64,000 bases of DNA from sequence record OZ035773.1, one strand, 5' to 3'. The notes under the pieces were generated by a model. That model ran no database searches, was not told the DNA's origin, and saw only the letters and a list, made by a program, of their open reading frames with translations. Every line of letters starts with the position of its first letter. The first letter of the stretch is position 1. The translations under genes and the position numbers were made by a program. Below, in pieces: positions 1-64,000 of this stretch. The DNA is from Justusliebigvirus VEcB.

Positions 1-1
1 A

Positions 2-361
2 TTCCCTACTGGAACAGTTATTCATTGTGCAAGCGGTAAAAAACATGTTGTTACAGTAGGTGGTGCTTTCTTTAGTGCCAACGAGAAAATAAAAGCAACT
101 GTTACAGGTCAAACCTATCTACAGTCTAATGCTTTAAACTGGGCTAGTAATGGCTACGCTAAAGCAGCAGGTACTAAGATTGTTATTCCAGGTGCAGGTG
201 CAAATGGCGGCGATCTTGTGACAACTATAGCACGTGCTACATATGTGACAAATAGTTTGTACACAATAGATATTGCAGATCCAATTGTAACACCTACAGC
301 AGAGAATACACAAATCAAAGCTCTGAACCCTGTTACTTTTGTTACTGTCAATAATGCTTAA
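2..361 (+). CDS. 3' end of a structural (tail-associated) gene, partial at window edge
   Basis: Frame open from base 2 to TAA at 359-361; Gly/Ala/Thr-rich C-terminus; followed by a hairpin terminator. Confidence 0.4.
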   Translation, partial: FPTGTVIHCASGKKHVVTVGGAFFSANEKIKATVTGQTYLQSNALNWASNGYAKAAGTKIVIPGAGANGGDLVTTIARATYVTNSLYTIDIADPIVTPTAENTQIKALNPVTFVTVNNA

Positions 362-366
362 TTAAA

Positions 367-388
367 AAGGGGCGAAAGCCCCTTTATA
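367..388 (+). terminator. Rho-independent terminator
   Basis: GGGGC-gaaa-GCCCC hairpin followed by TTTAT. Confidence 0.5.
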
Positions 389-402
389 AAAGGAGTAGTA
401 AA

Positions 403-2364
403 GTGATTTTAACACGTCCAAATAGTGCCATTGCAGACATGGTAGAGTCTCGCTATAGAAAGCGTAGAAGTTTTGCAAGTGGTTTTACCTTAAGAGATGC
501 TCGTGAAGCATTGCTCTTTGAAACTGACGGTAACTACTATCAGTGGAAAGGTTCTCTACCTAAAGTTGTACCTGCTAACTCTACTCCTACATCTACTGGA
601 GGGATTTCAGATACAGCTTGGAAAAATGTGGGTAATGCAGATGACATTGCTCAAATAGAATCAGAATTAGATGCTATTGAAGCTGAAATTGAAGATCTTA
701 GAGAATCCATTCCAGAAGCTGGTAAATCAGCTTACCAGATTGCCGTAGACAATGGTTTCCAAGGTACTGAGACAGACTGGTTGGCTTCTTTAAAAGGTGA
801 TCCAGGCGCTCCATTAAAGCTGCTAGGGACGCTATCTAATACCAACCAATTACCTACAACTGGAAACAATGCAGGAGATGCATGGATTGTAGGCGAGAAT
901 ATGTATGCTTGGGATGGTACTGCTTGGAGAAAAGTAAACTCACAGGGGCCAGAAGGTAAATCAGCTTATCAAGTTTGGCTTGCAGCAGGAAACCAAGGTA
1001 CAGAACTAGATTATCTTGCTTCAATTAAAGGTGATAAAGGGGAGCCTGGCCCAGAGGGGCCACAAGGTGTGCCAGGTAACAATGCTAATGGTTTTGATTA
1101 CCAAGGTGCAGCTAATTCAGTTTCAGATCTTCCTTCTGCATCTCCTGGAAACACATCTCAAGCATGGAGTATTGGTACATATCTATACGTGTCAAACGGT
1201 GTAGAATGGATTAATATGGGTGCTATAGTGGGGCCAAAAGGAGATAAAGGCGACAAAGGAGATAAGGGTAACACTGGTGATTCTGCTTATCAAGTCTGGT
1301 TAAATGCTGGTAACGTTGGTACTATTGACGAATATATTGCCTCTCTGAAAGGAGAAAAAGGTGATAAGGGAGACAAGGGTAATCAAGGTGAGCAGGGTAT
1401 ACAAGGCTTAACGGGGCCAACAGGTGCAGGGTTGACCATTATTGATATTCTGACTGACACTTCTGAACTACCAGATACTGGAGAAGATGGTGATGGTTAT
1501 CTAATCAATAATGAACTTTGGGTTTGGTTGCAAGGAGCCACACAGTGGACAAACGTTGGTCGTTTAGCTGGTACTCCAATCACTGCAAAAGGACACGTTG
1601 CGTCTGCAAGTGCACTTCCTCCTACAGCCAATTACGGTGATGCTTATCTGACGGAAGATACAGGTCATCTTTACATTTACACCTATGATGAACAAACTCA
1701 AACTGCTGAATATGTAGATATGGGTAGTTTGAAAGGTGATAAGGGTGAGAAAGGTGACGCTGGTACTAACGGTACGGATGGTGCTACTTGGATTGTTAAA
1801 ACAACAGATCCAATTTCTAGTGATGGTAAACAAGGGGATTATGCCTTTAATATCTCCACTGGTGAGGTGTTCTTAAAAACCTCTACAACTGTCTGGACTT
1901 CTCAAGGTACACTACCTAGCATCACAGATGCACCTAGTGACGGTAAAATCTATGCTCGTAAAGATGGAGCATGGGAAGAACTCACTAGTTCTGTAGATGG
2001 TCAAGATATAGTTCCAACAAAAGTAACAACTAATTTTATAGAGGTTACAGCATACACCAACAACTCTGTTACAGGGGACTGGACACCTCCAGGAACACAT
2101 AACATGAATGTGTTGAATCTTACTGGTAACTCTACTATAAAAGCATGGCCTGGTGTCGAAGATAGCACAAAACCTAAACCATTCTCTGCAATAGTTTATC
2201 TTATCCAAGATGCCACTGGGGGTCGTACTGTTACTTTAGATCCATCTTACAAAGTAATTGGTTCTAGTGATATTAATACAGATCCTAACGGAGTAACAAT
2301 ACTACAACTAACATATTGTGGTGTTGGTGATTACGTGGATGCTATTGTTGCTAAACGCACATAA
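403..2364 (+). CDS. Tail fibre protein with collagen-like Gly-X-Y repeats
   Basis: GTG start after AGGAG; several GDKGDKGDKG / GEKGDKGDKGNQGEQGIQG collagen-like runs interleaved with three SAYQVWLxAGNxGTxxxYxASLKG repeats typical of phage fibres. Confidence 0.7.
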   Translation: MILTRPNSAIADMVESRYRKRRSFASGFTLRDAREALLFETDGNYYQWKGSLPKVVPANSTPTSTGGISDTAWKNVGNADDIAQIESELDAIEAEIEDLRESIPEAGKSAYQIAVDNGFQGTETDWLASLKGDPGAPLKLLGTLSNTNQLPTTGNNAGDAWIVGENMYAWDGTAWRKVNSQGPEGKSAYQVWLAAGNQGTELDYLASIKGDKGEPGPEGPQGVPGNNANGFDYQGAANSVSDLPSASPGNTSQAWSIGTYLYVSNGVEWINMGAIVGPKGDKGDKGDKGNTGDSAYQVWLNAGNVGTIDEYIASLKGEKGDKGDKGNQGEQGIQGLTGPTGAGLTIIDILTDTSELPDTGEDGDGYLINNELWVWLQGATQWTNVGRLAGTPITAKGHVASASALPPTANYGDAYLTEDTGHLYIYTYDEQTQTAEYVDMGSLKGDKGEKGDAGTNGTDGATWIVKTTDPISSDGKQGDYAFNISTGEVFLKTSTTVWTSQGTLPSITDAPSDGKIYARKDGAWEELTSSVDGQDIVPTKVTTNFIEVTAYTNNSVTGDWTPPGTHNMNVLNLTGNSTIKAWPGVEDSTKPKPFSAIVYLIQDATGGRTVTLDPSYKVIGSSDINTDPNGVTILQLTYCGVGDYVDAIVAKRT

Positions 2365-2367
2365 TCA

Positions 2368-2392
2368 AAGCCCCTTCGGGGGCTTATTGTTT
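2368..2392 (+). terminator. Rho-independent terminator
   Basis: AAGCCCC-ttcg-GGGGCTT hairpin then T-rich. Confidence 0.55.
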
Positions 2393-2403
2393 AAGGAGAT
2401 TAA

Positions 2404-4290
2404 ATGTATCCTATTCCTTTATTTATGTCAACAACATCAGCTTCAGTAGTAACAGCTACATCTATAACTACTTCCTCTATTGGTATTGCAATAGTTGGTG
2501 GTAAAAAACAACTGACATACACAGTTACACCCGAAGATGGTGCGTTATTTGATATAGCTTTTTCATCTTCAGATAATACCAAAATGGTTATAGATAATAA
2601 TGGTATGATGGAGTTTGTTGCTGAAGGTGGTTTTGATGCAATAATGACAGCTAAAAATAATTTAGGTGCTGTCTTAACTGATCAATCTGGTGGTTATGCT
2701 TCAGAATTAAGTGTGTACACTGAAAGTCTATCGGCTATGGATGTAGGCACTACTCAACAGTTGGTTGCTACAATCCGTCCAGAAGGTGCTAAAGACCTTC
2801 CAGACATGGTAATTACATACACCACAACAGATCCAGAAGTAGCTACTGTAAGCCCTACAGGATTAATAACTGCTCTTAAAGATGGCAATTGCCGTATAGG
2901 TTGTACTGCAACGTATCAAGGAACAGTTGTGGCCTCTGATAGTTCTTATTTAGGTGTTAATGCTATTCCTGTTATTTCTAATGTAACAGCCGTGGCAAAC
3001 AGTTATGGAGACGTTCGTGTTGCTTGGGATGTAACTGATCCGCTAGATGGTGATACTTATACTGTAGAAGTATTAGATTTAAGTGATAATAGTGTCCAGT
3101 GGACTACAACAACCACGAATACTTACGCCTACTTTGATATCTCTGACTCTATTCCTCTTTATGGGTTTGCTCCAACATACCTTAAAATTAGCGTTAAGAG
3201 CACCAAAGCAGCAGCCGTTATCTTTAATAACTCAATAGCTACAGATGATTCATTCATTAAAGAAGTTATTGTCTTTGCTGGACAAGATAACGTAAATGCA
3301 CACTTTACAGAACTATCTGGTGCAAATAAAGCAGCAATGAGTAGCACAACAGCCCGTAATGCATATGCTACGCAACGTGGTTTAGCAAATGCTGAAGTTC
3401 TTCCGTTAAATACAGCTTCTGGATCATCAGCAGCAGATAAATATGCAGATGATAAAGCTGGAACAGGTACACCAGACAACTACTGGTATGATCTGGATAA
3501 TACAACAGATGGGCCATGCTTAACTAACTTTATCACTAAAGTCACACCTTATGCAAGTAAGGTTAAAGCAATTATTTGGGGACAAGGTGAAAATGATGCT
3601 GTATCAGCATCTTCAACTGTTGCAGGTAGGTACAGTAACACTACACGTTACCATGATGCTACAATAGCTATCTTTGATAAGATGCGTACAATAGTTCCTG
3701 CTTCTCAAGCAAAAATTGTTTGGCAGATCCTAGGACGTTCTTATTTATATGGTGTAGAAGTTAATGGTGTGGATTGGCAGAAGTACAGAAATGTACAAAG
3801 AACCATCTCTACAGCACGTGATGATGTTATCATTGGTTCTTGGGTAGATGGTGCTGAACGTTACAGTGGCTATGTTTATGAAGAAGGTATTGATGGTCGT
3901 ATCCATTATATTTCTTCTGTATACCAAACAGCAGCTACAAAACTTGCTAAATCAGCAGCAGACGGTACAGACTTAACATCAACGTCACCTGTTTGGGTTG
4001 ATATGTCTGTTCCAACAGGAGGAGCCGCTGTAAGACAAGCTAACCAAGATGTAATTATCTCTTGGGAACCAGCAGGATATACTAAACATTACTTCCGAAA
4101 TGTAAACGTCCTCACAGCAGCAATTCTTACAGAACAAACCCTGGGTACTAACACTTACACATTTACTTATGCAGATCAGGTTGAACAATATGGATTTGCA
4201 GCAGGTACAACAGCGTTTGATGTTGCACACTATGATGCTGATAATGACGTGTTATCACCTCTTGTCAGATTTACAGTCAATGTTACATAA
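2404..4290 (+). CDS. Tail fibre/tailspike-like protein with Ig-like domain and SASA/SGNH-type carbohydrate esterase-like domain
   Basis: AAGGAG RBS; N-terminal Ig-like (BIG2-type) segment; central IIWGQGENDA motif resembling sialate-O-acetylesterase-type esterases. Confidence 0.5.
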   Translation: MYPIPLFMSTTSASVVTATSITTSSIGIAIVGGKKQLTYTVTPEDGALFDIAFSSSDNTKMVIDNNGMMEFVAEGGFDAIMTAKNNLGAVLTDQSGGYASELSVYTESLSAMDVGTTQQLVATIRPEGAKDLPDMVITYTTTDPEVATVSPTGLITALKDGNCRIGCTATYQGTVVASDSSYLGVNAIPVISNVTAVANSYGDVRVAWDVTDPLDGDTYTVEVLDLSDNSVQWTTTTTNTYAYFDISDSIPLYGFAPTYLKISVKSTKAAAVIFNNSIATDDSFIKEVIVFAGQDNVNAHFTELSGANKAAMSSTTARNAYATQRGLANAEVLPLNTASGSSAADKYADDKAGTGTPDNYWYDLDNTTDGPCLTNFITKVTPYASKVKAIIWGQGENDAVSASSTVAGRYSNTTRYHDATIAIFDKMRTIVPASQAKIVWQILGRSYLYGVEVNGVDWQKYRNVQRTISTARDDVIIGSWVDGAERYSGYVYEEGIDGRIHYISSVYQTAATKLAKSAADGTDLTSTSPVWVDMSVPTGGAAVRQANQDVIISWEPAGYTKHYFRNVNVLTAAILTEQTLGTNTYTFTYADQVEQYGFAAGTTAFDVAHYDADNDVLSPLVRFTVNVT

Positions 4291-4293
4291 ACA

Positions 4294-4322
4294 AAAAGGA
4301 GCCAATAGGCTCCTTTTCTTTT
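4294..4322. terminator. Bidirectional terminator between convergent gene blocks
   Basis: AAAGGAGCC-aata-GGCTCCTTT hairpin flanked by A-run and T-run, at a plus/minus convergence point. Confidence 0.65.
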
Positions 4323-4325
4323 ATC

Positions 4326-4757
4326 TTAATCAGTGAAAATTACGCTTACATCTTCTTTAGAGAAGAGTTTATGATCTTCACCTTTTGTCTCAAGAGTTTC
4401 ATACAGGTTAAGAAGTTCTGAAACATCTTTCTCTACCAGTTTCTTCAATGTTGCAATTTTCTGTTTGCGATTCTTAATACGTTCAGCTACAACCTTACGC
4501 TGGTATCCGGCAGTACGATAACCTGAGAAAGTTACACCAGTGAGACTTGCAGTTACAGGATCGTAGTGACGTTCAATCTGAAATTTATTAAAAGGTACAG
4601 CGTCATCACGAATAATCTTACCGCCATTACTTACTTGACGAAGACCAGTAACTTGTTCCAGTCGTGCCATAGAAATCTTTGGAGACAGACCAGAGTCCAG
4701 GTTCATACCATTGTTAATCAGTGCTTTCAGGGTGATTTTGCTGTTCAGTGTACTCAT
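4326..4757 (-). CDS. Hypothetical protein
   Basis: ORF with GGAGGA RBS 8 nt upstream of the ATG at 4757; overlaps the upstream methylase ORF by 44 nt. Confidence 0.45.
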   Translation of the reverse strand: MSTLNSKITLKALINNGMNLDSGLSPKISMARLEQVTGLRQVSNGGKIIRDDAVPFNKFQIERHYDPVTASLTGVTFSGYRTAGYQRKVVAERIKNRKQKIATLKKLVEKDVSELLNLYETLETKGEDHKLFSKEDVSVIFTD

Positions 4758-5445
4758 TTAATCGTTCCTCCGCTTGCTTAAAAATATTTACATCGGCTTC
4801 ACAGCCTAAGTATTCTCTACCTGTTAAAAGTGCCGCAACTTGTGTTGTTGCACTTCCAGAGAAGAAGTCTAAGACTACATCTCCTTCGTTGGTGTGTATA
4901 TTAATAAGGTCACAAAACAAAGTCAAGTGTTTTTGTGTTGGATGAAAACGATCTGCTCCTTGATAGATAGGATACTCAAACACACCCTTATGGTAGGAAG
5001 CATTGAAGGTTGGCTTCGAACCTTTAACACAAACAATAGCCATCTCTTTAGCGTTACTAAGATAGTTAACACCACTGTTGATGGGTACAGGGTTTGTTTT
5101 AATCCATTCAATAGTACGGAACATACGAAAACCAAGCGGTTCAAGGATTTCACGTAGCTCCTGGATCTTCCAGATATCATACCAAACTATGCAAGTACCA
5201 CCTTTTCTAAGTACCCTATAGGCTTCTTTGAATACTTCTTTAAAGTAAGGAATATCTACAACATCCCAATCACCAAAGTTGTAAGATACACGGAATCTAT
5301 CTGTATCTTTTCCAGTAGGCTCTCCAGATTGAAAATTTGTGTCACGAGAAATAGCATATGGTGGGTCAGTAAGAATCAAATCTACACTGTTGCTTTCGAG
5401 GGTTTGCAGGTAGTTTAATGCGGTGTTGTTTACAAATTCGCTCAT
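4714..5445 (-). CDS. DNA methyltransferase (beta-class N6-adenine/N4-cytosine)
   Basis: DPPY catalytic motif (LILTDPPYAI) N-terminal, SAM-binding FxGSxTT-like motif (VVLDFFSGSATT) C-terminal. Confidence 0.75.
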   Translation of the reverse strand: MSEFVNNTALNYLQTLESNSVDLILTDPPYAISRDTNFQSGEPTGKDTDRFRVSYNFGDWDVVDIPYFKEVFKEAYRVLRKGGTCIVWYDIWKIQELREILEPLGFRMFRTIEWIKTNPVPINSGVNYLSNAKEMAIVCVKGSKPTFNASYHKGVFEYPIYQGADRFHPTQKHLTLFCDLINIHTNEGDVVLDFFSGSATTQVAALLTGREYLGCEADVNIFKQAEERLNEYTEQQNHPESTD

Positions 5446-5461
5446 TATATCTCCTTCAAAG

Positions 5462-5486
5462 AAAAGGAGCCGTTAGGCTCCTTATA
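5462..5486 (-). terminator. Rho-independent terminator (minus strand)
   Basis: AGGAGCC-taac-GGCTCCT hairpin followed by TTTCTTTG on the minus strand. Confidence 0.5.
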
Positions 5487-5505
5487 TTCACACAATATTT
5501 AACTA

Positions 5506-6453
5506 TTAGAAACAGTGCAGGAAGTTTCGACCATACTGCAAACCAATAGGAGCAAATGGGATATCATCATCGAAATCTTGAACAACAGGTTCTGGTTCTT
5601 TCGGTGCTGGCTCTTTCTTCTCTACTTTTTTAGTTTCTTTCTTAACTTCTTGTACTGGGGTAGACATTCCACGGATAGCAGCAGCTACTTTATCAGACAA
5701 AGCAAGAACTTCACGAGCAGATTCAATAATCTCTTCTGCCGTTACAGTTTTACCTGTATGATCACGACAAGCGTTAAGAATTGCGTGTCCAACTGAAGCA
5801 CCAAGATCATAATCAGTCACATCAACGCCACGATCTTTGGCAATTTCTGCTTTCAGGGTAACAGTTGCAGATTGTACCACACCAGCCAAGTCGAAAGCAT
5901 CACCTTTCACACCAGCACGTAGAAGCTCCAGAGCGCCATTTACAGCGTGTCCTGTTTCAATCCCTACAGTATCACGTTTTTTGTAGTTAGGCTTGCTACC
6001 TTCGTTATTAGATGGCTTATTTCCACCTTTTGAAGAAGATTGTGCTTGCTGAACACCTTCTGTTGAAAGAACAGTGATTTTACCTTTAGAGGAGTTGTAG
6101 TATGTTTTGCCATTCCATTCGGAAGGTTTAACATCCATAGTTACTTCTACACCTTTTTCGATAGTAATCCACTTATCACCATCTTTAACTTGCAGGTTTT
6201 CATGTTCTGGGTGCAGTTTAACTTCACCTAGGCTAACCCAAACACCTTTATCATCAGCACCAGCACCTTTCTCTTTAATAAGCAGAGATGCTTTGTGAGT
6301 TGATTCAATTTTCTTATCTGGCTGACCTGCAACCTTAATATAAGAGACTTTCATTTCATCAAACTTATCCAGTTTGACATATTCAACGATACCTTCAGCC
6401 CAGAATGCTTCTTTTTTAGTACGACGGTCGATTTCAGAATTAATTACTGGCAT
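5506..6453 (-). CDS. Putative ssDNA-binding protein-like
   Basis: Acidic DFDDDIPF motif (SSB C-terminal tail signature) near the C-terminus, followed by an unusual 15-residue extension; Gly/Ser-rich linker. Confidence 0.4.
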   Translation of the reverse strand: MPVINSEIDRRTKKEAFWAEGIVEYVKLDKFDEMKVSYIKVAGQPDKKIESTHKASLLIKEKGAGADDKGVWVSLGEVKLHPEHENLQVKDGDKWITIEKGVEVTMDVKPSEWNGKTYYNSSKGKITVLSTEGVQQAQSSSKGGNKPSNNEGSKPNYKKRDTVGIETGHAVNGALELLRAGVKGDAFDLAGVVQSATVTLKAEIAKDRGVDVTDYDLGASVGHAILNACRDHTGKTVTAEEIIESAREVLALSDKVAAAIRGMSTPVQEVKKETKKVEKKEPAPKEPEPVVQDFDDDIPFAPIGLQYGRNFLHCF

Positions 6454-6469
6454 AAATTCTCCTCTATAA

Positions 6470-6868
6470 TTACATTACTTTAACACAAAACTCTCGTAAA
6501 AGAGTAGCGTCAGTTTCTTCCAACAGGTATTTACCAAGACCAATACCAAATCCTATTTCACCACTTTCGAAATGGAGGATTTGTATCTTTTCTCCACCAA
6601 GGTTAATTACTTTTGCTTTTCCAGGATTATCCAAAACATCTCGTATTGTATCCTGTAGTAGCATTAGTTCACGCTTTGTGATAGTGGTTTCAGATATCTC
6701 TTTGTTTTCTACCCTCACTGTTAAACGATTGTATCCACCAAAGAGACATAGTATTTGAATAAAAAAGGTATTATCTTGAGGTTCAACATCTTTTTTAGTT
6801 AGCTCAAGACGATTAGTTTCTCTACTATAGAACGTCTCGACTAAGATTTTAGAACGATTATCTGTCAT
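6470..6868 (-). CDS. Hypothetical protein
   Basis: Intact ORF in the same-strand array; no recognisable motif. Confidence 0.45.
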   Translation of the reverse strand: MTDNRSKILVETFYSRETNRLELTKKDVEPQDNTFFIQILCLFGGYNRLTVRVENKEISETTITKRELMLLQDTIRDVLDNPGKAKVINLGGEKIQILHFESGEIGFGIGLGKYLLEETDATLLREFCVKVM

Positions 6869-6911
6869 TCAAGTCCTCATAATAACACATAATTATAATG
6901 TTTGTCAACAC

Positions 6912-7526
6912 TTAAATCTTAAATTCTTCGTTGTTAAATGAATCCAGTGTACGTACTTCTGGTTCTTTGGGAATGAAAACGTCTTTTACAAAGCGGAACA
7001 TAGGGAAACGTTCTGCCATTTTACGGACGTGTGCTTCTTTACCTGTGTATCGGTGATTAATAGTACAAATATTAGTTTTCAGTGCAAATTCAAAATCTGG
7101 ATGATATACATAATTTTGACCATCCCAGTAACACAAGCAAATAGCTACATCAAAGTTCCATACGATTTCACTGCGTACACCTTCTTCCATGATCATAAAG
7201 TTAAACTTAAGATCTTTATAGTATGCTTCAAATACCCATTTCAAATGTGGTAGTTCGGCATAAGTGTGTTCTGTTTGCTTAGTAAGTTGTTTAACATTAC
7301 GTGCACCAACACCCAACATCAAAAATTTCTCTACTAATACGAGTGTATTGTGGTTAGGCATACGCAAGTAAATGTCAATATCTTGCGCAGGTTTCTCTAA
7401 TCGCCAATCACGTACAGCGCCGCCAGCTACAATTGCAAACGGATCTACCAGTTGGCACATACGTAATACTTCTAAAGCTCGTACTTTTTGATCTTCAATA
7501 TTCATATTTTCTCCTATCGTGTCCAC
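6912..7526 (-). CDS. Nucleotidyltransferase, tRNA-NT/poly(A) polymerase head-domain-like
   Basis: VAGGAVRDWRL...DIDIYL matches the GGAVRD ... DxD signature of the CCA-adding/poly(A) polymerase family; only 204 aa (head domain only). Confidence 0.5.
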   Translation of the reverse strand: MDTIGENMNIEDQKVRALEVLRMCQLVDPFAIVAGGAVRDWRLEKPAQDIDIYLRMPNHNTLVLVEKFLMLGVGARNVKQLTKQTEHTYAELPHLKWVFEAYYKDLKFNFMIMEEGVRSEIVWNFDVAICLCYWDGQNYVYHPDFEFALKTNICTINHRYTGKEAHVRKMAERFPMFRFVKDVFIPKEPEVRTLDSFNNEEFKI

Positions 7527-8110
7527 TCTTTATGTTGTTCTACATGCTCAAGCATTTCATTATATAGTGCTTTAAGATGTGGAACAACTCTTTCATCTTC
7601 AGTTTCAAAGAATTTTGTAAGCTGTTCTGCCTTAGCCTTCAACCAGCAAAGATGTGCTTCAATTTCAGTATTAAAACGTCCCAGCGTTATAACACGTCCA
7701 TCGCGTTGAATATGGGCTTTATACTTTTTACGATCTTTTTCGTAACTACAACCTACCATAGTTCCATGAGATCTTTTACTTACTCTATAAGCTAAGAACT
7801 TGTTAAGATCTCCTGTTACTAAAAGACAGGTATCGGGAGAGTAAACTCTCCCTCCTATAATATCTTTATCAAGTTCTAAGTTTTCCCAGTTATCCCACGT
7901 TTGCAACCAAGAATAGAAATTGGAGAACAACTTCCATTCTTCACAAACCGTCACCCCATTATAACACGGATCACGTTCTTGTTGACAAGGGGAGTAACAC
8001 CTCCCCAACATAGCCATCCATTTCATATAATGCGGCGTTAGTTTCTTACTACCAGGTAGTGTACTCTCGCCTTCCAAATCATTAATACCTTCACCATATA
8101 CGGTAAGCAT
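7514..8110 (-). CDS. HNH-family homing endonuclease with AP2-like DNA-binding domain
   Basis: WMAMLGRCYSP...YNGVTVCEEW...LDKDI...YSPDTC pattern typical of phage HNH endonucleases; C-terminal RDGRVITLGRFNTEIEAH AP2-like segment. Confidence 0.55.
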   Translation of the reverse strand: MLTVYGEGINDLEGESTLPGSKKLTPHYMKWMAMLGRCYSPCQQERDPCYNGVTVCEEWKLFSNFYSWLQTWDNWENLELDKDIIGGRVYSPDTCLLVTGDLNKFLAYRVSKRSHGTMVGCSYEKDRKKYKAHIQRDGRVITLGRFNTEIEAHLCWLKAKAEQLTKFFETEDERVVPHLKALYNEMLEHVEQHKEWTR

Positions 8111-8137
8111 AAAAACTCCTTTAAAATCAAAGAGATG

Positions 8138-11100
8138 TCAGTGACAAGTTGACCATGAACTACCAACATCGTAACCAGCAGTGAGAGGTACATTAAGATT
8201 GTAATACTCACCAGCTTTATTAACAGCGATAGATGCTAATTCTCCGGCACGACTGTAGGCTGTAAACCAACCACCTTTCGGAGATTCATGTACGTTAGCC
8301 CAAATCTTGCCAGTACGTTTCTCTTCCTCTTCTTTCCAGGCATTAACTTTATCCAAACATTCTTTATCAATTTTCTTTTGTTCTTCTGGATCATCAACTT
8401 GAGTCCAACCTAAAGATTCTTTAGAGAACCATTTAAAATGCACCAGATCACGAGTTACTTCAAGCTGTGCTTCATCGTGATATGCAATCATTTGTTGAAC
8501 GAATGACTTATTTTTCCAGTCATCAACAAAAAAGTCAACAGCTAATCCTTCTTCTTCGATAAGATCGTCGTAGATAACCATTGCTCTTTTTGCACAAATA
8601 ACACCACCACTCTGGAACAGAGAGTTAAGTATTGCGTGTGCAGATCGTGTAGGTACTTTTCTACCATCAATACCGAGAATGTATTTCTTACCTGTTTTAA
8701 CCCAAAAATCATGCAGACGTTCTTTAAGAAGCGCAAGAGGTTTTGCAGCTTCCCAGAAAGCATCGTATACAAGCTGTCCTGTATACATATCACTACCTAT
8801 AGTTTTTGCTACTTTTGCAGCTTGAGCACCATAAGTAATACCATACTTAACAGATTTAGCAGGGCTTCGTTCAAACTTACGACCAATAGTGTCAGAAATA
8901 CGTCGAGCCATCATTGTATGAACATCATTAGGTTTTTCCAATAATAGAGCATTACAATATTCGTGTGGTTCCTGCTCGTACCGCCAACAGTTTCCTGTGA
9001 TGGTAATGCAGTCTTTCTGACGCATGACCCACGTACCAAGTTCTGTTTGTGGACACCAAACATCCTCTACACCCCACTCTTCAATAGTCAAACTTTGAAC
9101 AGGAATGTGAGAGCGGTTAGCCAATGTTGCCACTTTTACTTTCTGCTCTTTTGTATTGAAAGCTACAGAGATATTGCCTCCATGCACCAGGTACGAGGCA
9201 GTTAAAGCTGCTTCAAAAAGTTCACCTGGGTTCTGCGCCCAACGCCAAACAGGTTTTTGTTTATGTTCGTGCCAGTAACCATCTGCAATCAAGAAACCTT
9301 CCAAGAAAGCTACACGCTCGGCATGAGACATATTAACTACACGCTCTACCCACGGAACATCCCATTTACCTTGTTGAACAGAAGTTAAACTATTTACCTG
9401 ATCTTGTTCCATGTTAAATGGAGCATTACAAATAATATTATCTCCTGTGCAAAGCTCGGCAGTTGTTCTGACTTTAGGCACATAAGTATTCCCTGTACTA
9501 CGAGTATTAACATACCAACGGTGATCTGCTGTTGCACGATAAGTATGGGATTTTCCTTTAATCTCAAACGTCTTACTATTTTTATAGAAGACCTTACCTT
9601 TTACTTTAGTCCATTCTTTAAGTCCTGTTTCTGGGTTATATCCTAAGATTTCATCCCCTTCTTGTAGATCGTGATAACCAACCCAACCTTTACGGGTTAG
9701 TGCTTGTGCATCCATAGGTACACAGTAGTGTGATTCTATTTTTGCCTCAAGAGAATCAAAGTCATAACCAATTTGGAAGTATTTTGGAACTTCTACACCA
9801 AATAAGTTACGCATTTCATATCCGTACAGAGATGTTACACGTGGGATATTTGCTACTAACCTATGTTTCATACGAGACGTAGCTGCATCACACGTTGCAG
9901 CAGGAGTTGGTATACGACCATCAGCCCTTACTGCTGCCAGATAACCTTTATCGTAATCCTCTTCATCTTCTTCCCAATCAGCACCACCCCCTAGAATAGA
10001 GTTCCTACGGTGTTTATATGTAAGATACTGCACAATCTGCGTAGCATAAGGAAACTTTTCACCTAGTGCTTCCAAATTAGGACAAATATCTTTCTCTTGC
10101 CCTTTTGTAAAGGAAGGGTTAGTAAGCACTTTAACACCACGACCTTTAGCTTTAGCAATACGATCTCTTAGTTTCCATTCCAAAGTTTCTGGTGTGCACT
10201 CCAGATGATCACATCTGTCCTGGCAGAAGTTAGATGCTAACGTTTGATCAACATAGTCACGAATAGCTTTCTCCATCTGTGCTTCATCTTTCTTAATCTT
10301 AGTGCCAGATTTAAGAGTGATATCTTTATCTTTATATTCAGATGGACTCCAACCTAAACCAACTAACCAGTTTTTAATATGTGTAGTGTCGTCTAAAGTA
10401 GCAGGTACTGTAGGATCACAAATAGGTTCTTCTGCTGGAATAGGTAGTTTAAACTCTTTACCTAGTGCAAATAACCACCAACCATCTTCTTTTTGTACAA
10501 GTTCACCAGAATGTTTCTCTGCAAACTTTATCATGTTACTTGAAGGTTCACCATTCTTTTTAAACTGGAGTTTAGGTGGAATGAATGATTTCAAATAACC
10601 TTTGGTAGCAGGTTTAGGAGGTAGCACAGGTTCTGCCTCTAAACGACATGCTTCCATTCGAGCATCCAGATCACGAATATTATCTTCTGCTTGTTTCATA
10701 TTGAAAGCAAAGCCACGGTGCTCTTGACGTGTAATAATATCAGCTACACGTTGTTCTAAGTTAAATGGTTCAGACCACTTATTATAATCACCCCACTCTT
10801 CCATCAAATAACGGAACACTGCGGTGTTAGCTTTGTTATCGTAAATACAGTAATACAGCATATCTGCTGCAAATGTTTTAAATCTTTCAGTTTCAGGAAT
10901 GTTTTTTCTAAAATCAATTTTAACATCCCCTCCAGCTTTCTTAGATAACTCTGCCAGACTATGACCACCGAAGCGATCAGGGTTTAGTGTCTTACTTAAG
11001 ATCATAGTATCACAAATTTCAATGTTACTATTACCCCAAGTATTGTACTTAATACTGTAGTTGAGTTTAAAAAATAATTTAATTGCCAGTAAGTCAAAGT

Positions 11101-11452
11101 TAATGATGTTATGTCCAACTACTTTGGTAATTTTATAGTTTGAATTACCTTTAAATTTACCTGTTCCATTTACAAAATCAGGAAAATCTTTAAGAGGGAA
11201 ATGGGTATATTCTAAATGCTCATATTCCTCCAGTCGGTATTCATACTTTCCGTCAGTCTCAACATACGGACGACCATCGAAAAGATATTTATCACCATCA
11301 TGGAAAGCAATAATCTCTCCAGTATCATGACTTTCGCACACAATACAGTGCATTGCAAAACTATCTTTTAAACGGTATGGACTTGCCAAGTAATCTACAC
11401 TTTCGTCATTAAGCAAGTTGTTACTTTCAATGTCGAAAGTAAAAGCTCCCAT
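8138..11452 (-). CDS. DNA polymerase, family A, interrupted by an intein
   Basis: Exo I FDIES; motif A DFDSLEAKI; motif B RSPAKSVKYGITYG; motif C YHDEAQLE; 245-aa in-frame insertion immediately after motif A. Confidence 0.9.
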   Translation of the reverse strand: MGAFTFDIESNNLLNDESVDYLASPYRLKDSFAMHCIVCESHDTGEIIAFHDGDKYLFDGRPYVETDGKYEYRLEEYEHLEYTHFPLKDFPDFVNGTGKFKGNSNYKITKVVGHNIINFDLLAIKLFFKLNYSIKYNTWGNSNIEICDTMILSKTLNPDRFGGHSLAELSKKAGGDVKIDFRKNIPETERFKTFAADMLYYCIYDNKANTAVFRYLMEEWGDYNKWSEPFNLEQRVADIITRQEHRGFAFNMKQAEDNIRDLDARMEACRLEAEPVLPPKPATKGYLKSFIPPKLQFKKNGEPSSNMIKFAEKHSGELVQKEDGWWLFALGKEFKLPIPAEEPICDPTVPATLDDTTHIKNWLVGLGWSPSEYKDKDITLKSGTKIKKDEAQMEKAIRDYVDQTLASNFCQDRCDHLECTPETLEWKLRDRIAKAKGRGVKVLTNPSFTKGQEKDICPNLEALGEKFPYATQIVQYLTYKHRRNSILGGGADWEEDEEDYDKGYLAAVRADGRIPTPAATCDAATSRMKHRLVANIPRVTSLYGYEMRNLFGVEVPKYFQIGYDFDSLEAKIESHYCVPMDAQALTRKGWVGYHDLQEGDEILGYNPETGLKEWTKVKGKVFYKNSKTFEIKGKSHTYRATADHRWYVNTRSTGNTYVPKVRTTAELCTGDNIICNAPFNMEQDQVNSLTSVQQGKWDVPWVERVVNMSHAERVAFLEGFLIADGYWHEHKQKPVWRWAQNPGELFEAALTASYLVHGGNISVAFNTKEQKVKVATLANRSHIPVQSLTIEEWGVEDVWCPQTELGTWVMRQKDCITITGNCWRYEQEPHEYCNALLLEKPNDVHTMMARRISDTIGRKFERSPAKSVKYGITYGAQAAKVAKTIGSDMYTGQLVYDAFWEAAKPLALLKERLHDFWVKTGKKYILGIDGRKVPTRSAHAILNSLFQSGGVICAKRAMVIYDDLIEEEGLAVDFFVDDWKNKSFVQQMIAYHDEAQLEVTRDLVHFKWFSKESLGWTQVDDPEEQKKIDKECLDKVNAWKEEEEKRTGKIWANVHESPKGGWFTAYSRAGELASIAVNKAGEYYNLNVPLTAGYDVGSSWSTCH
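8990..9724 (-). mobile_element. Intein in DNA polymerase (245 aa, Cys1 ... Asn245, +1 Cys)
   Basis: Begins CVPMDAQ (codon TGT at 9722-9724), block B TADH, ends ...DCITITGN followed by Cys; internal FLEGFLIADGYW resembles a LAGLIDADG motif; host protein without it is 859 aa. Confidence 0.75.
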
Positions 11453-11518
11453 TCTCCCTCCTTAAAATATTTCTAAAGTCTTAATTTGTTAATACTGTAC
11501 CACAAATTAATTGTTTTG

Positions 11519-11540
11519 TAAAGGGGCTTTCGCCCCTTCT
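11519..11540 (-). terminator. Hairpin, possible terminator
   Basis: AAGGGGC-gaaa-GCCCCTT hairpin just downstream of the 11543 stop; weak T-run. Confidence 0.35.
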
Positions 11541-11542
11541 TG

Positions 11543-11938
11543 TTATTTATTGTCAGCACTTAGTTGTACTTTAATAAGGCAATTAGGGACACCATTGGTA
11601 TTTCTCAAGCCTACACGTTCAATTTTAACAGTGCCTGTCAAACCATTAAAAGTGGAAACAATGTTATTAATGTTTTCATCCTTACTAGTGATATCAAGAA
11701 CAACTTTATCACTGACATTTTTCAACATACGATCTACAAGCTCTCCCACAAAACCACTGGTAGTTTGAATGAGAAGGTATAGACAACCATCCTCAAACCA
11801 CAAATGTTCACCATAAGCATAACCGTATGGTTCTAATTCTGATCCGTCTTGAAATTTAAACTTAGCAATAGTTTTCATATAATCATACGCTAAAGCAGAA
11901 GGGCATACCCCATAGAGGATGTTTTCGTTGTCTTTCAT
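11543..11938 (-). CDS. Hypothetical protein
   Basis: ATG at 11938 preceded by AAGGAG; the longer track ORF start would overlap the primase. Confidence 0.45.
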   Translation of the reverse strand: MKDNENILYGVCPSALAYDYMKTIAKFKFQDGSELEPYGYAYGEHLWFEDGCLYLLIQTTSGFVGELVDRMLKNVSDKVVLDITSKDENINNIVSTFNGLTGTVKIERVGLRNTNGVPNCLIKVQLSADNK

Positions 11939-11948
11939 ATTTTTCTCC

Positions 11949-13721
11949 TTAATAAGAACCAGCAGAAATATTTTCTGGGTTACTTGTGTATTGATCGTAA
12001 TCGTGAAGTGTAGCTGTTTTAATCTCATAGAAGAAACTACCTGCTGCACCAGTCTCTGAGAACTCACGGTTCTTTAGAATGTAGCAATATGTGCGGTTAC
12101 GTTCCATAGGATCTTCAGCTTGTTTATCACGCTCCAGCGCAATTGTGATACCAGCACCTTTAGCAAGGAAGCTACTACCCATTGCATCATCTTCTACAAT
12201 ATGTTCATTACTATTGTTAGAAGACTTTTTAACGTGTGAAATTACAACAATGGTTATTGCATACTCTTTCATAATGCGTTTCAGCCACGTCGCAAGTTCC
12301 TCTTGTTGTGACACGTCCATACCAGAAAGCAAATCAGAATAAGGGTCGATAACAAGAATGGTTACTCCGAAATAAATAATCATTTCCAGAACCTTCTCTT
12401 TAATCACATCTACGTTAGCCCCACGATCATCACAAACATAGAAACGTGGTGTTCCATCTTCTCGTTCGTAAAAATCACGAATCTTTTCTTCATTATCTTT
12501 TAAAATCTTTTCCTTCTCTTCTTTCGTTTTACGGTGAAGAGGGATATGCAAGAATGAAGACAGTAAGTTACGAGAATACTTCTTATACGTTGCCTCCAAA
12601 GATAAAATACCAAGAGTATGTTCTGGGTGTGCAAGAATAATGTGTTTCGTAATCTCGTTAACCAACAGTGTCTTACCGATACTTGTTTTTGCAAGTATAA
12701 CAGTAATTTCTTCTTCTACCAAGCCTCCACCTAACATATTAGAAGCAACACGCATGAATGGAGGAAGGGTGATCATTTTAGCTTCCAGGCATTCCAAGGC
12801 TGCTTCATACAGTACGTTAGAAGCATAAACACCAGCAGGTGTGTACAGTTTAGCTTTGAAAAAGCGATCAAGAAAGTGATCAATTTTTCCTTCTACTAGT
12901 GCCTGGTTAGGATCTTTAACATCCGTTAGTTCCATCACGTAAACTTTATTACGTGGTAAGATTTTAACACATTTCTCAACTGCTGCACGTCCAGCTTCAT
13001 CATTATCCATACATAGAACAATCTTTTTAAATTGATCTAAGAATTTATAACGATGTTGAAGCTGCTTATGCAGAGATGTTTCGCCACAAGTACCAGATAC
13101 TACAGCAGGAACAGGATATTTACCACCCTTGTTATAATCTTTTAGCATCTGTGTTGCAGCCAGCATATCGTGTTCACCACCAACGATTAGAATAGTACCG
13201 CTGTGGTTACGATATTTAAACTCCCCAAAAAGATCACAATCCTTTCCTGTTTCACCGATAGGATGTGAGAAATCTTTTGGATCGATACGTTGTTTATACC
13301 CAGCAATATTGTAATCTTTAGTTGTAGGGTATAGTGTTGAAATTACTTCGCCAGTAGCTTCATCGTACATATAACGTACACCGAAAGGCTTAGAGATATC
13401 TTCACGAATACCGCGATAACCTTTTGGATTAGTTCCAGTGCTGGCTTTTAGTTTATCATGTACTTCAGGATTAAACTCACTACCCAAGATATCCTCCTCT
13501 TCAATTTCTTCGCCGTGTGCATTTAACCATTTTTGATCAGGGATAGTAAAGCCACAAGAAAAACAATGTGCTCCTCGATGGTCTTCATCGGCATCTAAGC
13601 CATATACCATCAAATTGTTTTGTGATCGATCACGCCCTCCTTTCATACAACGAGGACACCCAGTATGTCCTTCTTGACTTAGATCAATGTTATACCCATA
13701 TTTATTTACAACATAAGACAC
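11949..13721 (-). CDS. Primase-helicase (T7 gp4-like)
   Basis: N-terminal zinc ribbon (CPRCMKGG...CFSCGF), Toprim IVLCMDNDEAGRAA, DnaB-like Walker A ILAKTSIGKT; GTG start with AGGAGA RBS. Confidence 0.85.
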   Translation of the reverse strand: MSYVVNKYGYNIDLSQEGHTGCPRCMKGGRDRSQNNLMVYGLDADEDHRGAHCFSCGFTIPDQKWLNAHGEEIEEEDILGSEFNPEVHDKLKASTGTNPKGYRGIREDISKPFGVRYMYDEATGEVISTLYPTTKDYNIAGYKQRIDPKDFSHPIGETGKDCDLFGEFKYRNHSGTILIVGGEHDMLAATQMLKDYNKGGKYPVPAVVSGTCGETSLHKQLQHRYKFLDQFKKIVLCMDNDEAGRAAVEKCVKILPRNKVYVMELTDVKDPNQALVEGKIDHFLDRFFKAKLYTPAGVYASNVLYEAALECLEAKMITLPPFMRVASNMLGGGLVEEEITVILAKTSIGKTLLVNEITKHIILAHPEHTLGILSLEATYKKYSRNLLSSFLHIPLHRKTKEEKEKILKDNEEKIRDFYEREDGTPRFYVCDDRGANVDVIKEKVLEMIIYFGVTILVIDPYSDLLSGMDVSQQEELATWLKRIMKEYAITIVVISHVKKSSNNSNEHIVEDDAMGSSFLAKGAGITIALERDKQAEDPMERNRTYCYILKNREFSETGAAGSFFYEIKTATLHDYDQYTSNPENISAGSY

Positions 13722-13733
13722 ATGATTCTCCTA

Positions 13734-14003
13734 CTAAAATGATTCGTTTGTCTCCATAATATATTGCATTTCCAAATCTTCCATATGTTTCTTAAATTGG
13801 TAAACAATTTCCGATGGGGAAATATCTATATCAAAAAGTTCTTTTGTACCAGAATAAAATCTAATACCATCAACAATAAGACCACCATAATAATCCCAAT
13901 CACTTTCTCGTGAGAAAGGGTTAGGTTCTTCATAATAGTAATCTACTTCAACAATAATAGGTTCTTTATTATCTTGTTTATACTCAAAATCAAAAGTGTT
14001 CAT
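13734..14003 (-). CDS. Hypothetical protein
   Basis: Intact ORF, acidic. Confidence 0.4.
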   Translation of the reverse strand: MNTFDFEYKQDNKEPIIVEVDYYYEEPNPFSRESDWDYYGGLIVDGIRFYSGTKELFDIDISPSEIVYQFKKHMEDLEMQYIMETNESF

Positions 14004-14947
14004 TATAAATCCTCGATAAGCAGTCTGCGGGTTTCATTTAAATCATCAATATTGTAGTTATCTCTTACATACTTAGCAAGAGCTAATCCTTTCTCAATAC
14101 AAACATCAGGAGATTCGATTAAGTATTCTACAATATCTTTCCACTCTTTAACTGAATCAGCAAAGAAGATTAGATCTTTAAATTCTTCAGTATAGTAGTT
14201 CTCTCGTGGCGAACAAACGAGTGGCAAACCTTTAGCACCAGCTTCAAGAATTTTTAAATTACTTTTGGCATTATTAAAATGATTATTTACTAATGGAGCT
14301 ATGGAGATTTGATGACCATCGTATGCTTCCATATAACACTCATAAGGACGAATACCTTCATAAACACAATCTGGTTGAATATCTTCTTTAATTTGCAACC
14401 ATTGAGCACTACTTAACTCTTCGTGATCTCTACGAAATCCACATAAAGTTAAATCTTTACCAAAATCAGGAAGAATTGCTAAATCATGTTTATGGGTTTC
14501 ACTTCCCGCCCAAACTAGGGGACTTTTAGAATAACGGTCTTTAGTAAGAACAAACTGTCCTTCATCAAAAGGTAGTCCGTTAGGCACAATATGTACATTA
14601 TCATTGTATTGGCTTAATTCAACCTTTAATGCCGGAGTTGTTGTAGTTACAAGATCGCTTCTTTCAAGGAACCATTTTAGGTCATCTCGGATTTGATTTT
14701 CAAATAATCCTTCAAGCATATGCCCTTCAGGAATAATTAAAGAATCATCCAGATCCATTACCAATTTAAACCCAAGTTGTTTAAGAGCCAGGAAACCTGG
14801 CTTTCCACGTGTTGGTACTCCATTGAACACAAAAATATTATGCTTAGGATTAATGGTCAGTTTGCGTTTATATGGCAAAATGATTCTATGAAAATCACAT
14901 ACACTATACTTTTCATTTCCGCGTGTGTCAAGAATAATATTAGGCAT
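14003..14947 (-). CDS. Putative glycosyltransferase-like protein (paralog 1)
   Basis: Shares with 14959-15972 the C-terminal block IAPLVxNxFNNxKSNLKILEAGAKGLPxxCSP, reminiscent of GT-B sugar-donor binding. Confidence 0.35.
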   Translation of the reverse strand: MPNIILDTRGNEKYSVCDFHRIILPYKRKLTINPKHNIFVFNGVPTRGKPGFLALKQLGFKLVMDLDDSLIIPEGHMLEGLFENQIRDDLKWFLERSDLVTTTTPALKVELSQYNDNVHIVPNGLPFDEGQFVLTKDRYSKSPLVWAGSETHKHDLAILPDFGKDLTLCGFRRDHEELSSAQWLQIKEDIQPDCVYEGIRPYECYMEAYDGHQISIAPLVNNHFNNAKSNLKILEAGAKGLPLVCSPRENYYTEEFKDLIFFADSVKEWKDIVEYLIESPDVCIEKGLALAKYVRDNYNIDDLNETRRLLIEDL

Positions 14948-14958
14948 ATAGCTCCTTA

Positions 14959-15972
14959 TTAAAGACTTTCAATAACTTGACGACGCAGTTCATTGGCATC
15001 TGCAAGATTATAATTAAGACGAACGTGTTCTGCAAGCATCATACCACGATCTTCTGTGTATCTAGGGTTCCTCATTAGCTTGACAACTTCATAATGCCAA
15101 GATGCTTTAGAGTCTGCATAGATAACAGCCTTTGCATCTACCGGATTGAAGTACGGCAGCACAGGAGAACAGATAATAGGAAGACCCTTTGCACCTGCTT
15201 CCAAAATCTTCAAATTGCTTTTACAGTTGTTGAAGTCATTATCTACCAGGGGAGCAATTGCAATACTGTGACCATCATACACAGACATATACTCACCTAA
15301 ATTTTTAATAGCTGGTTTATACTGTGCATTTGGAATTTTACGTTTTATTTTAACCCACTCCGCAGTAGTTAGATACTGACTATTATTTCCAACAGGTGCA
15401 GAAGGATACACTTCATACCCTGCAATTGTCAATAGTGTATCATCAAATGTATTAGCTACAAGAGATAAATCAGGCTCGTGGCTTGCTCCTCCAGCCCAGA
15501 TAATAGGCGTGTCAGAATTACGGTCTTTTGTCAAAGTAAATTGACCTTCGTCGTAAGGTAGTGCGTTTCTAATTACGACAACATTACGATTTAAATGACG
15601 AATTTTGTAAGCTAGGTATTCTGTTGTTACAGTAACAACATCTGCTAACTTAATCATCTCTACAATAGTCTTTGAGTGATTAGTAAATACGCCAGCCATA
15701 TAATGTTCAGGATTAAGCGAATAAAAATCATCTAAATCAACAATAATCTTAACACCTTGTGCCTTCAGGCGTTTAACTTCGTCTGATCCACGAGAATACA
15801 CTCTATTAAAAACTAAAACGTCTCTCTTAGGTTTAAACGTATTTCCAGCAAATGGCATTACAATACGATGGTAATCACAACCACTGCCTAACTTATTATC
15901 ACACTTAAGTACAGGAGTATTAGGATTTACCATATTTTTGAGCCTCCTCATAAGAGATAAAAGTTTTACCAT
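14959..15972 (-). CDS. Putative glycosyltransferase-like protein (paralog 2)
   Basis: Paralog of 14003-14947 along most of its length. Confidence 0.35.
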   Translation of the reverse strand: MVKLLSLMRRLKNMVNPNTPVLKCDNKLGSGCDYHRIVMPFAGNTFKPKRDVLVFNRVYSRGSDEVKRLKAQGVKIIVDLDDFYSLNPEHYMAGVFTNHSKTIVEMIKLADVVTVTTEYLAYKIRHLNRNVVVIRNALPYDEGQFTLTKDRNSDTPIIWAGGASHEPDLSLVANTFDDTLLTIAGYEVYPSAPVGNNSQYLTTAEWVKIKRKIPNAQYKPAIKNLGEYMSVYDGHSIAIAPLVDNDFNNCKSNLKILEAGAKGLPIICSPVLPYFNPVDAKAVIYADSKASWHYEVVKLMRNPRYTEDRGMMLAEHVRLNYNLADANELRRQVIESL

Positions 15973-16606
15973 TGCGAAGATCCTCCAGTGATTGTTTATA
16001 TTGTTCCCAGTTTACACCAATCCCCTGTTCTTTCTCTTCTTTTGACAGATTCGCAAAAGGTAAAGGATTGTCTCCAAACACATCGTCAGGATGGATAAAC
16101 GCCATAATTCGAATAGGACATGGTACGCCGTGAATACCTCGGTTCAAACCTGCCAGTGGAACGCGCTGAATCCACTCTGCGTCCTCATAACCATAACCGT
16201 GAGTGTATGAGCGGAAATAGCCAGCTTTCTCAATAACTGCACGGGAATACATACCAAACTGGCACATACCTAGTTCCCAAATAACCACTTCACCTTCAAT
16301 ACCTTTTACTTTATCTTTAAAGTATTCAGGCATACCAAAGAAATCCCAGCCATTTTCCTTAGCCTGTTTTACAAAATATGTTTCCCAACCTGGCACAACC
16401 GGATAGCAATCATCATCAAAAATAAACCAGTAATCATACCCTTCATCATAAAACTTTTTCATCAGTTCATTACGGGCATATGCAACACCTTTTCGTTCCC
16501 GATCATACTGTACAACAAAAGTAGCATTAGGATCAGTCACAAGATAATCTTTAAGAGGACGCTTACCTACAGTAATAACACCAACACCAATTTTTGTATT
16601 TTCCAA
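15920..16606 (-). CDS. Putative GT-A-like glycosyltransferase (DxD motif)
   Basis: WFIFDDDCYP resembles a DxD nucleotide-sugar binding motif. Confidence 0.3.
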   Translation of the reverse strand: MENTKIGVGVITVGKRPLKDYLVTDPNATFVVQYDRERKGVAYARNELMKKFYDEGYDYWFIFDDDCYPVVPGWETYFVKQAKENGWDFFGMPEYFKDKVKGIEGEVVIWELGMCQFGMYSRAVIEKAGYFRSYTHGYGYEDAEWIQRVPLAGLNRGIHGVPCPIRIMAFIHPDDVFGDNPLPFANLSKEEKEQGIGVNWEQYKQSLEDLRNGKTFISYEEAQKYGKS

Positions 16607-16615
16607 AATAACTCC

Positions 16616-17179
16616 TTAAATAATTTTATTCATGTCTTGACAATGTAAAAGGTGTGAAACAGCTTTCCTAGGATCATCATTACCTAAACGGTATGTGTGA
16701 AATAAATATAACCCACGTAGTAAACCTAGCCTCTTATTGTTAGCGTGTAATGTTTTAGAGAAAATTATATCAAACTGTATTGATCTTTCCTCAAAAGGGA
16801 TTTCATTCCACAGACTTTTACGAAAGAGAAGAAAGAATCCTGCTAAGATAGCATCTGTAGGTACTTCCTCTATTGAGTTTCCCCATTCTAGATGTGCTCT
16901 TTTTGCAATCTCAATGTGGTGTAATATATTTGGATCTTCACTTCTTTCATTATTAAATAATTGATATGTTGATCCCAATCTATTACAAGATGCACCAAGA
17001 ACATCAAAATCAGGATTTGAACGGACTATTGATTCCAACCAAGCAGGTTGCTCTGGAAGAAGAAACATTGTATCAATGTCTCTTAGGCAAATCCAACTAT
17101 CTTCTGGTAAGACACTTATTGTGTCATTGATACCTTTTCCAATATCTCCAGAAAGATAGGGAGTTATGTGAAATATCAT
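16616..17179 (-). CDS. Hypothetical protein
   Basis: Intact ORF. Confidence 0.4.
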   Translation of the reverse strand: MIFHITPYLSGDIGKGINDTISVLPEDSWICLRDIDTMFLLPEQPAWLESIVRSNPDFDVLGASCNRLGSTYQLFNNERSEDPNILHHIEIAKRAHLEWGNSIEEVPTDAILAGFFLLFRKSLWNEIPFEERSIQFDIIFSKTLHANNKRLGLLRGLYLFHTYRLGNDDPRKAVSHLLHCQDMNKII

Positions 17180-17236
17180 ACTCCCTCCGTATTATTACTT
17201 TAGCATTTTTAGACTAAAAAGTCCAAATGGTTTTAC

Positions 17237-17431
17237 CTATTGATTACGTTTTGCGAGTTCCATTTGGATAGCTAAACTGTGATCTCGTGCTTCCATATAC
17301 TCTTTATATGTTTCATTAAGATGATCACGACAAACATCACGCAGTTTAATCAGTTTATCTGTAGGGATACCACTAAGATCATCCCAAGATTTTACAACTT
17401 CACCAGTATTATTGATCCCAATGGTTTTCAT
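17237..17431 (-). CDS. Hypothetical small protein
   Basis: Intact ORF. Confidence 0.35.
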   Translation of the reverse strand: MKTIGINNTGEVVKSWDDLSGIPTDKLIKLRDVCRDHLNETYKEYMEARDHSLAIQMELAKRNQ

Positions 17432-17687
17432 CTACAACCTCCTTAATTGCTACAGCACAGTTTTTGCAGATACACTGCCCTTTACCTTTAGAAATCTGGA
17501 TGTAAGGTTCATTTTCATTTTCGCCCTTACGTGAGTCATATATTACAGAATTGAAGCACACAACGCAAATATTTTTTAAGATTGTATACTTATCAACTTT
17601 CTTTTTTGTTTTAAAGTTAACTTCAATAACATCAGCCATCAGTGTAACACTCCCAGTATGTTGCTTTGTGACATAACCATAGAACAT
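17409..17687 (-). CDS. Hypothetical small protein, Cys-rich
   Basis: CxxC ... CxxC pairs suggest a zinc ribbon. Confidence 0.35.
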   Translation of the reverse strand: MFYGYVTKQHTGSVTLMADVIEVNFKTKKKVDKYTILKNICVVCFNSVIYDSRKGENENEPYIQISKGKGQCICKNCAVAIKEVVDENHWDQ

Positions 17688-17917
17688 TCAACATTATCGT
17701 GACTACGTGAAAAACGTTCCCAAACATCTTCATCGACTCGTAAAGCTATACAAGGATAGACGTTATCATTGATCATTTCAATTGAATAAACATCCACATT
17801 GTCTTCGTCTTCGATGAACATCATTGCAAACTGTTCTAAATGTTTCCTAATGTAATGTACATCCTCTTCTGTAAGACCAATAACAAGATAACTTGCAACG
17901 ATAACGCCATCTTTCAT
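17639..17917 (-). CDS. Hypothetical small protein
   Basis: Intact ORF. Confidence 0.35.
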   Translation of the reverse strand: MKDGVIVASYLVIGLTEEDVHYIRKHLEQFAMMFIEDEDNVDVYSIEMINDNVYPCIALRVDEDVWERFSRSHDNVECSMVMSQSNILGVLH

Positions 17918-17927
17918 CTATATCTCC

Positions 17928-18437
17928 TTAGCGATAGAATTGATGTTCTTTGTAGCGGTACACTAGAACCATATCTTTTTCCCAGTGTGCTTTTATTGTA
18001 GATTTTTTAAAGTATAATGCTCCTTTTGTAATATCTAATGCAATTCGTAATTCTGGAAAATGCGTATCGAGATAAAGCAGACGTTCTGCTATAGCCTTAG
18101 CTTCCTTCCACTTATCACGTTCCATAACGTTGAATGTCTTTGTGTAAGAGAATTGTCCTTTTTGAAACAAAACTTCTTTTATAGTATCAGGGAAATATGA
18201 ATCTCTAGCCCTATTTAATACTACATTACCAACAGCAGACATACCGCGCTTTCCTTGATTACGACTTTCTGCATAGATTGCACAAGCTAATAGATTTTCT
18301 TTACTATCACGCTTTGTACACTTGTGAACTACTTTAGCAGTTTTTACGTTTGCAGCTTCGGCTTGCGCCACAACAGGTGTAAATGTAAAAGCAGTTAAGG
18401 ATAGTAACGCAATTGCGACAAAGGTTTTTATTGACAA
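17928..18437 (-). CDS. Secreted SleB-like cell wall hydrolase
   Basis: N-terminal signal peptide; LACAIYAESRNQ...VGNVVLNRA...FPDTIKEVLFQKGQFS matches the SleB/Hydrolase_2 pattern. Confidence 0.55.
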   Translation of the reverse strand: MSIKTFVAIALLSLTAFTFTPVVAQAEAANVKTAKVVHKCTKRDSKENLLACAIYAESRNQGKRGMSAVGNVVLNRARDSYFPDTIKEVLFQKGQFSYTKTFNVMERDKWKEAKAIAERLLYLDTHFPELRIALDITKGALYFKKSTIKAHWEKDMVLVYRYKEHQFYR

Positions 18438-18530
18438 ACTTGCCTCCTATTTTGTTAAACGAACTTTTATTGTAACACAGAAGAGGCTGTTTTGCAAGTG
18501 GAGGGGGGATAATCCCCCTCTTAGACTCTG

Positions 18531-19133
18531 TTAGATATTGTAAACCTTTGTATGAGTTACTACACCATCTTCTACAAAATCAATACGTTCTTGATCCGTA
18601 ACTAGTGCAGACAACACTTTAAATTTAATTTTTACACGCTCAAAAGCTGGTTGACCATCTTTAAGATAATTATGTTCAGTTGTCACTGTCTTGTTTACAA
18701 AATCAACTTTTGCTTTACCGTTTTCGCGTAAGTGGAATGTTTTTCCTGCTTTATACACAATTTCAACATTACCTTCGAGAGTAATTCCTTCAAAAAGTTC
18801 ACCCTCTTCTTCATTTTCTTCACTTTTGAACAGACGACGAAATTCTTCCATATCAAGATAAACAACACCTTCAGAATAATTATCAGTAAGATATGTCTTA
18901 CCACCCATTAGCCCGAAATATTGCCAGATTGCCGAATAAACATCACTAGATGATCCAAGGGTTTCTCTGAGTTTAGTTCCACGAATTACTTCATAAACTT
19001 CAAAATTGAAACCAGCCTGCAAAGCATCAAACAGCACATCACTAACTTCTAAAGCATAATCTGGATTGTGTTCAATATCTACAAGAAAATTGCCGCTACG
19101 AATAAGTTTTTGACCTTCTAAAGTAATACCCAT
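18531..19133 (-). CDS. Hypothetical protein
   Basis: ORF with AAAGAGGAG RBS. Confidence 0.45.
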   Translation of the reverse strand: MGITLEGQKLIRSGNFLVDIEHNPDYALEVSDVLFDALQAGFNFEVYEVIRGTKLRETLGSSSDVYSAIWQYFGLMGGKTYLTDNYSEGVVYLDMEEFRRLFKSEENEEEGELFEGITLEGNVEIVYKAGKTFHLRENGKAKVDFVNKTVTTEHNYLKDGQPAFERVKIKFKVLSALVTDQERIDFVEDGVVTHTKVYNI

Positions 19134-19159
19134 TGTTTTCTCCTCTTTTATTTCAAATA

Positions 19160-19180
19160 TGCGCCCCGAAGGGCGCTATG
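19160..19180 (-). terminator. Hairpin, weak terminator
   Basis: GCGCCC-cgaa-GGGCGC hairpin between two minus-strand genes. Confidence 0.35.
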
Positions 19181-19197
19181 ATTTATTACTTGACTTA

Positions 19198-19794
19198 TTA
19201 CTCGAACCAATCGTCGCCAGCGCCGAACGCTTTAACTACATCGTAAATGTCAAGCCCAGCTTTACCCACACCATACGCTTTCAGTTTCCATTCACTATCT
19301 TCCCGTACCAGGGAGGCAACGTGGCAAATGGTGTTACCTGCAAGTTCTGGAGCCAAGAAGTCAAAGTCCAGCAGTTCAACATTACGTTCATCATCGAAGA
19401 TTTTAAGGAAACCTTCGGTAGCGTGACCAAGGCGTTTCTTACCCGTTTCGTCATCAATAGTAATTACAAATGCAATTTCCTGTGCTTCAGCAGAGATATT
19501 ATCCAGTGTAACATCAATCTGCTCCATCTGTCCTACACCGTCACGAACATCTTCACCTGCAAAAGTAGAACGTTCAGGATCAAATTTCTGCGCGTAGCAC
19601 ACCAGGTGACGAGGAGACAACAGTTCCGGCAGACCAGATGCATTGTGTCGGCAAATCAGAGCACTAACATCCAGATCCAGTTTTTCGTTAGATTTCCAAG
19701 AGAATTCCAGACGAATGCGTTTCAGTGCTGGTGCAATCTTTTTCAGAGAAACTTTTTCGCTAGAACCTTTTTTCAGGGAAATTTTCTGAGTCAT
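19198..19794 (-). CDS. TerD-domain protein
   Basis: N-terminal ISLKKGSSEKVSLKK, LDLDVSALIC and C-terminal WKLKAYGVGKAGLDIYDVVKAFG match TerD-family patterns. Confidence 0.65.
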   Translation of the reverse strand: MTQKISLKKGSSEKVSLKKIAPALKRIRLEFSWKSNEKLDLDVSALICRHNASGLPELLSPRHLVCYAQKFDPERSTFAGEDVRDGVGQMEQIDVTLDNISAEAQEIAFVITIDDETGKKRLGHATEGFLKIFDDERNVELLDFDFLAPELAGNTICHVASLVREDSEWKLKAYGVGKAGLDIYDVVKAFGAGDDWFE

Positions 19795-19866
19795 AATTTA
19801 TTATCTCCTTTGTTGTTAATTTACGTTGTCTATTTTACTAATCTTTTCTACAAAGTCAAGCGTTTT

Positions 19867-20661
19867 TTACGCTTTTGCTCCGAATTTTTTAACCCACTCA
19901 CCAAACTCTTCGGATAACAGTTTATCGTAAAGTTCTTCATCAGACAAGGACAAATCTGCAATACCGATAAAATCAACATTATCGTACTCTTTTGCCAAGT
20001 CTTTCAGGAATTTAAAGTTTGCATTACCTACACCAACCATAAACCAGTAAACAGGCGTATTGCGGTGTTTGTTCAGTAAGCTACGTACTGCTGAAGTATC
20101 CATGTTCTCCCCGTCAGTTTGGAAGAAAATCATTGCAGGAGTACGATCAACTTGTGCATCAGTATCTACAACCTGTTCTACAACAGTACGTGTTACTTCT
20201 ACAAGTTCTTTTTTACCAGTTAGTTTAGCAAGGAAACCCTTAGCTGGGACTTCTTCATACTCAACAACTTCGCGTGTAATATTTTTCATAGGTACACTAC
20301 CGAAGTATGTATCATAGATCTCTTGCATCACTGGAGCATAAGCAGTACCACCGTTGATGCAAACATTAGACATGCAAGAGCCGACATAATCATCATACAC
20401 ATCAGCCGTTGCAGGAGGCAGTTCAAAAGAAGAACTATTGAAAGCCCACATGTCAATCTGTGCATTATCATCAAACTTCATACCAAACGGCAGCAGTTTA
20501 CCTACAAAATCACTAACAGTGCCATCACGATACAGCTCACACATACTACCCGAAATGTCTAAGGCGCTACCGACACGAAGAACAACATCGTTAATCTTTT
20601 TCTTACGCAGAGATACAGTAAGAGTTTCTTGACGTTTTTTAAGACTGATTTTATTGGACAT
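19867..20661 (-). CDS. vWA-domain protein (TerY-like)
   Basis: MIDAS-like LDISGSM motif; N-terminus has a TerD-like KISLKK...VSLRK signature. Confidence 0.5.
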   Translation of the reverse strand: MSNKISLKKRQETLTVSLRKKKINDVVLRVGSALDISGSMCELYRDGTVSDFVGKLLPFGMKFDDNAQIDMWAFNSSSFELPPATADVYDDYVGSCMSNVCINGGTAYAPVMQEIYDTYFGSVPMKNITREVVEYEEVPAKGFLAKLTGKKELVEVTRTVVEQVVDTDAQVDRTPAMIFFQTDGENMDTSAVRSLLNKHRNTPVYWFMVGVGNANFKFLKDLAKEYDNVDFIGIADLSLSDEELYDKLLSEEFGEWVKKFGAKA

Positions 20662-20662
20662 A

Positions 20663-20932
20663 TTATTTCTCCTTTCTGAGTGTAATGTTAGTAACTTCTA
20701 AATCCACTTCTACCATTTCTGTATCATATGAAATACAGCTAAGTTGACCTCTTTGTGAACCGTTCAGACACATTGCTTGGTTTGTATTAACTTTAATAAA
20801 CACTAAGTTTCTGAACGTATCTAAACCAGAATCTTGATACGCAACATAATATACGAATGTATCACCTGCGTCAAGTTCTCCAAAACATTTAGGTTCATCT
20901 GATTTATCGTCTTTGATATTAAATTTAAGCAC
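20663..20932 (-). CDS. Hypothetical protein
   Basis: Intact ORF. Confidence 0.4.
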   Translation of the reverse strand: MLKFNIKDDKSDEPKCFGELDAGDTFVYYVAYQDSGLDTFRNLVFIKVNTNQAMCLNGSQRGQLSCISYDTEMVEVDLEVTNITLRKEK

Positions 20933-21488
20933 TGTCTTCTCCTTTACCTGCTCTCAAACCTAAATAGAAAGCCTCTCTGGTAATCTTTTGCAACTCGTTT
21001 AAAGAGATAGTTACAACTAAATCATCTTCAATTTCTAGCTTTGAGTCTTCTTCTGTCTCAATGCAAGTATTATGCACTTTGTGGTAAGGATTGTCAACAC
21101 GTTTAAATTTATTATTTTCAGTGCTGAAGAAGCAATCTGGATCTTCTTCTCCATCACCCCAACCCTGGTTAGGGTCTTCTTCAGATCTTTCTGTTGGGAT
21201 CTCACCTGTAAAGTGCTCTTCTAATACCATAGCGATACCATCTCCAAGATCGGAAGAGAACATCAAATTACAAACTTCTTCCCAAGGCATAGACCACTTA
21301 AATCTTTTACGATTGCCATGTTTATCTTCTTCGTTAGAGAAAACACTACCATAGCTATCATAATTGCCATACATCTCTTCAACAACTTTACCACCTTTCA
21401 AAAGAAATAGGTAGCAAGGAGAACCATCGAAAGAGGTAGAAAGAGCAGCATTACCAGACTCTTTGCACAAGAAACTAAAACACCCCAT
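20925..21488 (-). CDS. Hypothetical protein
   Basis: Intact ORF. Confidence 0.4.
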   Translation of the reverse strand: MGCFSFLCKESGNAALSTSFDGSPCYLFLLKGGKVVEEMYGNYDSYGSVFSNEEDKHGNRKRFKWSMPWEEVCNLMFSSDLGDGIAMVLEEHFTGEIPTERSEEDPNQGWGDGEEDPDCFFSTENNKFKRVDNPYHKVHNTCIETEEDSKLEIEDDLVVTISLNELQKITREAFYLGLRAGKGEDSA

Positions 21489-21688
21489 TATACACCAGCC
21501 TTAAGATCAATTAAAGCCAAAGTTGTTTCAGAATGTGTTTGCTCGTCTACAGGTGCAGTCATATGATAATACAAAAAGTCTTCGGCATCATACCAATCTG
21601 ACTCTTGACCTTGTTTCCAACCATCAATGAAAGCATCTTCCATAATGGTTTGTAATTCTTCACGAGTTAAGTGAATATCTTTATTCAT
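21488..21688 (-). CDS. Hypothetical small protein
   Basis: Intact ORF, acidic. Confidence 0.35.
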   Translation of the reverse strand: MNKDIHLTREELQTIMEDAFIDGWKQGQESDWYDAEDFLYYHMTAPVDEQTHSETTLALIDLKAGV

Positions 21689-21921
21689 TACACATTCTCC
21701 TCTTTTACCAATTCCATCGTTGAACTATCAAAACCATCTTTAGAAGAATAGGTATAGACAGAACGTAGTTCTCGCAGGACAGTAAATACATTAGGATCAT
21801 CTAACCAAGCATCCTGGAGGAGAACATAACGATCTTCATTGTCATACTGGACAGCGATCATAGAACCAGACAGTTTGTAAATTTTAATATTCATAATATA
21901 TTTCTCCTTAAAGTAGACCAC
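21688..21921 (-). CDS. Hypothetical small protein
   Basis: Intact ORF. Confidence 0.35.
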   Translation of the reverse strand: MVYFKEKYIMNIKIYKLSGSMIAVQYDNEDRYVLLQDAWLDDPNVFTVLRELRSVYTYSSKDGFDSSTMELVKEENV

Positions 21922-23011
21922 GTTTAACAGTTTGAATCATACCATCTTCAAGAGATTGCACTTCCTGAATGTAATCAATACGAGCAGCACGGGCTTCAGT
22001 GTTGATCCGATTAGTTTCTTCCAACATTTTAACTAAGTTTTCTTGATCGCGACGTAATGTCTCAATATCCAATACTTGACGATTAGCAAGTTGTGTAGCT
22101 TCAATTTGGTTTTGTGCAGCCAGATCACTACCCATTGCAATAGCAGCATTAAACTCATTCAGTACATTGTTCTGTGTATCGGCTGCTTTCTTCTGGCGTA
22201 GACTTTCAATATACATAGAAAAGTTTGCAGAGTAAGCAGGAATAACATTATTCACAATATTACGGGCTGATCGCATCAAACTTGCAGATACTTTCTGCAT
22301 ACTTTGTACACGTGGCCCCATCTGAACACACAGTAAACGCAAGGCTTTCAGGTCTGCAATACGAATTTCAAGCAGATCCATAGTATCACGAGTACGTTGA
22401 CGCTCTTCTACTTCATTTTCAGGTAGTGTATTAAGGCGAACTTCTTCTTTTTCATAAGTAGCTGTTAGAAGCTCTATATCCCTGTTTAAGCTAAGAGCAT
22501 ATTTTGCAATAGCCTCTTCTAAACGTTGCAGATATCGTAAAGAATCTTCTTCTTTTTTCAAGTCTGTTTGGAGTGTCTTTACCAAACCTTCAATACGATT
22601 ATTGATGGTGTCAAATTCACCAAACAAATCTTCTTTCATACCTAATACTTTCTTAACTAGCTTACCTAAGCCTTTAGATTGTTTAATAGAGTTAGGATCA
22701 AGTTGCTTTGCTTGCTTAATAAGTGCAGTTAAACGTTCACTCATTTCATCTCCCTGAGATGAACGCTGGTGTTTAAGCACTTCAGCATTAAGGTTACGAA
22801 GAGTAAGTCCTGCATCAGCACCAACCTGTTCAATCTCTTCACGAGACATTGGAGGCAGCATTTGTACAGGTCGTGCAACAGCAGGGGCATATACAGGGCT
22901 TGCATCCATAGCACTTGGAGCAAACAAAGACTTACTTTTTTCTGTTGTTGCCGTGAATACACTCATTTCAGACGGTTTGCTTTTTACGGCACTGATAAAA
23001 GGACTGGACAT
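21908..23011 (-). CDS. Coiled-coil protein, possibly TelA-like
   Basis: About 370 aa, predominantly helical/coiled-coil, sited between TerD/vWA and TerC genes; assignment by context and composition only. Confidence 0.3.
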   Translation of the reverse strand: MSSPFISAVKSKPSEMSVFTATTEKSKSLFAPSAMDASPVYAPAVARPVQMLPPMSREEIEQVGADAGLTLRNLNAEVLKHQRSSQGDEMSERLTALIKQAKQLDPNSIKQSKGLGKLVKKVLGMKEDLFGEFDTINNRIEGLVKTLQTDLKKEEDSLRYLQRLEEAIAKYALSLNRDIELLTATYEKEEVRLNTLPENEVEERQRTRDTMDLLEIRIADLKALRLLCVQMGPRVQSMQKVSASLMRSARNIVNNVIPAYSANFSMYIESLRQKKAADTQNNVLNEFNAAIAMGSDLAAQNQIEATQLANRQVLDIETLRRDQENLVKMLEETNRINTEARAARIDYIQEVQSLEDGMIQTVKRGLL

Positions 23012-23079
23012 TCAATTTCCTCCATATTCTTTAGTAGATGGTGATACCTCTGTACCACCATCATAACACAAGTTAAGTA

Positions 23080-23931
23080 TTAAACAAACATATCTAAATA
23101 ATTTGTAGTAATAAATGCTCCATCTGCTTCCAGGTTAACATAACCAGTAGCATTAGTGGTTAAGAAATCCAGATCGAAGGATTCTTTAACACCCCGTACC
23201 TCAACACGAGAGATATCGAATACAGGTAGTGTAACAGCCTCTTCGTGCAATACCGTACCTTTGTAGGTTGCCTTAATGATAAACTTGATATTACCCGTTC
23301 CCGCATCATACAAAACACTTTCAAACCCTTTGAGAGTATACTTATCACCAGAAGTGAAGTGCAAAGTGGCTTTGTTTACAGTACGTTTTTTACGAGGAGT
23401 TCCTTTCACACGTTTATGATCACTACGTTTTTTGTATTTAGGAGTGAATACAAACGATACACTCTCAAGAAAGGTATCAACATCAAGGATTTCAATATCC
23501 TCTGTTGCAGCAAATTTTGAAGTCGTTGCATCAAAATGCTTTCCCCTGCGATCATACATAAAGATATCAAACCGATCTTCTACATCAAACAAATTATGTA
23601 TCTTAATTTCAGAATGCTTGCACATTGCAGCAACCTTAAACTCTTCAAAACGTGGGTGTTCTACAAGCTCTTCAAGTTTTACACCAAAGACAGTATATTG
23701 TTTCGAAGTTTTTTCTGGCGTTGGCATTACAGAAGCATAATCACCGATTGCGCTTTTAAAGCAAAATTGTTCTTGACCTGTATTTTTACCAACGAATTTA
23801 CAGTATTCGTCATCGTGCATACTTTCTTTGGTAGTACCAACAAACTCAAAACCATCTTTATTCTTCTCAAGAATTTCTTGATTAAAGATCCAACCTTCCA
23901 GGCGATAAACTTTACCAACTTCTAGTTTCAT
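23080..23931 (-). CDS. Hypothetical protein
   Basis: Intact ORF. Confidence 0.4.
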   Translation of the reverse strand: MKLEVGKVYRLEGWIFNQEILEKNKDGFEFVGTTKESMHDDEYCKFVGKNTGQEQFCFKSAIGDYASVMPTPEKTSKQYTVFGVKLEELVEHPRFEEFKVAAMCKHSEIKIHNLFDVEDRFDIFMYDRRGKHFDATTSKFAATEDIEILDVDTFLESVSFVFTPKYKKRSDHKRVKGTPRKKRTVNKATLHFTSGDKYTLKGFESVLYDAGTGNIKFIIKATYKGTVLHEEAVTLPVFDISRVEVRGVKESFDLDFLTTNATGYVNLEADGAFITTNYLDMFV

Positions 23932-23966
23932 CTGTTTCTCCTTCTTATTTAATCTGTATTAAATTA

Positions 23967-24572
23967 TTAACGACGACGTGAGCTACTAAAACTACGTTTC
24001 GACGAAGAATAACTTTTCGAAGACTTACTATAAGAGTTAATAGGGCTTGAGTAAGACTTACGAGCAGAGTAATTACTATTCACTTTTGTTGTTGATGGGC
24101 GTGAATACGTTTGTACACTTTGCTGCTTAATTGTGTTTTGTTTAGTGGTTGTATATGTATTCCCTTGTTTATCATAAAAACTATGCTTTTGTGTTGTATA
24201 TGCTTTACTGTTAGTTGTAGGAGCAGCGTTGTTATTAATAATTGTTGTATTGCTACCACCATCTCTATAACCGCCACCGCCACTATTACCACTCAACATA
24301 TGACCAAGAAGCATACCTGTAGCAAACTCACCTACACCAGACGAACCACTGCCGCCTCCTTGCACAACAACTGTTGAAGGTTGTGCAGGTGCTGCTTGAA
24401 CAACTTGAGGTGCAGGTTGATTTACATATTGTTCATCTACCATCTGATTTGGTGTTTGTTGGTAACGTTGGTTTTGTACATTTTCAGAATCATCACAACC
24501 TACCAGCAATGCACTGCCTAAAACAACTGCAACAATAAAAGATTTAATGTTTTTCATTTGTAACCCTCTCAT
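23967..24572 (-). CDS. Putative lipoprotein, low-complexity
   Basis: Signal peptide with lipobox LLVGC; Q/N/S/T/G-rich body. Confidence 0.5.
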   Translation of the reverse strand: MRGLQMKNIKSFIVAVVLGSALLVGCDDSENVQNQRYQQTPNQMVDEQYVNQPAPQVVQAAPAQPSTVVVQGGGSGSSGVGEFATGMLLGHMLSGNSGGGGYRDGGSNTTIINNNAAPTTNSKAYTTQKHSFYDKQGNTYTTTKQNTIKQQSVQTYSRPSTTKVNSNYSARKSYSSPINSYSKSSKSYSSSKRSFSSSRRR

Positions 24573-24763
24573 TTAAAGTCTCAACACAATTTTTAAAATC
24601 TCTAGAGAAACAATACATCTGTTCTCCGTTCCTGTTGATAGTAATTGTATGGTTATCAATATATGTTGTCAATATAAAAATCAAACAAAATAGCCCTAAA
24701 GCAAAACAAATATTTTCAAACAGAATCCAAAGAACACGTAAAACCACCATCAGATCACCTCAA

Positions 24764-24786
24764 CAAAGCCCCCGAAGGGGCTTAAT
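24764..24786 (-). terminator. Rho-independent terminator (minus strand)
   Basis: AAGCCCC-ttcg-GGGGCTT hairpin followed by TTTGTTG. Confidence 0.5.
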
Positions 24787-24789
24787 GAA

Positions 24790-25767
24790 TTAAGCAACAG
24801 TCTGGTCTTCTTTTTCAGGGAAGATTAAACTTGCAAGAACACCCAGCCCAAGAGTACCTAACACAATATACATACTGATCGTCGGGTCAATGTGTGCTGG
24901 CAGGAAACTCATTTTTGCGTGCAGAGTTTCTGCAAACGGATGATACATCAGTTTTACACCAACAAATACCAGGACTACGATAACTGCTTTCTCCAGATGA
25001 ACCAAATACTTCAGTGCAACACTAAGAACAAAGAACAGAGCACGTAAACCTAAGATTGCACAGAGCATCGAAGAGAACACCAGCAGAGGTTCTTGTGTCA
25101 CTGCAATTACTGCTGGAACAGAGTCTACTGCAAAGATTACGTCAACCATTTCCATTACAAACACACAAACCAGAGCCGGAGTTGCTACACGAACACCATT
25201 TTTGATTGTGAAGAACTTCTCACCATCCATCTGATCAGATACAGGGAACAGCTTACGAACAATGCGAGTAGCCCAGTGTTTAGAGTAATCAACTTCTGCA
25301 TCATCATCCCCAGCGAATACCATTTTAGCCGCACAGAAAAGGATGACAGCACCGAAGAAGATATTAACATACCAGCCCAAACTCAACAAGTAAGTACCTA
25401 CTGCTACAAACACACCTCGGAAGACAATCGCACCTGCAATACCCCAAAGTAGAATTTTGTGTTGCAAGTGTGTGCTTTTAATACCAAAACTTGCGAATAC
25501 TGCCACAAATACTACTAAGTTATCTACAGAAAGAGATTTCTCCAACACATACCCACTCAAGAACAAGCTCGCAAAATCAGCACCGTGTTGGAAGTATACA
25601 AAACCATAGTAGGCTAATGATACCCCAATCCAGAAAATTGACCAACCAACTGCTGATTTAAATGAAATCTCTTTGTTTTCTCTGTGTCCAAAGAAATCAA
25701 TACAAATCGACAACACTAAAATACCCACTAAAACAACCACATCAATAATTGGGAAACCCAGTTGCAT
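24790..25767 (-). CDS. TerC-family integral membrane protein
   Basis: Multiple TM helices; conserved EKSLSVDN segment typical of TerC. Confidence 0.7.
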   Translation of the reverse strand: MQLGFPIIDVVVLVGILVLSICIDFFGHRENKEISFKSAVGWSIFWIGVSLAYYGFVYFQHGADFASLFLSGYVLEKSLSVDNLVVFVAVFASFGIKSTHLQHKILLWGIAGAIVFRGVFVAVGTYLLSLGWYVNIFFGAVILFCAAKMVFAGDDDAEVDYSKHWATRIVRKLFPVSDQMDGEKFFTIKNGVRVATPALVCVFVMEMVDVIFAVDSVPAVIAVTQEPLLVFSSMLCAILGLRALFFVLSVALKYLVHLEKAVIVVLVFVGVKLMYHPFAETLHAKMSFLPAHIDPTISMYIVLGTLGLGVLASLIFPEKEDQTVA

Positions 25768-25844
25768 TCTTTTCTCCTCTTTAATGCGGAGGACAATCCT
25801 CCGCTCTATGTCTTATACTATAAACTGTTTTTAAAGAAAGTCAA

Positions 25845-26093
25845 CTAGTTCAGTTCTGTAATTTTAAGTTTATCTTCTTTGTTAATGATAGGGAAAGCTA
25901 CAGCATCACCTACGTCATCAATAAAGCAAATAGCAAGACCACCTTCCACTTTGCTAATCTGACCATTAAAGGCGTGATACGGGGCAGGAACTTGATCTCC
26001 ATCTTCAAGGAGAATAGCCTCGTAAACCTTGCCGATAGTACAATCACGAGTGTTTCTAAATTTTTCAAGCACTTCAACATTTACTTTACGCAT
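25845..26093 (-). CDS. Hypothetical small protein
   Basis: Intact ORF. Confidence 0.4.
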   Translation of the reverse strand: MRKVNVEVLEKFRNTRDCTIGKVYEAILLEDGDQVPAPYHAFNGQISKVEGGLAICFIDDVGDAVAFPIINKEDKLKITELN

Positions 26094-26107
26094 ATAAAAA
26101 TCCTCTC

Positions 26108-26314
26108 TTATTTGTTAGATTGAAAGATACCACGGAGTACCGCAAGAATGAACGTCACACAGACTACACTCCAAAACGTTACAGGAACATGATGCCAGTC
26201 TAAGCCGATAATGTCAATCATATAGTTGTATGCTAAAAGCAGTAGCCAACTAGGGATTAACACAATCAAAAACACAACAATAAAACAACCTAATACTGCT
26301 AAAACACCTGTCAT
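26108..26314 (-). CDS. Small membrane protein
   Basis: Two hydrophobic helices. Confidence 0.4.
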   Translation of the reverse strand: MTGVLAVLGCFIVVFLIVLIPSWLLLLAYNYMIDIIGLDWHHVPVTFWSVVCVTFILAVLRGIFQSNK

Positions 26315-26323
26315 ACTTTCTCC

Positions 26324-27040
26324 TTATTTCAGTTTGTAAACAATTACATTTAAACCTTTGTTTACTAGAGTTTCTTCGATCATAAGTTTTACAATATTCC
26401 AAGAACCTCCAGCCAAACCACAACCAAGCATTGGTAAACCTACAATTTTACCGCCTGAAGATACAACATCGTCTCCCATACTATCTAACGCATTGTAGAT
26501 AGCTTCATAATTCAGGTCACGCTTACCTTCCTCACGACGACTATAACCATATTGTCCATATAAATTATAAATTGTCAAATTGTTTTCTGTATACTTAGTA
26601 AACGTACCTAATTTTTTATAATCACCACGTTTAGTGGCACAATCTGCTTTAAACGCACCAGGCCACTTGCTTTTAATTTTTGGTGCAATACCACTACCCA
26701 TAGTGCAAAAACAGTTACAGCAGTGTGCTATAGCGTCTATATCGCCTCTCTCGGCTGCTGCTAAAAGATCACCGTATACCTCAATGATACCTGCTAGATA
26801 ACTTGTTACAATTTCATCTTCCCAGTACATTTGCTCTACACCACCGATCAGTGCAAAGTTTTGTGTAATGCGATCATCAATATAATTAAGACCTGAAACA
26901 TACACAGCATATTCATCCTGTGCTGTAATACCTTGTACACGAATTCTTAAGACACCATCTTTATCTGTTGCTACACGCCCAAAATCTTTTTCTGTAATAT
27001 TGGTGATAGGATCTCCGAAAGTCGTCACTTTATTAGACAT
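26324..27040 (-). CDS. Macro-domain-like protein (ADP-ribose binding/processing candidate)
   Basis: DIDAIAHCCNCFCTMGSGIAPKI and GLPMLGCGLAGGSW resemble macro domain glycine-rich motifs; ATG at 27040 with AGGGGA RBS and 8-nt ATGTCTAA overlap with the upstream gene. Confidence 0.4.
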   Translation of the reverse strand: MSNKVTTFGDPITNITEKDFGRVATDKDGVLRIRVQGITAQDEYAVYVSGLNYIDDRITQNFALIGGVEQMYWEDEIVTSYLAGIIEVYGDLLAAAERGDIDAIAHCCNCFCTMGSGIAPKIKSKWPGAFKADCATKRGDYKKLGTFTKYTENNLTIYNLYGQYGYSRREEGKRDLNYEAIYNALDSMGDDVVSSGGKIVGLPMLGCGLAGGSWNIVKLMIEETLVNKGLNVIVYKLK

Positions 27041-27890
27041 AATAATCCCCTTTAACATTAGATTTGTTGATAATGTTGCTTTCAAAAAATTGACGCAGGA
27101 AATCAAAGTTCTCTTTGTATTTTTCAATATTATTGTAACCTTCTGCAAGGCAACCAAAGAACAGTTGTTCTACATAATACAAAGGAAGTTGTGAAAGTGC
27201 AATTTTAAAATCAACTTCGCTTTGACTCATTAGATACTTAATAGGACGAACCAAACATTTAGCATCAGTTTCTTGCTTAATCATTTTAATAAAAGCTGCC
27301 AGGTTATTGATATAGTTGAAGTTAAGTGCAGCTTCGGTGTTGGCTTCTGTACCTTCATACTTTGCAAAGTACAGGAAAAACGTATCGTTTTCAACACCTT
27401 CTTTGTCTAAAATTTCAATAAGTTTTTCTTCGTGTGTTCCTGTAATATTAACATCATCAATGAAAATCAGAGTTTTATTACCCCAGAAATCACGATTGAT
27501 AGAGAAAGTGTCACCATCGATCAAAGCCTTACGATCTTCTTTGCTAAGAAATCCATAATCATTGATATAACTCACTTTACGATGAACGATATCCCACTCT
27601 ACTGCTTTACCTCCTTTGATAGAGATTAGGTAGTTGAGGTGATCTACAAAATGTTCAGATAACATTGTAGCTGCATTTTTCACATAGTTATATGGAGATG
27701 GAATAACAACAAAACTTTCATTTGCCAGTCGTTCTTCATACTTAGAAAAGAAACTTTCAGCCAGAATGCGTCCCATTCTTTTTGCTGCCTGGTTACTACC
27801 AAACTTTAGTTTGGAATAATCTGCAATGTTAAATTTTGCTTCCTTCAGGTTAGTAAAAGTATTAGCAAAATGTTGAATTTGATTACGCAT
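27033..27890 (-). CDS. Phosphoribosyltransferase (PRTase)-domain protein
   Basis: TLIFIDDVNITGTHEEK resembles the PRPP-binding motif of type I PRTases. Confidence 0.45.
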   Translation of the reverse strand: MRNQIQHFANTFTNLKEAKFNIADYSKLKFGSNQAAKRMGRILAESFFSKYEERLANESFVVIPSPYNYVKNAATMLSEHFVDHLNYLISIKGGKAVEWDIVHRKVSYINDYGFLSKEDRKALIDGDTFSINRDFWGNKTLIFIDDVNITGTHEEKLIEILDKEGVENDTFFLYFAKYEGTEANTEAALNFNYINNLAAFIKMIKQETDAKCLVRPIKYLMSQSEVDFKIALSQLPLYYVEQLFFGCLAEGYNNIEKYKENFDFLRQFFESNIINKSNVKGDYYV

Positions 27891-28539
27891 TAATAAGTTC
27901 CTCTTTTTTAAGTTTAGCCAACAGGTCTTCTGGATTAATAATATGACAGAACTTCATCCCTGTGTCAACAGCTTTTCCATCATAGATCAAACTATCTCCA
28001 ACGTGTAAAATCTCCTCTGGTGCGAGATCAAACGTTACCATTTCATCAAAAGAGAGTTTAAAAAACCTAGGATCTGGTTTACACAAGCAAAACTCGTCAG
28101 AAAAATGCATAAAGTCGAATGGTAATTTTGTTAAGCCAGAATATACAGCTAAGAAACTACCTGGTACAAAATTAGTATTGCTCTTAATACTCAAAGAATA
28201 GGTTGAACTTAGCTCTTCCAACTTCTTGCAAAGCTCAGGGTTCAATATTGGAGGATGTTTTATAAACATTGCTAAACAGTCTCTTTTTAACCCATCTACT
28301 TTATCAAGATCAATGTTCAAACGAGTAGAAAGTGTTACCCAAGCATCCTTAGACGTTCCACAAATGCCTTTTTCTGCTTTTAAATCCAAGAAAGTTTTTA
28401 CCTCTTTGTAGACGGTAGCTGCTTCTGCCTCAGAACAAGAGGTATACTCGGCAATAACCTTGTTGCGCTCTTCTGCATACAAAGGGTTAGCAGTAATAAG
28501 AGTATTCCATACATCAAAAGAAATATGCTTAACAGTCAT
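27883..28539 (-). CDS. HAD-superfamily hydrolase-like protein
   Basis: N-terminal ISFDVWNTLI (HAD motif I variant lacking the second Asp) and C-terminal VGDSLIYDGKAVDTG (motif IV-like). Confidence 0.4.
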   Translation of the reverse strand: MTVKHISFDVWNTLITANPLYAEERNKVIAEYTSCSEAEAATVYKEVKTFLDLKAEKGICGTSKDAWVTLSTRLNIDLDKVDGLKRDCLAMFIKHPPILNPELCKKLEELSSTYSLSIKSNTNFVPGSFLAVYSGLTKLPFDFMHFSDEFCLCKPDPRFFKLSFDEMVTFDLAPEEILHVGDSLIYDGKAVDTGMKFCHIINPEDLLAKLKKEELINA

Positions 28540-28707
28540 TTTAATCCTCCGTCCAAAAGAATATCATCTGCTTAATTTTATTGATTTCTTGATGTAGTAA
28601 CTTTCCAGCATGTGATTGATCTTTAATATTGACAGCAAGAATTTCAAGTTCCGTTAGTTTTTCTTGGATAGCTTTATATTCATCATCTGTAAGCATTTTC
28701 TTCCCCT

Positions 28708-28911
28708 TTAGAATGGTAATCTTTGTATGTCACTTATCCCCACACCAAGAAGTCTAGCAATATCCTTATCTAAAAGCAACTCTTTTTGTTCTAAAATGTT
28801 AATCAGATCTCCTAATACTTCTTTAATGTCACGATCATTTTTAGCAACGTGACCACCTGCCGTATCAACTTTATCTTTAAAAACAAAGTAATGATCCATA
28901 ATACCCTCCAT
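28708..28911 (-). CDS. Hypothetical small protein
   Basis: Intact ORF. Confidence 0.35.
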   Translation of the reverse strand: MEGIMDHYFVFKDKVDTAGGHVAKNDRDIKEVLGDLINILEQKELLLDKDIARLLGVGISDIQRLPF

Positions 28912-28916
28912 ATAAA

Positions 28917-28942
28917 TAAAGGAGGCTTTCGCCTCCTTTTAT
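28917..28942 (-). terminator. Rho-independent terminator (minus strand)
   Basis: GGAGGC-gaaa-GCCTCC hairpin followed by TTTATTTAT right after the ATPase stop. Confidence 0.5.
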
Positions 28943-28945
28943 CAC

Positions 28946-30106
28946 TTAGTAAGAACGACCACCAAACACATACTCTGTGTAGTTTTTACGTTCTTTGTTT
29001 TTAATAACAACTTCAATGTTGTTGCCTTTATCATCGGTGAACACAAAGTGATAACCGTCACCACCCATTGTACGGATGTGTTTTTCATCATACGTCAGCA
29101 AGATACGGTCTACACCCCAGTAGTAGTCACCTTCTTCGTCTTTATCTTCTACGGTAACGACTCCTTCCATTTCAGGAAGATGCTCTTCTCCTGACTTATG
29201 ATCTACAGCTACAACATAACGATTACCGCTAAACAAACCTTGTGCTGTCATACCGTCAATATCTGTATCTGACGAAACATCTCCTGTACGATCTACACCG
29301 TTAACTTTCAGAAGTTTAACTTCTTTTGCAGCATAGCGGTGTTCAGTAATACTGATACCCATTAATGCAAGTGCATCAGAGAATTTGTCATTAGGGTAAC
29401 GGTTAAGTTCTTCTACTAGTGACTGAACAATATCAAAGTTCAAGTCCACGGAAAGATTATAAAGCGTTTCAAAATCTGGTAAAAAGGCTTTGTTCTCCAG
29501 ATTTTTAGCCAGATAGTCATCCATAGTAGCTTTAGGTAGTTTCTTATAGCTAAAGCTGTAGAAAATACGGCTAGGACGATTACGCAAAAATTCTGATACA
29601 TAACCATCATTTTTAGTCAATACAAACAGCTTGTCATAGCCACCAACACCATCCAGCAGGGTAAGCAAACCATCCTGTGCATCTTTTTCAGCATACAGTT
29701 TATCAAATTCATCGATCATAATCATCACAGGTTGTGTGATTTTAGACATAAAATTGATAAAGCCTTCACCATTAAAAGCACTACCGATAGAAATAGTAGG
29801 AATACCCATTTCACGAAGAGCAGAAGATAGCATTTTAGCTTGCAAAGTTTTACCGCTACCCTTCGTACCCTCAAGGAGAACACCTGTGTTTTTACCTTTG
29901 CGGCTAAGGAACGTCTTGATAATACGTTCTGATTTATCATCAGTATCACCGTATGTTACTGAAGGGACTTCCATATCGTTTTTAGGATACAGGAAGAACT
30001 CACCACTTTGGGTAACACCTACACCAAAAGTTCCTGCTGGAATTTCTTCGATATCTGTACCAGACTTCTGACGCAGGAAGATTTGATTGCCGAAGACTGT
30101 AAACAT
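28946..30106 (-). CDS. AAA-family ATPase (paralog A)
   Basis: Walker A GTKGSGKT, Walker B IMIDEFDK, sensor-1 VLTKN, Arg-finger-like RNRPSR; paralog of 45607-46734. Confidence 0.55.
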   Translation of the reverse strand: MFTVFGNQIFLRQKSGTDIEEIPAGTFGVGVTQSGEFFLYPKNDMEVPSVTYGDTDDKSERIIKTFLSRKGKNTGVLLEGTKGSGKTLQAKMLSSALREMGIPTISIGSAFNGEGFINFMSKITQPVMIMIDEFDKLYAEKDAQDGLLTLLDGVGGYDKLFVLTKNDGYVSEFLRNRPSRIFYSFSYKKLPKATMDDYLAKNLENKAFLPDFETLYNLSVDLNFDIVQSLVEELNRYPNDKFSDALALMGISITEHRYAAKEVKLLKVNGVDRTGDVSSDTDIDGMTAQGLFSGNRYVVAVDHKSGEEHLPEMEGVVTVEDKDEEGDYYWGVDRILLTYDEKHIRTMGGDGYHFVFTDDKGNNIEVVIKNKERKNYTEYVFGGRSY

Positions 30107-30126
30107 AGTTTTCTCCTCTATTTAAT

Positions 30127-30597
30127 TTAGTCAGATTCCCAAATGTTGTCTTTCTTAACCCACATTCGTTGATTATCTGAGCCTCTATAACGTTTCGTTG
30201 TTGGTTGATTCATATCATACTTACCATCTATCACTATGTCAACCAGTTTTTTAATTTTTTCTGGAATTTCTTCAAAAAGATATCCTGTATATAAGACAAT
30301 ATCTTTTTTGTTTCCAAAACAATCTCTTACCTTCTCAAGAACATACTCTACAGTGTCAATGTTCTCTTTGTCAAGAGGTTCACCACCTAAAACTGTTAAT
30401 CCTTTAATGAAAGGTCGAGATAAATCTTCCAAGATAAGATCTAATGTTTCAGCAGTGAACTCTTGTCCGTAGTTATACGACCAGGCTTTCTGGTTAAAGC
30501 AGCCACGGCAACCGTGGCTACAACCGCTCACCCACAAAGAGCATCTTACACCGTCACCGTTGAGCATGTCAACAGGTTCATATCCGGCGTAATTCAA
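30127..30597 (-). CDS. nrdG: Anaerobic ribonucleotide reductase activating protein
   Basis: Radical-SAM CxxxCxxC cluster (CSHGCRGC) near the N-terminus; small size; directly downstream of nrdD with a 4-nt overlap. Confidence 0.8.
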   Translation of the reverse strand: MNYAGYEPVDMLNGDGVRCSLWVSGCSHGCRGCFNQKAWSYNYGQEFTAETLDLILEDLSRPFIKGLTVLGGEPLDKENIDTVEYVLEKVRDCFGNKKDIVLYTGYLFEEIPEKIKKLVDIVIDGKYDMNQPTTKRYRGSDNQRMWVKKDNIWESD

Positions 30598-31535
30598 AAA
30601 TGTTTCTCCCTTTCTAGTACCTCTTGCATTTTACCTTTATTATAAGGGCGAGAGTTAGGGGCAGAAAGGTATCCTGACACTCTTCTGATCACAGATATGG
30701 ATTCTTCTTCATGATTGCCACAACTTGGACACTCGAAGCCTTTAGCCGTTGCTTTAAATTCACCATGAAAACCACATTTGAAACACTGATCTACAGGTTG
30801 GTTCACGCCAAAATAAGGAATTTTGTTGTAGGCATAATCTACAAGAGTTTCCAGTGCTTGCAAGTTATTTTTAAGGTTTGGTGTTTCTACATAACCTATG
30901 TTCCCACCATTACTAATTTGTGCAAAACCTTCCTCATAATCCCACTTTTGGAACGGGGTAGTGTGCATCCACACAGGTTGATGGAAAGAGTTTGTCAAGT
31001 AGTCACGATCAATAGAACCAGGATAGCGATCATTTAATGCTTTGGCAAATTTATAGCACAAGGATTCTGCTGGTGTTCCATACAAACTAAAAGCTAAACC
31101 AGAACGTTCTTTAAATGTGCCACAGATATCCTTCATATATTGAAGGATGTTTTTACCCATTGCTTTTGGATTGGTGTTACCTGGGTATAAAATCTCCATA
31201 GCTTCTGCTAAACCTACATAACCGATACTAATAGAGGCATAACCACCTTCAAATAGTTTACCAATCTCTTCATTAGCTTCTAATCGAGCTAAAGCCCCTT
31301 CCATAAACAATGTAGGGTTTTGAGATGCTTTGGTATGTCTAATACGGTTAACACGTAGCATATGTGCCTTATACGCCATCTCCATATGTTGTTCCAACAG
31401 TTCAGTAAATAAGATGCCCTTTTCACGGGACTCTGCTGCAATGATAGGTAAGTTTAAAGAAACTACGCCTAAGTTGAAACGACCATCATATTTTTCACCT
31501 TGCTCTGTTGCATAGTATGACAAGAAACTTCTACA
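30594..31535 (-). CDS. nrdD: Anaerobic ribonucleoside-triphosphate reductase, exon 2
   Basis: C-terminal zinc ribbon CxxC...CxxC and glycyl-radical motif RVSGYL; frame open upstream of the listed start; proposed exon start at TGT (Cys) of CRSFL. Confidence 0.8.
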   Translation of the reverse strand, partial: CRSFLSYYATEQGEKYDGRFNLGVVSLNLPIIAAESREKGILFTELLEQHMEMAYKAHMLRVNRIRHTKASQNPTLFMEGALARLEANEEIGKLFEGGYASISIGYVGLAEAMEILYPGNTNPKAMGKNILQYMKDICGTFKERSGLAFSLYGTPAESLCYKFAKALNDRYPGSIDRDYLTNSFHQPVWMHTTPFQKWDYEEGFAQISNGGNIGYVETPNLKNNLQALETLVDYAYNKIPYFGVNQPVDQCFKCGFHGEFKATAKGFECPSCGNHEEESISVIRRVSGYLSAPNSRPYNKGKMQEVLEREKHF

Positions 31536-31814
31536 CATTATGTTCAAAGTGGCTCGCAAGGCCACTCCCGCACCATTACGTGCTGCTGCATGTCACCATG
31601 CAGATCAGACTATATCTTCATGCTTAAAGCATGTCTACCATTTGGGGTGTCATAGGCTTACACCCTACGCTGCTACATTCATCACAGCTAGTCGTTAGGC
31701 ATTTCGTAATAGTACCCCCTTCTTCTGTGTTGGGAGTTCTGTTACGTTTAGCACGGGATTGTCTCGTTGAGAGTTCCCCCGTTTAGGCAGATTTTACATG
31801 AGCAGTTATAGTTT
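31536..31814 (-). ncRNA. Group I self-splicing intron (ORF-less, 279 nt) in nrdD
   Basis: Exon 1 ends ...AUGGGU, intron ends ...AUAAUG (omega G); intron GCUCAUG can pair with exon CAUGGGU to form P1 with a U-G at the splice site; R-like GCCUAACGACUAGCU and S-like AAGAUAUAGUCU elements present (P7 GACUA/UAGUC). Confidence 0.75.
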
Positions 31815-32672
31815 ACCCATGCTTGTGACGCGACCATCTGAAGATCCTGTAACTTCTTTGTTTAAAGGTACAGAGATAAAATCAGGATAAATGCGTTCAG
31901 CACAACACTCCATTGCCAGTTGCTTCAAATCATAGTTTGGATCGCCAGCTTTCATGTTAACACCATCTTCCAAGAAGAAGATAACTTTAGGAAACACAGG
32001 AGTTACCCTATCTTTTCCCAACCCTTGTTTGTGCACCATTAGGTAGTTTTTAGTGATCATTCTACCAAAAGCAGAGGTATCCAAACCTAAACTAATTGTT
32101 ATAAAAGGTGACTGACCATTTACACTCATTAGAGTGTTCACTTGGTAGATTAAAGTTTGCATTGCATCATAGACCTGTTTATCTACCATACGCATAGCAA
32201 TATCATAATCGCCAACATCGGCATATATTTTATTAAAACTTGCTTTAACGTATTGACTAAGCCCAGTATCAACATGTGCACAAGTTTGTCCACCATATTG
32301 GCTAGAAGCTACTGCTTGAATAATTTGAGTTAGGACAGTAGTCGCTACACCGATAGATTTTGGTTTTTCAATATGTGCATTACCAATACGGAAACCGTTC
32401 TCAAGCATATCTTGGTAATTTACCAGGCAACAATTAGTTAAAGGTGAGAGTAAATAATCTAAATCGTGGATGTGACCATACCCACTTTTATGCCATTCTG
32501 CTAAATCTTCCGGTAAAATATGGGTCATTGCCATGTGCTTGCTTAGGATACCTGCTAGTAAGTCTCGGTGAGTATTAACAATCATTGCAGGTTTGTTTGC
32601 ATTTTCACGAGTAAATTCTTCGGATGTTTGTTCGAGGAATCCGATTACATCCTCATATAGTTTTTGGGTCAT
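31815..32672 (-). CDS. nrdD: Anaerobic ribonucleoside-triphosphate reductase, exon 1
   Basis: N-terminal half of the reading frame; GGAGGA RBS upstream; terminates 2 codons past the proposed 5' splice site. Confidence 0.8.
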
Positions 32673-32692
32673 TAATCCTCCGTGGAAAATAA

Positions 32693-32716
32693 AAGCCAGC
32701 TTAATGCTGGCTTTAG
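32693..32716 (-). terminator. Rho-independent terminator (minus strand)
   Basis: AAGCCAGC-attaa-GCTGGCTT hairpin followed by TTTTATTTT. Confidence 0.55.
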
Positions 32717-32761
32717 GGTGGATCTTTATTTTAAATCTTTTTCGTAAGATTGTCCTTGATC

Positions 32762-33712
32762 TTAGTCAAGGTTTTTGGTAATACGTGTACAACCGTCAGA
32801 AGTCAAACCGTCAACTTGAGTTTCCCAAGTGCCATGAATATTTCGGAACAATGTTGTTACACCTTTTGGTTCATTAATAATGATTGCCATAACAAGTTTA
32901 GGATCGATAACAGACATAATCTTTTCCTCAATACCCTCTGTAATAACATTATTGCGCACAATATTAATTGCATCTTCTTGTACAGTAAGAGCACTTACGT
33001 TCTTAAGAGTATATACCTGCTGCGTAGTGTAAATGATACGAACATAGCTTACAGAACGAGTAGGCACAGGTTTACGCGGTCGGCGAAAACGTGGTTTTGG
33101 TGAAGATTCAGTCTTACTTTCATTTTTTGAATAATACTCCTCAAACAGTTTAGTAAATGTTTTTACATCAACTACAAACCGATCTTTCCTATATGGAGAA
33201 TTCTTATGTGCACCATTAATACCACTGTTTTCATCGAAGAAAGTAATGTTTTCTTCAGTTGAATATGTTAGATAATGGTCTGCATCTTTCCAATGTGGTT
33301 GTGGACAATGCGGATTACAAACGGAAAGCAGATAACTAATATCTTCTTCCGTTGCACTAGTATCCAGGAAACACGTATTATGCACAGTCAGTTGTACTTT
33401 TTCAGCCATATCTTTTTCTTTATCCTCATTGGTAAGATATTCAGTACGAAGAATTTCCAGAAAATTTTCAGGTGTTACTTCCATAAATGTATATTCAGGA
33501 TGAAGTTCCATATATTCAAATCCACAACCATCTAATTGCTGTAGAAAGTTAGGGTAGAAGAACAAGTCATTAACACTGTGAATCAGATCATTGATTTCTG
33601 CTTCAAACGTGTAACCAAAACTTTTGTGAATTGCCTCGTTAAGAATATGCAGGATACCCATCTCTTCTGCTGCTTTTTTAACTTCCAGTTTATTAGCGTA
33701 AAATGCAATCAT
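32762..33712 (-). CDS. Hypothetical protein
   Basis: Intact ORF. Confidence 0.45.
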   Translation of the reverse strand: MIAFYANKLEVKKAAEEMGILHILNEAIHKSFGYTFEAEINDLIHSVNDLFFYPNFLQQLDGCGFEYMELHPEYTFMEVTPENFLEILRTEYLTNEDKEKDMAEKVQLTVHNTCFLDTSATEEDISYLLSVCNPHCPQPHWKDADHYLTYSTEENITFFDENSGINGAHKNSPYRKDRFVVDVKTFTKLFEEYYSKNESKTESSPKPRFRRPRKPVPTRSVSYVRIIYTTQQVYTLKNVSALTVQEDAINIVRNNVITEGIEEKIMSVIDPKLVMAIIINEPKGVTTLFRNIHGTWETQVDGLTSDGCTRITKNLD

Positions 33713-33729
33713 TATGTTCTCCTTCTAAA

Positions 33730-34164
33730 TTAGTTTAAAATTTCTTTGGCAATGGTAGAAGCAAGTTTTCCATCATATTGATTAGGATACTCTGCTTTAA
33801 GGTGCTTCATCATATCTGGCATTTTCTTGCCTGTCAAGGCAAATTCTTCAGCAATCGCTCGAAGGTCATCTTCAGATAGCATTTCTGGTAAATATTTTTC
33901 CAGAGTGGTGATATCACGCATAGCTCGCTCACATTTGCTAAGGGAAGCATTAACTTTCTTAAGTGAGTCTAGCTCCTCTTTAGCGTGTGCAATACCAATC
34001 TTAACAATGTTAATCATAATATCATCTTCTGATTTATTTAGATTTGCCTTTTGAGTACGAGCAAGGTCAAACTCACCAATAATATTAGTTAACAAAGCAA
34101 AAGCACCCTTATCGGTTGTACGTGCTAAGATACGATCTGCTTTCATTTGTGTCACAATAGACAT
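33730..34164 (-). CDS. GatB/YqeY-domain protein
   Basis: KYLPEMLSEDDLRAIAEEF ... MPDMMKHLKAEYPNQYDGKLASTIAKEIL matches the YqeY/GatB C-terminal domain pattern. Confidence 0.6.
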   Translation of the reverse strand: MSIVTQMKADRILARTTDKGAFALLTNIIGEFDLARTQKANLNKSEDDIMINIVKIGIAHAKEELDSLKKVNASLSKCERAMRDITTLEKYLPEMLSEDDLRAIAEEFALTGKKMPDMMKHLKAEYPNQYDGKLASTIAKEILN

Positions 34165-34176
34165 TCTATTCTCCTC

Positions 34177-34749
34177 TTATTTGCTAATGCTTTGAATGTT
34201 ATTTACAACACGGTTTATTGCCAGTGAAGCCCTAGGCTCCGCAATACCTGTTGCATAGATATAAGGATGACCTTTTGGAGACTCCCTCATACCGAATGAA
34301 CCTAATTCTAAACCATATTCATCCTCTACGTCAACCCCAATATTAGTGGGTACTAAATATGTTTTAACTCCATAGTAAGTAGAGAAGAAACAGCGCATAG
34401 AGTTAGCATACTCTTCAATTGTAGCATCAGGATAGAACTCAATCAACTCCAATTTCAAGAAAATATTAAAATGGGTATCATCTAAATTTTCTTCTGTGCG
34501 GTAACATGGTGTTAGTGCCATATACGGATTACCTACTGCAAATTCAAAACCATCCTTCTCCATTTGCAGGAAAGATTGTTCTGCACTAGCTACATAGTAT
34601 TTACCGTTAGGATGCCCTAATGGGCGATCCTCTTTATTTTCTGGTAGTGTATACGCCAGTATATCAGCATCCACGAGATATGGAACTTCTAACATTTGTG
34701 CAAATCGACCATAGTAATCAATAGCTTGAGCTATTACTGCAACATTCAT
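34177..34749 (-). CDS. Hypothetical protein
   Basis: Intact ORF. Confidence 0.45.
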   Translation of the reverse strand: MNVAVIAQAIDYYGRFAQMLEVPYLVDADILAYTLPENKEDRPLGHPNGKYYVASAEQSFLQMEKDGFEFAVGNPYMALTPCYRTEENLDDTHFNIFLKLELIEFYPDATIEEYANSMRCFFSTYYGVKTYLVPTNIGVDVEDEYGLELGSFGMRESPKGHPYIYATGIAEPRASLAINRVVNNIQSISK

Positions 34750-34997
34750 GATCGACCTCCATTGCGGAATGCACGTTTAGTAATGTTTGACATAGTGATC
34801 AAATCTTGAAGCGTCATATCAGGAAAATGCTGTTCAAGAACACCTTCAACAGCGCCTACAATATCTGATAACTCAATAAGTTGCATCAGCTTGCAATCTT
34901 GATCAATAGCATCTTGAAGTTCATAAAGCTCTTCTTGAATCTTAGCAACAGAACCATATTCCTCTTTGCTAATCTCCTTCAAATGATACCCTGCCAC
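34746..34997 (-). CDS. Small MazG/HisE-like nucleotide pyrophosphohydrolase-like protein
   Basis: All-helical, with acidic EELYELQDA ... IELSDIVGAVEGVLEQ pattern resembling MazG-type NTP pyrophosphatases. Confidence 0.35.
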   Translation of the reverse strand: MAGYHLKEISKEEYGSVAKIQEELYELQDAIDQDCKLMQLIELSDIVGAVEGVLEQHFPDMTLQDLITMSNITKRAFRNGGRS

Positions 34998-35008
34998 TTT
35001 AACCCCCC

Positions 35009-37783
35009 TTAGTTTACCAGTTTATTTATATCTGGTAAAAGATTTATTTCACCTAAGAAATCACCTTCACCTTCCTCTAGCCAACTCTCATATGCTTGTG
35101 CATGATTATAGTTACCATCAAAAGAATCTGCAACAAATTTTTCTACAGTTTTTCGAGATGTGCCAGCACCAAATACACCAAGTTTAATACCATTGATCGG
35201 TAAAGTGGTGCTTGTGGGTACTTTCTCTGTTGCAACACGGTTGATATCTATAATCTCCTGTACGGTTGTATTCCATTGTAAGCATTTAACACAACGGGTA
35301 TGCGCTACATACAGTAGGTTTCGCTCTGCCTCTTCTAGTCCTACCCATTCACCAGTCTTTTTATCATAATTGGAAGGAAAATCATTAGCAACAATAACCT
35401 GATCCCACTCCAAACCTTTAGACTTGTGTGCTGTAGTCAATGTGACTTTTGCTGTAGGAGAATTTCTATGCGTTCTAAGGGTATGTGCTATAGTGTTTGC
35501 CTTACCAGAAACTACAATGTTTAACAAGCGTTTAGCATCTGGATCAGCCTCTGCACACTCAACAAATTCATCCCAGTCTGCGTAAGGTAATACAGTTTCA
35601 TGTTTTACTTTCTCAATATCTCCTCTCCGAAGAGCATTAACACTATCTACCATAGAGATAAAATCCCTGGTATCTACGTTAATAATAATTTCTTCCCCAT
35701 CTGCAATACGATCCATTGCCTCCATAAGCAAGGTTAAATTCTTGCGAAAGATGATAGTGTAAGGTTTTGTATAGTCTACAACATCTGATTTGTAGCTACC
35801 TACTACAGTATCAAAGCCTTTACCAACCAAAGGATGACGCAAAGGTTCTTTATCGCTTAAAATCATATTGGCAATGTTTGCCACTTTGGGGCCAAAACGG
35901 AAGCAAGCAGTTAATGGAAGTTCTGCCCCATACTTAGCTGTTTCAATCATCATATTAGAGCTACCTCTAAATTGATAAATGCAGTTGTGGCTAAGAATTT
36001 CATTGCCAAAGAAGTTAGCAGTATCCTCTACTTCAATATCATAATAGATACCCTCACTATCTACAATGTCCACAATCTCTTCTGCCGTTACAGTATCACC
36101 ATCTTTTACCAACACAGACATGCCTTTAAACAAACCCGCTGCCGGAATTAAGTTATATTTGGCACTGTTCACAGAGGACATGCATTCTTTTAAAGATGCA
36201 AACGGAACTATTTCAAGGATCTTTTGTGCAAAACTCAATGCTTCACGATAAGAATTGAAATATTTACGTACACGGTAACGACCTTCCAATTTAGCAGCAC
36301 TTACGCTTACACCTGCTTTAATCAGTGAAGAATAGATCGGCATTTCACTTTCTGTCCACTCAAAACTAACTTGTGTTCCTTTACAACCTTGCGCTCGCAA
36401 AGTCACTGTTAGCATTTTTCTTTCATCTACTGCACAATTGATGCTGTGCCAGTGTGGATAAGCAAAATGATAATCTTTATCCTCTAAAAGTTTAAAACCA
36501 TTTTGTCCGAATTGTTCAAAGATGTTATTGATCTTTTCTTGATTAATGCCGCGTGAACTTGCTTCAAATACACAAGTAGGAATGCCATATTGTAAACTGT
36601 AAGCCATTTCTTTTTCCATAGCAGCTTCACGGTTTTCAACAATATCCAACACCCATAATTTCTGTGCTTTTTCAGAACGTGTACGTTGCCCCAGTTTAGA
36701 AAAACCTTCTTTATCATCGAATTTGTTAGTGATCCCTACTCGGAAACCTAAATCTTTCCTCCACATTAGGTATACCACCATCTGATCATCTTTCAGAACA
36801 TAGGATGAAGCCCAAATACGATGGTTATGTGTCATATCTAAAGTTTTACCTGTGGCAGTAATAATATTCCTACCTTTTGTACGTGTAGATAAAGTCTTAT
36901 TTGTTACTTTTCTAAATGTAATTTTACCATTAGAATAAGACTCTACCTTATCACCGATTTGTAGGTCTTTCATTGTAACCTGACCATTCTCGGTATTAAG
37001 TACCGTGTTTTCCGACACACATTGGAATTCGTCACCCACTACCACAATTTGTTTTGCAGATTTAGCATTTCGCAGAATAGACAAGAATGCAGGGTTAACA
37101 TCCTGGAATTCATCACCAAAAATAATATCATAACCAAGATCAGCACCAGACAATTCAAACAATTTTACATAGGTGTCATGCGTCATCAAAGTATCTGTAT
37201 TAGGATCAATGCGCTCTCGCCACAATTGTTTTGCATACTTAACTACTTCTGTAATTAGTTTGTGTTCGTTAATACCTTTTCTTTTAATATCTGCAAGATG
37301 TACACTAGGAAAATGTTTACGGCTGATAAAAGGATCATCCGAAAATTCAAACTTACCTACGGTTTGCTTGATCATTAAACCGATCATAGCACGAGTTAAA
37401 AGTGTTTTCCCTCGTTTATCAATAAGATTATTAATCTTAAATTTCTTTGCTATCTCGCTACCTGTACCTGCAACGTTAACATACTGTCCTTCTGGTCGTG
37501 ACAGTTTTGCACGTAAACGATGGTCCAGGAATTGATAGCAAATAGAATGCAATGTACGGCATTCTACATTTAGTGGCATCTTACGTCGTGCTTCTTCTGC
37601 CATGCTTTTATTGAAAGCTAAGTAAAGAATGCGATCTTCTGTACTGTTAGCCAGCAAATAAAGTGTTGACGTTTTGCCTGATCCAGATTTAGCTTGGATA
37701 GTTAAAAAGCGATGGTCTGGAAAAGCCTCCTTAATAGCTGTTTGCTCTTCTGTTGGAGTGAAGCTCAACTCTTTCTTAGCCAT
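35009..37783 (-). CDS. SF1 (UvrD-like) DNA helicase interrupted by an intein
   Basis: Walker A AKSGSGKT, DEFQD box, motif III split as VVGDEFQ | intein | IYQFRGS; start placed at the ATG at 37783 with AGAGAGG RBS. Confidence 0.8.
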   Translation of the reverse strand: MAKKELSFTPTEEQTAIKEAFPDHRFLTIQAKSGSGKTSTLYLLANSTEDRILYLAFNKSMAEEARRKMPLNVECRTLHSICYQFLDHRLRAKLSRPEGQYVNVAGTGSEIAKKFKINNLIDKRGKTLLTRAMIGLMIKQTVGKFEFSDDPFISRKHFPSVHLADIKRKGINEHKLITEVVKYAKQLWRERIDPNTDTLMTHDTYVKLFELSGADLGYDIIFGDEFQDVNPAFLSILRNAKSAKQIVVVGDEFQCVSENTVLNTENGQVTMKDLQIGDKVESYSNGKITFRKVTNKTLSTRTKGRNIITATGKTLDMTHNHRIWASSYVLKDDQMVVYLMWRKDLGFRVGITNKFDDKEGFSKLGQRTRSEKAQKLWVLDIVENREAAMEKEMAYSLQYGIPTCVFEASSRGINQEKINNIFEQFGQNGFKLLEDKDYHFAYPHWHSINCAVDERKMLTVTLRAQGCKGTQVSFEWTESEMPIYSSLIKAGVSVSAAKLEGRYRVRKYFNSYREALSFAQKILEIVPFASLKECMSSVNSAKYNLIPAAGLFKGMSVLVKDGDTVTAEEIVDIVDSEGIYYDIEVEDTANFFGNEILSHNCIYQFRGSSNMMIETAKYGAELPLTACFRFGPKVANIANMILSDKEPLRHPLVGKGFDTVVGSYKSDVVDYTKPYTIIFRKNLTLLMEAMDRIADGEEIIINVDTRDFISMVDSVNALRRGDIEKVKHETVLPYADWDEFVECAEADPDAKRLLNIVVSGKANTIAHTLRTHRNSPTAKVTLTTAHKSKGLEWDQVIVANDFPSNYDKKTGEWVGLEEAERNLLYVAHTRCVKCLQWNTTVQEIIDINRVATEKVPTSTTLPINGIKLGVFGAGTSRKTVEKFVADSFDGNYNHAQAYESWLEEGEGDFLGEINLLPDINKLVN
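35984..37021 (-). mobile_element. Intein in helicase (346 aa, Cys1 ... His-Asn, +1 Cys)
   Basis: Begins CVSENTVLNTENG (block A), block B GKTLDMTHNH, ends IYYDIEVEDTANFFGNEILSHN followed by Cys; inserted in helicase motif III. Confidence 0.8.
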
Positions 37784-37784
37784 T

Positions 37785-38261
37785 TCAACCTCTCTTAATT
37801 TGTTTAACAAGCATAGGAACAAAATCTCGTTTTAAAATTTGTTCAATAATATGATCAGGTAGCTGTTGGAAATTATAATTAAAAGCTACTGTCTCACCTT
37901 TAGGTGTTTCTACCCGCACATATAACATGTTACGAAGTTTATCCACTTGTGCTGTATATTCTAAACCATGTAATTGATGCATTGCAAACATCAAATCATC
38001 AGTTTCAGTTTGGAATCTATCATTTGCTTGCATTAAGGATAAGGTAAAAGGTAGATTTTCCCTAAGAGCCACCTTCTTAGGAACTAGTGAAGGAAAATAC
38101 TCACCAATAACTTCCTGTGTAAGCTGGATACACTCTTTTTCAAGTTGGTTTTGTTCCTTAAGTTCACAAACACTTTTTTGTAAAGTGTTAACCTCTTTTT
38201 GCAAAGCTGCTAGTTGAGCACTTAACTTTCTTTTTTGATTACGACCAAAACGTTTAGACAT
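37785..38261 (-). CDS. Hypothetical protein
   Basis: Intact ORF, N-terminal coiled coil. Confidence 0.45.
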   Translation of the reverse strand: MSKRFGRNQKRKLSAQLAALQKEVNTLQKSVCELKEQNQLEKECIQLTQEVIGEYFPSLVPKKVALRENLPFTLSLMQANDRFQTETDDLMFAMHQLHGLEYTAQVDKLRNMLYVRVETPKGETVAFNYNFQQLPDHIIEQILKRDFVPMLVKQIKRG

Positions 38262-38269
38262 ATTTCCCC

Positions 38270-38785
38270 CTAGTAAAACCCTTTAACAATCTGTATTAAC
38301 TCGGCACAACGGTTGACCAACTTTTCCTCATACAATACACGTTGTGGCATATGTTGTATAATATACTCCATTTGCTCATGCCATGTCCACTTTTCTTTTT
38401 TGTCTGGGATAACATCACTAGCACGAGAATTATCTTTTAATGTTTGTATAATCCAATTGCTTGGAAAGTGCTCTCCACCTTTCTTAAATGGTTTATAGTG
38501 GCCTAGAGTAAATTGAGAATCCCCTGTTAGAGCACCCAATTTATTTAGATGGATAATCAAACTACGAAACACGTAGTATTCATAGATGTTATCCACCGTA
38601 TAGCAAGCATAATATTTCAAGATGCCCTTATCTCGCGGATACTTACCAACATCCAGATTGCACCAGTTGACATTTTCTGGATCATAGTGGTGTTCCTTAA
38701 GCCATATTTCTCTTTCATCAAAGTCTGGATATATTACCGCTCTGCTTACAGAGTCAACAAGTGGAGATTGAGCATCAAAAAACAT
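38270..38785 (-). CDS. Hypothetical protein
   Basis: Intact ORF. Confidence 0.45.
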   Translation of the reverse strand: MFFDAQSPLVDSVSRAVIYPDFDEREIWLKEHHYDPENVNWCNLDVGKYPRDKGILKYYACYTVDNIYEYYVFRSLIIHLNKLGALTGDSQFTLGHYKPFKKGGEHFPSNWIIQTLKDNSRASDVIPDKKEKWTWHEQMEYIIQHMPQRVLYEEKLVNRCAELIQIVKGFY

Positions 38786-38806
38786 TATATTTTCCTTATT
38801 GGTTTG

Positions 38807-39172
38807 TTAAACGTTTTCTAAATCTTTTAAGGCATTACCCAACGTTAGAACAATAACATCGTTTGCTGCCTCTTCCCCATTGATATTGGTGAAATTTGGT
38901 GTGACAAAAGTAACCATATAAAACTCGTCCACCTGGAAGACAGCAATAACACCATCCATCTTAACATCTTGACGAAAGGAAAAACCAAGCATCTTCTCTT
39001 GCAAAGGCATATCCCCTTCCTTCATTACTGCCAGGGAGTTTTCAGGAATGTTATATTTATCTGCTCCGATGTAGATGTACGTAATGTTATCTTTATCGTG
39101 ATGATACAGGGTTGCTTTTTCCATATCTAAACCTGACAGATCAAATACGTTAATTTCTTGTGTAGTCTTCAT
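38807..39172 (-). CDS. Hypothetical protein
   Basis: ATG at 39172 with GGAGGA RBS. Confidence 0.45.
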   Translation of the reverse strand: MKTTQEINVFDLSGLDMEKATLYHHDKDNITYIYIGADKYNIPENSLAVMKEGDMPLQEKMLGFSFRQDVKMDGVIAVFQVDEFYMVTFVTPNFTNINGEEAANDVIVLTLGNALKDLENV

Positions 39173-39536
39173 AAATATCCTCCCAAATCCAATAATCATC
39201 TGTGTAAGTAGGATGCCTTTTATCCCACTCTGTTCTAGCCCAAGCAACCGCTGCTACCAACACATCACCATGACAAGGTTGAGGTGCGCAGAAGCAAACT
39301 AAGTCTTTCCCTTCTAATTCTAATAAATCTTCAAGAGTGATTTTACCACAACGAATTTGCTCCCACAACCACTCTTTATATCTTTGTATAGTTGATCCTC
39401 GTGGTTCATCATCCTTTAACTTAAAAGGATTTGCAAACTTTGAGGCTTTTAACCCCATATGAGGCATAGCTCTGCCAATGTACACTGCACCTTCAGGTAT
39501 TACTTTACCTAAGTGGTAAAAATTTAATACTTTCAT
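39150..39536 (-). CDS. DUF4326-like protein
   Basis: VYIGR ... FANPF ... CFCAPQPCHGDVL resembles the DUF4326 pattern. Confidence 0.4.
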   Translation of the reverse strand: MKVLNFYHLGKVIPEGAVYIGRAMPHMGLKASKFANPFKLKDDEPRGSTIQRYKEWLWEQIRCGKITLEDLLELEGKDLVCFCAPQPCHGDVLVAAVAWARTEWDKRHPTYTDDYWIWEDIYEDYTRN

Positions 39537-39537
39537 A

Positions 39538-39888
39538 TTAACCCAAACACATCTGTGCAATCAAGCCCTGTATAAATTTATTAGCTTCTTTACTGTCGTA
39601 GTCAGTCTCTTCTGGATATCCATCTTCATCGTACACAACTGTACCTTCAATATACCCTGCCTCAATTAAGGCGCGGATTATATCAAATTGCCAGCATGAG
39701 TTACCAAATGGACGTTTACCATTAAAACACTCTTCTTCTCTCCATAACGTAGAGAGTAGTTGTCGGAAATATTCCCGTACAGTGACAGTACCAAGATCTG
39801 AATCCTCAAACATAACATCCAAGGCATCAGGATTGCTTTTCTCTACATAAGGAATATATTTAACACCATTAATAGTTACATCAAGCAT
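39538..39888 (-). CDS. Hypothetical protein
   Basis: Intact ORF. Confidence 0.4.
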   Translation of the reverse strand: MLDVTINGVKYIPYVEKSNPDALDVMFEDSDLGTVTVREYFRQLLSTLWREEECFNGKRPFGNSCWQFDIIRALIEAGYIEGTVVYDEDGYPEETDYDSKEANKFIQGLIAQMCLG

Positions 39889-40251
39889 TTATTTCTCCTT
39901 ATCATCATATTCTAGGAACATATCTGCACGATATGCTTTACGCTCTTCAAACTTAGCAGGATCTACAACAATAAGCAATACAAGGTTAACATCTAAATAC
40001 TTCTTAACAAATAGAAATAAATCTTTTCCACAGTTAAAACCTACACCAGTATAGGCATCCCCATATTGATCTACTGATTTAATCTTCTTACTAACCGTAC
40101 ACTCTATGCTATTCTTTTCTTCTTGGTATAAGGCTTTCCCACCCCAATATGTAAAGAATTTAGTACCGTCAGCACCAAGTTTAAAACCCTCTGTTGCATG
40201 TCCCGCAAATGAAAGTAAACATAACCAAGTGATCATCAGGTACTTTAGCAT
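39889..40251 (-). CDS. Secreted hypothetical protein
   Basis: Signal peptide MLKYLMITWLCLLSFAGHA from the ATG at 40251. Confidence 0.4.
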   Translation of the reverse strand: MLKYLMITWLCLLSFAGHATEGFKLGADGTKFFTYWGGKALYQEEKNSIECTVSKKIKSVDQYGDAYTGVGFNCGKDLFLFVKKYLDVNLVLLIVVDPAKFEERKAYRADMFLEYDDKEK

Positions 40252-40252
40252 T

Positions 40253-40735
40253 TTAACCACCCAATTGCAAATGTTTAGAAAGAACAATATCCCATTGATC
40301 ACCACAACCGTTATCTATGCGGAACATAATGTACGTATCATCTTCTTCTACAACATACCGTACCTCATAGGAGTTACAACAGTCTTCCCAATTTTTAACG
40401 GCTTCTGGTGTATGATGTGTAAGAATTTCATTACCATCATATGACCAAAACAAAGGGGTAAGGTTTTCGAAGGTCAGTGAAGTAGGGTTTACTTCATCTT
40501 TAACTGCTTCCTCATATTCTTTATGCGTTTGTACTGCTTTAGTTAGTGTACTCATGTCTATCTCCTTTTCTCCTTCTTGACTATGGAGGATAGCGAACTC
40601 TCTAAACTCCACTTCACGCCATGTTTTCAGGTAGTGCTTTATGATTTTATCAACATCTGTCTGTTCAACATTACTTTTCAAACAATAGTAATCATGGTCT
40701 TCGCCCATTCTACCCCATATGCTATACATTGTCAT
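40253..40735 (-). CDS. Hypothetical protein
   Basis: Intact ORF. Confidence 0.45.
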   Translation of the reverse strand: MTMYSIWGRMGEDHDYYCLKSNVEQTDVDKIIKHYLKTWREVEFREFAILHSQEGEKEIDMSTLTKAVQTHKEYEEAVKDEVNPTSLTFENLTPLFWSYDGNEILTHHTPEAVKNWEDCCNSYEVRYVVEEDDTYIMFRIDNGCGDQWDIVLSKHLQLGG

Positions 40736-41003
40736 CTGATTGATCCTTTACATTGTTCTTGGCATACACAGGAATAACATCATGGTGATCTTTATTACTT
40801 TCGTCTGTTAAAGCCCAAAACAACTTACCTGCCGGATGTTTAAAGATGTAAGCAATAGGTTCCTCTTCCTGTGCTTCTTTGCTACGGATGCCATCCCGCC
40901 AGGCAAGCCAAGTGTAGATCATCATCTCTTGACGTTCTTCTTCATTAGGCCACAGATGGGGTAGAAAGTTTTTATCAAACCATTGCTTAAATTCTTCAGT
41001 CAT
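40722..41003 (-). CDS. Hypothetical protein
   Basis: Intact ORF. Confidence 0.4.
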   Translation of the reverse strand: MTEEFKQWFDKNFLPHLWPNEEERQEMMIYTWLAWRDGIRSKEAQEEEPIAYIFKHPAGKLFWALTDESNKDHHDVIPVYAKNNVKDQSDDNV

Positions 41004-41013
41004 AGTCTACTCC

Positions 41014-41178
41014 TTAGCGTACAAAGTTAACTTCTGCTTCTTTCAGCTTTGACACTTCTACATAACCACCATGATCATCTTTAATCCATTCTTTTCCTTT
41101 ACGAATGATAACAGGATATGTAGAGTGAGTAAGTTTAGGTACAGATCTTTTTGTTTTAGTGATAGAAATGTTTTGCAT
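41014..41178 (-). CDS. Small ORF (54 aa), not in the ORF track
   Basis: ATG at 41178 preceded by AAGGAGAC; basic protein. Confidence 0.3.
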   Translation of the reverse strand: MQNISITKTKRSVPKLTHSTYPVIIRKGKEWIKDDHGGYVEVSKLKEAEVNFVR

Positions 41179-41238
41179 AGTAGTCTCCTTAGTAAATTTT
41201 ACATAGAGTCTAGATTATTTAGTAGGTAGAGTCAATAA

Positions 41239-41505
41239 CTAATTACTGTTAGATCTGTACTCTGTCTTCCATTCACAATGGTAAACTTCAACAGGTTCTA
41301 ACTTCCAGTGTTCAGGAACTAGTTCAGGACAATATCTACAAAAGAGAAATAGATAGATAACTAAGACAGGTATTAAATAGTAAAATGGTATACGATCATA
41401 ACCATACTTACGAGATAACATGTAGACATATAGATAGGGTATAACAATTAATCCTATAACTATAAGTAAGAAGAGAAGTATAAACCTTAGTGTAGTAACA
41501 TCCAT
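41239..41505 (-). CDS. Small membrane protein
   Basis: Two hydrophobic helices; AGGAGAATA RBS; 9-bp stem hairpin in the 5' leader (41536-41570). Confidence 0.45.
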   Translation of the reverse strand: MDVTTLRFILLFLLIVIGLIVIPYLYVYMLSRKYGYDRIPFYYLIPVLVIYLFLFCRYCPELVPEHWKLEPVEVYHCEWKTEYRSNSN

Positions 41506-41669
41506 AGTATTCTCCTATACAGTAATATACTCTGTTCCTGCCCCTCCATGAGTGACAGGAACAATATCTATAGAGAATACTAACTCGCTTCGCTCGTCAC
41601 CTTTCAGGTTTAGGGTAGCATGTTTTTCTGAAAAAGTCAATACTCTCCACAAAACTTTACAAAATACTT

Positions 41670-41942
41670 TTACATAGGTACAACAGAATCTGTTTTGAAG
41701 TCGTACATATGATTTACACCTGTGATTTTTGACATAGAGATTGCACGTTTAGCACCTGCAATTACCTGGTCTGTCTTCTTAATCTCTTCACGGAACTTAC
41801 GTACAGTTAAAGAGAAGAAACGATGATCCATCCATTGACGATTCACACGATCACGCTTGAAGTGACGGAAATCTTCAATCTGTTTATTGCGTAATCGGCG
41901 CAGTACATGCAACAGTTTATAGTAAGGGTGTTTATTTTTCAT
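41670..41942 (-). CDS. Hypothetical basic protein
   Basis: Intact ORF. Confidence 0.4.
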   Translation of the reverse strand: MKNKHPYYKLLHVLRRLRNKQIEDFRHFKRDRVNRQWMDHRFFSLTVRKFREEIKKTDQVIAGAKRAISMSKITGVNHMYDFKTDSVVPM

Positions 41943-41945
41943 AAT

Positions 41946-42374
41946 TTATTCTCCAAATCGAAAATCGTCAATATCATCAAACCATACACAATGGCGAGTC
42001 CTTTCTTTTTCTGTTGCAGACATTGTTTCAACAGCTTTAGGACTAAGCACAACAGGAGTGTAACGAATAGGTCGTTCATAATAGTAGCCATACTTTTCTG
42101 TATTAGCTGCCTCAAACACTTTACGGCGTTCTTCAAGATCTTCTATGGTGAATCCTACCATATAACCATCATATTTGCTACCCCATCCTTCCTCACTTTC
42201 AACAATTGGAGTATAAAAGCCGTTACGCGTCTCTGACGCTGGTTTTTCTTGAGCCTGAAGGCAAGTCTCCCACCCTGCTTTAAAGACGTTATAGAGCGAT
42301 TTACGCACGTTATGAGTGCCGCTTTCACTTGCTGGATAGAGTTCATTAAATTTGTCTTGAATTTGTTGTGTCAT
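41946..42374 (-). CDS. Hypothetical protein
   Basis: Intact ORF. Confidence 0.45.
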   Translation of the reverse strand: MTQQIQDKFNELYPASESGTHNVRKSLYNVFKAGWETCLQAQEKPASETRNGFYTPIVESEEGWGSKYDGYMVGFTIEDLEERRKVFEAANTEKYGYYYERPIRYTPVVLSPKAVETMSATEKERTRHCVWFDDIDDFRFGE

Positions 42375-42517
42375 ACTCGCCCCTTAGTGATTATTTGACC
42401 AGCTAAACAAATAGCTTGTAGTACAGTAAAGAAGTAGCCTAATTTTACACTACCTAGTACCCAGAATGCAATGTTTGCAAACAAACAAAAAGCAATATTA
42501 AGTTTAAAGAATAACAT

Positions 42518-42718
42518 TTAATCCCCTTCATATTTAGGTAAAGGCATATATGCCACAATAGGAGGGTAATCAAAGTGAAAATGATGGTTCACCACAATAA
42601 TCTTACCAGACATACTTTTATGCACTTCACAATACCCTTTTTCACCATCTTCCATTACCACCACATACTCACCTAGTGGAATATCGTATGGATCTTCTAC
42701 TTTTACCCATTCTGTCAT
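42518..42718 (-). CDS. Hypothetical small protein
   Basis: Intact ORF. Confidence 0.4.
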   Translation of the reverse strand: MTEWVKVEDPYDIPLGEYVVVMEDGEKGYCEVHKSMSGKIIVVNHHFHFDYPPIVAYMPLPKYEGD

Positions 42719-42870
42719 TTTGTAAACTCCTCATAGTAAGGTAAAGCCTTGATCAGTTGTTCTGAAGTGCCATTTTGCACCCACGTAACACCATTGTCAA
42801 CAGAAACATACCCTTTTTTGTCAATAAATTTACGCAGACAGTCAGTGAACTTGTTTTTGTAGATAACCAT
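42715..42870 (-). CDS. Small ORF (51 aa), not in the ORF track
   Basis: ATG at 42870 preceded by AAAGGAGTAAAC; stop overlaps the next start (ATGA). Confidence 0.3.
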   Translation of the reverse strand: MVIYKNKFTDCLRKFIDKKGYVSVDNGVTWVQNGTSEQLIKALPYYEEFTK

Positions 42871-42884
42871 GTTTACTCCTTTGT

Positions 42885-43070
42885 CTATTGTTCTTTCTCA
42901 ACTTTACGCAGTTCATCTCGGCAATTGTTTTGATATTTTTGATCATTTAGTTCCTCATTTGTAAGGACTGTAATTAGTAGTTCATTAACAAGTTTTGGAA
43001 TTGATTTCCCTTCTGCCTTTGCGCGATTTAACAACGCGTTATAAGTTGCAGAGTCAAAATTAATATTCAT
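42885..43070 (-). CDS. Hypothetical small protein
   Basis: Intact ORF. Confidence 0.35.
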   Translation of the reverse strand: MNINFDSATYNALLNRAKAEGKSIPKLVNELLITVLTNEELNDQKYQNNCRDELRKVEKEQ

Positions 43071-43085
43071 TTGGTTTTCTCCTTA

Positions 43086-43442
43086 TTACATCCACAGATT
43101 ATGGAAATACTTAGCAAACAAAATACGACCTTCTAAACGATCTTGCCGCTGTTTTTCATTAACTTCTTCTGGTGGAGTTAAATCCTTAAAAGAGGACTCC
43201 ATTTTTTCAAGAATTTCTAGCCAGTGTTCTGCTGCTCGTTCTTCCATATAAGGTAGATAGTCACCTTTAGCGTGTGGGTACATCCGACGAAGTAACCCAC
43301 TAGGAATTTTAACATTGTTTGTGGCTATCACTTTTGCACGATATGCAGAAAGTGCATTGTAGATCAGTTTACTTAGTGTCACATCCAGATCAAGAAGATC
43401 ACTCTCTTCAAATTGAATTTCATCGTGTACAATTTTCATCAT
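43086..43442 (-). CDS. Hypothetical protein
   Basis: Intact ORF. Confidence 0.4.
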   Translation of the reverse strand: MMKIVHDEIQFEESDLLDLDVTLSKLIYNALSAYRAKVIATNNVKIPSGLLRRMYPHAKGDYLPYMEERAAEHWLEILEKMESSFKDLTPPEEVNEKQRQDRLEGRILFAKYFHNLWM

Positions 43443-43723
43443 GCCTTCTCCCGATCTGCGTCTAATTTCAACAAGAAAGCTGTATACTCTTCCGAACCTT
43501 GGTGTAAAAACATGCGATAAGAGCTTACCAGTTTCTTCGTTGTTGTATAACGTTCCATTTCCCCAACAACACCTCCACCCAGTGTGTAGAGCACAACACC
43601 CTCAAACCCAACATGAGTTACTACTTCAACCAAATCTGTGTTATCCCAATGGTAGTTAGGTGACACAATAAGATCGCCAACTGCCAGTTTAATGTTTGCT
43701 GCTTCGTCTTGTGAATAGTACAT
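43439..43723 (-). CDS. Hypothetical protein
   Basis: Intact ORF. Confidence 0.4.
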   Translation of the reverse strand: MYYSQDEAANIKLAVGDLIVSPNYHWDNTDLVEVVTHVGFEGVVLYTLGGGVVGEMERYTTTKKLVSSYRMFLHQGSEEYTAFLLKLDADREKA

Positions 43724-43735
43724 TTTGTTCTCCTC

Positions 43736-44026
43736 TCACATTAAGACACGTTTTGTACCGATGGGAGCATTGTCGAACATGTTTATCACTTTGTCAAGTT
43801 TGTGTATTAACTCGTTCGTAATGTTCCACTCTTTGTATGATCTCCATTGTTTCTTATTCTCACCTACCTGGTGTAAAACTTTGATTGGTGCATTCAAACG
43901 TACATTGCGTTCTTTGTCCTCTTCAAAAGAGGCTAACCATTTTTCGTTATGCCCATGAACAGCAATAATAATGCCAAAACCATCAAAAGTTTCTGTAATA
44001 TTCTTAGTTGCTAGTGTGATGTTCAT
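43736..44026 (-). CDS. Hypothetical protein
   Basis: First gene of the minus-strand block; AAAGAGG RBS. Confidence 0.45.
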   Translation of the reverse strand: MNITLATKNITETFDGFGIIIAVHGHNEKWLASFEEDKERNVRLNAPIKVLHQVGENKKQWRSYKEWNITNELIHKLDKVINMFDNAPIGTKRVLM

Positions 44027-44085
44027 ATCTAACCTCTTTTGTTACGATGCACACAGAGTACCAGAAATTAATTTCAGATCAAGTA

Positions 44086-44113
44086 TTGACATACTGTTTT
44101 ATTGTGCTAATCT
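44086..44113 (+). promoter_or_regulatory. sigma70-like promoter for the rightward block
   Basis: TTGACA (44086-44091), 16-nt spacer, TAATCT (44108-44113); 33 nt upstream of the ATG at 44146. Confidence 0.5.
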
Positions 44114-44145
44114 TAATGCATACACAAATGAGAGGAGATAAACGA

Positions 44146-44697
44146 ATGCAAAACATCGATCTGACTTGGATAGAAGCCAAAGAAGCAATGTTAAAAGGCA
44201 AACGCGTTAAACATAAATACTTTTGCGAAGGAGAATGGTTTGAAATGCGTAACCGATCCATTGTAGATGAAAAAGGGAATGACATGCAACAATGGTTCAA
44301 AAATGAAATTTGGCAGGGAACAGGTTGGTCTGTAGTTGAAGAGCAGCCTAGCTCAAGCGCACTGTTTAGCCCTATTATGTATTGCGTTATCGGTGCTTTA
44401 GTTGTTGATCACGGGATTGCAGTGGAAAAAGAATGCTGGGAAGAGGTATCTTTTTTCAACCTGGCTTCTTATGCAAAAAGCCATATGCACTTGTTTGAAG
44501 AAGGGGATGAATTTGTTCTTCGTATGCGATATGGCAAAGAATTCAGATTACCACTTGATAATGATGTAGACACTGTTGTAAAATGGTTAGCAGAGCATTA
44601 CGCTTACGATGCAATTTGTGGTCGCAGCTTCGGCAACGAACGCTGGGACATGATTTGTGAAAAATATGATTTTGAGCCGGAGTACGGAGTTTTATAA
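44146..44697 (+). CDS. Hypothetical protein
   Basis: ATG at 44146 with GAGAGGAG RBS; the longer track ORF start would precede the promoter. Confidence 0.5.
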   Translation: MQNIDLTWIEAKEAMLKGKRVKHKYFCEGEWFEMRNRSIVDEKGNDMQQWFKNEIWQGTGWSVVEEQPSSSALFSPIMYCVIGALVVDHGIAVEKECWEEVSFFNLASYAKSHMHLFEEGDEFVLRMRYGKEFRLPLDNDVDTVVKWLAEHYAYDAICGRSFGNERWDMICEKYDFEPEYGVL

Positions 44698-44948
44698 TGT
44701 TAAGTATCACACCTAAAATGATAACAGAAGACGAAGCAGACTTTATTTTCAAATGTGGACGTGTATGGAGAGAATTCACAAAAGGAAATGAAGTGGTTGT
44801 TGTTGTTGAACACAAGATATCTATTCAGGATCTGTTTGGACAATATGTTGATGTTATTAAATTAGGTATTGACAAGGGTTTAGTTGAGGTGTTAACATTA
44901 GATCAAGTTGAAGCAGAGCACCTCGATAAAGTGGTGGTTGAATTTTAA
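44697..44948 (+). CDS. Hypothetical small protein
   Basis: Intact ORF, translationally coupled to the upstream gene. Confidence 0.4.
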   Translation: MLSITPKMITEDEADFIFKCGRVWREFTKGNEVVVVVEHKISIQDLFGQYVDVIKLGIDKGLVEVLTLDQVEAEHLDKVVVEF

Positions 44949-44968
44949 AATACAGACGGGAGAAAGGT

Positions 44969-45142
44969 ATGAGTTTCTTTGTTACAGTATTTATGGCTAT
45001 CTGGATTGTAGTCTCACTCGTTCTTTTCCTGGTGGGTTGTCTGGAAGAGATTAAGAAAGCGGTTATTTGCGGTTTCTTTGGCTTTATTATCTCTCCTGCC
45101 TGGATGTGGTTCTTCATTATGATTGGTTTCCTTAAAAGGTAA
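44969..45142 (+). CDS. Small membrane protein (57 aa), not in the ORF track
   Basis: ATG preceded by GGGAGAAAGG; two hydrophobic helices. Confidence 0.4.
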   Translation: MSFFVTVFMAIWIVVSLVLFLVGCLEEIKKAVICGFFGFIISPAWMWFFIMIGFLKR

Positions 45143-45156
45143 GTGAGGAATAAAGA

Positions 45157-45594
45157 ATGAGTAAAACAAACGCAATCGCAGATAAAGCAACGGATGTACT
45201 TCTGAACATGGTTAACGTCACTATTCAAACAATGAGTGATGTTGTGGAGTTTGGAAAACAACAAATTCCAGAAGTAATCCATCAATTATTAGTGTGGAAA
45301 GCAGTATCCGCAGGTTTATGGCAACTTTTTAGTATTTGCTTTATGTTTATTACTTTTATTGCTGTGCGGAACCTCGTAAAAGCAATTAAAGATAAAGAAT
45401 GCCTGTGGTCACGAGATCGCTATGGTGAAGTATCTGCTTTACCTATTGTTGGTCTTGTTGTCTGTGCTTTCTTTTTCTTTTTAGGATTTGTTATTTTCTT
45501 TTCGAATTTTGATTGGCTAAAAATTATTATTGCACCAAAAGTGTATCTGATTGAATTTGCTGCTGATTTAATTCGTTCATCTCAACAAAGATAA
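45157..45594 (+). CDS. Membrane protein
   Basis: GTGAGGA RBS; two long hydrophobic segments. Confidence 0.5.
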   Translation: MSKTNAIADKATDVLLNMVNVTIQTMSDVVEFGKQQIPEVIHQLLVWKAVSAGLWQLFSICFMFITFIAVRNLVKAIKDKECLWSRDRYGEVSALPIVGLVVCAFFFFLGFVIFFSNFDWLKIIIAPKVYLIEFAADLIRSSQQR

Positions 45595-45606
45595 AAGGGG
45601 GTTAAA

Positions 45607-46734
45607 ATGAAATACACGATTTATGGTGATATTGTAAGTGTAAATAAAGATATGGGCGTGGAATCTAACTATCTTCCACCTGGATTCTATACTGTTAGTC
45701 GTGATCCCCTTGGCAATTACTTTTTAAGCCGTGGTAATCTAACAGGTGTACCGGATGTTCTGTATGGTGAAACAGAAAAACGAGCAAATCACGTTATTCG
45801 TACATTCCATCGCCGGAGTGCACAAGGTAAAAACACAGGCTTGCTTCTGACAGGAACTAAGGGTAGTGGTAAAACTATGTTAGCCAAACTCATTAGTCGT
45901 GACCTTGTAGAAGAAGGTATTCCAACTATTATGGTTACTCAAGCCTACAGTGATGCTAATTTCATTGAACTTATTAGCAAGATCACAGACAAAGCAGTGA
46001 TTATTTTTGATGAATTTGATAAAGTATATGAGAAGAAACAAGATCAAGAAGCACTTCTCACTTTGTTAGATGGTACTGGCAGTGGTAATAAACTGTTTAT
46101 TCTAACTAAAAACAGTGGCTTTATCTCTGAATTCTTTCTAAATCGTCCTAGTCGTGTGTTTTATAATTTTAATTATGATAAAATCTCACTAGAAACTATG
46201 ATTGACTATTTAGATAAAAACCTGGATAACAAAGCACACTTTGATAATTTCCAAAGGCTTTGGGATGTAAGTTTAGAGTTGTCCTTTGATGTGATCCAAG
46301 GTATAGTAGAAGAACTTAATTTCTACCCTGATTTATCCTTTAAAGAATGCATCTCTATGATGGGCGTTTCTTTGGGTGGTGGTAATAAGTGGGATATCAG
46401 CAGCGTTGTTATTAATGGGAAACTTCAGAAAGTTAGCTGGGTATCTAGTTGGCATAACTTCACACCTGCAATCTTTTTAGGTGGCTCGTGCACACTAGAC
46501 GTGTACTTGTCATCTCCAAGTGATGCAGATTCTAAAGAAGCCCTTGCTAATAGCTCTTACGTGGTTTTTGATGATGAAGGAGATGCTCGAATTCCATTGA
46601 ATGCGACAAAAATGAAAGCAGATCTTATTACAGGCGGTAAAATCGTTGTGTTTAGTGATGATCCAGAAGATTCTTTCCGTATTGTTCTGGAACCAACTAT
46701 CACCAATGGTGCAACTTTGGCAAGCGTGTTTTAA
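45607..46734 (+). CDS. AAA-family ATPase (paralog B)
   Basis: Walker A GTKGSGKT, Walker B IIFDEFDK, sensor-1 ILTKN, RPSRVFY; paralog of 28946-30106 with a divergent C-terminal domain. Confidence 0.55.
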   Translation: MKYTIYGDIVSVNKDMGVESNYLPPGFYTVSRDPLGNYFLSRGNLTGVPDVLYGETEKRANHVIRTFHRRSAQGKNTGLLLTGTKGSGKTMLAKLISRDLVEEGIPTIMVTQAYSDANFIELISKITDKAVIIFDEFDKVYEKKQDQEALLTLLDGTGSGNKLFILTKNSGFISEFFLNRPSRVFYNFNYDKISLETMIDYLDKNLDNKAHFDNFQRLWDVSLELSFDVIQGIVEELNFYPDLSFKECISMMGVSLGGGNKWDISSVVINGKLQKVSWVSSWHNFTPAIFLGGSCTLDVYLSSPSDADSKEALANSSYVVFDDEGDARIPLNATKMKADLITGGKIVVFSDDPEDSFRIVLEPTITNGATLASVF

Positions 46735-46749
46735 GTAAGCCAGCAAATA

Positions 46750-46776
46750 AAAACCCGCTCCGGCGGGTTTTCTTGT
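46750..46776 (+). terminator. Rho-independent terminator
   Basis: AAACCCGC-tccg-GCGGGTTT hairpin followed by TCTTGTATT. Confidence 0.55.
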
Positions 46777-46808
46777 ATTGATGCCAGATTTAATAAGAGG
46801 AGTAATAG

Positions 46809-47981
46809 ATGACAGCACCAAAATCATGGGAACAATATAAAGAAGAATTAACACCCCTTGCTAAAAATCGCAATATTCAAATCCTGGGTTATGTTGGTGA
46901 ATGGAAAGGGAACAAGACTAAACTTAAGCTATCTTGCCCTAAACATGGAGAGTGGAACACCACGAACATTAATGATTTTAAGAAGGGACGTGGTTGTCCT
47001 ATCTGTTCTGGTAAGAAGCCGTTAACATGGGAAACAGAATTGCCGATCTTGGAAGAGATAGCACAGAAGAGGGGGTATCAGGTGTTAGGGTACGTGGGAG
47101 AATGGAAAGGGAATAAAACAAAACTTGATTTGTTGTGTCATTGTGGTAATAAATGGGATACTACAAGTATTAACAATTTTAAACGTGGTAGCGGTTGTCC
47201 ACAATGTAAGAGGGAGAGACAAACAATGTCCGACGATCAACATATTGCAGATTTCTTTTCTACAGGGGAATTTAAGGAAGGCACTATCTTCACCAATACA
47301 GGGAAACGTAACAAGCGTGATGCAGTATGGATGGTTGAGTGTCCTGTTTGCTCCCATGATGAATATGTTCAAGCAGGTGTTTGTGATGGTAAATTTTACT
47401 CTGCAGGACATAACCTTAAACAAGGGTATATTCCGTGTCGTTGTGGGAACTATCAGTATACAGAAGACCAGATCACCTATAGGGTAAAAAAGGAAGTAGA
47501 AGGGAAAGGGTATGTCTGGGTAGATTGGATTACCAAACCATCTTCTATAGGTAAGTTTAAATATCTTTGTCTTGTGCATGGGGAGCAGATAGGGAGTGCT
47601 CGTAATTTATTAAGCCTCGGTCAAGGTTGTCCACAGTGTGCTGGTCATAGTCAGCAGCAATTGTATGTTAATGTTGTTAAAGATAATGGTATTATAGTTG
47701 CTCTTAAGTTTGGTATATCTAAAGATAGCGATAGACGATTAAACGGTCAAAATAGCCGTAATCTGTTTTTTATGGAGCGTATTTGTTTATATGATTTTAG
47801 CACAGTGAAACAATGTAGGGCTGCTGAAAGAGCTATAAAGAAAAAATTAAAAACTGGTATTTTAACGGCAAGAGAGTTGAAAGATGGTTATACAGAAACA
47901 GTAAGTGTTTCTGATTTGGAAAATCTTCAAAAAATTATTACACAATATGGTGGCAAATTAGTATACAGTAAGGAGGTGTAA
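46809..47981 (+). CDS. Zinc-ribbon repeat protein with C-terminal T5orf172/GIY-YIG-like region (tentative)
   Basis: Two about 55-aa repeats LGYVGEWKGNKTKL...GCPxC plus further CxxC pairs; C-terminal segment loosely resembles T5orf172-type domains. Confidence 0.3.
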   Translation: MTAPKSWEQYKEELTPLAKNRNIQILGYVGEWKGNKTKLKLSCPKHGEWNTTNINDFKKGRGCPICSGKKPLTWETELPILEEIAQKRGYQVLGYVGEWKGNKTKLDLLCHCGNKWDTTSINNFKRGSGCPQCKRERQTMSDDQHIADFFSTGEFKEGTIFTNTGKRNKRDAVWMVECPVCSHDEYVQAGVCDGKFYSAGHNLKQGYIPCRCGNYQYTEDQITYRVKKEVEGKGYVWVDWITKPSSIGKFKYLCLVHGEQIGSARNLLSLGQGCPQCAGHSQQQLYVNVVKDNGIIVALKFGISKDSDRRLNGQNSRNLFFMERICLYDFSTVKQCRAAERAIKKKLKTGILTARELKDGYTETVSVSDLENLQKIITQYGGKLVYSKEV

Positions 47982-48533
47982 ATGCGGATTACTGATAAGT
48001 ATGTGTTCTTCTTCTCGGCAAAAGATGAATTTAGCAACTGGTATCTATCATCTTTTATTGAACCTTTAGCTCCCAAGTATAATAATTCTATTACAAGTTC
48101 TGTTGAATTTACTTGTGTGGAACAATATATGATGTGGAGAAAAGCATGTTTGTTTTATGATTACAACATTGCATCTTCTATTTTAACCGGAGATCTAAGA
48201 TATACAGGAGAAAAAGAACAGGCATATTATAAGCGACTAGGTAGATTAGTTAAAGATTACGATGAAGCTACTTGGACTTCTTTACGGGAGAAGATTGTCA
48301 AGCGTGGTTTGTATCTTAAATACACACAAAATGAAGATCTCAAAAATAAACTTATAGCTTACGCAGATAAGGAGTTTGTAGAAGCAAGCCCTTATGATTC
48401 TATTTATGGTATCAAAATTGGGATGTGGGATCGGGACGTGGAAAATAAGGATTGTTGGAAAGGACAAAATCTTTTAGGAAAATGGCATACAGACCTTGCT
48501 GTTTATCTAAAAGCACAATCTGATATTTCCTGA
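47982..48533 (+). CDS. NADAR-domain (YbiA-like) protein
   Basis: FSNWY, EQYMMWRKA, EASPYDSIYGIKIG and GQNLLGKWH match the conserved NADAR/DUF1768 blocks. Confidence 0.7.
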   Translation: MRITDKYVFFFSAKDEFSNWYLSSFIEPLAPKYNNSITSSVEFTCVEQYMMWRKACLFYDYNIASSILTGDLRYTGEKEQAYYKRLGRLVKDYDEATWTSLREKIVKRGLYLKYTQNEDLKNKLIAYADKEFVEASPYDSIYGIKIGMWDRDVENKDCWKGQNLLGKWHTDLAVYLKAQSDIS

Positions 48534-48752
48534 TATTTTGAAAATTTTTATTTTTATAAAAAGGGGTGTGGGTTTCATGTACGGAAATTCACCCTCTGCA
48601 CAGTATACCCAGAGTAAGTATTATTCTATACTCTGTTAATAAAGTATTTAATTTGTTTGTTGGACTATGGTATCTGATCTTTAAAAGGCATACTATCTCT
48701 TAACTACTACTTATAACAGAACAGTAAAATCATTTTTATAAAAAGTACAAAA

Positions 48753-48949
48753 TTATTTAAAGTTTTTACAGATTTTTGGGTACAAATTTTGAAAATGAAA
48801 AGTTCAAGTTTGGTCAAAATTATTTAAAGTTTTTGTACGTATTTCTATCCAGATTTTGAAAATGAAAACTTCAATTTTTTAAAAATTCCCCAGTTTATTT
48901 AAAGTTTTTTTGCCTTTTTCCGTAGAAAAATCAAAAATGAAAAGTTCAA
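48753..48949. repeat. Three direct repeats of about 70 bp (iteron-like)
   Basis: Each unit carries TTATTTAAAGTTTTT and TTTTGAAAATGAAAAGTTCAA (48753/48786, 48820/48853, 48894/48931). Confidence 0.7.
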
Positions 48950-48972
48950 TTTCGTGTTTTTATAGGTGTGTT

Positions 48973-49086
48973 AATGAGAATCATTTTCGTTTGTAAATGA
49001 GAATCATTATCATTTAATTATGTAAGTGATAATCATTCTCAGTAAGAGAATGAGAATCATTAGCAAATGAGAATTTTTCTCATTTA
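48973..49086. repeat. Cluster of five AATGAGAATCATT-type 13-mers (Fur-box-like), partly arranged as inverted repeats
   Basis: Copies at 48973, 48996, 49026 (GTGATAATCATTCTC), 49049 and a palindromic AAATGAGAATTTTTCTCATTT at 49066. Confidence 0.7.
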
Positions 49087-49346
49087 GAGAATAACGCGCA
49101 GGGGTGGTGTTTGTCTCGCGCTCCCGTGTCCCCTCGCCATACAATAAGAATAGCATAACCAACAACAAAAGCAAGCGATTATTTTTATCTTTACATTTCT
49201 TTACAAATTTATTTTAGACGAGCCACCGGCGATCAACCTTCCAACCAGTGCCCCCTGGTATGTTAGCCCCGCCTTTACGCCGTGGGGGTGGCGTTTCCTC
49301 TTCTGTATGTAAAACAGTATAAGCCCGATCCCTGGGCTTGTCAAGA

Positions 49347-49613
49347 TTATTTTTTGTTTTCTTGCCAGGATAGGACACCTAACCAAAAATACATGTCGCC
49401 CCGCGCCCCTGGCGGGATCTTGCTTTCCCCGCCGCCACTGCAAGCCCATAGATAACCATTAGCGAACGGATCAAAATGATCTATTTCTTCCACCTTATGA
49501 TCGCCCAGGTTGAGAACGGTTTCAACCTTTAAGCCCGTTGCGCTTGCTACCTGGTGCACCGTGCCGCCTTGCCAGCCTAATGAGTGCATGAGGTGTAGAG
49601 TAGGATTTGTCAT
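49347..49613 (-). CDS. Hypothetical small protein on the minus strand
   Basis: ATG at 49613 with AAAGGG RBS; preceded by a promoter plus stem-loop cassette of the same architecture as the plus-strand array. Confidence 0.45.
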   Translation of the reverse strand: MTNPTLHLMHSLGWQGGTVHQVASATGLKVETVLNLGDHKVEEIDHFDPFANGYLWACSGGGESKIPPGARGDMYFWLGVLSWQENKK

Positions 49614-49635
49614 GGTATCGCCCTTTCTTTGATGT

Positions 49636-49690
49636 GCGCCCTGGTTGGCGCGGTAGAAAGATAATAGCCCTTTCCTTTATAGATAGCAAG
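49636..49690 (-). promoter_or_regulatory. Promoter plus leader stem-loop cassette (minus strand)
   Basis: TTGCTA -35 (49685-49690), 18-nt spacer, TATTAT -10 (49661-49666), GCGCC/GGCGC hairpin (49636-49651). Confidence 0.5.
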
Positions 49691-49724
49691 CAAAAAAGAA
49701 ATGAAAAAAAGATTAAAAAAGGGG

Positions 49725-49753
49725 TTGACGTTCCTCACCTGGTAGCGTATTAT
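49725..49753 (+). promoter_or_regulatory. sigma70-like promoter, divergent from the 49636-49690 cassette
   Basis: TTGACG (49725-49730), 17-nt spacer, TATTAT (49748-49753). Confidence 0.5.
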
Positions 49754-49880
49754 TCATCTTGTCGAGGGGGGCGAGGCACAACGACAATAAACAAAAGGAG
49801 GGCGCAATGTAGGACGGGCAAAGGTGAGGATCTCCACAATCCACCGTCACAATAACATTACTTATAAAAGGTTGATAACG

Positions 49881-49976
49881 ATGATCAAGAAAGAAAACAG
49901 CTTGACGGTTGGAACGATTAACGCTATCATTCTTGCCGTTCCATTTTGGGTTGTAGTTGCGGTTATTATTTTTTAA
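49881..49976 (+). CDS. Small hydrophobic peptide (31 aa), not in the ORF track
   Basis: ATG preceded by AAAAGG; MIKKENSLTVGTINAIILAVPFWVVVAVIIF, a single TM helix. Confidence 0.35.
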   Translation: MIKKENSLTVGTINAIILAVPFWVVVAVIIF

Positions 49977-49984
49977 AAATATTC

Positions 49985-50040
49985 TTGACAACGTTTTTTA
50001 ATCTGATAAGATGTATCACATAGGGCGGCAATAGTGCCGC
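49985..50040 (+). promoter_or_regulatory. Promoter plus leader stem-loop cassette
   Basis: TTGACA, 16-nt spacer, TAAGAT, then CATAGG-GCGGCA-atag-TGCCGC hairpin (50025-50040), SD and ATG at 50065. Confidence 0.65.
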
Positions 50041-50064
50041 TCATAACAGAAGAGAGAAATAATC

Positions 50065-50337
50065 ATGGCATCATATAGCGCATCAATGATCGTAATGGGC
50101 ATCACTGGTAAACCTATGCGCGGTGGCGGATCTTTCGCTAATATTAATATTGATGGGCGTTTATCCCTGGATGCAGCGATCACCGTGGCACGGGAAACAT
50201 TTAAAAAAGAATGCAATTTCAATAAACAAGATTATCTCGGTTTCGCTATTGAAAAAACCGCGCGCTTTGTTGATTATAAAAGCCCAAAAATGGTTGATAC
50301 TACACTAAAAGCGCAAGATGTAGCGTTTTTGCTTTAA
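50065..50337 (+). CDS. Small early protein (90 aa)
   Basis: ORF downstream of the cassette. Confidence 0.55.
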   Translation: MASYSASMIVMGITGKPMRGGGSFANINIDGRLSLDAAITVARETFKKECNFNKQDYLGFAIEKTARFVDYKSPKMVDTTLKAQDVAFLL

Positions 50338-50340
50338 GGC

Positions 50341-50400
50341 TTGACACTGAAAAATAATTTGGTAATATATACCACATAAGGCGGGAAATGGTTTCCCGCC
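50341..50400 (+). promoter_or_regulatory. Promoter plus leader stem-loop cassette
   Basis: TTGACA (50341-50346), TAATAT -10, then perfect hairpin GGCGGGAAA-tgg-TTTCCCGCC (50380-50400). Confidence 0.65.
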
Positions 50401-50425
50401 AGGCCATCAAAGAAAGGGTAATGCA

Positions 50426-50788
50426 ATGAGCAAGCAAATCAATAATATCATGTTAAACCTGGTATCTTTCCGCGACGACGTGAAAAATCTTCCACGTGAT
50501 GCAGTGGATGCACGTATCGAAAGCTATCGCTCACAGATCGCAACGCTACCGCTAAAACGTGATCAACATGCCGCTAATATGATGCTTAATGCTATGCTTA
50601 AAAAGATGATTCAATGTGATCTTACTCTGGCTTATGAATATGCTGGCGATCTCTTTGTAACGTATAGTAAGCCCGTTCCAGGTATGAGCACCACGGAAGA
50701 ATTGCATGCCTTAAATCTGCGACAAGATGCATGGGATAACATGCGCCGTGTTATGGTATGGGTAGAAAGCGGTAAAATTTACGAATAA
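50426..50788 (+). CDS. Small early protein (120 aa)
   Basis: ORF with AAAGGG RBS downstream of the cassette. Confidence 0.55.
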   Translation: MSKQINNIMLNLVSFRDDVKNLPRDAVDARIESYRSQIATLPLKRDQHAANMMLNAMLKKMIQCDLTLAYEYAGDLFVTYSKPVPGMSTTEELHALNLRQDAWDNMRRVMVWVESGKIYE

Positions 50789-50794
50789 AAACGG

Positions 50795-50847
50795 TTGACA
50801 TTGCACTAAAACCTGATAAGCTATCTTAAAGCGGGAATAGTTCCCGC
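50795..50847 (+). promoter_or_regulatory. Promoter plus leader stem-loop cassette
   Basis: TTGACA (50795-50800), 16-nt spacer, TAAGCT, hairpin GCGGGAA-tag-TTCCCGC (50831-50847). Confidence 0.6.
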
Positions 50848-50866
50848 TTACATAGGATAAAACTTT

Positions 50867-51013
50867 ATGAAACAATATGTAATGAGTATTCACACCAAAA
50901 ACGGCGCTACTGTTACGACTCCGGCACGGTTTGCACTTGTAAACCGTTGCAAGAGACTAAAACGAGAGTTAAAAAATAACCGTGCAACGGGCTTTAAACG
51001 CTGGGGAGGATAA
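50867..51013 (+). CDS. Small basic protein (48 aa), not in the ORF track
   Basis: ATG at 50867 downstream of the cassette; stop overlaps the RBS of the next gene. Confidence 0.45.
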   Translation: MKQYVMSIHTKNGATVTTPARFALVNRCKRLKRELKNNRATGFKRWGG

Positions 51014-51015
51014 TC

Positions 51016-51288
51016 TTGTTTTTTCTAAAAGTTTTTGATAATGTGATCGCTTTTGAACATGCTACGACGTTCAACCTGGCGAGATACGCTATCAGGTTTA
51101 AAGATAATGTTTATCCCCGTGCTGGCGGCGGTTACACTATTTTTAATCATCGTAATGCGCAAATAACAGATATAACGAATCCAGATCCTGGGGTGTATCG
51201 CATAGGCTGGCTACCGTCAAAAGACGCGGCAAGCATGTTTAAGGTGTGTAAACTACTAACAGAAGAGGCGAACGAACATGGGGCGTGA
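51016..51288 (+). CDS. Small early protein (90 aa), TTG start
   Basis: TTG start 7 nt after GGAGG. Confidence 0.45.
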   Translation: MFFLKVFDNVIAFEHATTFNLARYAIRFKDNVYPRAGGGYTIFNHRNAQITDITNPDPGVYRIGWLPSKDAASMFKVCKLLTEEANEHGA

Positions 51289-51823
51289 ATATGTGATCCA
51301 GTCCTGGGTAAAGCATGACGCTAATGATCCGCGCATAATACCAGATGACATGATCGATCACATGGTAGGGTATAGCGGGGAGCAGATAGGGAATCGAGCG
51401 GCAAAGAGCAACGGCAACACAAAGGCGCGATCCGTTCGCCCTGGTTGGCTGGTAAATGGTAACGCTGACATTGCAAGCGCCGCAGATCCAAGCGATGACG
51501 CTAAAAATAATCCCTTGTATAGCATTGATCCGGCTTTTAAGGTGTTGGAAGAGTATCCCGCTAAATTAGCCGCACTAGATAAAGCATACGAAGAAAAACG
51601 GGTGGCATGGACTGTATACAACACCGCTAAAATGGTGCTAGATGCAAAATTGATTAAAGCCCAGGAGAAGATCAATAAACTTGTGACCATAGCGCAAGAG
51701 GAAGACCAGGAGGAAGAGGAAGAAATCATTCCTATCCTGGAAGAGGAAGAGATCCAGCCATACATGCCGACGGAAGAGGAAAAAAGACAAGCCTTAAAAA
51801 ATTATAAAAATTGTATTGTGTAA
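51278..51823 (+). CDS. Early protein with acidic C-terminal tail (181 aa)
   Basis: ORF; C-terminus EEDQEEEEEIIPILEEEE. Confidence 0.5.
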   Translation: MGREYVIQSWVKHDANDPRIIPDDMIDHMVGYSGEQIGNRAAKSNGNTKARSVRPGWLVNGNADIASAADPSDDAKNNPLYSIDPAFKVLEEYPAKLAALDKAYEEKRVAWTVYNTAKMVLDAKLIKAQEKINKLVTIAQEEDQEEEEEIIPILEEEEIQPYMPTEEEKRQALKNYKNCIV

Positions 51824-51825
51824 GG

Positions 51826-51854
51826 CTTGACATATGCAAACAAGCCCCGTAATA
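51826..51854 (+). promoter_or_regulatory. sigma70-like promoter (first of a tandem pair) with degenerate leader hairpin
   Basis: TTGACA (51826-51831), 17-nt spacer, TAATAT (51849-51854); imperfect GC-rich inverted repeat follows. Confidence 0.5.
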
Positions 51855-51902
51855 TATACCACATAGAGCGGGGCAACGCCTCAAAGGTGAAATAAAAAAT
51901 CA

Positions 51903-51930
51903 CTTGACACCTGAAATCAGTAAGCTATAA
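51903..51930 (+). promoter_or_regulatory. sigma70 consensus promoter (second of a tandem pair)
   Basis: TTGACA (51903-51908), 16-nt spacer, TATAAT (51925-51930). Confidence 0.6.
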
Positions 51931-51968
51931 TGCTTATATAAATTAAAGCGTTACTAAGGAATAAAATC

Positions 51969-52334
51969 ATGGCTAAAAATATCAATGTCTCTGCTTATGC
52001 TACCCTGGCTAACACTGCTAAAATTGAACTATCCAGCATTGAAGCGGTACATATTAGCGCCCGTCGCTGGTTTCAAAAGTCTTATGGTAATACTTATTTC
52101 TCTTTGATGGTTGACGTTGAGATCGGCGGTAAACTGATTGAGGTCGTTAACGTTCCGTTTCAATATGGTTATGGTGATCATTTTGATACCGTTGCCCTAG
52201 AAGAGTTTAGCAAGGTTATCAACCTGGAAGGTAAAGACTTTTCAAATTATGCTTACCTTTCCCGTTTTTGCCGTGATAATGGGATCGCTGTATACAGTCA
52301 TGCAAGCGATGTTAAACGTAAAAAAGATTTATAA
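51969..52334 (+). CDS. Small early protein (121 aa)
   Basis: ORF with AAGGA RBS. Confidence 0.55.
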   Translation: MAKNINVSAYATLANTAKIELSSIEAVHISARRWFQKSYGNTYFSLMVDVEIGGKLIEVVNVPFQYGYGDHFDTVALEEFSKVINLEGKDFSNYAYLSRFCRDNGIAVYSHASDVKRKKDL

Positions 52335-52340
52335 AAAGTA

Positions 52341-52404
52341 TTGACAGCACGAATAAAAAGCGTAAAATGTTTTATATCAGGACGGGGGAACGGTTTCCCC
52401 TCCT
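52341..52404 (+). promoter_or_regulatory. Promoter plus leader stem-loop cassette
   Basis: TTGACA (52341-52346), 16-nt spacer, TAAAAT, then GGGGGAA-cgg-TTTCCCC hairpin (52381-52404). Confidence 0.55.
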
Positions 52405-52423
52405 AACAAAGAGAGAAATAAAA

Positions 52424-52606
52424 ATGGCTAAATGCACTATCTGTAAGAAAGAAATAGTATTAGTTCCAAGTGCCCGTGAACGTGCCGCTAAGTTTGGTGG
52501 CAAACCGTCAGACTATACGAAAATGTTTACTACCCATGCAGCTTGTCAAGTAGCAAAACGTTCAGAAGAAAGCGTAAAATTAATGCGTAAACTTTCCAAA
52601 AAATAA
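52424..52606 (+). CDS. Small basic protein (60 aa)
   Basis: ATG at 52424 (MAKCTICKK...) after GAGAGA; the track ORF's upstream extension would overlap the promoter. Confidence 0.5.
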   Translation: MAKCTICKKEIVLVPSARERAAKFGGKPSDYTKMFTTHAACQVAKRSEESVKLMRKLSKK

Positions 52607-52608
52607 TA

Positions 52609-52667
52609 TTGACAAAGTATTTTATTACTATATAATGGTTTACATCGAGAGCGGGAATAGTTCCCGC
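52609..52667 (+). promoter_or_regulatory. Promoter plus leader stem-loop cassette
   Basis: TTGACA (52609-52614), 16-nt spacer, TATAAT (52631-52636), hairpin GCGGGAA-tag-TTCCCGC (52651-52667). Confidence 0.65.
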
Positions 52668-52691
52668 CTCACTGAAAAAGAGATTAACATC

Positions 52692-52931
52692 ATGGCTAAA
52701 TCTAAAATGTACAACGGTCACAAAAACAAAACTCATTGGAATGTAAGCCTTTGGATCAACAACGATGAAGGTTTTTATAATCTTGCGCGTGAATTTATCG
52801 CAGCTAACACCAATAAGAATGACGCAGCGCGGGATATGATGTTATTTCTTGAAAGTATGGATCAAGATAAAACGCCAGACGGTTACAAGTTCAGTAAAAC
52901 TGCAATCCGTGCCGCTATGGTTGGAATGTAA
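52692..52931 (+). CDS. Small early protein (79 aa)
   Basis: ATG at 52692 (MAKSKMYNG...). Confidence 0.5.
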   Translation: MAKSKMYNGHKNKTHWNVSLWINNDEGFYNLAREFIAANTNKNDAARDMMLFLESMDQDKTPDGYKFSKTAIRAAMVGM

Positions 52932-53027
52932 AGGAGACATAAAAATGAAACATCGTTCGACCTATCTGACAAAACGTTTTAGCTTAGATCATAAATTAGG
53001 CTATTACGGAAGAAATAGAAAATAATT

Positions 53028-53087
53028 TGACAACGTTTAAAATTAGTGTAAGATGTATCACGTAGGGCGGGAAATGGTTTCCCGCCA
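53028..53087 (+). promoter_or_regulatory. Promoter plus leader stem-loop cassette
   Basis: TTGACA (53028-53033), 16-nt spacer, TAAGAT, hairpin GGCGGGAAA-tgg-TTTCCCGCC (53067-53087). Confidence 0.65.
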
Positions 53088-53108
53088 AATCAAAGAAAGG
53101 TTATCATT

Positions 53109-53336
53109 ATGGCTATCGTTATTGTTCGCGTATCCGGTACGGTTGGGATCTCCCAGGTAGTAGCAGTTATCACCGAGAAGAAAGGGGATGATCTTCACTC
53201 CTCCTTGAATAGCTGGGCGGTCGCTAACTTTGGGCAATGGTCGAGCGTTGAGTACATCGAAGCCTACCAGGTGCCAACGATTAGCCTAACCGATCTAAAT
53301 GTTGATCGCTTGTTGTGCCTGGATGGATTAAACTAA
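53109..53336 (+). CDS. Small early protein (75 aa)
   Basis: ORF with AAAGG RBS. Confidence 0.5.
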   Translation: MAIVIVRVSGTVGISQVVAVITEKKGDDLHSSLNSWAVANFGQWSSVEYIEAYQVPTISLTDLNVDRLLCLDGLN

Positions 53337-53344
53337 AAATAATC

Positions 53345-53401
53345 TTGACAAGATAACTAAAATCAGTAAAATGTAATGCATAGGGCGGCAATAGTGCCGC
53401 C
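53345..53401 (+). promoter_or_regulatory. Promoter plus leader stem-loop cassette
   Basis: TTGACA (53345-53350), 16-nt spacer, TAAAAT, hairpin GGCGGCA-atag-TGCCGCC (53384-53401). Confidence 0.65.
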
Positions 53402-53423
53402 CCTAGTGAGAGAGATTATCAAA

Positions 53424-53639
53424 ATGGCTAATATCCGCACCTTGTTAAAAAATGCAAAGCAAGTTTTATTTTCAGATGACGAATATTTTAATAAAGATAT
53501 TACAGGCGTGAAAAATCTTAAAGATGTGAAAGATGTGATAGGTATTCGCGGATCTTTACGTAAAGGTGACACATACGGTAACAAGGTGCAATATAAATTA
53601 GATCAGTTTTATGATTTTACTTTGACAATTATTTCATAA
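53424..53639 (+). CDS. Small early protein (71 aa)
   Basis: ATG at 53424 (MANIRTLLK...). Confidence 0.5.
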   Translation: MANIRTLLKNAKQVLFSDDEYFNKDITGVKNLKDVKDVIGIRGSLRKGDTYGNKVQYKLDQFYDFTLTIIS

Positions 53640-53645
53640 AACTAC

Positions 53646-53706
53646 TTGCAAACCTGGTAAAATAAAGTAAACTATATTCATTAAGGCGGTGGAATAGCCC
53701 ACCGCC
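53646..53706 (+). promoter_or_regulatory. Promoter plus leader stem-loop cassette
   Basis: TTGCAA -35, TAAACT -10 candidate, hairpin GGCGGTGG-aatagc-CCACCGCC (53685-53706). Confidence 0.5.
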
Positions 53707-53729
53707 TAACAAAGAGAAGAGGAAACATC

Positions 53730-53900
53730 ATGATCACTTTCGCTACCCGTGAAGCCGCTCGCAACGTTGCACGTAAAGTTAACGCCGCCAACCTGGGCGC
53801 TACGCTTAAAGCCCCGGTGAAAGATGAATCAGGAAAATGGATCTTTCCTGGTCTGCGTCACGCTGATAAGCTGGGAACATTAACGTTAAAAAATAAATAA
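53730..53900 (+). CDS. Small basic protein (56 aa), not in the ORF track
   Basis: ATG at 53730 after GAGAAGAGGAAA; MITFATREAARNVARKV... Confidence 0.45.
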   Translation: MITFATREAARNVARKVNAANLGATLKAPVKDESGKWIFPGLRHADKLGTLTLKNK

Positions 53901-53907
53901 TATTCGC

Positions 53908-53966
53908 TTGACAGTAGCATCATTTATAAGTAAAGTAACAACAACGGCGGGAAATGGTTTCCCGCC
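53908..53966 (+). promoter_or_regulatory. Promoter plus leader stem-loop cassette
   Basis: TTGACA (53908-53913), 17-nt spacer, TAAAGT, hairpin GGCGGGAAA-tgg-TTTCCCGCC (53946-53966). Confidence 0.65.
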
Positions 53967-53986
53967 ATCAATAAAGAGATAAGATT

Positions 53987-54346
53987 ATGAAATCAGTAAA
54001 AGCAATTAAAACTTACATTGTGTCGGCTATTTCTTTTGATGGTACTACAACCGAAAAAGAAAAAATCACCGAACTGATGCGCCGTTTTAACTCTGAATAC
54101 TGGTATCAATCTAATCGTGATCGTTATAATAACAATATGGTACAAGCTGTTAAAAGCTGGTTACAAGGTTTACCGTCAGACATCAATATCGCTTTTAATT
54201 ATAACGAGATCGATCAATTATTAATTGAATGGAAGTACATAAAAGAAACAAGCAAAGAAACAACCGTTACCCGTGAGCGGGAAAATTATTGGTTATATAT
54301 TGCAAGCATGATCGTAACTTTGGCAAAATATCATAACGTAGCGTAA
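53987..54346 (+). CDS. Small early protein (119 aa)
   Basis: ORF downstream of the cassette. Confidence 0.55.
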   Translation: MKSVKAIKTYIVSAISFDGTTTEKEKITELMRRFNSEYWYQSNRDRYNNNMVQAVKSWLQGLPSDINIAFNYNEIDQLLIEWKYIKETSKETTVTRERENYWLYIASMIVTLAKYHNVA

Positions 54347-54360
54347 TCGAGAGGAAAAAC

Positions 54361-54498
54361 ATGAACGCATCACAGCAGATCGAAAAATTCAACCGCAACA
54401 AAGCGCGTAAAGATTGGAACGAAGAGATCACCAAAAAAGGCGACAAGCGGAACAAAACAAAAAGAGATCGCAGCACAAAAAGATACTGGAACGAATAA
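54361..54498 (+). CDS. Small highly basic protein (45 aa), not in the ORF track
   Basis: ATG after GAGAGGAAAAAC; Lys/Arg-rich; followed by a terminator. Confidence 0.4.
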   Translation: MNASQQIEKFNRNKARKDWNEEITKKGDKRNKTKRDRSTKRYWNE

Positions 54499-54503
54499 CA
54501 AAA

Positions 54504-54528
54504 AAGGGCGCAATAAGCGCCCTTTTAG
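54504..54528 (+). terminator. Rho-independent terminator
   Basis: GGGCGC-aataa-GCGCCC hairpin followed by TTTT. Confidence 0.6.
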
Positions 54529-54616
54529 CTTATATAGAGGCTTGTTACCCATAGGCAATGGTAACGCCAGGATAAGCCTATAAACCACGTTAGACAGCTT
54601 TACAGGAGCTTTAAAA

Positions 54617-54799
54617 ATGAAATTAGAAGAAATAAGCAAGGCACTAGCCCAGGGGCAAAGGTTAAACGCCCGTTATCGTGATCAATATGGCTTCATAACC
54701 AGCGGCGTGATCCTGGGGATTGAAGGCAATAAGATTTTTATTGACACGTTGAAAAACGTTGTATATAGTGACAATATAATCTCAATAAAACATATATGA
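54617..54799 (+). CDS. Small early protein (60 aa)
   Basis: ORF with AGGAGC RBS. Confidence 0.45.
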   Translation: MKLEEISKALAQGQRLNARYRDQYGFITSGVILGIEGNKIFIDTLKNVVYSDNIISIKHI

Positions 54800-55209
54800 G
54801 GCAAGAAATGAAAAAATTATTGATCGCTGGTTTAATCTCTTTTGGCATGGTTGGAACATCTAGCGCGGCGATATCCTCCACAGTAGCAGAATTAAGCGCC
54901 GTTGATGCAATGGAAAACGTCATGATCATTAATAATGCGATCCCCGATGAAATCATGGAGGATTCACACATGATCGCTTATGGTGCTGTTACACAACTAA
55001 CGGCAAAAATAGATAAATCTATTGTTAATGGCTTAAATGAAGATGTACCATGTGAAATTATTACCAGTGTGCTGACTACTCAAAATTTTACGCCGTGGCT
55101 AAAAAGTATTCAAAAGGTGCATAGTGCAGCCGCAGATCGTAGCAATGAAAAACTAGTGTCAGCACTTGCAACGTATACCCTGGCAAAATGCACTGAAATA
55201 AAAGATTGA
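54796..55209 (+). CDS. Secreted small protein (137 aa)
   Basis: N-terminal signal peptide MKKLLIAGLISFGMVGTSSAA. Confidence 0.5.
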   Translation: MRQEMKKLLIAGLISFGMVGTSSAAISSTVAELSAVDAMENVMIINNAIPDEIMEDSHMIAYGAVTQLTAKIDKSIVNGLNEDVPCEIITSVLTTQNFTPWLKSIQKVHSAAADRSNEKLVSALATYTLAKCTEIKD

Positions 55210-55234
55210 CAACATAGAAAGCACGTTATAAGAT
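55206..55234 (+). promoter_or_regulatory. sigma70-like promoter (no leader hairpin)
   Basis: TTGACA (55206-55211), 17-nt spacer, TAAGAT; AAGGAG RBS downstream. Confidence 0.55.
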
Positions 55235-55256
55235 ACACACAACAAAGGAGAACTAC

Positions 55257-55559
55257 ATGAACGGCATAGCTAAAACGTTTTTTCTTTTTTCTGGTGTAAA
55301 TGATCCATCAATAAAAGTCGATAGTGTAAAAGAAAACAATACTATCACCGCTAAATTGTTTCAAGATGAAACAAATAACGTGCTAATCATTAATCTTAAA
55401 GAAATAACTAAAGGTTATTATACTATTGCTTACCATGCGATCTATCATGCTGGTACTAGCGAGGAAGTGCAAACAAGCAACAACGAAAGCGCGGCGCTAC
55501 CTGGTGATCTGGTGCTGGGCGTTATCAGTTTAATTGTCAATGATTTTTTTAAGGAGTAA
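55257..55559 (+). CDS. Small early protein (100 aa)
   Basis: ORF with AAGGAG RBS. Confidence 0.55.
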   Translation: MNGIAKTFFLFSGVNDPSIKVDSVKENNTITAKLFQDETNNVLIINLKEITKGYYTIAYHAIYHAGTSEEVQTSNNESAALPGDLVLGVISLIVNDFFKE

Positions 55560-55888
55560 AACCATGCCCTATTTACATTTATTTTTCGGGATCTTATTGT
55601 CAGGATCTTTTTTCTTCTGTATACTTGTTTCTATTGTAAACCACGTTTTAAGACATTAAGGAAACAGCATGAAAATTATTCCCGTACAATATAGCGTAAT
55701 AAATCCAGCATACGAGGAAGGAAGGAAAACAAGCATGGCTTTATGTTATATTGCTACTATAGCCATGTTGTTATATATTGTGTTTTAATAGGTTTTATAG
55801 TTGTACGCTTTAAAGGCTTGACAATTTTTTGTTATGCTTTAAACTATATCTTGAAAACGGCAAAGGCCGCAAACAAAAGGGTAAAATT

Positions 55889-56212
55889 ATGAAATCTGTG
55901 ATCGGTGTTTATTTGGATAACTCTGATTTTTTCTATCATCGCGCTCGTTTCCTTGATGCGATTGAAATGATAGAATCAGGCTTTAAAGAGTATCGCCTTG
56001 CACATGATGACCTAGAAGCATTACAGGGCAATAGTGTTTTTACATTGCAAGCGAAAGCACTATGCAAAAGCCGGATCGACATTGCGAGCAAAAAGATAGA
56101 ACGCGGCATGTCCTGGTTACGCACCGCAGAAATCAACATGGGGCAATGGTACGGCGAAAACTTAGAAAATAAACTCACTTTTGTAAATGTAGAAAATATT
56201 AAAGATTATTGA
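55889..56212 (+). CDS. Small early protein (107 aa)
   Basis: ATG at 55889 (MKSVIGV...) downstream of a TTGACA at 55818. Confidence 0.5.
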   Translation: MKSVIGVYLDNSDFFYHRARFLDAIEMIESGFKEYRLAHDDLEALQGNSVFTLQAKALCKSRIDIASKKIERGMSWLRTAEINMGQWYGENLENKLTFVNVENIKDY

Positions 56213-56274
56213 TTGACAGCACACCTGATAAGGAGTATATTGTATCTCATAGAGCGGGGAAATGGTTTCCCCGC
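56213..56274 (+). promoter_or_regulatory. Promoter plus leader stem-loop cassette
   Basis: TTGACA (56213-56218), 17-nt spacer, TATATT, hairpin GCGGGGAAA-tgg-TTTCCCCGC (56254-56274). Confidence 0.65.
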
Positions 56275-56294
56275 CTTAACAGAAGAGATAAGAT

Positions 56295-56579
56295 ATGAAG
56301 ATCACAAAAGCACTTTCCAACTATGCAGCACGTCGCGGATTATGCTTATCCGTTGAAAACTTAGGGAAAGAAGATTTTTTGTGCTTTTGGGAGCTTGAGA
56401 ATGATAATGAGTGGATCTTCTCTTATTCTATCTGCGAAGATCAAAACGGTTGTTTATTAACCTGGCGCGGTAATATCTATCTACCGGAAGAAATCAAAGA
56501 AGAATTGCCAGGCACGATCATGACTGAGAAACAGCTTAAGGAAGTGATTAATTTTGTAGGGCAAAACATTAAAAAATAA
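56295..56579 (+). CDS. Small early protein (94 aa)
   Basis: ORF downstream of the cassette. Confidence 0.55.
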   Translation: MKITKALSNYAARRGLCLSVENLGKEDFLCFWELENDNEWIFSYSICEDQNGCLLTWRGNIYLPEEIKEELPGTIMTEKQLKEVINFVGQNIKK

Positions 56580-56580
56580 T

Positions 56581-56637
56581 TTGACACTAGGCAAACAACG
56601 TAGTAAAGTTTATCACATAGGGCGGCAATAGTGCCGC
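56581..56637 (+). promoter_or_regulatory. Promoter plus leader stem-loop cassette (leader identical to the 50013-50053 copy)
   Basis: TTGACA (56581-56586), 17-nt spacer, TAAAGT, hairpin GCGGCA-atag-TGCCGC (56622-56637); 41-nt leader identical to the cassette at 49985. Confidence 0.65.
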
Positions 56638-56660
56638 TCATAACAGAAGAGAAACAAATC

Positions 56661-56831
56661 ATGATCCCAACTATGTTTTATGTATCGCGCAAAGGTCACA
56701 ATATTTTTTGGTCTGAAGATTTAAATGAAGCCATGACGTTTGCCCGTGATCGTGTTGCTATTGGTGGCGTTAATATCACCGTAACCGATGAAAACGGCAT
56801 TGAATACTATAACGGCGACGATGAAGAGTAA
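56661..56831 (+). CDS. Small early protein (56 aa)
   Basis: ATG at 56661 (MIPTMFYVSRKG...). Confidence 0.45.
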   Translation: MIPTMFYVSRKGHNIFWSEDLNEAMTFARDRVAIGGVNITVTDENGIEYYNGDDEE

Positions 56832-56838
56832 TTAATGA

Positions 56839-56859
56839 GGCGGGGGAGTATTCCCCGCC
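56839..56859 (+). promoter_or_regulatory. Leader stem-loop without an obvious consensus promoter
   Basis: GGCGGGG-gagtatt-CCCCGCC hairpin 20 nt upstream of the ATG at 56879. Confidence 0.4.
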
Positions 56860-56878
56860 GTCAATAAAGAGGTAAATC

Positions 56879-57148
56879 ATGAAAATATCTTTGGACGTTG
56901 CAATCAAGGCCATCGAATCCGGTTACACCCTGGTAAAAGATGATAAGGCTAAAATAGTGCATCATGTTAACAAGGAAACAGGCGAAAGCATGATCACATA
57001 TAAAGCCGCCTACTTTCTCCAATCAGTAGCAGATCCGCGCGTACAGCGCCAGGTCACGGCGGCTATTGCTAAAAAATTATGTGCTTTACAGGGCACAAGT
57101 TTTAACGAGATCGCCCCGTGTTTTGACTGGTCGAGCTTGAAAAAATAG
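56879..57148 (+). CDS. Small early protein (89 aa)
   Basis: ORF with AGAGG RBS. Confidence 0.5.
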   Translation: MKISLDVAIKAIESGYTLVKDDKAKIVHHVNKETGESMITYKAAYFLQSVADPRVQRQVTAAIAKKLCALQGTSFNEIAPCFDWSSLKK

Positions 57149-57149
57149 T

Positions 57150-57211
57150 TTGATAATACGCGGTTATCTGGTAAAGTGTACGACATAGGGCGGGGCAATA
57201 AGGCAACGCCC
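57150..57211 (+). promoter_or_regulatory. Promoter plus leader stem-loop cassette
   Basis: TTGATA -35, 16-nt spacer, TAAAGT, then CATAGGGCGG...CGCCC imperfect hairpin (57188-57211). Confidence 0.5.
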
Positions 57212-57230
57212 ATTAATGAGGGGTAGAATC

Positions 57231-57335
57231 ATGTTAGAGAAAATTTTCACGGTTGTAATAGTGGGCCTGGCGTTATCGGTTGGATTGGTTGCAACTATGG
57301 CTAACATGATCCTATCTTCCCACGGTATCGGCTAA
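57231..57335 (+). CDS. Small hydrophobic peptide (34 aa), not in the ORF track
   Basis: ATG after GAGGGG; MLEKIFTVVIVGLALSVGLVATMANMILSSHGIG, a single TM helix. Confidence 0.35.
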   Translation: MLEKIFTVVIVGLALSVGLVATMANMILSSHGIG

Positions 57336-57349
57336 AAGAGAAACACAAC

Positions 57350-57736
57350 ATGAAAACAGAAATCATTATTGAAATCATCAACGGTTATAAAGAAGCCTTT
57401 ATTTTTGCCGAACCAGCGACGGATCACAATGGGGAATATATTGAGAATCTAGACGATTATGATTTTTCTCCTAGCGCCCTGAAACGTATTACCAGCGATG
57501 TGACCGCCTTTTGTGATGCCAATGATGCCGCTATCTCTGAGGCAATGAGCGACGGCGCTACAGCAAACCAGATCGGGAATGATTTACATTTTACCAGTAA
57601 CGGTCACGGCGTAGGTTTTTGGGATCGCCCTGAAATATACACTACTAACACCGCCAACCGTTTAACTGATGCAGCTAAATTAATGCCATTGGTGCATGCT
57701 TACATTGGTGAAGATAATTTGATTTATATTGACTAA
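57350..57736 (+). CDS. Small early protein (128 aa)
   Basis: ORF with AGAGAAA RBS. Confidence 0.5.
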   Translation: MKTEIIIEIINGYKEAFIFAEPATDHNGEYIENLDDYDFSPSALKRITSDVTAFCDANDAAISEAMSDGATANQIGNDLHFTSNGHGVGFWDRPEIYTTNTANRLTDAAKLMPLVHAYIGEDNLIYID

Positions 57737-57741
57737 AAGTG

Positions 57742-57800
57742 TTGACACCGATCCCCAATATGTTATTATTTACCACGTAGGCGGGAAATGGTTTCCCGCC
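57742..57800 (+). promoter_or_regulatory. Promoter plus leader stem-loop cassette
   Basis: TTGACA (57742-57747), 16-nt spacer, TATTAT, hairpin GGCGGGAAA-tgg-TTTCCCGCC (57780-57800). Confidence 0.65.
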
Positions 57801-57823
57801 AGGTAATCAAAAAGGTAAATACT

Positions 57824-58213
57824 ATGCGCAACCTGGTTTCTGTTTCTAACGTTGAAAAATTTCAATCCTTACAGGGTATCGTTAACAACGTAGCGCCTTT
57901 TTTAGTAAACGGCTTGATCGCAAAGATGAAAAATAAACATCATGCGGCATGGTCTGCTTACTGCTTTGATAATGATGAAAAAGCGGCTGAAATGATGTTA
58001 GATATGCTGTTAGATAGTGTAGAAACATCTTTACCGGAAAACATCGCAGAAGAGATCACCTATCGTTATAATATGGCGATCACTTACCAGGAGGTTGCGC
58101 AATTCAACATGATGGATGATGACGAACAACAGGATCAGGAAATGTTCTGGGAGTATGCGGATCGTCAATCAGCTTTTGATGAAAAATTAGCGATGTATTA
58201 TAACGAATATTAA
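57824..58213 (+). CDS. Early protein (130 aa), acidic
   Basis: ATG at 57824 (MRNLVSVSNVEK...) with AAAAGG RBS. Confidence 0.5.
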   Translation: MRNLVSVSNVEKFQSLQGIVNNVAPFLVNGLIAKMKNKHHAAWSAYCFDNDEKAAEMMLDMLLDSVETSLPENIAEEITYRYNMAITYQEVAQFNMMDDDEQQDQEMFWEYADRQSAFDEKLAMYYNEY

Positions 58214-58227
58214 TACACGGTAAAAGA

Positions 58228-58254
58228 AAGGGGCGCACTAAGCGCCCTTTTTTG
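58228..58254 (+). terminator. Rho-independent terminator
   Basis: GGGCGC-actaa-GCGCCC hairpin followed by TTTTTTG. Confidence 0.65.
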
Positions 58255-58400
58255 TATTCTTTTTCACAATGGAAGCGACACGTAAAGAATAGGCGTAAAG
58301 GTGGCGTAAAACCATCTAAAACCGACTGTAACCGCTTAAACAAGGTAGGAATGATTAATCACCTTACCAGGATGAAAAAGCTGTTATAAAGCTATCTAGG

Positions 58401-58697
58401 GTGTTTAAAGGTGACTTGGTTGAAGTTAGAACAACCGAAGGTTATAGCGACGATTATAAATGCGAGATTCATTTACACAACTGGTACACGGGTAAAACTT
58501 ATGCGCTGAATCATGCGTTTATCGGCAAGGTTGAATATAGAGAAATGATCGACGAAGAAACCGGGCAAGATTTTAGCGATCATGTTTATATTCGTTCAGA
58601 AACATTAGCCGAACGTTTGATCGAGAAAATGAAAGCAAAAAATAAAATTAATTTAGCTCATTGGATTGATATAACAAACGATCCAGCTTATAAGTAA
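58401..58697 (+). CDS. Hypothetical small protein (98 aa)
   Basis: GTG-start ORF; followed by a terminator. Confidence 0.4.
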   Translation: MFKGDLVEVRTTEGYSDDYKCEIHLHNWYTGKTYALNHAFIGKVEYREMIDEETGQDFSDHVYIRSETLAERLIEKMKAKNKINLAHWIDITNDPAYK

Positions 58698-58712
58698 ATA
58701 ACATTTCATACC

Positions 58713-58739
58713 AGGGCGCTTATTGCGCCCTTTCTTTTT
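58713..58739 (+). terminator. Rho-independent terminator
   Basis: AGGGCGC-ttatt-GCGCCCT hairpin followed by TTCTTTTT. Confidence 0.65.
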
Positions 58740-58944
58740 ACCTAAATAAAGATGATAGCTTTTACCTATCAAAAACGTTCACCGAAAAAAGTGAATAGAT
58801 CGCGGTATCGAGCTAATCAAGGAGCAGATGAACAACCATACCATGAAGATCATAAGGCGTTTACAGCGTGTTTTAGACCGTTTATTTTTAATTTCTTCAT
58901 GCAACTATAGGACAAAAACAGTCTTTTTCTTGTCTTTCCTCTTA

Positions 58945-59017
58945 AATGATAATCATTCTTATTTATAGCTGATTATTTATGCAATAAACTGCATAATGCA
59001 ATAATGATAATCATTCT
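58945..59017. repeat. Two copies of AATGATAATCATTCT (Fur-box-like 13-mer)
   Basis: Copies at 58945-58959 and 59003-59017. Confidence 0.65.
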
Positions 59018-59387
59018 TAACTTAAGACCATCTAACTTATAAAATAATAAGTTATCTAACTAAATTAAAGCTAATTATCTTACTTTTATTTATAACATAC
59101 TGTTACTATCTTATTGATAACCTTATATTAAACAACAATAATCAATGTAAATCATTACTAAGCTAACTATAATCTATCTAACCATTAAAACTATAACTAT
59201 AATCTATCGAATTGTTGCACAAAGTAACTATTAAATTGTTAGTAACATTACTAAATAATTCACATCTTATCTATTTATGATCTAATCTTTACCTCCCTAT
59301 TTATTACCTAAATAACCATTTCATGTAGTAATCATTTCATACAATAACTATAACAAGAAATATAATTCGCAAGCGTATCATTAGCAG

Positions 59388-59520
59388 CCTATGCCGGACA
59401 CATAGGCGGCTAATAATAACGCAACTACACCCCCCCACATAATAACTATCGCCGATAGTTATTATTTGTGTTTATGTAGCTTGCAACAATTGCAAGCGCA
59501 ACAATATACATGGTATATTG
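59388..59520. repeat. Cluster of four palindromes
   Basis: GCCTATG...CATAGGC (59388-59407); AATAACTATC-gcc-GATAGTTATT (59441-59463); GCTTGCAA-caa-TTGCAAGC (59479-59497); CAATATAC-atg-GTATATTG (59502-59520). Confidence 0.7.
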
Positions 59521-59618
59521 TATTCCCTTACATTGTTGCGGTGCGTTATTATTAGCTAATGTTTAGAACATTGGCTATAATATAAGCTGCATATAATAAG
59601 CTATACAATAATAAACAT

Positions 59619-59654
59619 AATGAATAATGACACTGAAATGAATAATGACACTGA
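59619..59654. repeat. Tandem 18-bp direct repeat (AATGAATAATGACACTGA x2)
   Basis: Two exact adjacent copies. Confidence 0.7.
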
Positions 59655-59793
59655 TGATCATAATGCGCCACCCTCCAGGGGCGCTATGTGAACACAAAGA
59701 AATCTTTCTTGTCAAGAAAAATATCATCATTATTGCGCAAAATTATTTACATCTGAATAGATGATTTTTCATACTATTGCCCCCATATAACTT

Positions 59794-59854
59794 ACTATTT
59801 GTTGCAATGTATTCCCCTATTTGTTGAGCATAGTTATAGCCTATTTGTTGAGCC
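59794..59854. repeat. Three copies of CTATTTGTTG
   Basis: At about 59795, 59817 and 59841, spaced 22-24 bp apart. Confidence 0.6.
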
Positions 59855-59926
59855 TACTTTCTTAAAAGCGCAATAAATCAGAATTATCTTGATTTTTAGG
59901 TAGTTTTATAGTATAGAAAATATGCA

Positions 59927-59942
59927 AATGATAATCATTATC
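59927..59942. promoter_or_regulatory. Fur-box-like site (AATGATAATCATTATC)
   Basis: 16/16 identity to positions 4-19 of the E. coli Fur box consensus GATAATGATAATCATTATC. Confidence 0.4.
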
Positions 59943-60118
59943 AGCTATCTTCCACGGGTGGCACTATTTCACACCAGATCATTTCATTTGGCAAGGTGTA
60001 GATAGATGTTTAGACTTGCCAAGTTATTGATTTACTTAGAATTTATCTGTTTTGTTGTAAGTAGAGCCTTTTTTGCTCAGAAAATAATCAAAAGTCTTAT
60101 AAGTCATTGAATGATAAT

Positions 60119-60151
60119 GCAAATGATAATTATTCTCATTGATATTTGAGG
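60119..60151. repeat. Degenerate tandem Fur-box-like motifs
   Basis: GAATGATAATGCAAATGATAATTATTCTCATTG. Confidence 0.5.
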
Positions 60152-60512
60152 GGGACGGTCGGGAAAAATCGGGGGGCGCTGAAAATCGCGTTAAGCACCT
60201 CTCGCAAGCGAGCAGTATTTTGCGGCAAGTTATTGATATTATTGACTTTACGCTTATGAAAAGGGGGTGTGTCGAAATAAATCGGGTATACCGGAAAATT
60301 TTTGTGGCATAGATATTTATTTGTCTATATTATGTACAAAGGGGTGTGTTAAAAATATTAGGTATATATAGAATAATTGATAGGGAAATCCTATACTAAT
60401 TCCTCCATTAATGATGTTTCTATGTTGCTGTTCTTGTAATAGATGAAAAGACGCTGTATGATGTGTGGCATGAAACGTAATCCTACAACGTAATCTTATA
60501 AAGGAGTCTGAT

Positions 60513-60878
60513 ATGTGTGTTCCTCTTAGCAGTCCACTGCTGTTAGAATTTTACAAAGCATGGATGGAAGATCATTCCTCAATGCATCGTGAGAATGTTG
60601 GTTTGTGTAATTGCCTTATGGATTACCTGGCAACCACTATGTCAAAGAAAAAACCTACGGAAGAAGATATAGAACATTTCAAGATGGTTCGTAGCAAAAC
60701 GCTGGAAGAGATGAAACTGCAATTCACGTGTGCTGGGCTATCCTCCTTCCTACCCTTTAATTATGATCTTCTGTGTTATGAAGATGAAGGTAAGACACAT
60801 TCTTGCCATACCAACCCAAAGAGATTGCAGTGGGTGAAAGACAGAATCGAAGATGCAAATAATGCTTGCATTGAATAA
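60513..60878 (+). CDS. Small protein, paralog family member 1 (121 aa)
   Basis: AAGGAG RBS; shares LLxFYxxW ... GLCxCLxDxL ... RxQWVxDRIxD with 62575-62943. Confidence 0.55.
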   Translation: MCVPLSSPLLLEFYKAWMEDHSSMHRENVGLCNCLMDYLATTMSKKKPTEEDIEHFKMVRSKTLEEMKLQFTCAGLSSFLPFNYDLLCYEDEGKTHSCHTNPKRLQWVKDRIEDANNACIE

Positions 60879-60960
60879 AAATGTCTGTATAGTGGTTTGC
60901 ATACCGCGCACGACGCGTTTCCATTTTCAATAAAATGTTAGCATTATGGGGAGGTAGAAA

Positions 60961-61422
60961 ATGAGACAACTATCTATACTGGAAGCACATGTGCAATGTG
61001 TTGCAGATTATGTCAAAGAACACTCAAGTTTGTTGGATGTAACCTGTGCAGTGCAAAATGATGTAGGTATTGTCTGTGTGCGACATATCTTATCTGAAAC
61101 TCGTTATGAAGTATTTCGTGCCAAGTTGTTTGGATGTGATCAAGTGCATGTAAACTTCTTGGATTCCAATTTTCGTTATGCTTTAAAAAATATTGAGGAT
61201 TATCTTCCTTGCTCTCCGACCGGATATGTGATGATGGCAGCAAATGAAGTAACACCAAACAATAGTGAGCGGGAAACTTTGTTACGGAAGAAAATACGCC
61301 AACTGCAAGTGTTGAATGAACTGAAAGAAGAGATTGAAAAAGAACTGAAAGAAGATTTTGGTATGCTTCCAAAAGACGCTTTGAAATGGTTTGATGAACT
61401 AGGAGAGGAAAGTTATGAATAA
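60961..61422 (+). CDS. Hypothetical protein (153 aa)
   Basis: ORF with GGGGAGG RBS. Confidence 0.5.
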   Translation: MRQLSILEAHVQCVADYVKEHSSLLDVTCAVQNDVGIVCVRHILSETRYEVFRAKLFGCDQVHVNFLDSNFRYALKNIEDYLPCSPTGYVMMAANEVTPNNSERETLLRKKIRQLQVLNELKEEIEKELKEDFGMLPKDALKWFDELGEESYE

Positions 61423-61591
61423 AGAAACTACTGTGTACTTAGTAACAAAGAATACCCCAGGCTGGAGCCAATGCAGCACTATACCTTACAAGATCTGTGC
61501 AACATTAGAACTAGCACAACGTGCAGAAGCAGAAGTGGATGCCATGCAATACAGCTATGGTGAAATCATTCCTTTTACTCTTGAACAATAA
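61415..61591 (+). CDS. Small ORF (58 aa), not in the ORF track
   Basis: ATG overlapping the upstream stop, after GGAGAGGAAAG. Confidence 0.35.
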   Translation: MNKETTVYLVTKNTPGWSQCSTIPYKICATLELAQRAEAEVDAMQYSYGEIIPFTLEQ

Positions 61592-61602
61592 GGAGTTGTG
61601 TA

Positions 61603-62055
61603 ATGTTTGAAATTGGTAAAGTGTATCGTTTTAAGAACGAATCTTATATCCGTAAGTTTGCTAATGTGTCTGAGTTCAATAACAGGATTGCTTCTTTCTT
61701 AGGTGATTCCTATTTTCGTGTATTAGATATTGATGACTGGTATGGTGTCACTTCTTTGCAATCCTTAGCAGGAGAGCAAGAAATTATCACTCAAAATGAA
61801 GGAGATTTTCTTCAGTGTTACACATTGCTTGTAGAGAGTGAGTTTGAATACTTTGTAGAAGTAGTAGAGGAAGCACCAAAAAGTAAGCATGAAGAGAAAT
61901 ACCTGCTTGTAGTGGATGGAGTTCCAATCGTGGAAACCATCTCCCGTGAGGAAGTTGAAAAAGAGGCAAAACGTTACAAGCTGGATCGTACACAGAGTGT
62001 AGTTGAAGTCTATTCTCTTATTGGTGTTGCAGATGTTCATGTGAACATTGTATAA
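61603..62055 (+). CDS. Hypothetical protein (150 aa)
   Basis: ORF with AAGGAG RBS. Confidence 0.5.
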   Translation: MFEIGKVYRFKNESYIRKFANVSEFNNRIASFLGDSYFRVLDIDDWYGVTSLQSLAGEQEIITQNEGDFLQCYTLLVESEFEYFVEVVEEAPKSKHEEKYLLVVDGVPIVETISREEVEKEAKRYKLDRTQSVVEVYSLIGVADVHVNIV

Positions 62056-62269
62056 TATGTGTAATGATAGATACATTCTTCGTGTATCTGATAAGTCTCC
62101 TATGTTTGACTGGCGGGGCTGGTGGCTACTAGCTCCGATGCTAGGTCTGACTGACGTGGAAAAGGAGGCTTATGTGTATACAAAAGAAGAGATAGAAGAT
62201 AGCCTTTATTTGACAGATAACATTAAGAATGGTATCTTTGAGTGTAAATTGAAAGGAGAGGAAGAATGA
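62048..62269 (+). CDS. Hypothetical small protein
   Basis: Intact ORF, coupled to neighbours. Confidence 0.4.
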   Translation: MYNMCNDRYILRVSDKSPMFDWRGWWLLAPMLGLTDVEKEAYVYTKEEIEDSLYLTDNIKNGIFECKLKGEEE

Positions 62270-62565
62270 CTGTTACAGAAAAACTGCGTTGTATTGCAAA
62301 GCAAAGCGGAGAAGGCTTATGGTTTCCTATTGATGAAGTTATTCAGGACTGTTATGATCAGGCTAAGACTGGCAAATACTCCAAAGCATTTAAACCATCT
62401 GTTTTCGGTTTGGATGATTATCCGACGAATGAACAAGCAAGGAAACGCCAAGTTGATTTGATTGATCTTGCTATGGAAGCACTACGAGAGCGTGGACTTA
62501 GTAAGGTGTATGCTTTAAACACCAAAGAGGGTTTTGTAGATTCAGTGATCGTAGACTGGCATTAA
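62266..62565 (+). CDS. Hypothetical small protein
   Basis: ORF with GGAGAGGAAGA RBS. Confidence 0.45.
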   Translation: MTVTEKLRCIAKQSGEGLWFPIDEVIQDCYDQAKTGKYSKAFKPSVFGLDDYPTNEQARKRQVDLIDLAMEALRERGLSKVYALNTKEGFVDSVIVDWH

Positions 62566-62574
62566 GGAGCAGCC

Positions 62575-62943
62575 ATGCAAGAGAATAATAAAGTGTGTAA
62601 CATGAAAAGCAGCCCCTATTTGCTACAATTTTATGAGTGGTGGTTGGAACAAGAAGATACAAACTTTAGCAAAAAGCATTATGGTCTTTGCACGTGTCTT
62701 GTAGACTTCTTATACAACATTGCTTGGATAAAAGATGTTGAAAATGTATCAAAACTCCAATCCTCTGTACGAGAGGAAATGAAGGAACAATTTAAGAAAG
62801 CGGGTTTGAACCATTTACACCCATTTAATACAGATTTCTCACATTACTTTACGGAAACAGAGCTAGGCACTGCACACCTTAACAAAGAACGTGTACAATG
62901 GGTGATTGATCGTATTCGTGATATGGAGGAATATAATGGTTAA
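62575..62943 (+). CDS. Small protein, paralog family member 2 (122 aa)
   Basis: Paralog of 60513-60878. Confidence 0.55.
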   Translation: MQENNKVCNMKSSPYLLQFYEWWLEQEDTNFSKKHYGLCTCLVDFLYNIAWIKDVENVSKLQSSVREEMKEQFKKAGLNHLHPFNTDFSHYFTETELGTAHLNKERVQWVIDRIRDMEEYNG

Positions 62944-63145
62944 GTTTAAAACCTTCTGTGCAATCACTGTTTGTCTTATTCTTGCATACGTGTTATTCTC
63001 TGGTATCATTCGTTTAGGTGAGTATATGGCAAGAGAAGCTCGTGAAAGTGAAGCTAAAAAAGAACAGTGCATCGTGTTAAAGCACCAAAGGGATGCTGAA
63101 AAATTTCTTGAACAGGATTGTGGGCGCTATGTGAATTATAATTAG
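62936..63145 (+). CDS. Small membrane protein (69 aa)
   Basis: ATG at 62936 after GGAGGAATATA; N-terminal TM helix. Confidence 0.45.
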   Translation: MVKFKTFCAITVCLILAYVLFSGIIRLGEYMAREARESEAKKEQCIVLKHQRDAEKFLEQDCGRYVNYN

Positions 63146-63154
63146 GAGGGAAGT

Positions 63155-63403
63155 ATGTTAGATATTTTTACCTTTGATCGTGTTGGTACACCGATTACCG
63201 AAGAAGAACGTACCAAAATTGAACAAGAATTGGATGCTTTACGTGCGTCTCTTACAGACACAGCCTCACTACAACGTGAAGCTGCACATCTCACAGAGAT
63301 CACTGGTATTCAGTGGAACACGGAGTGGGTTGTAATTACAATTGAAGCGGATATTTGGGGACATGAAGAGACGCTACGTACCGGAGTAGTAACGGTTTGG
63401 TGA
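63155..63403 (+). CDS. Hypothetical small protein
   Basis: ORF with AGGAGGGAAG RBS. Confidence 0.45.
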   Translation: MLDIFTFDRVGTPITEEERTKIEQELDALRASLTDTASLQREAAHLTEITGIQWNTEWVVITIEADIWGHEETLRTGVVTVW

Positions 63404-63449
63404 TAGATGTTATTCTTTTGTGTTTCTTGATATATAAATAGGAGGGTTT

Positions 63450-63674
63450 ATGGTAAAACGTCTGGAATGGGATGCGTGTACTGCTCACGCTTGTCACTGT
63501 GATATTGTTGAAGATCCTAATGGAGAGATGGTGTATTATGAGGATTACGAAGCATTGCACAATGCTGTGATTGCTTTACTGGATGATATTAGCTCACGCT
63601 ATCCAGGACAACAATTCACGTGTCCACATATCCAACTATTAGCCGAACTTACGGAGTATCCAAGTGTTCCATAA
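63450..63674 (+). CDS. Hypothetical small Cys/His-rich protein
   Basis: ORF with AGGAGGG RBS. Confidence 0.45.
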   Translation: MVKRLEWDACTAHACHCDIVEDPNGEMVYYEDYEALHNAVIALLDDISSRYPGQQFTCPHIQLLAELTEYPSVP

Positions 63675-63852
63675 TATGGGTGTCCCTGAACAACTGCTCT
63701 TTATTGTAGGATTAGTAGGCTTATTGGCGGCTGGCGCTAAAGCCGCTTCTCACACGCATCACATAATGTTAAGATTTCTGTTCCTACTCCCTTCTATCCT
63801 TGTATTATTAGTCATATTGATTGATAACATTTTTCACAATTAAGGAGAGGTT

Positions 63853-64000
63853 ATGAGTAAAATTATACCAAGCAGTTATGAATTATTGCAGTTTTATGTA
63901 TATTACTTAGACTGGGTTAATAGATCGAATGTTAAAGACAATGCGATGTTTAGTAAAAACATCTGTTTAACAGAAAGTATCTTCCGTTATTGGCACACAG
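63853..64000 (+). CDS. Small protein, paralog family member 3, partial at window edge
   Basis: AAGGAGAGG RBS; N-terminus YELLQFYVYYLDWV matches the family motif. Confidence 0.45.
   Translation, partial: MSKIIPSSYELLQFYVYYLDWVNRSNVKDNAMFSKNICLTESIFRYWHT

Follow-up and report, generated by a model that had tools for sequence, protein, structure and literature searches.

The small-gene array and its module

The window, the whole stretch of DNA analysed, comprises 64,000 nt of the Justusliebigvirus (phi92-like) coliphage VEcB (OZ035773.1). Between 49.6 and 57.8 kb, in a region 96% identical to Justusliebigvirus phage alia, lie ∼ 27 small ORFs, and 13 genes are preceded by a full module of a sigma-70-like promoter and a strong hairpin (Table 1). 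The elements follow one another in a fixed order: an A-rich UP region reaching into the end of the preceding gene, TTGACA, 16–17 nt, TAnnnT, 9–12 nt, a GC hairpin (20–26 nt), an unpaired A/G-rich leader (17–25 nt) and the start codon, often as ATG GCT AAA. The gap between the −10 and the stem is 9–12 nt in 12 of the 13 cassettes. Beyond these, we found a hairpin that lacks a promoter, three copies that are weak or degenerate, and a distant copy at 25.8 kb, the last outside the range covered by the preliminary description of this DNA.

Table 1. Promoter–hairpin cassettes and associated features of the window. For the 13 full cassettes (seven from 49985 to 53345, six from 53646 to 57742) the first coordinate is the start of the −35.
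Position	Strand	Feature	Promoter	Hairpin	Gene and remarks
25765..25844	−	isolated family member	TTGACT-16-TATAGT	GCGGAGGA-ttg-TCCTCCGC	SD, ATG; TerC-like membrane protein downstream (alia annotation)
49611..49689	−	weak cassette	TTGCTA-17-TATTAT	GCGCC/GGCGC (49637–49653), 5 bp, −11.9 kcal/mol, z −1.8	SD, ATG 49613, 88-aa ORF; divergent from 49725 promoter; no match with models R1 or R2
49725..49813	+	remnant cassette	TTGACG-17-TATTAT	none convincing (z −0.3)	ATG-TAG
49985..50067	+	cassette		GGGCGGCA-atag-TGCCGCTC	90 aa
50341..50428	+	cassette		GGCGGGAAA-tgg-TTTCCCGCC	120 aa
50795..50869	+	cassette	−10 TAAGCT	AAGCGGGAA-tag-TTCCCGCTT	48 aa; −10-to-stem gap only 6 nt
51827..51903	+	orphan cassette	present	degenerate	SD-like leader, no ORF; next promoter adjoins
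51904..51971	+	hairpin-less promoter	12/12		121 aa
52341..52426	+	cassette		AGGA(C)GGGGGAA-cgg-TTTCCCCTCCT, one G.U pair	g7, 60 aa, Cys-rich
52370..52638	+	insertion, 269 bp (alignment)			leader hairpin, g7 and second promoter; relative to phi92, Paula and ESCO13
52609..52694	+	cassette	12/12	GAG(A)GCGGGAA-tag-TTCCCGCCTC	79 aa, DUF7249
53027..53111	+	cassette		GGCGGGAAA-tgg-TTTCCCGCC	75 aa
53345..53426	+	cassette		GGGCGGCA-atag-TGCCGCCC	71 aa
53646..53732	+	cassette	TTGCAA-16-TAAACT	AGGCGGTGG-aatagc-CCACCGCCT	56 aa
53908..53989	+	cassette		GGCGGGAAA-tgg-TTTCCCGCC	119 aa
54502..54526	.	bidirectional intrinsic terminator		AAAAGGGCGC-aataa-GCGCCCTTTT	outside cassette family
55818..55891	+	weak member		CGGC-aaag-GCCG, 4 bp, −6 kcal/mol, z −1.3	107 aa
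56213..56297	+	cassette		GCGGGGAAA-tgg-TTTCCCCGC	94 aa
56581..56663	+	cassette		leader as in 49985 over 42 nt	56 aa
56834..56881	+	promoterless hairpin and RBS		GGCGGGGGA-gta-TTCCCCGCC (56839)	starts 7 nt past upstream stop codon, ends 19 nt short of ATG
57150..57233	+	cassette	TTGATA-16-TAAAGT	GGGCG...CGCCC (57188, 14-nt loop), divergent	34-aa membrane peptide
57742..57826	+	cassette		GGCGGGAAA-tgg-TTTCCCGCC	129 aa
58225..58253	+	intrinsic terminator, T-tract			closes array; outside cassette family

The repeat array of promoter, hairpin and SD that had been described is real: a strict automatic scan of the region, which required a promoter scoring 9/12 or better and, at most 16 nt from the −10, the start of a perfect stem of 5 bp or more above a GC-weighted cut-off, counted 11 modules, against a mean of 0.135 (sd 0.37, maximum 2) in 200 dinucleotide-preserving shuffles. 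The count of at least 17 cassettes was too generous, as 13 full and one promoterless copy stand and 17 are reached only by adding 49689 (−), 55818, 51827 and 49725. Nor is nearly every small gene preceded by the module, as had been stated. About half of the small ORFs have none of their own and are grouped in short operons; about fifteen small genes, of no known function, are served by modules. The divergent pair 49689 (−)/49725 (+) was confirmed, and the three hairpin families were recovered, GGCGGGAAAtggTTTCCCGCC at 50380, 53066 (given before as 53067), 53946 and 57780, GCGGCAatagTGCCGC at 50025, 53385 and 56622, and GCGGGAAtagTTCCCGC at 50831 and 52651. The identical leader of two cassettes extends over 42 nt (50014–50055 and 56611–56652) rather than 41. 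We interpret 49725..49813 as a remnant, because in phAPEC8 and ESCO13 a canonical hairpin and a gene lie behind the same promoter. Phage Paula has an additional gene at the site matching the orphan cassette.

Pairing and orientation of the hairpins

Folding of the leaders and an alignment for covariation had been suggested in the preliminary description, and both are in keeping with an RNA structure. The main fold of each strong leader is a single 5′ hairpin (−14 to −19 kcal/mol; z −1.9 to −5.2), which leaves the RBS largely unpaired. Within one genome the stems, 5–9 bp long, come in about ten sequences, and the loops measure 3–7 nt (14 at 57188; UGG, UAG, CGG, UUG, GUA, AUAG and AAUAGC were found). 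The stem sequences vary between copies while complementarity is kept: across 56 distinct copies 95.4% of positions are paired, and changes on both sides occur at 8 of 9 stem pairs. In alignments fitted to the model, the covariation score of these copies is 0.536, compared with 0.186 in shuffles (0/500 reach it) and at most 0.16 when the partners are slid. A second set of 36 copies gave similar values (93.6% paired; 0.506 vs 0.182). G.U appositions outnumber A.C (30 vs 11). Of 46 distinct hairpins, 35 fold more stably as sense than as antisense RNA, by only ∼ 1 kcal/mol (Wilcoxon p = 0.001; p-values here are optimistic, since the copies are related).

Pairing is maintained, but such covariation can also arise in a DNA palindrome without selection on the RNA, if cassettes convert one another or template switching corrects quasipalindromes. 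All 113 model hits are oriented as the downstream gene. In four genomes, 58 of the 62 hairpins follow a promoter of at least 9/12, most of them at one constant offset, compared with 6.5% of random positions. Over three phage lineages, ∼ 90% of copies have A-U at both apical pairs, and most loops read U-R-G. A pure stability role would not require these pairs and the YRG loop to be conserved to this degree. The hairpin matches no family in Rfam.

Distribution and gene exchange between phages

The main comparative point escaped the preliminary description: the module is a portable cassette of three phage lineages, lies at junctions where genes have been inserted, deleted or rearranged, and has an analogue in the promoter-early stem-loops (PeSLs) of T4-like phages. 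It occurs in Phapecoctavirus (phAPEC8-like), rV5-like and jumbo Asteriusvirus phages, with 12 copies in phi92, 4 in rV5 and 20 within the first 20 kb of BF17. Hits in the whole alia genome are confined to the homologous 8.3 kb and one site ahead of the TerC-like gene. When relatives are compared, modules take up 23.7% of the region but contain 26 of the 40 ends of homology blocks (p = 3e-8). The genes stand in another order in ESCO13, and the junctions of the rearranged parts lie in cassettes. The g7 insertion has each of its two junctions inside a cassette, between a −10 hexamer and a hairpin, and the segment resembles jumbo phage BF17 (88.4% identical over 52362–52683); on sequence comparison, g7 came in from a jumbo-phage-like donor. 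The cassette at 57150 and its gene are 92–96% identical to rV5-like phages. Gene gains, losses and swaps in three coliphage lineages happen at the module, and judging from these alignments the conserved module probably mediates modular gene exchange.

PeSLs are known from RB49/phi1, T4/PST and KVP40/nt-1 (Arbiol et al., 2010, PMC2839356; Comeau et al., 2014, PMC4122927). They are likewise composite, with AT-rich sequence upstream of a strong sigma-70-type early promoter, and with a stable G-rich/C-rich stem-loop and an SD ahead of the ATG; they too cluster in a variable region ahead of small ORFan genes, coincide with junctions at which related phages differ by an insertion, deletion or replacement, and leave degraded ‘half’ copies near indels. 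However, PeSLs belong to Straboviridae, whereas the lineages here are Stephanstirmvirinae, Vequintavirinae and Asteriusvirus, and the stem-loop here always comes after the −10, as part of the transcribed leader, whereas in RB49 it is mostly inside the −35/−10 spacer or overlaps the boxes. A structure model of the cassette hairpins found nothing in 50 kb of PeSL-rich RB49. The module is best read as a variant of these cassettes, of a kind already known, in which the hairpin has shifted to the 5′ UTR.

Function of the hairpin

We consider it fairly likely that each unit is an early-expression cassette whose 5′ hairpin stabilizes or insulates the mRNA, the module serving at the same time as portable recombination homology. 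Host RNA polymerase would fire the near-consensus sigma-70 promoters and start ∼ 7 nt after the −10 hexamer; with the hairpin 9–12 nt past the −10, the stem-loop is predicted to begin at about +2 to +5 and would be the 5′-terminal structure of each short mRNA, followed by ∼ 20 nt of unstructured A/G-rich leader with a Shine–Dalgarno sequence and the ATG. RppH and RNase E require single-stranded 5′ ends (PMC3997798, citing Emory, 1992; Bouvet and Belasco, 1992), so such a hairpin would most likely hinder both and thereby stabilize the transcript. It may also keep the ribosome site from pairing with whatever ORF follows, and could do the same for a read-through cistron such as that behind the promoterless copy at 56839. 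Since the module is ∼ 100 bp long, repeated and common to phi92-like, phAPEC8-like, rV5-like and jumbo Asteriusvirus coliphages, it would provide portable homology among them, and recombination between modules could insert, delete, reorder and horizontally transfer small genes together with their expression signals. Searches of the literature on these phages returned no transcription start, half-life or expression data, and the 5′-terminal position and the stabilization are therefore given as predictions, as is early timing. Three good promoters of the array without a hairpin (51904, 54741 and 55206) count against this reading.

The preliminary description had proposed a stability or translation element, a protein-binding site on the RNA, or a palindromic operator for one repressor; the first of these, a 5′ hairpin that acts on each transcript at the RNA level, fits best. 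The conserved apex (A-U pairs, U-R-G loop), the fixed position relative to start and RBS and the strictly sense orientation would also suit a trans-acting phage or host RNA-binding protein that co-regulates all small genes through timed translation shut-off or activation, with a logic like that of T4 RegA/RegB or lambda N-boxB. We regard this as unlikely, because stem sequence, stem length and loop vary within one genome and neither an Rfam match nor a candidate binder was found. Lambda nut sites do resemble the cassettes in placing a short RNA hairpin just downstream of early promoters, but boxB, with its stem of 5 bp and conserved GNRA-like pentaloop, is paired with boxA and occurs twice per genome, whereas the ∼ 15 copies here have variable stems and loops and show no boxA-like motif. 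Similarly improbable are terminators or attenuators of upstream transcription, which would leave each gene to be expressed mainly from its own promoter. The hairpins are GC-rich and stable, nine of them are labelled terminators in the annotation of phage Paula (albeit on the opposite strand), and for the PeSLs of RB49/phi1 such a role has been proposed and in part shown, one stem-loop being reported to cut lacZ read-through as strongly as rrnB T1 (PMC2839356). That role makes sense in RB49, where the stem-loop lies in the −35/−10 spacer or over the boxes, upstream of the start; here it follows its own −10 and the predicted start, and an efficient terminator would stop its own transcript too. 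The absence of T-tracts noted before also holds, as no copy is followed by a U-tract and the tails are A-rich. The array has separate canonical T-tract terminators (54502 and 58225), and the true terminators of the window mostly combine G/C-closed GNRA- or UUCG-type tetraloops with T-runs.

Readings at the DNA level fare worse. A cruciform or single-stranded recombination signal for a structure- or site-specific enzyme, with integron-like gene capture, would be in keeping with the g7 junctions just 5′ of a hairpin, with a chimeric phAPEC8 hairpin whose arms come from two different families, and with an RB49 PeSL mini-circle junction mapped to the loop of a stem-loop (PMC2839356). We think this quite improbable: block ends relative to ESCO13 are scattered over the UP region, −35, spacer, the stretch after the −10, hairpin start, loop and end, and first codons, as homologous exchange over a ∼ 100-bp repeat predicts, and no recombinase was identified. 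As with integron attC sites, small genes of mostly unknown function move as units bounded by hairpin repeats, and circular intermediates have been proposed for PeSLs; however, there is no integrase here, junctions are spread over the module and the repeat carries a promoter and RBS, leaving an analogy only. A dimeric repressor silencing all early promoters together could use palindromes at about +2 to +25, where bound protein would block RNA polymerase, and many copies share an outer GCGG...CCGC. This is very improbable, since about ten stem sequences in one genome offer no constant half-site or spacing; in addition, changes are compensatory rather than motif-conserving, G.T appositions are tolerated more than A.C, and the copy at 56839 has no promoter to regulate. 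The promoters of N4 virion RNA polymerase are short hairpins with 3-nt loops, a precedent for reading the conserved 20-mers as phage-specific or N4-type hairpin promoters of a phage RNA polymerase. Indeed, in GenBank JX561091 (phAPEC8) precisely these hairpins carry the label ‘putative promoter determined with PHIRE’. PHIRE detects repeated words only, though, the alia annotation contains no phage RNA polymerase, and the fixed distance of 58 of the 62 hairpins behind near-consensus sigma-70 promoters makes this reading barely credible.

The preferred 5′-stabilizer reading has known counterparts. The T7 phi10 leader (gene 10/class III transcripts) is arranged in the same way, from promoter and 5′ hairpin to A/U-rich spacer and SD. 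In the E. coli ompA and papA 5′ UTRs, too, a stable hairpin lies a few nt from the 5′ end and an unstructured stretch leads on to the RBS, and E. coli 5′ stabilizers are known to protect from RppH and 5′-end-dependent RNase E (PMC3997798). The ompA, papA and T7 elements are single and gene-specific, whereas the cassettes here are mobile, number ∼ 15, and have a predicted 5′ position and stabilizing effect. In BF17 the −10-to-stem gap seems longer, ∼ 11–14 nt in sequences read by eye, which would give a longer unpaired 5′ tail and weaker protection.

Composition of the cassette array

Under strict automatic criteria, 11 promoter-hairpin modules were recovered in the region, compared with a mean of 0.135 in 200 dinucleotide-preserving shuffles (sd 0.37, maximum 2), and the co-occurrence of the two elements is therefore not random. 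All hairpins listed in a preliminary description of this DNA were found again, with coordinates right to within one base. A leader described there as shared by two cassettes is also present but measures 42 nt rather than 41, and the count of at least 17 cassettes holds only if weak cases are included; 13 cassettes combine a sigma-70-like promoter with a strong hairpin. That nearly every small gene carries the module was an overstatement: about half of the ~27 ORFs lie in short operons behind a cassette. A Pfam search with ten of the encoded proteins identified DUF7249 in one and gave otherwise no match, so the functions of the genes do not point to what the module does. The isolated cassette lies far from the array, within a long minus-strand block, as if it marked an accessory gene.

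Cassettes and related elements in the window; cassettes are named by the start of the -35 hexamer
Feature	Position	Remarks
Full cassettes (n = 13)	49985, 50341, 50795, 52341, 52609, 53027, 53345, 53646, 53908, 56213, 56581, 57150, 57742	Sigma-70-like promoter and strong hairpin
Hairpin and RBS without promoter	56839	
Weak or degenerate copies (n = 3)	49689 (minus strand), 55818, 51827	
Promoter with hairpin lost in VEcB	49725	
Good promoters without hairpin (n = 3)	51904, 54741, 55206	
Isolated canonical cassette	25765-25844, minus strand (and locus L006, 5300-5346, minus strand)	Before gene called TerC-like integral membrane protein in alia
Canonical terminators with T-runs in array	54502-54526, 58225-58253, 58713-58731	

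The promoters consist of TTGACA, a spacer of 16-17 nt and TAnnnT, with A-rich tracts upstream. Read by eye, the -35 hexamer begins roughly 0-8 nt past the stop codon of the preceding gene, so that the A-rich UP region is the 3' end of that gene. The UP A-tract covers the last codons of the upstream gene, for example before the stops at 52604-52606, 53898-53900, 56577-56579 and 57146-57148. As a consequence of this overlap many of the encoded proteins end in Lys/Asn-rich sequences (..LSKK, ..LKNK, ..NIKK, ..SLKK), and exchange at cassettes would change C-termini too.

The distance from the -10 hexamer to the first paired base is 9-12 nt (mode 10) in 12 of the 13 cassettes, the stem-loop is 20-26 nt long, and its end lies 17-25 nt from the ATG. 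Sigma-70 promoters start transcription 6-9 nt after the -10; if this holds here, the hairpin is predicted to begin at about +2 to +5, with ~1-5 unpaired nucleotides in front of it. The leader between hairpin and ATG is A/G-rich (AACAGAAGAGA, AAAGAGA) and is predicted to be largely unpaired. Leader folding was among the checks named in the preliminary description. With the sequence between predicted start and ATG as input, the strong leaders reach -14 to -19 kcal/mol (z-scores -1.9 to -5.2) and form mainly one 5' hairpin each. Several cassette genes open with ATG GCT AAA or ATG GCT AAT, and those starting at 51969, 52424, 52692, 53109 and 53424 all read ATG GCT (A/T)..., giving MAK, MAI or MAN. 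Homology to relatives sometimes stops just past them, which suggests that the conserved module reaches into the first two or three codons. The hairpin appears to lie further from the -10 in the copies of the jumbo phage BF17 (Asteriusvirus) than in the window cassettes. Many BF17 cassette promoters (e.g. locus L002, 3977-4062, and intergenic regions of loci L002 and L011) have, in addition, a palindrome in the spacer, AGTACT, immediately preceding TGTATAAT (ttgacaaagtatcttAGTACTgtataat); the phi92-like cassettes lack this motif.

Pairing and possible role of the hairpin

The stems in the window include GGCGGGAAA, GCGGGGAAA, GCGGGAA, GGGCGGCA, AGGCGGTGG, GGGGGAA, GGCGGGGGA and GCGGAGGA; about ten stem types of 5-9 bp occur in one genome, with loops of 3-7 nt (14 nt in the divergent copy at 57188). 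Because MAFFT alone puts the 3' arms out of register, a covariance model was seeded from nine equal-length copies and broadened with matches from relatives. In a first set of copies aligned to this model (n = 77, 56 distinct), 95.4% of cells are paired and both-sided changes are seen at 8 of 9 pairs (89 cells). Covariation across cassettes, another of the checks named, scores 0.536 in this model-fitted alignment compared with 0.186 after shuffling of columns (none of 500 shuffles attains 0.536), and shifting the 3' partner by 1-3 columns lowers the score to 0.16 or less. A second set from phi92, BF17 and rV5 (n = 36), fitted in the same way, is 93.6% paired and scores 0.506 against 0.182. G.U appositions outnumber A.C appositions 30 to 11, and the sense RNA folds better than the antisense for 35 of the 46 distinct hairpins (by 1.0 kcal/mol on average; Wilcoxon p = 0.001); the copies are related and the pairing tests are thus not independent. 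Palindrome symmetry can also arise without selection on RNA, through gene conversion or template-switch repair. At the apex of the hairpin, two A-U pairs close a loop that is a U-R-G triloop or similar to one, and this conservation leaves room for a binding factor beyond a pure stability role. An Rfam scan of the window between 45 and 64 kb gave no relevant match at an E of 1 or below.

Several other roles for the hairpin were considered and are disfavoured or rejected. Intrinsic (Rho-independent) termination would call for a U-tract, which follows none of the copies: as the preliminary description had noted, T-tracts are missing, and all tails are A-rich with at most three T in the first 10 nt. 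Efficient termination would also cut short the transcript of the cassette itself, as each hairpin lies 3' of the promoter it belongs to. A terminator scan of the plus strand flagged none of the cassette hairpins, and the terminator-like hairpins elsewhere in the window mostly end in GNRA- or UUCG-type tetraloops closed by G/C. The sequence thus argues against termination by cassette hairpins. A palindromic operator for a single repressor, also raised in the preliminary description, fits poorly with the ten or so half-sites, which differ in sequence, are not conserved and have no constant spacing. The hairpins might instead be promoters themselves, of the N4 type or as the 'promoters' found by PHIRE, but a sigma-70 promoter matching at least 9 of 12 positions precedes 58 of 62 copies in four genomes, mostly in one fixed register (6.5% at random positions), and no phage RNA polymerase is annotated in alia. 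RNase III processing needs longer stems than the 6-9 bp found here.

We favour, with some reserve, a package of two layers, one of expression and one of evolution. The expression layer we largely infer. Host RNA polymerase would start at the near-consensus cassette promoters, and each short mRNA would carry the hairpin at its 5' end, with an accessible, A/G-rich ribosome site behind it. Expression is termed early because of the type of promoter and the place of the array in the genome. Stabilisation of mRNAs by 5' stem-loops is generally explained by the requirement of RppH and of the RNase E 5' sensor for a 5' end that is single-stranded (PMC3997798). The self-contained hairpin could, in addition, keep the leader from pairing with whichever ORF follows. 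At 56839, the copy without a promoter has kept its distance to the ATG (19 nt) and not that to the upstream stop codon, which is consistent with a role linked to the cistron behind it. Functionally the cassette hairpins resemble the 5' stem-loop stabilisers of ompA and papA, with the 5' position being predicted here, and the T7 gene 10 leader likewise resembles the cassette leader. A specific function of the hairpin as stabiliser or insulator is a plausible but tentative assignment, and we hold it less firmly than the package as a whole.

Exchange at cassettes

The evolutionary layer is the firmer one: direct comparison of genomes makes it very probable that the repeated ~100-bp module is a recombination substrate, which would shuffle small accessory genes and transfer them horizontally together with their expression signals. 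The region 49600-57900 is 96.4% identical to Escherichia phage alia across 98% of its length and 94-96% identical to many other Justusliebigvirus phages (phi92-like, Stephanstirmvirinae); phages of the genus Phapecoctavirus (e.g. ESCO13, phAPEC8) match it in patches at ~83-89%. The region was aligned to Paula, ESCO13 and phi92, and the ends of the BLAST homology blocks were taken as breakpoints. Modules, counted from the UP region to ATG+8, make up 23.7% of the sequence and contain 26 of the 40 internal block ends from the three genomes (binomial p = 3e-8, with the endpoints partly dependent). Gene order differs from ESCO13 and phAPEC8, in that a 31-aa membrane peptide gene and a 120-aa gene occupy other positions relative to the 90-aa and 181-aa genes, and all junctions of this rearrangement fall in cassettes. 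Paula carries an extra gene at the place of the orphan cassette 51827. The promoter at 49725 and its SD are followed by an ATG TAG start-stop mini-ORF (49808-49813), where the phAPEC8 and ESCO13 counterpart has a hairpin and a real 65-aa gene.

Two cases reach across lineages. The gene g7 (52424-52606; BF17 counterpart at L002 4063-4245) encodes a 60-aa Cys-rich protein (CxxC...C) and has ~88% nucleotide identity to jumbo Asteriusvirus phages of 350-386 kb; phi92, Paula, alia and ESCO13 lack the gene. The similarity to the jumbo phages (~88%) spans 52362-52683, from the -10 of one cassette to the leader of the next. In a three-way alignment, phi92 has a single cassette between gp231 and gp232, and the window has a phi92-type promoter, a BF17-like leader hairpin, g7, a BF17-like promoter and a phi92-type hairpin and leader. 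This layout places both junctions of a 269-bp insert (52370-52638) between -10 hexamer and hairpin. Such an arrangement would be expected from a crossover between cassettes or from the integration of a circular promoter-hairpin-gene unit, and g7 looks like a recent cross-lineage transfer. The second case is the 57150 cassette with its 34-aa membrane peptide gene (57136-57335; 4001-4200 of locus L003 in the Vequintavirus PDX), which is 92-96% identical to many rV5-like phages, although these otherwise share almost nothing alignable with the cassette region.

The hairpin itself can differ within almost unchanged surroundings. In front of the 90-aa gene it reads GGGCGGCA-atag-TGCCGCTC in the window, GGGCGGGAAG-tgg-TTTCCCGCTC in ESCO13 and GGCGGCGGA-atgg-TCCACCGC in phAPEC8, and the flanks are nearly identical; phAPEC8 also carries a chimeric hairpin, with arms from different families. 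Such chimeric hairpins, and the position of both g7-insert junctions immediately 5' of a hairpin, would suit a dedicated exchange mechanism in which units leave as circles and re-enter beside the hairpin through a structure-specific or site-specific enzyme, the hairpin being the recognition element of an integron-like cassette pool across phi92-like, rV5-like and jumbo Asteriusvirus phages. We consider this very unlikely. The mapped junctions occur all along the module, a pattern that speaks for ordinary homologous recombination.

The linear genome of phi92 has the equivalent of the cassette region at its right end, and its direct terminal repeat (343 bp) corresponds to 59851-60193 of the window (95.6% identity), within an ORF-poor stretch at ~58970-60500. 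This homology indicates that the physical genome ends there, and that transcription of the array runs toward an end 2.4-10.5 kb away. The genome ends separate the cassette array (right end) from a tightly packed small-gene operon (left end). Just upstream of the divergent promoter pair lies an AT-rich, non-coding stretch (48748-49062) with two copies of a 67-bp unit and two to three copies of 23-29-bp units; its counterpart in alia bears repeat_region annotations, and the stretch may be an origin or have a regulatory function.

Distribution and relation to known modules

The covariance model matches (113 of 113 from all sources) are oriented as the downstream gene. In the complete genome of alia they are confined to the homologous 8.3 kb and one other-strand copy before the TerC-like gene. 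The same architecture is seen in phAPEC8 and ESCO13 (Phapecoctavirus), in rV5 and PDX (Vequintavirinae) and in BF17. All four matches in 50 kb of rV5 lie inside the small-gene block, and all 20 matches in BF17 lie in the first 20 kb, where gaps of 80-100 bp separate small genes; past this point the genes are tightly packed. A blastn search with one cassette matched only Stephanstirmvirinae and Vequintavirinae, and an exact-hairpin scan of IMG/VR found only three stretches, on two contigs of phi92-like size, which added nothing on distribution.

The closest known system is the PeSL of T4-like phages, a composite of early promoter and stem-loop that is found in hyperplastic regions before ORFans and has been implicated in modular shuffling and mini-circle formation (PMC2839356, PMC4122927). 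The window cassettes share its promoter type, a stable stem-loop in the same intergenic module (-14 to -19 kcal/mol, covarying stems), clustering in a hyperplastic region before ORFans (8.3 kb and one site in alia, 20 kb in BF17) and coincidence with junctions of indels, replacements and rearrangements (block ends, the g7 insertion, the ESCO13 rearrangement). In phage RB49, however, the stem-loop lies inside the -35/-10 spacer (e.g. TTGACAggggatcaccgatccccTATAAT), upstream of the start, a position that suits the terminator role tested by the PeSL authors, whereas the stem in the window begins 9-12 nt past the -10. The covariance model R2 gave no match between 100 and 150 kb of RB49, where by our own reading of the intergenic sequences there are at least 12 PeSLs. 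Since stem-loop position, sequence and structure similarity, and phage lineage all differ, the cassettes are outside the described PeSL families. The comparison carries the idea of a mobile regulatory cassette beyond T4-like phages, into three further groups of large coliphages of which therapy collections make wide use, and g7 would be a concrete, sequence-resolved passage of a gene between a jumbo lineage and a 147-kb phage lineage with expression signals attached. With its hairpin in the 5' UTR, at a fixed distance to start and RBS, the cassette looks like a natural expression unit, independent of context, that combines a promoter, a 5' stabiliser or insulator and an RBS; this is of interest for synthetic biology.

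Public records describe the hairpins differently: as 'putative promoter determined with PHIRE' in phAPEC8 and as reverse-strand terminators in Paula, annotations that the present analysis corrects. The phi92 GenBank record holds only RBS and CDS annotations in the cassette region, and the rV5 genome paper lists sigma-70 promoters and not the promoter-hairpin module. Descriptions of the module in phi92-like, rV5-like or Asteriusvirus phages were not found in the searchable literature, with earlier mention in key genome papers being possible, and neither were transcriptomes or start-site maps for Vequintavirus, Phapecoctavirus, Justusliebigvirus or Asteriusvirus. The covariance model offers a simple marker of probable early, accessory-gene regions in phi92-like, rV5-like and Asteriusvirus genomes. 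Among the database records, the first 942 bp of the 39.7-kb record of Enterococcus phage heks (MT119359.1) are 93% identical to the cassette region, and Campylobacter phages A145 and A110a (MG065645, MG065689) are among several 146-kb records that are ~95% identical throughout to the coliphage region; these entries are probably cases of database contamination or host mislabelling.

Follow-up and report, generated by a model that had tools for sequence, protein, structure and literature searches.

The window, i.e. the whole 64,000-nucleotide stretch of DNA analysed here, was assigned by sequence comparison to a Justusliebigvirus (phi92-like) E. coli myophage of the subfamily Stephanstirmvirinae, and the region considered below (58700-60520) is 91-95% identical to its counterparts in about 47 Justusliebigvirus genomes. 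The gene-free, AT-rich stretch that a first-pass annotation had singled out is genuine, with a G+C content of 0.296 over 59001-60000. In annotated relatives this gap is flanked by phi92 gp248, the final gene, and by gp001/gp002, the initial genes, which means that the phi92 reference genome is linearised within it. The gap and its contents are as follows:

58401-58697, plus strand: homologue of Phi92_gp248, a T4 gp30.8-like protein, the last gene left of the gap
58698-60512: gene-free gap of 1.8 kb, between the Phi92_gp248 homologue and the next plus-strand gene
58713-58731, plus strand: intrinsic terminator from a terminator scan, at the end of the upstream early-gene array and following the gp248/gp30.8-like gene
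59030-59360, plus strand: A+T-rich, G-depleted tract of 330 bp (79% A+T, 4.8% G, 16.3% C)
59376-59564, minus strand: nested folded element of 189 nt, with a closing stem, two or three hairpin arms and an adjacent hairpin
59619-59654, plus strand: tandem 18-mer AATGAATAATGACACTGA, two copies, 100% identical
59795-59850, plus strand: three exact copies of CTATTTGTTG (59795, 59817 and 59841), reiterated 5' flanks of the left cut of the direct terminal repeat (DTR)
59851-60193, plus strand: 343-bp DTR as a single collapsed copy, left boundary TGTTG|AGCC, right boundary CGCGTTA|AGCACC
from 60513, plus strand: next gene right of the gap

The PATM record carries an annotated terminator at the place equivalent to 58713-58731. 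No tRNA was found in a scan of the 64-kb window, and the gap gave no Rfam match at the gathering threshold, the best matches at a permissive E-value (13-29 bits) belonging to unrelated families. Elsewhere in the window, Rfam recovers a group I catalytic intron (RF00028; 31586-31860, minus strand; 72.5 bits) as a full-length model match.

Genomes of the Stephanstirmvirinae have DTRs at their ends (PMC12695924), and comparison with the genome termini of relatives, proposed alongside the first-pass annotation as a check, places the ends of phi92, BME3, FKP3 and WPEC4 at or inside 59851-60193. The phi92 record (FR775895.2) annotates two identical 343-bp repeats, PHI92_DTR-L and PHI92_DTR-R, which align with the window without gaps at 328 of 343 positions (95.6%), between the same flanking genes. 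The left boundary reads …CCTATTTGTTG|AGCCTAC and the right one …AATCGCGTTA|AGCACCTC, the bar marking the cut. For BME3, PhageTerm called a 342-bp repeat, and the block truly repeated in that record corresponds to 59851-60192 of the window; the annotated "DTR-L" coordinates of BME3 disagree with this block, and sequence identity was used instead. The 317-bp PhageTerm repeat of FKP3 falls inside the predicted DTR interval with boundaries 12-27 nt off, an offset that is treated here as imprecision, and the WPEC4 record terminates at …CGCGTT, matching the right boundary. Homology with these relatives thus predicts the genome ends to the nucleotide, at 59851 and 60193, and the interval with the flagged repeats would be the right-hand subterminal non-coding region, just inside the right DTR copy in virion DNA. 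The suggestion that the cluster marks genome ends or a packaging site is thus supported by position, the phi92 DTR abutting the last CTATTTGTTG copy, and the palindromes are not four separate sites; to this extent known biology, in the form of the annotated phi92 terminal repeat, accounts for part of the finding.

Eight phages, belonging to three or more lineages, share invariant boundary sequences, TGTTGAGC on the left and TCGCGTTAAGCA on the right. All loci long enough to include both boundaries contain TGTTG|AGC and CGCGTTA|AGCA, nearly always separated by 321-344 bp, with 412 bp in one metagenomic lineage. The two boundaries have the core GTTR|AGC(A/C)C in common, hence one terminase specificity presumably recognises and cleaves both through this core. 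Pattern scans of IMG/VR and of metagenomes gave only four and eight loci, two of which were chance matches (L018 and L021). Several public records are assembled inconsistently at the DTR locus: the BME3 record (PP239276.1; L004/L005) has 788 bp at both ends, with the junction in a hairpin loop and Ns nearby, and the FKP3 record (PP895363.1; L007) contains the repeat region a second time internally, at a period of 500 bp.

The three spaced copies of CTATTTGTTG pointed out in the first-pass annotation are the only ones in 64 kb, compared with a chance expectation of 0.33, and one of 100 shuffles reaches three. Copies 2 and 3 (59817 and 59841) carry the full CCTATTTGTTGAGC, and the third abuts the left terminus, given that the phi92 DTR maps to 59851-60193. 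Copy number varies among close relatives, with one in arall, two each in phi92 and PaulScherrer and three in the window, which compared with phi92 has an additional 24-bp tandem duplication that doubles CCTATTTGTTGAGC. Tandem modules, one to three in number and with a period of 56-81 bp, precede the left boundary in Phapecoctavirus, FKP3, Tr1 and metagenomic lineages, each module consisting of a G-box (GGGGGCGAA), a small palindrome of variable sequence and TGTTG|AGC. Two to three whole modules are seen in independent lineages, at loci L026 (nepoznato), L024 (WPEC4), L007 (FKP3), L008 (Tr1), L016 and L023, and in these the sequence of the small palindrome differs in each copy. The CTATTTGTTG copies are best read, on sequence comparison, as reiterations of the sequence preceding the left terminal cut (…TGTTG|AGC). 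Reiteration of the module is thus recurrent, with only the terminal copy, and not copy number, conserved, which suggests that the module has either been duplicated repeatedly or been selected to supply several sites for cutting or binding.

The tandem 18-bp repeat is likewise real, consisting of two exact copies, and is present twice only in the window and PATM; phi92, arall, PaulScherrer and BME3, i.e. four of the five relatives compared, have it once. This single-copy state marks the tandem as a recent, neutral slippage duplication with no conserved role.

The four palindromes reported in the first-pass annotation exist and are stronger than was noted there, a closing stem of 15 bp having been missed. 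The parts of the element are:

59387-59393 / 59401-59407: palindrome GCCTATG/CATAGGC, an adjacent hairpin outside the closing stem
59409-59423 / 59542-59556: closing stem, a perfect 15-nt inverted repeat enclosing three of the four palindromes
59439-59451 / 59453-59465: palindrome ATAATAACTATCG/CGATAGTTATTAT
59480-59486 / 59490-59496: palindrome CTTGCAA/TTGCAAG
59501-59509 / 59513-59521: palindrome ACAATATAC/GTATATTGT

Because the inverted repeat encloses three of them, the four palindromes form one nested structure, and they are the arms of a single conserved fold of about 180 nt. Folding of 59370-59565 gives z-scores of -7.1 (plus strand) and -7.0 (minus strand), with none of 200 shuffles as stable, and with DNA parameters the z-scores are -8.5 and -9.5. 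Within the gap, conservation is highest in the block 59377-59556, which remains about 80% identical in Phapecoctavirus, where the flanks have diverged beyond alignment, and in every lineage the fold lies 290-475 bp inside the right DTR. A covariance model has a single match in the window, on the minus strand at 59376-59564 (177 bits), and finds no second copy of the fold in the whole 64 kb. The stems are long (15-21 bp), near-perfect and A-T-rich, and as such look as much like DNA palindromes as RNA helices.

Covariation was examined in an alignment of 17 sequences with a plus-strand model of 43 pairs, in which 98.9% of cells are paired. Double changes are found in 13 of the 43 pairs (49 cells) and in 17 pairs of the corresponding minus-strand model, a level reached in none of 500 shuffles; slid controls give one to four pairs with the plus-strand model and one to five over the two models. 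The compensatory double changes are spread over at least three lineages; the closing stem, the arms of which are 118 nt apart, accounts for four compensated positions, one of them a lone A-T to T-A swap in the close relative arall.

The two strands differ in how they accommodate the remaining variation. Read as the plus strand, the fold contains no G.U pairs and seven of its eight unpaired cells are A.C, whereas on the minus strand none of 816 cells over 48 pairs is broken and G.U occurs at nine pair positions, so that every wobble pair of the fold falls on that strand. A long minus-strand hairpin, P2', covaries at bases that form the loop of the plus-strand CTTGCAA hairpin and contains invariant U.G pairs, and a 20-nt insertion in Justusliebigvirus, located at the tip of P2', is itself a hairpin. 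The minus strand is also the more stable in all 23 sequences, RNA parameters giving a margin of 11-26 kcal/mol and DNA parameters a small one of 1.3-8.6 kcal/mol; part of this energy gap reflects base composition, since the z-scores do not differ between the strands. Base composition could also contribute to the confinement of wobbles to the minus strand, and a strand-biased mutation pattern could be a source of the asymmetry. There is selection on the fold for base-pairing within a single strand, and the wobble pattern points to the minus strand.

Considering what kind of site this might be, the flagged repeats are three unrelated things, viz. terminus-flank copies (CTATTTGTTG), an 18-mer duplication and the palindromes of a fold. 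The first-pass reading of an iteron-type replication origin would make the 18-mer and CTATTTGTTG initiator-binding iterons beside an A+T-rich unwinding element, and direct repeats do accompany the A+T-rich tract at 59030-59360 in a gene-free region, such a tract not being specific to origins. This reading is not supported, as the direct repeats are not conserved in copy number: the 18-mer is single in the four relatives named above, CTATTTGTTG ranges from one to three copies of which only that at the terminus is kept, and neither repeat exists as such in Phapecoctavirus. We consider it hardly credible. A double-stranded role for the palindromes, as binding sites or cruciforms for a small terminase, a repressor or an initiator dimer with co-evolving half-sites, draws on the invariant blocks GCTAATAAT and GTAGCTTGCAA..ATTGCAAGCG and the recurrent (A)TCATTAGCA, which suggest sequence-specific recognition, and on the proximity of the palindromes to the packaging termini. 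The distance between the compensated arms of the closing stem and the swap in arall argue for intramolecular pairing rather than for such half-sites, a change of protein specificity being implausible on the time scale of close relatives; the imperfections are strand-asymmetric, and the hairpin tip tolerates an insertion that is again a hairpin. Binding of a protein to duplex DNA is thus an unlikely account of the palindromes.

A more serious alternative is that the fold acts as single-stranded minus-strand DNA, either as a primosome or primase loading signal on a displaced strand, arising from a leftward fork or D-loop that starts at the right DTR, or in a T7-style fold-back, which would duplicate the terminal repeat during concatemer processing. 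For a leftward fork from the right end, the minus strand would be the one that lags or is displaced. The strong folding with DNA parameters (z -8.5) speaks for this alternative, and the long, near-perfect stems and the subterminal position of the fold in every lineage are fitted as well by DNA as by RNA. At 189 nt, non-coding, extensively paired and apparently strand-specific, the fold also falls within the 150-250 nt format of sso/PAS/ssi signals, and the small variable-sequence palindromes directly before the terminal cut sites suggest a possible use of DNA hairpins here. Scanning the minus strand around the fold for sigma-70 promoters and terminators gave promoter-like matches at chance level, which were therefore not used to assign a transcript, and no terminator, a result that favours DNA over a transcript. 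G.T wobbles, however, add little to the stability of DNA, so that RNA accounts more readily for the invariant wobble positions; moreover, a single-stranded intermediate is undocumented for these phages, and a three-way junction is unnecessary for a plain fold-back primer. Overall, a single-stranded DNA element appears the less probable reading of the fold, albeit one to be taken seriously.

The joint explanation to which we give somewhat better than even chances combines copies of the terminus flank, a neutral 18-mer and a cis-acting minus-strand fold at the right genome end. The fold would act in cis while its minus strand is in single-stranded form, and we slightly favour a leftward transcript over displaced DNA as that strand, both because the invariant G.U pairs and the series U-A, U-G, C-G are typical of RNA and because in the adjacent tract such an RNA would be G-rich and its template C-rich. 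RNA-DNA hybrids are favoured by G-rich RNA on a C-rich template, as at the ColE1 or T4 origins. A leftward transcript would fold into the junction and run on into the G-depleted, A+T-rich tract at 59030-59360, where a G-rich RNA on the C-rich template could form a stable RNA-DNA hybrid, and the hybrid might prime or open the DNA for leftward replication or concatemer maturation; a role of the fold in either process at the right end is possible. The tract contains short CTAAC/ATCTA-type repeats, and its composition, rather than its sequence, is kept in six other lineages (G 7.5-11%); judged by composition, it would be well suited to Rho loading (as a rut-like region) where transcripts run rightward, or else to R-loop formation or unwinding where they run leftward. 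A literature search found no transcriptome study, and minus-strand promoter candidates picked by eye upstream of the fold were dropped, as they are not conserved between genera.

Phages of the phi92, phAPEC8 and rV5 types are widely used as broad-host-range therapeutic candidates, while their origin, packaging signals and early control are unmapped. The fold, conserved across the Stephanstirmvirinae, provides a concrete cis element to mutate in the search for an origin or a concatemer-processing signal, and the placement of the DTR helps to correct the linearisation and annotation of such genomes. The phi92 record annotates only the repeat, and the GTTR|AGC core, the reiterated left modules and the upstream fold are absent from it; the covarying, strand-biased subterminal fold and the reiterated terminus modules appear undescribed.

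Several known systems provide partial parallels. The concatemer junction of T7 and T3 contains pacB/pacC and the promoter phiOR, and a hairpin intermediate has been proposed there for duplication of the terminal repeat. Fixed ends, a short DTR and a cis palindromic or transcribed element just left of the repeat in the concatemer are shared with the present locus, but there is no sequence similarity and no T7-type RNA polymerase in this phage, and the T7/T3 junction has a simple inverted repeat whereas here a branched fold of 180 nt lies 290-475 bp from the repeat. Single-strand initiation signals, viz. the sso of rolling-circle plasmids, the minus-strand origins of M13 and G4 and the primosome assembly sites of the phiX174 type, resemble the fold by layout, being non-coding, 150-250 nt long, multi-hairpin, self-paired and apparently strand-specific; those replicons pass through an obligatory single-stranded stage, whereas the present phage is a double-stranded myophage of 146 kb. 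R-loop or RNA-primed origins, such as ColE1 RNA II and T4 oriF/oriG, would be matched on the minus strand by a folded RNA upstream of an A+T-rich tract with a C-rich template, a likeness that is purely one of layout; here no promoter was identified, and dependence on RNase H or Pol I is not known.

A comparable arrangement occurs in the Vequintavirinae. A tblastn search with the upstream gene for synteny in this subfamily returned mostly T4 gp30.8 homologues and was useful only for finding the Mydovirus phage DP, which has an annotated DTR of 514 bp with a right boundary (…CCGTC|TAGCACC) resembling CGTTA|AGCACC. About 240-450 bp left of its right repeat, DP carries a nested palindrome of different sequence (z -11), closed by a stem of 21 bp or more and divided into three branches, and across six Mydovirus and Seunavirus genomes this element shows nine covarying pairs and conserved minus-strand U.G. 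The covariance model of the Stephanstirmvirinae fold scores only 11-14 bits on DP, which makes the Vequintavirinae element an analogue rather than a detectable homologue; it may be regarded as such by position and architecture, homology not being demonstrated.

The first-pass annotation had also proposed a multi-operator control region. Sites resembling the Fur boxes of E. coli (GATAATGATAATCATTATC) do occur in the gap, outside the flagged repeats:

58944-58962 (approximate): weaker copy of the following site
59000-59018: Fur-box-like site, 16 of 19 positions matching GATAATGATAATCATTATC
59924-59942: best Fur-box-like site, 17 of 19, inside the DTR and just downstream of TTGATT-N17-TATAGA (promoter-like by eye)
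60119-60137: Fur-box-like site, 15 of 19, about 60 nt before the right DTR boundary and followed by the invariant GATATTTG

Seven matches with three or fewer mismatches are found in the 64-kb window, where 0.03 would be expected, and seven of the eight with four or fewer fall in two control regions. Across genera, including Phapecoctavirus, they keep their placement with respect to the fold and the right boundary: a counterpart of the site at 59000 is found in the other genera 360-470 nt to the left of the fold, and the position of the site before the right boundary is conserved in all lineages examined. Similar sites surround the repeat of the Mydovirus DP. The likeness to Fur boxes consists in 15-17 matches of 19 clustered in two control regions, and phage variants such as AATGAGAATCATTATC resemble natural Fur operators; Fur boxes belong to iron-regulated promoters in E. 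coli, whereas those described here, Fur-box-like by sequence, lie in the terminal repeat and the early-region leader of a virulent phage. A phage protein rather than host Fur could be their reader. The sites nevertheless raise a testable link, suggested by their sequence, between host Fur and early or terminal functions of the phage. At its widest, the RNA reading would comprise an undescribed family of minus-strand structured RNAs of about 180-220 nt, situated just inside the right DTR in all phi92-, phAPEC8- and rV5-related myophages. These RNAs would serve in cis either to mature concatemers or as an origin of the RNA-primed or R-loop type, and host Fur would gate the promoters flanking them. 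We put this forward as a speculation that is more probably wrong than right; if true, it would tie the onset of phage replication or of early transcription to host iron status.

The second repeat set mentioned in the first-pass annotation, on the other side of the early array, was also confirmed:

48748-48949: three direct repeats of about 67 bp, at the head of a 1.5-kb region (48534-50064)

The region 48534-50064 is about 98% identical in relatives and more conserved than the terminal gap. Directly after the three repeats come four or more Fur-box-like sites in an array (48970-49064), and degenerate copies extend as far as about 49090. A Fur-controlled structured RNA at 49085-49345 was considered and dropped, its folding being no better than that of shuffles (z -0.5). 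The sequence AAAGGGGTGTG occurs only three times in 64 kb (48560, 60261 and 60338), a count reached in four of 100 shuffles, and each copy closely precedes an early-gene array; the motif may belong to a phage-specific promoter or to a regulator site. Two near-consensus sigma-70 promoters, recognised by eye at 49727-49755 (TTGACG-17-TATTAT) and 49985-50013 (TTGACA-17-TAAGAT), are probably early promoters of the plus-strand array.
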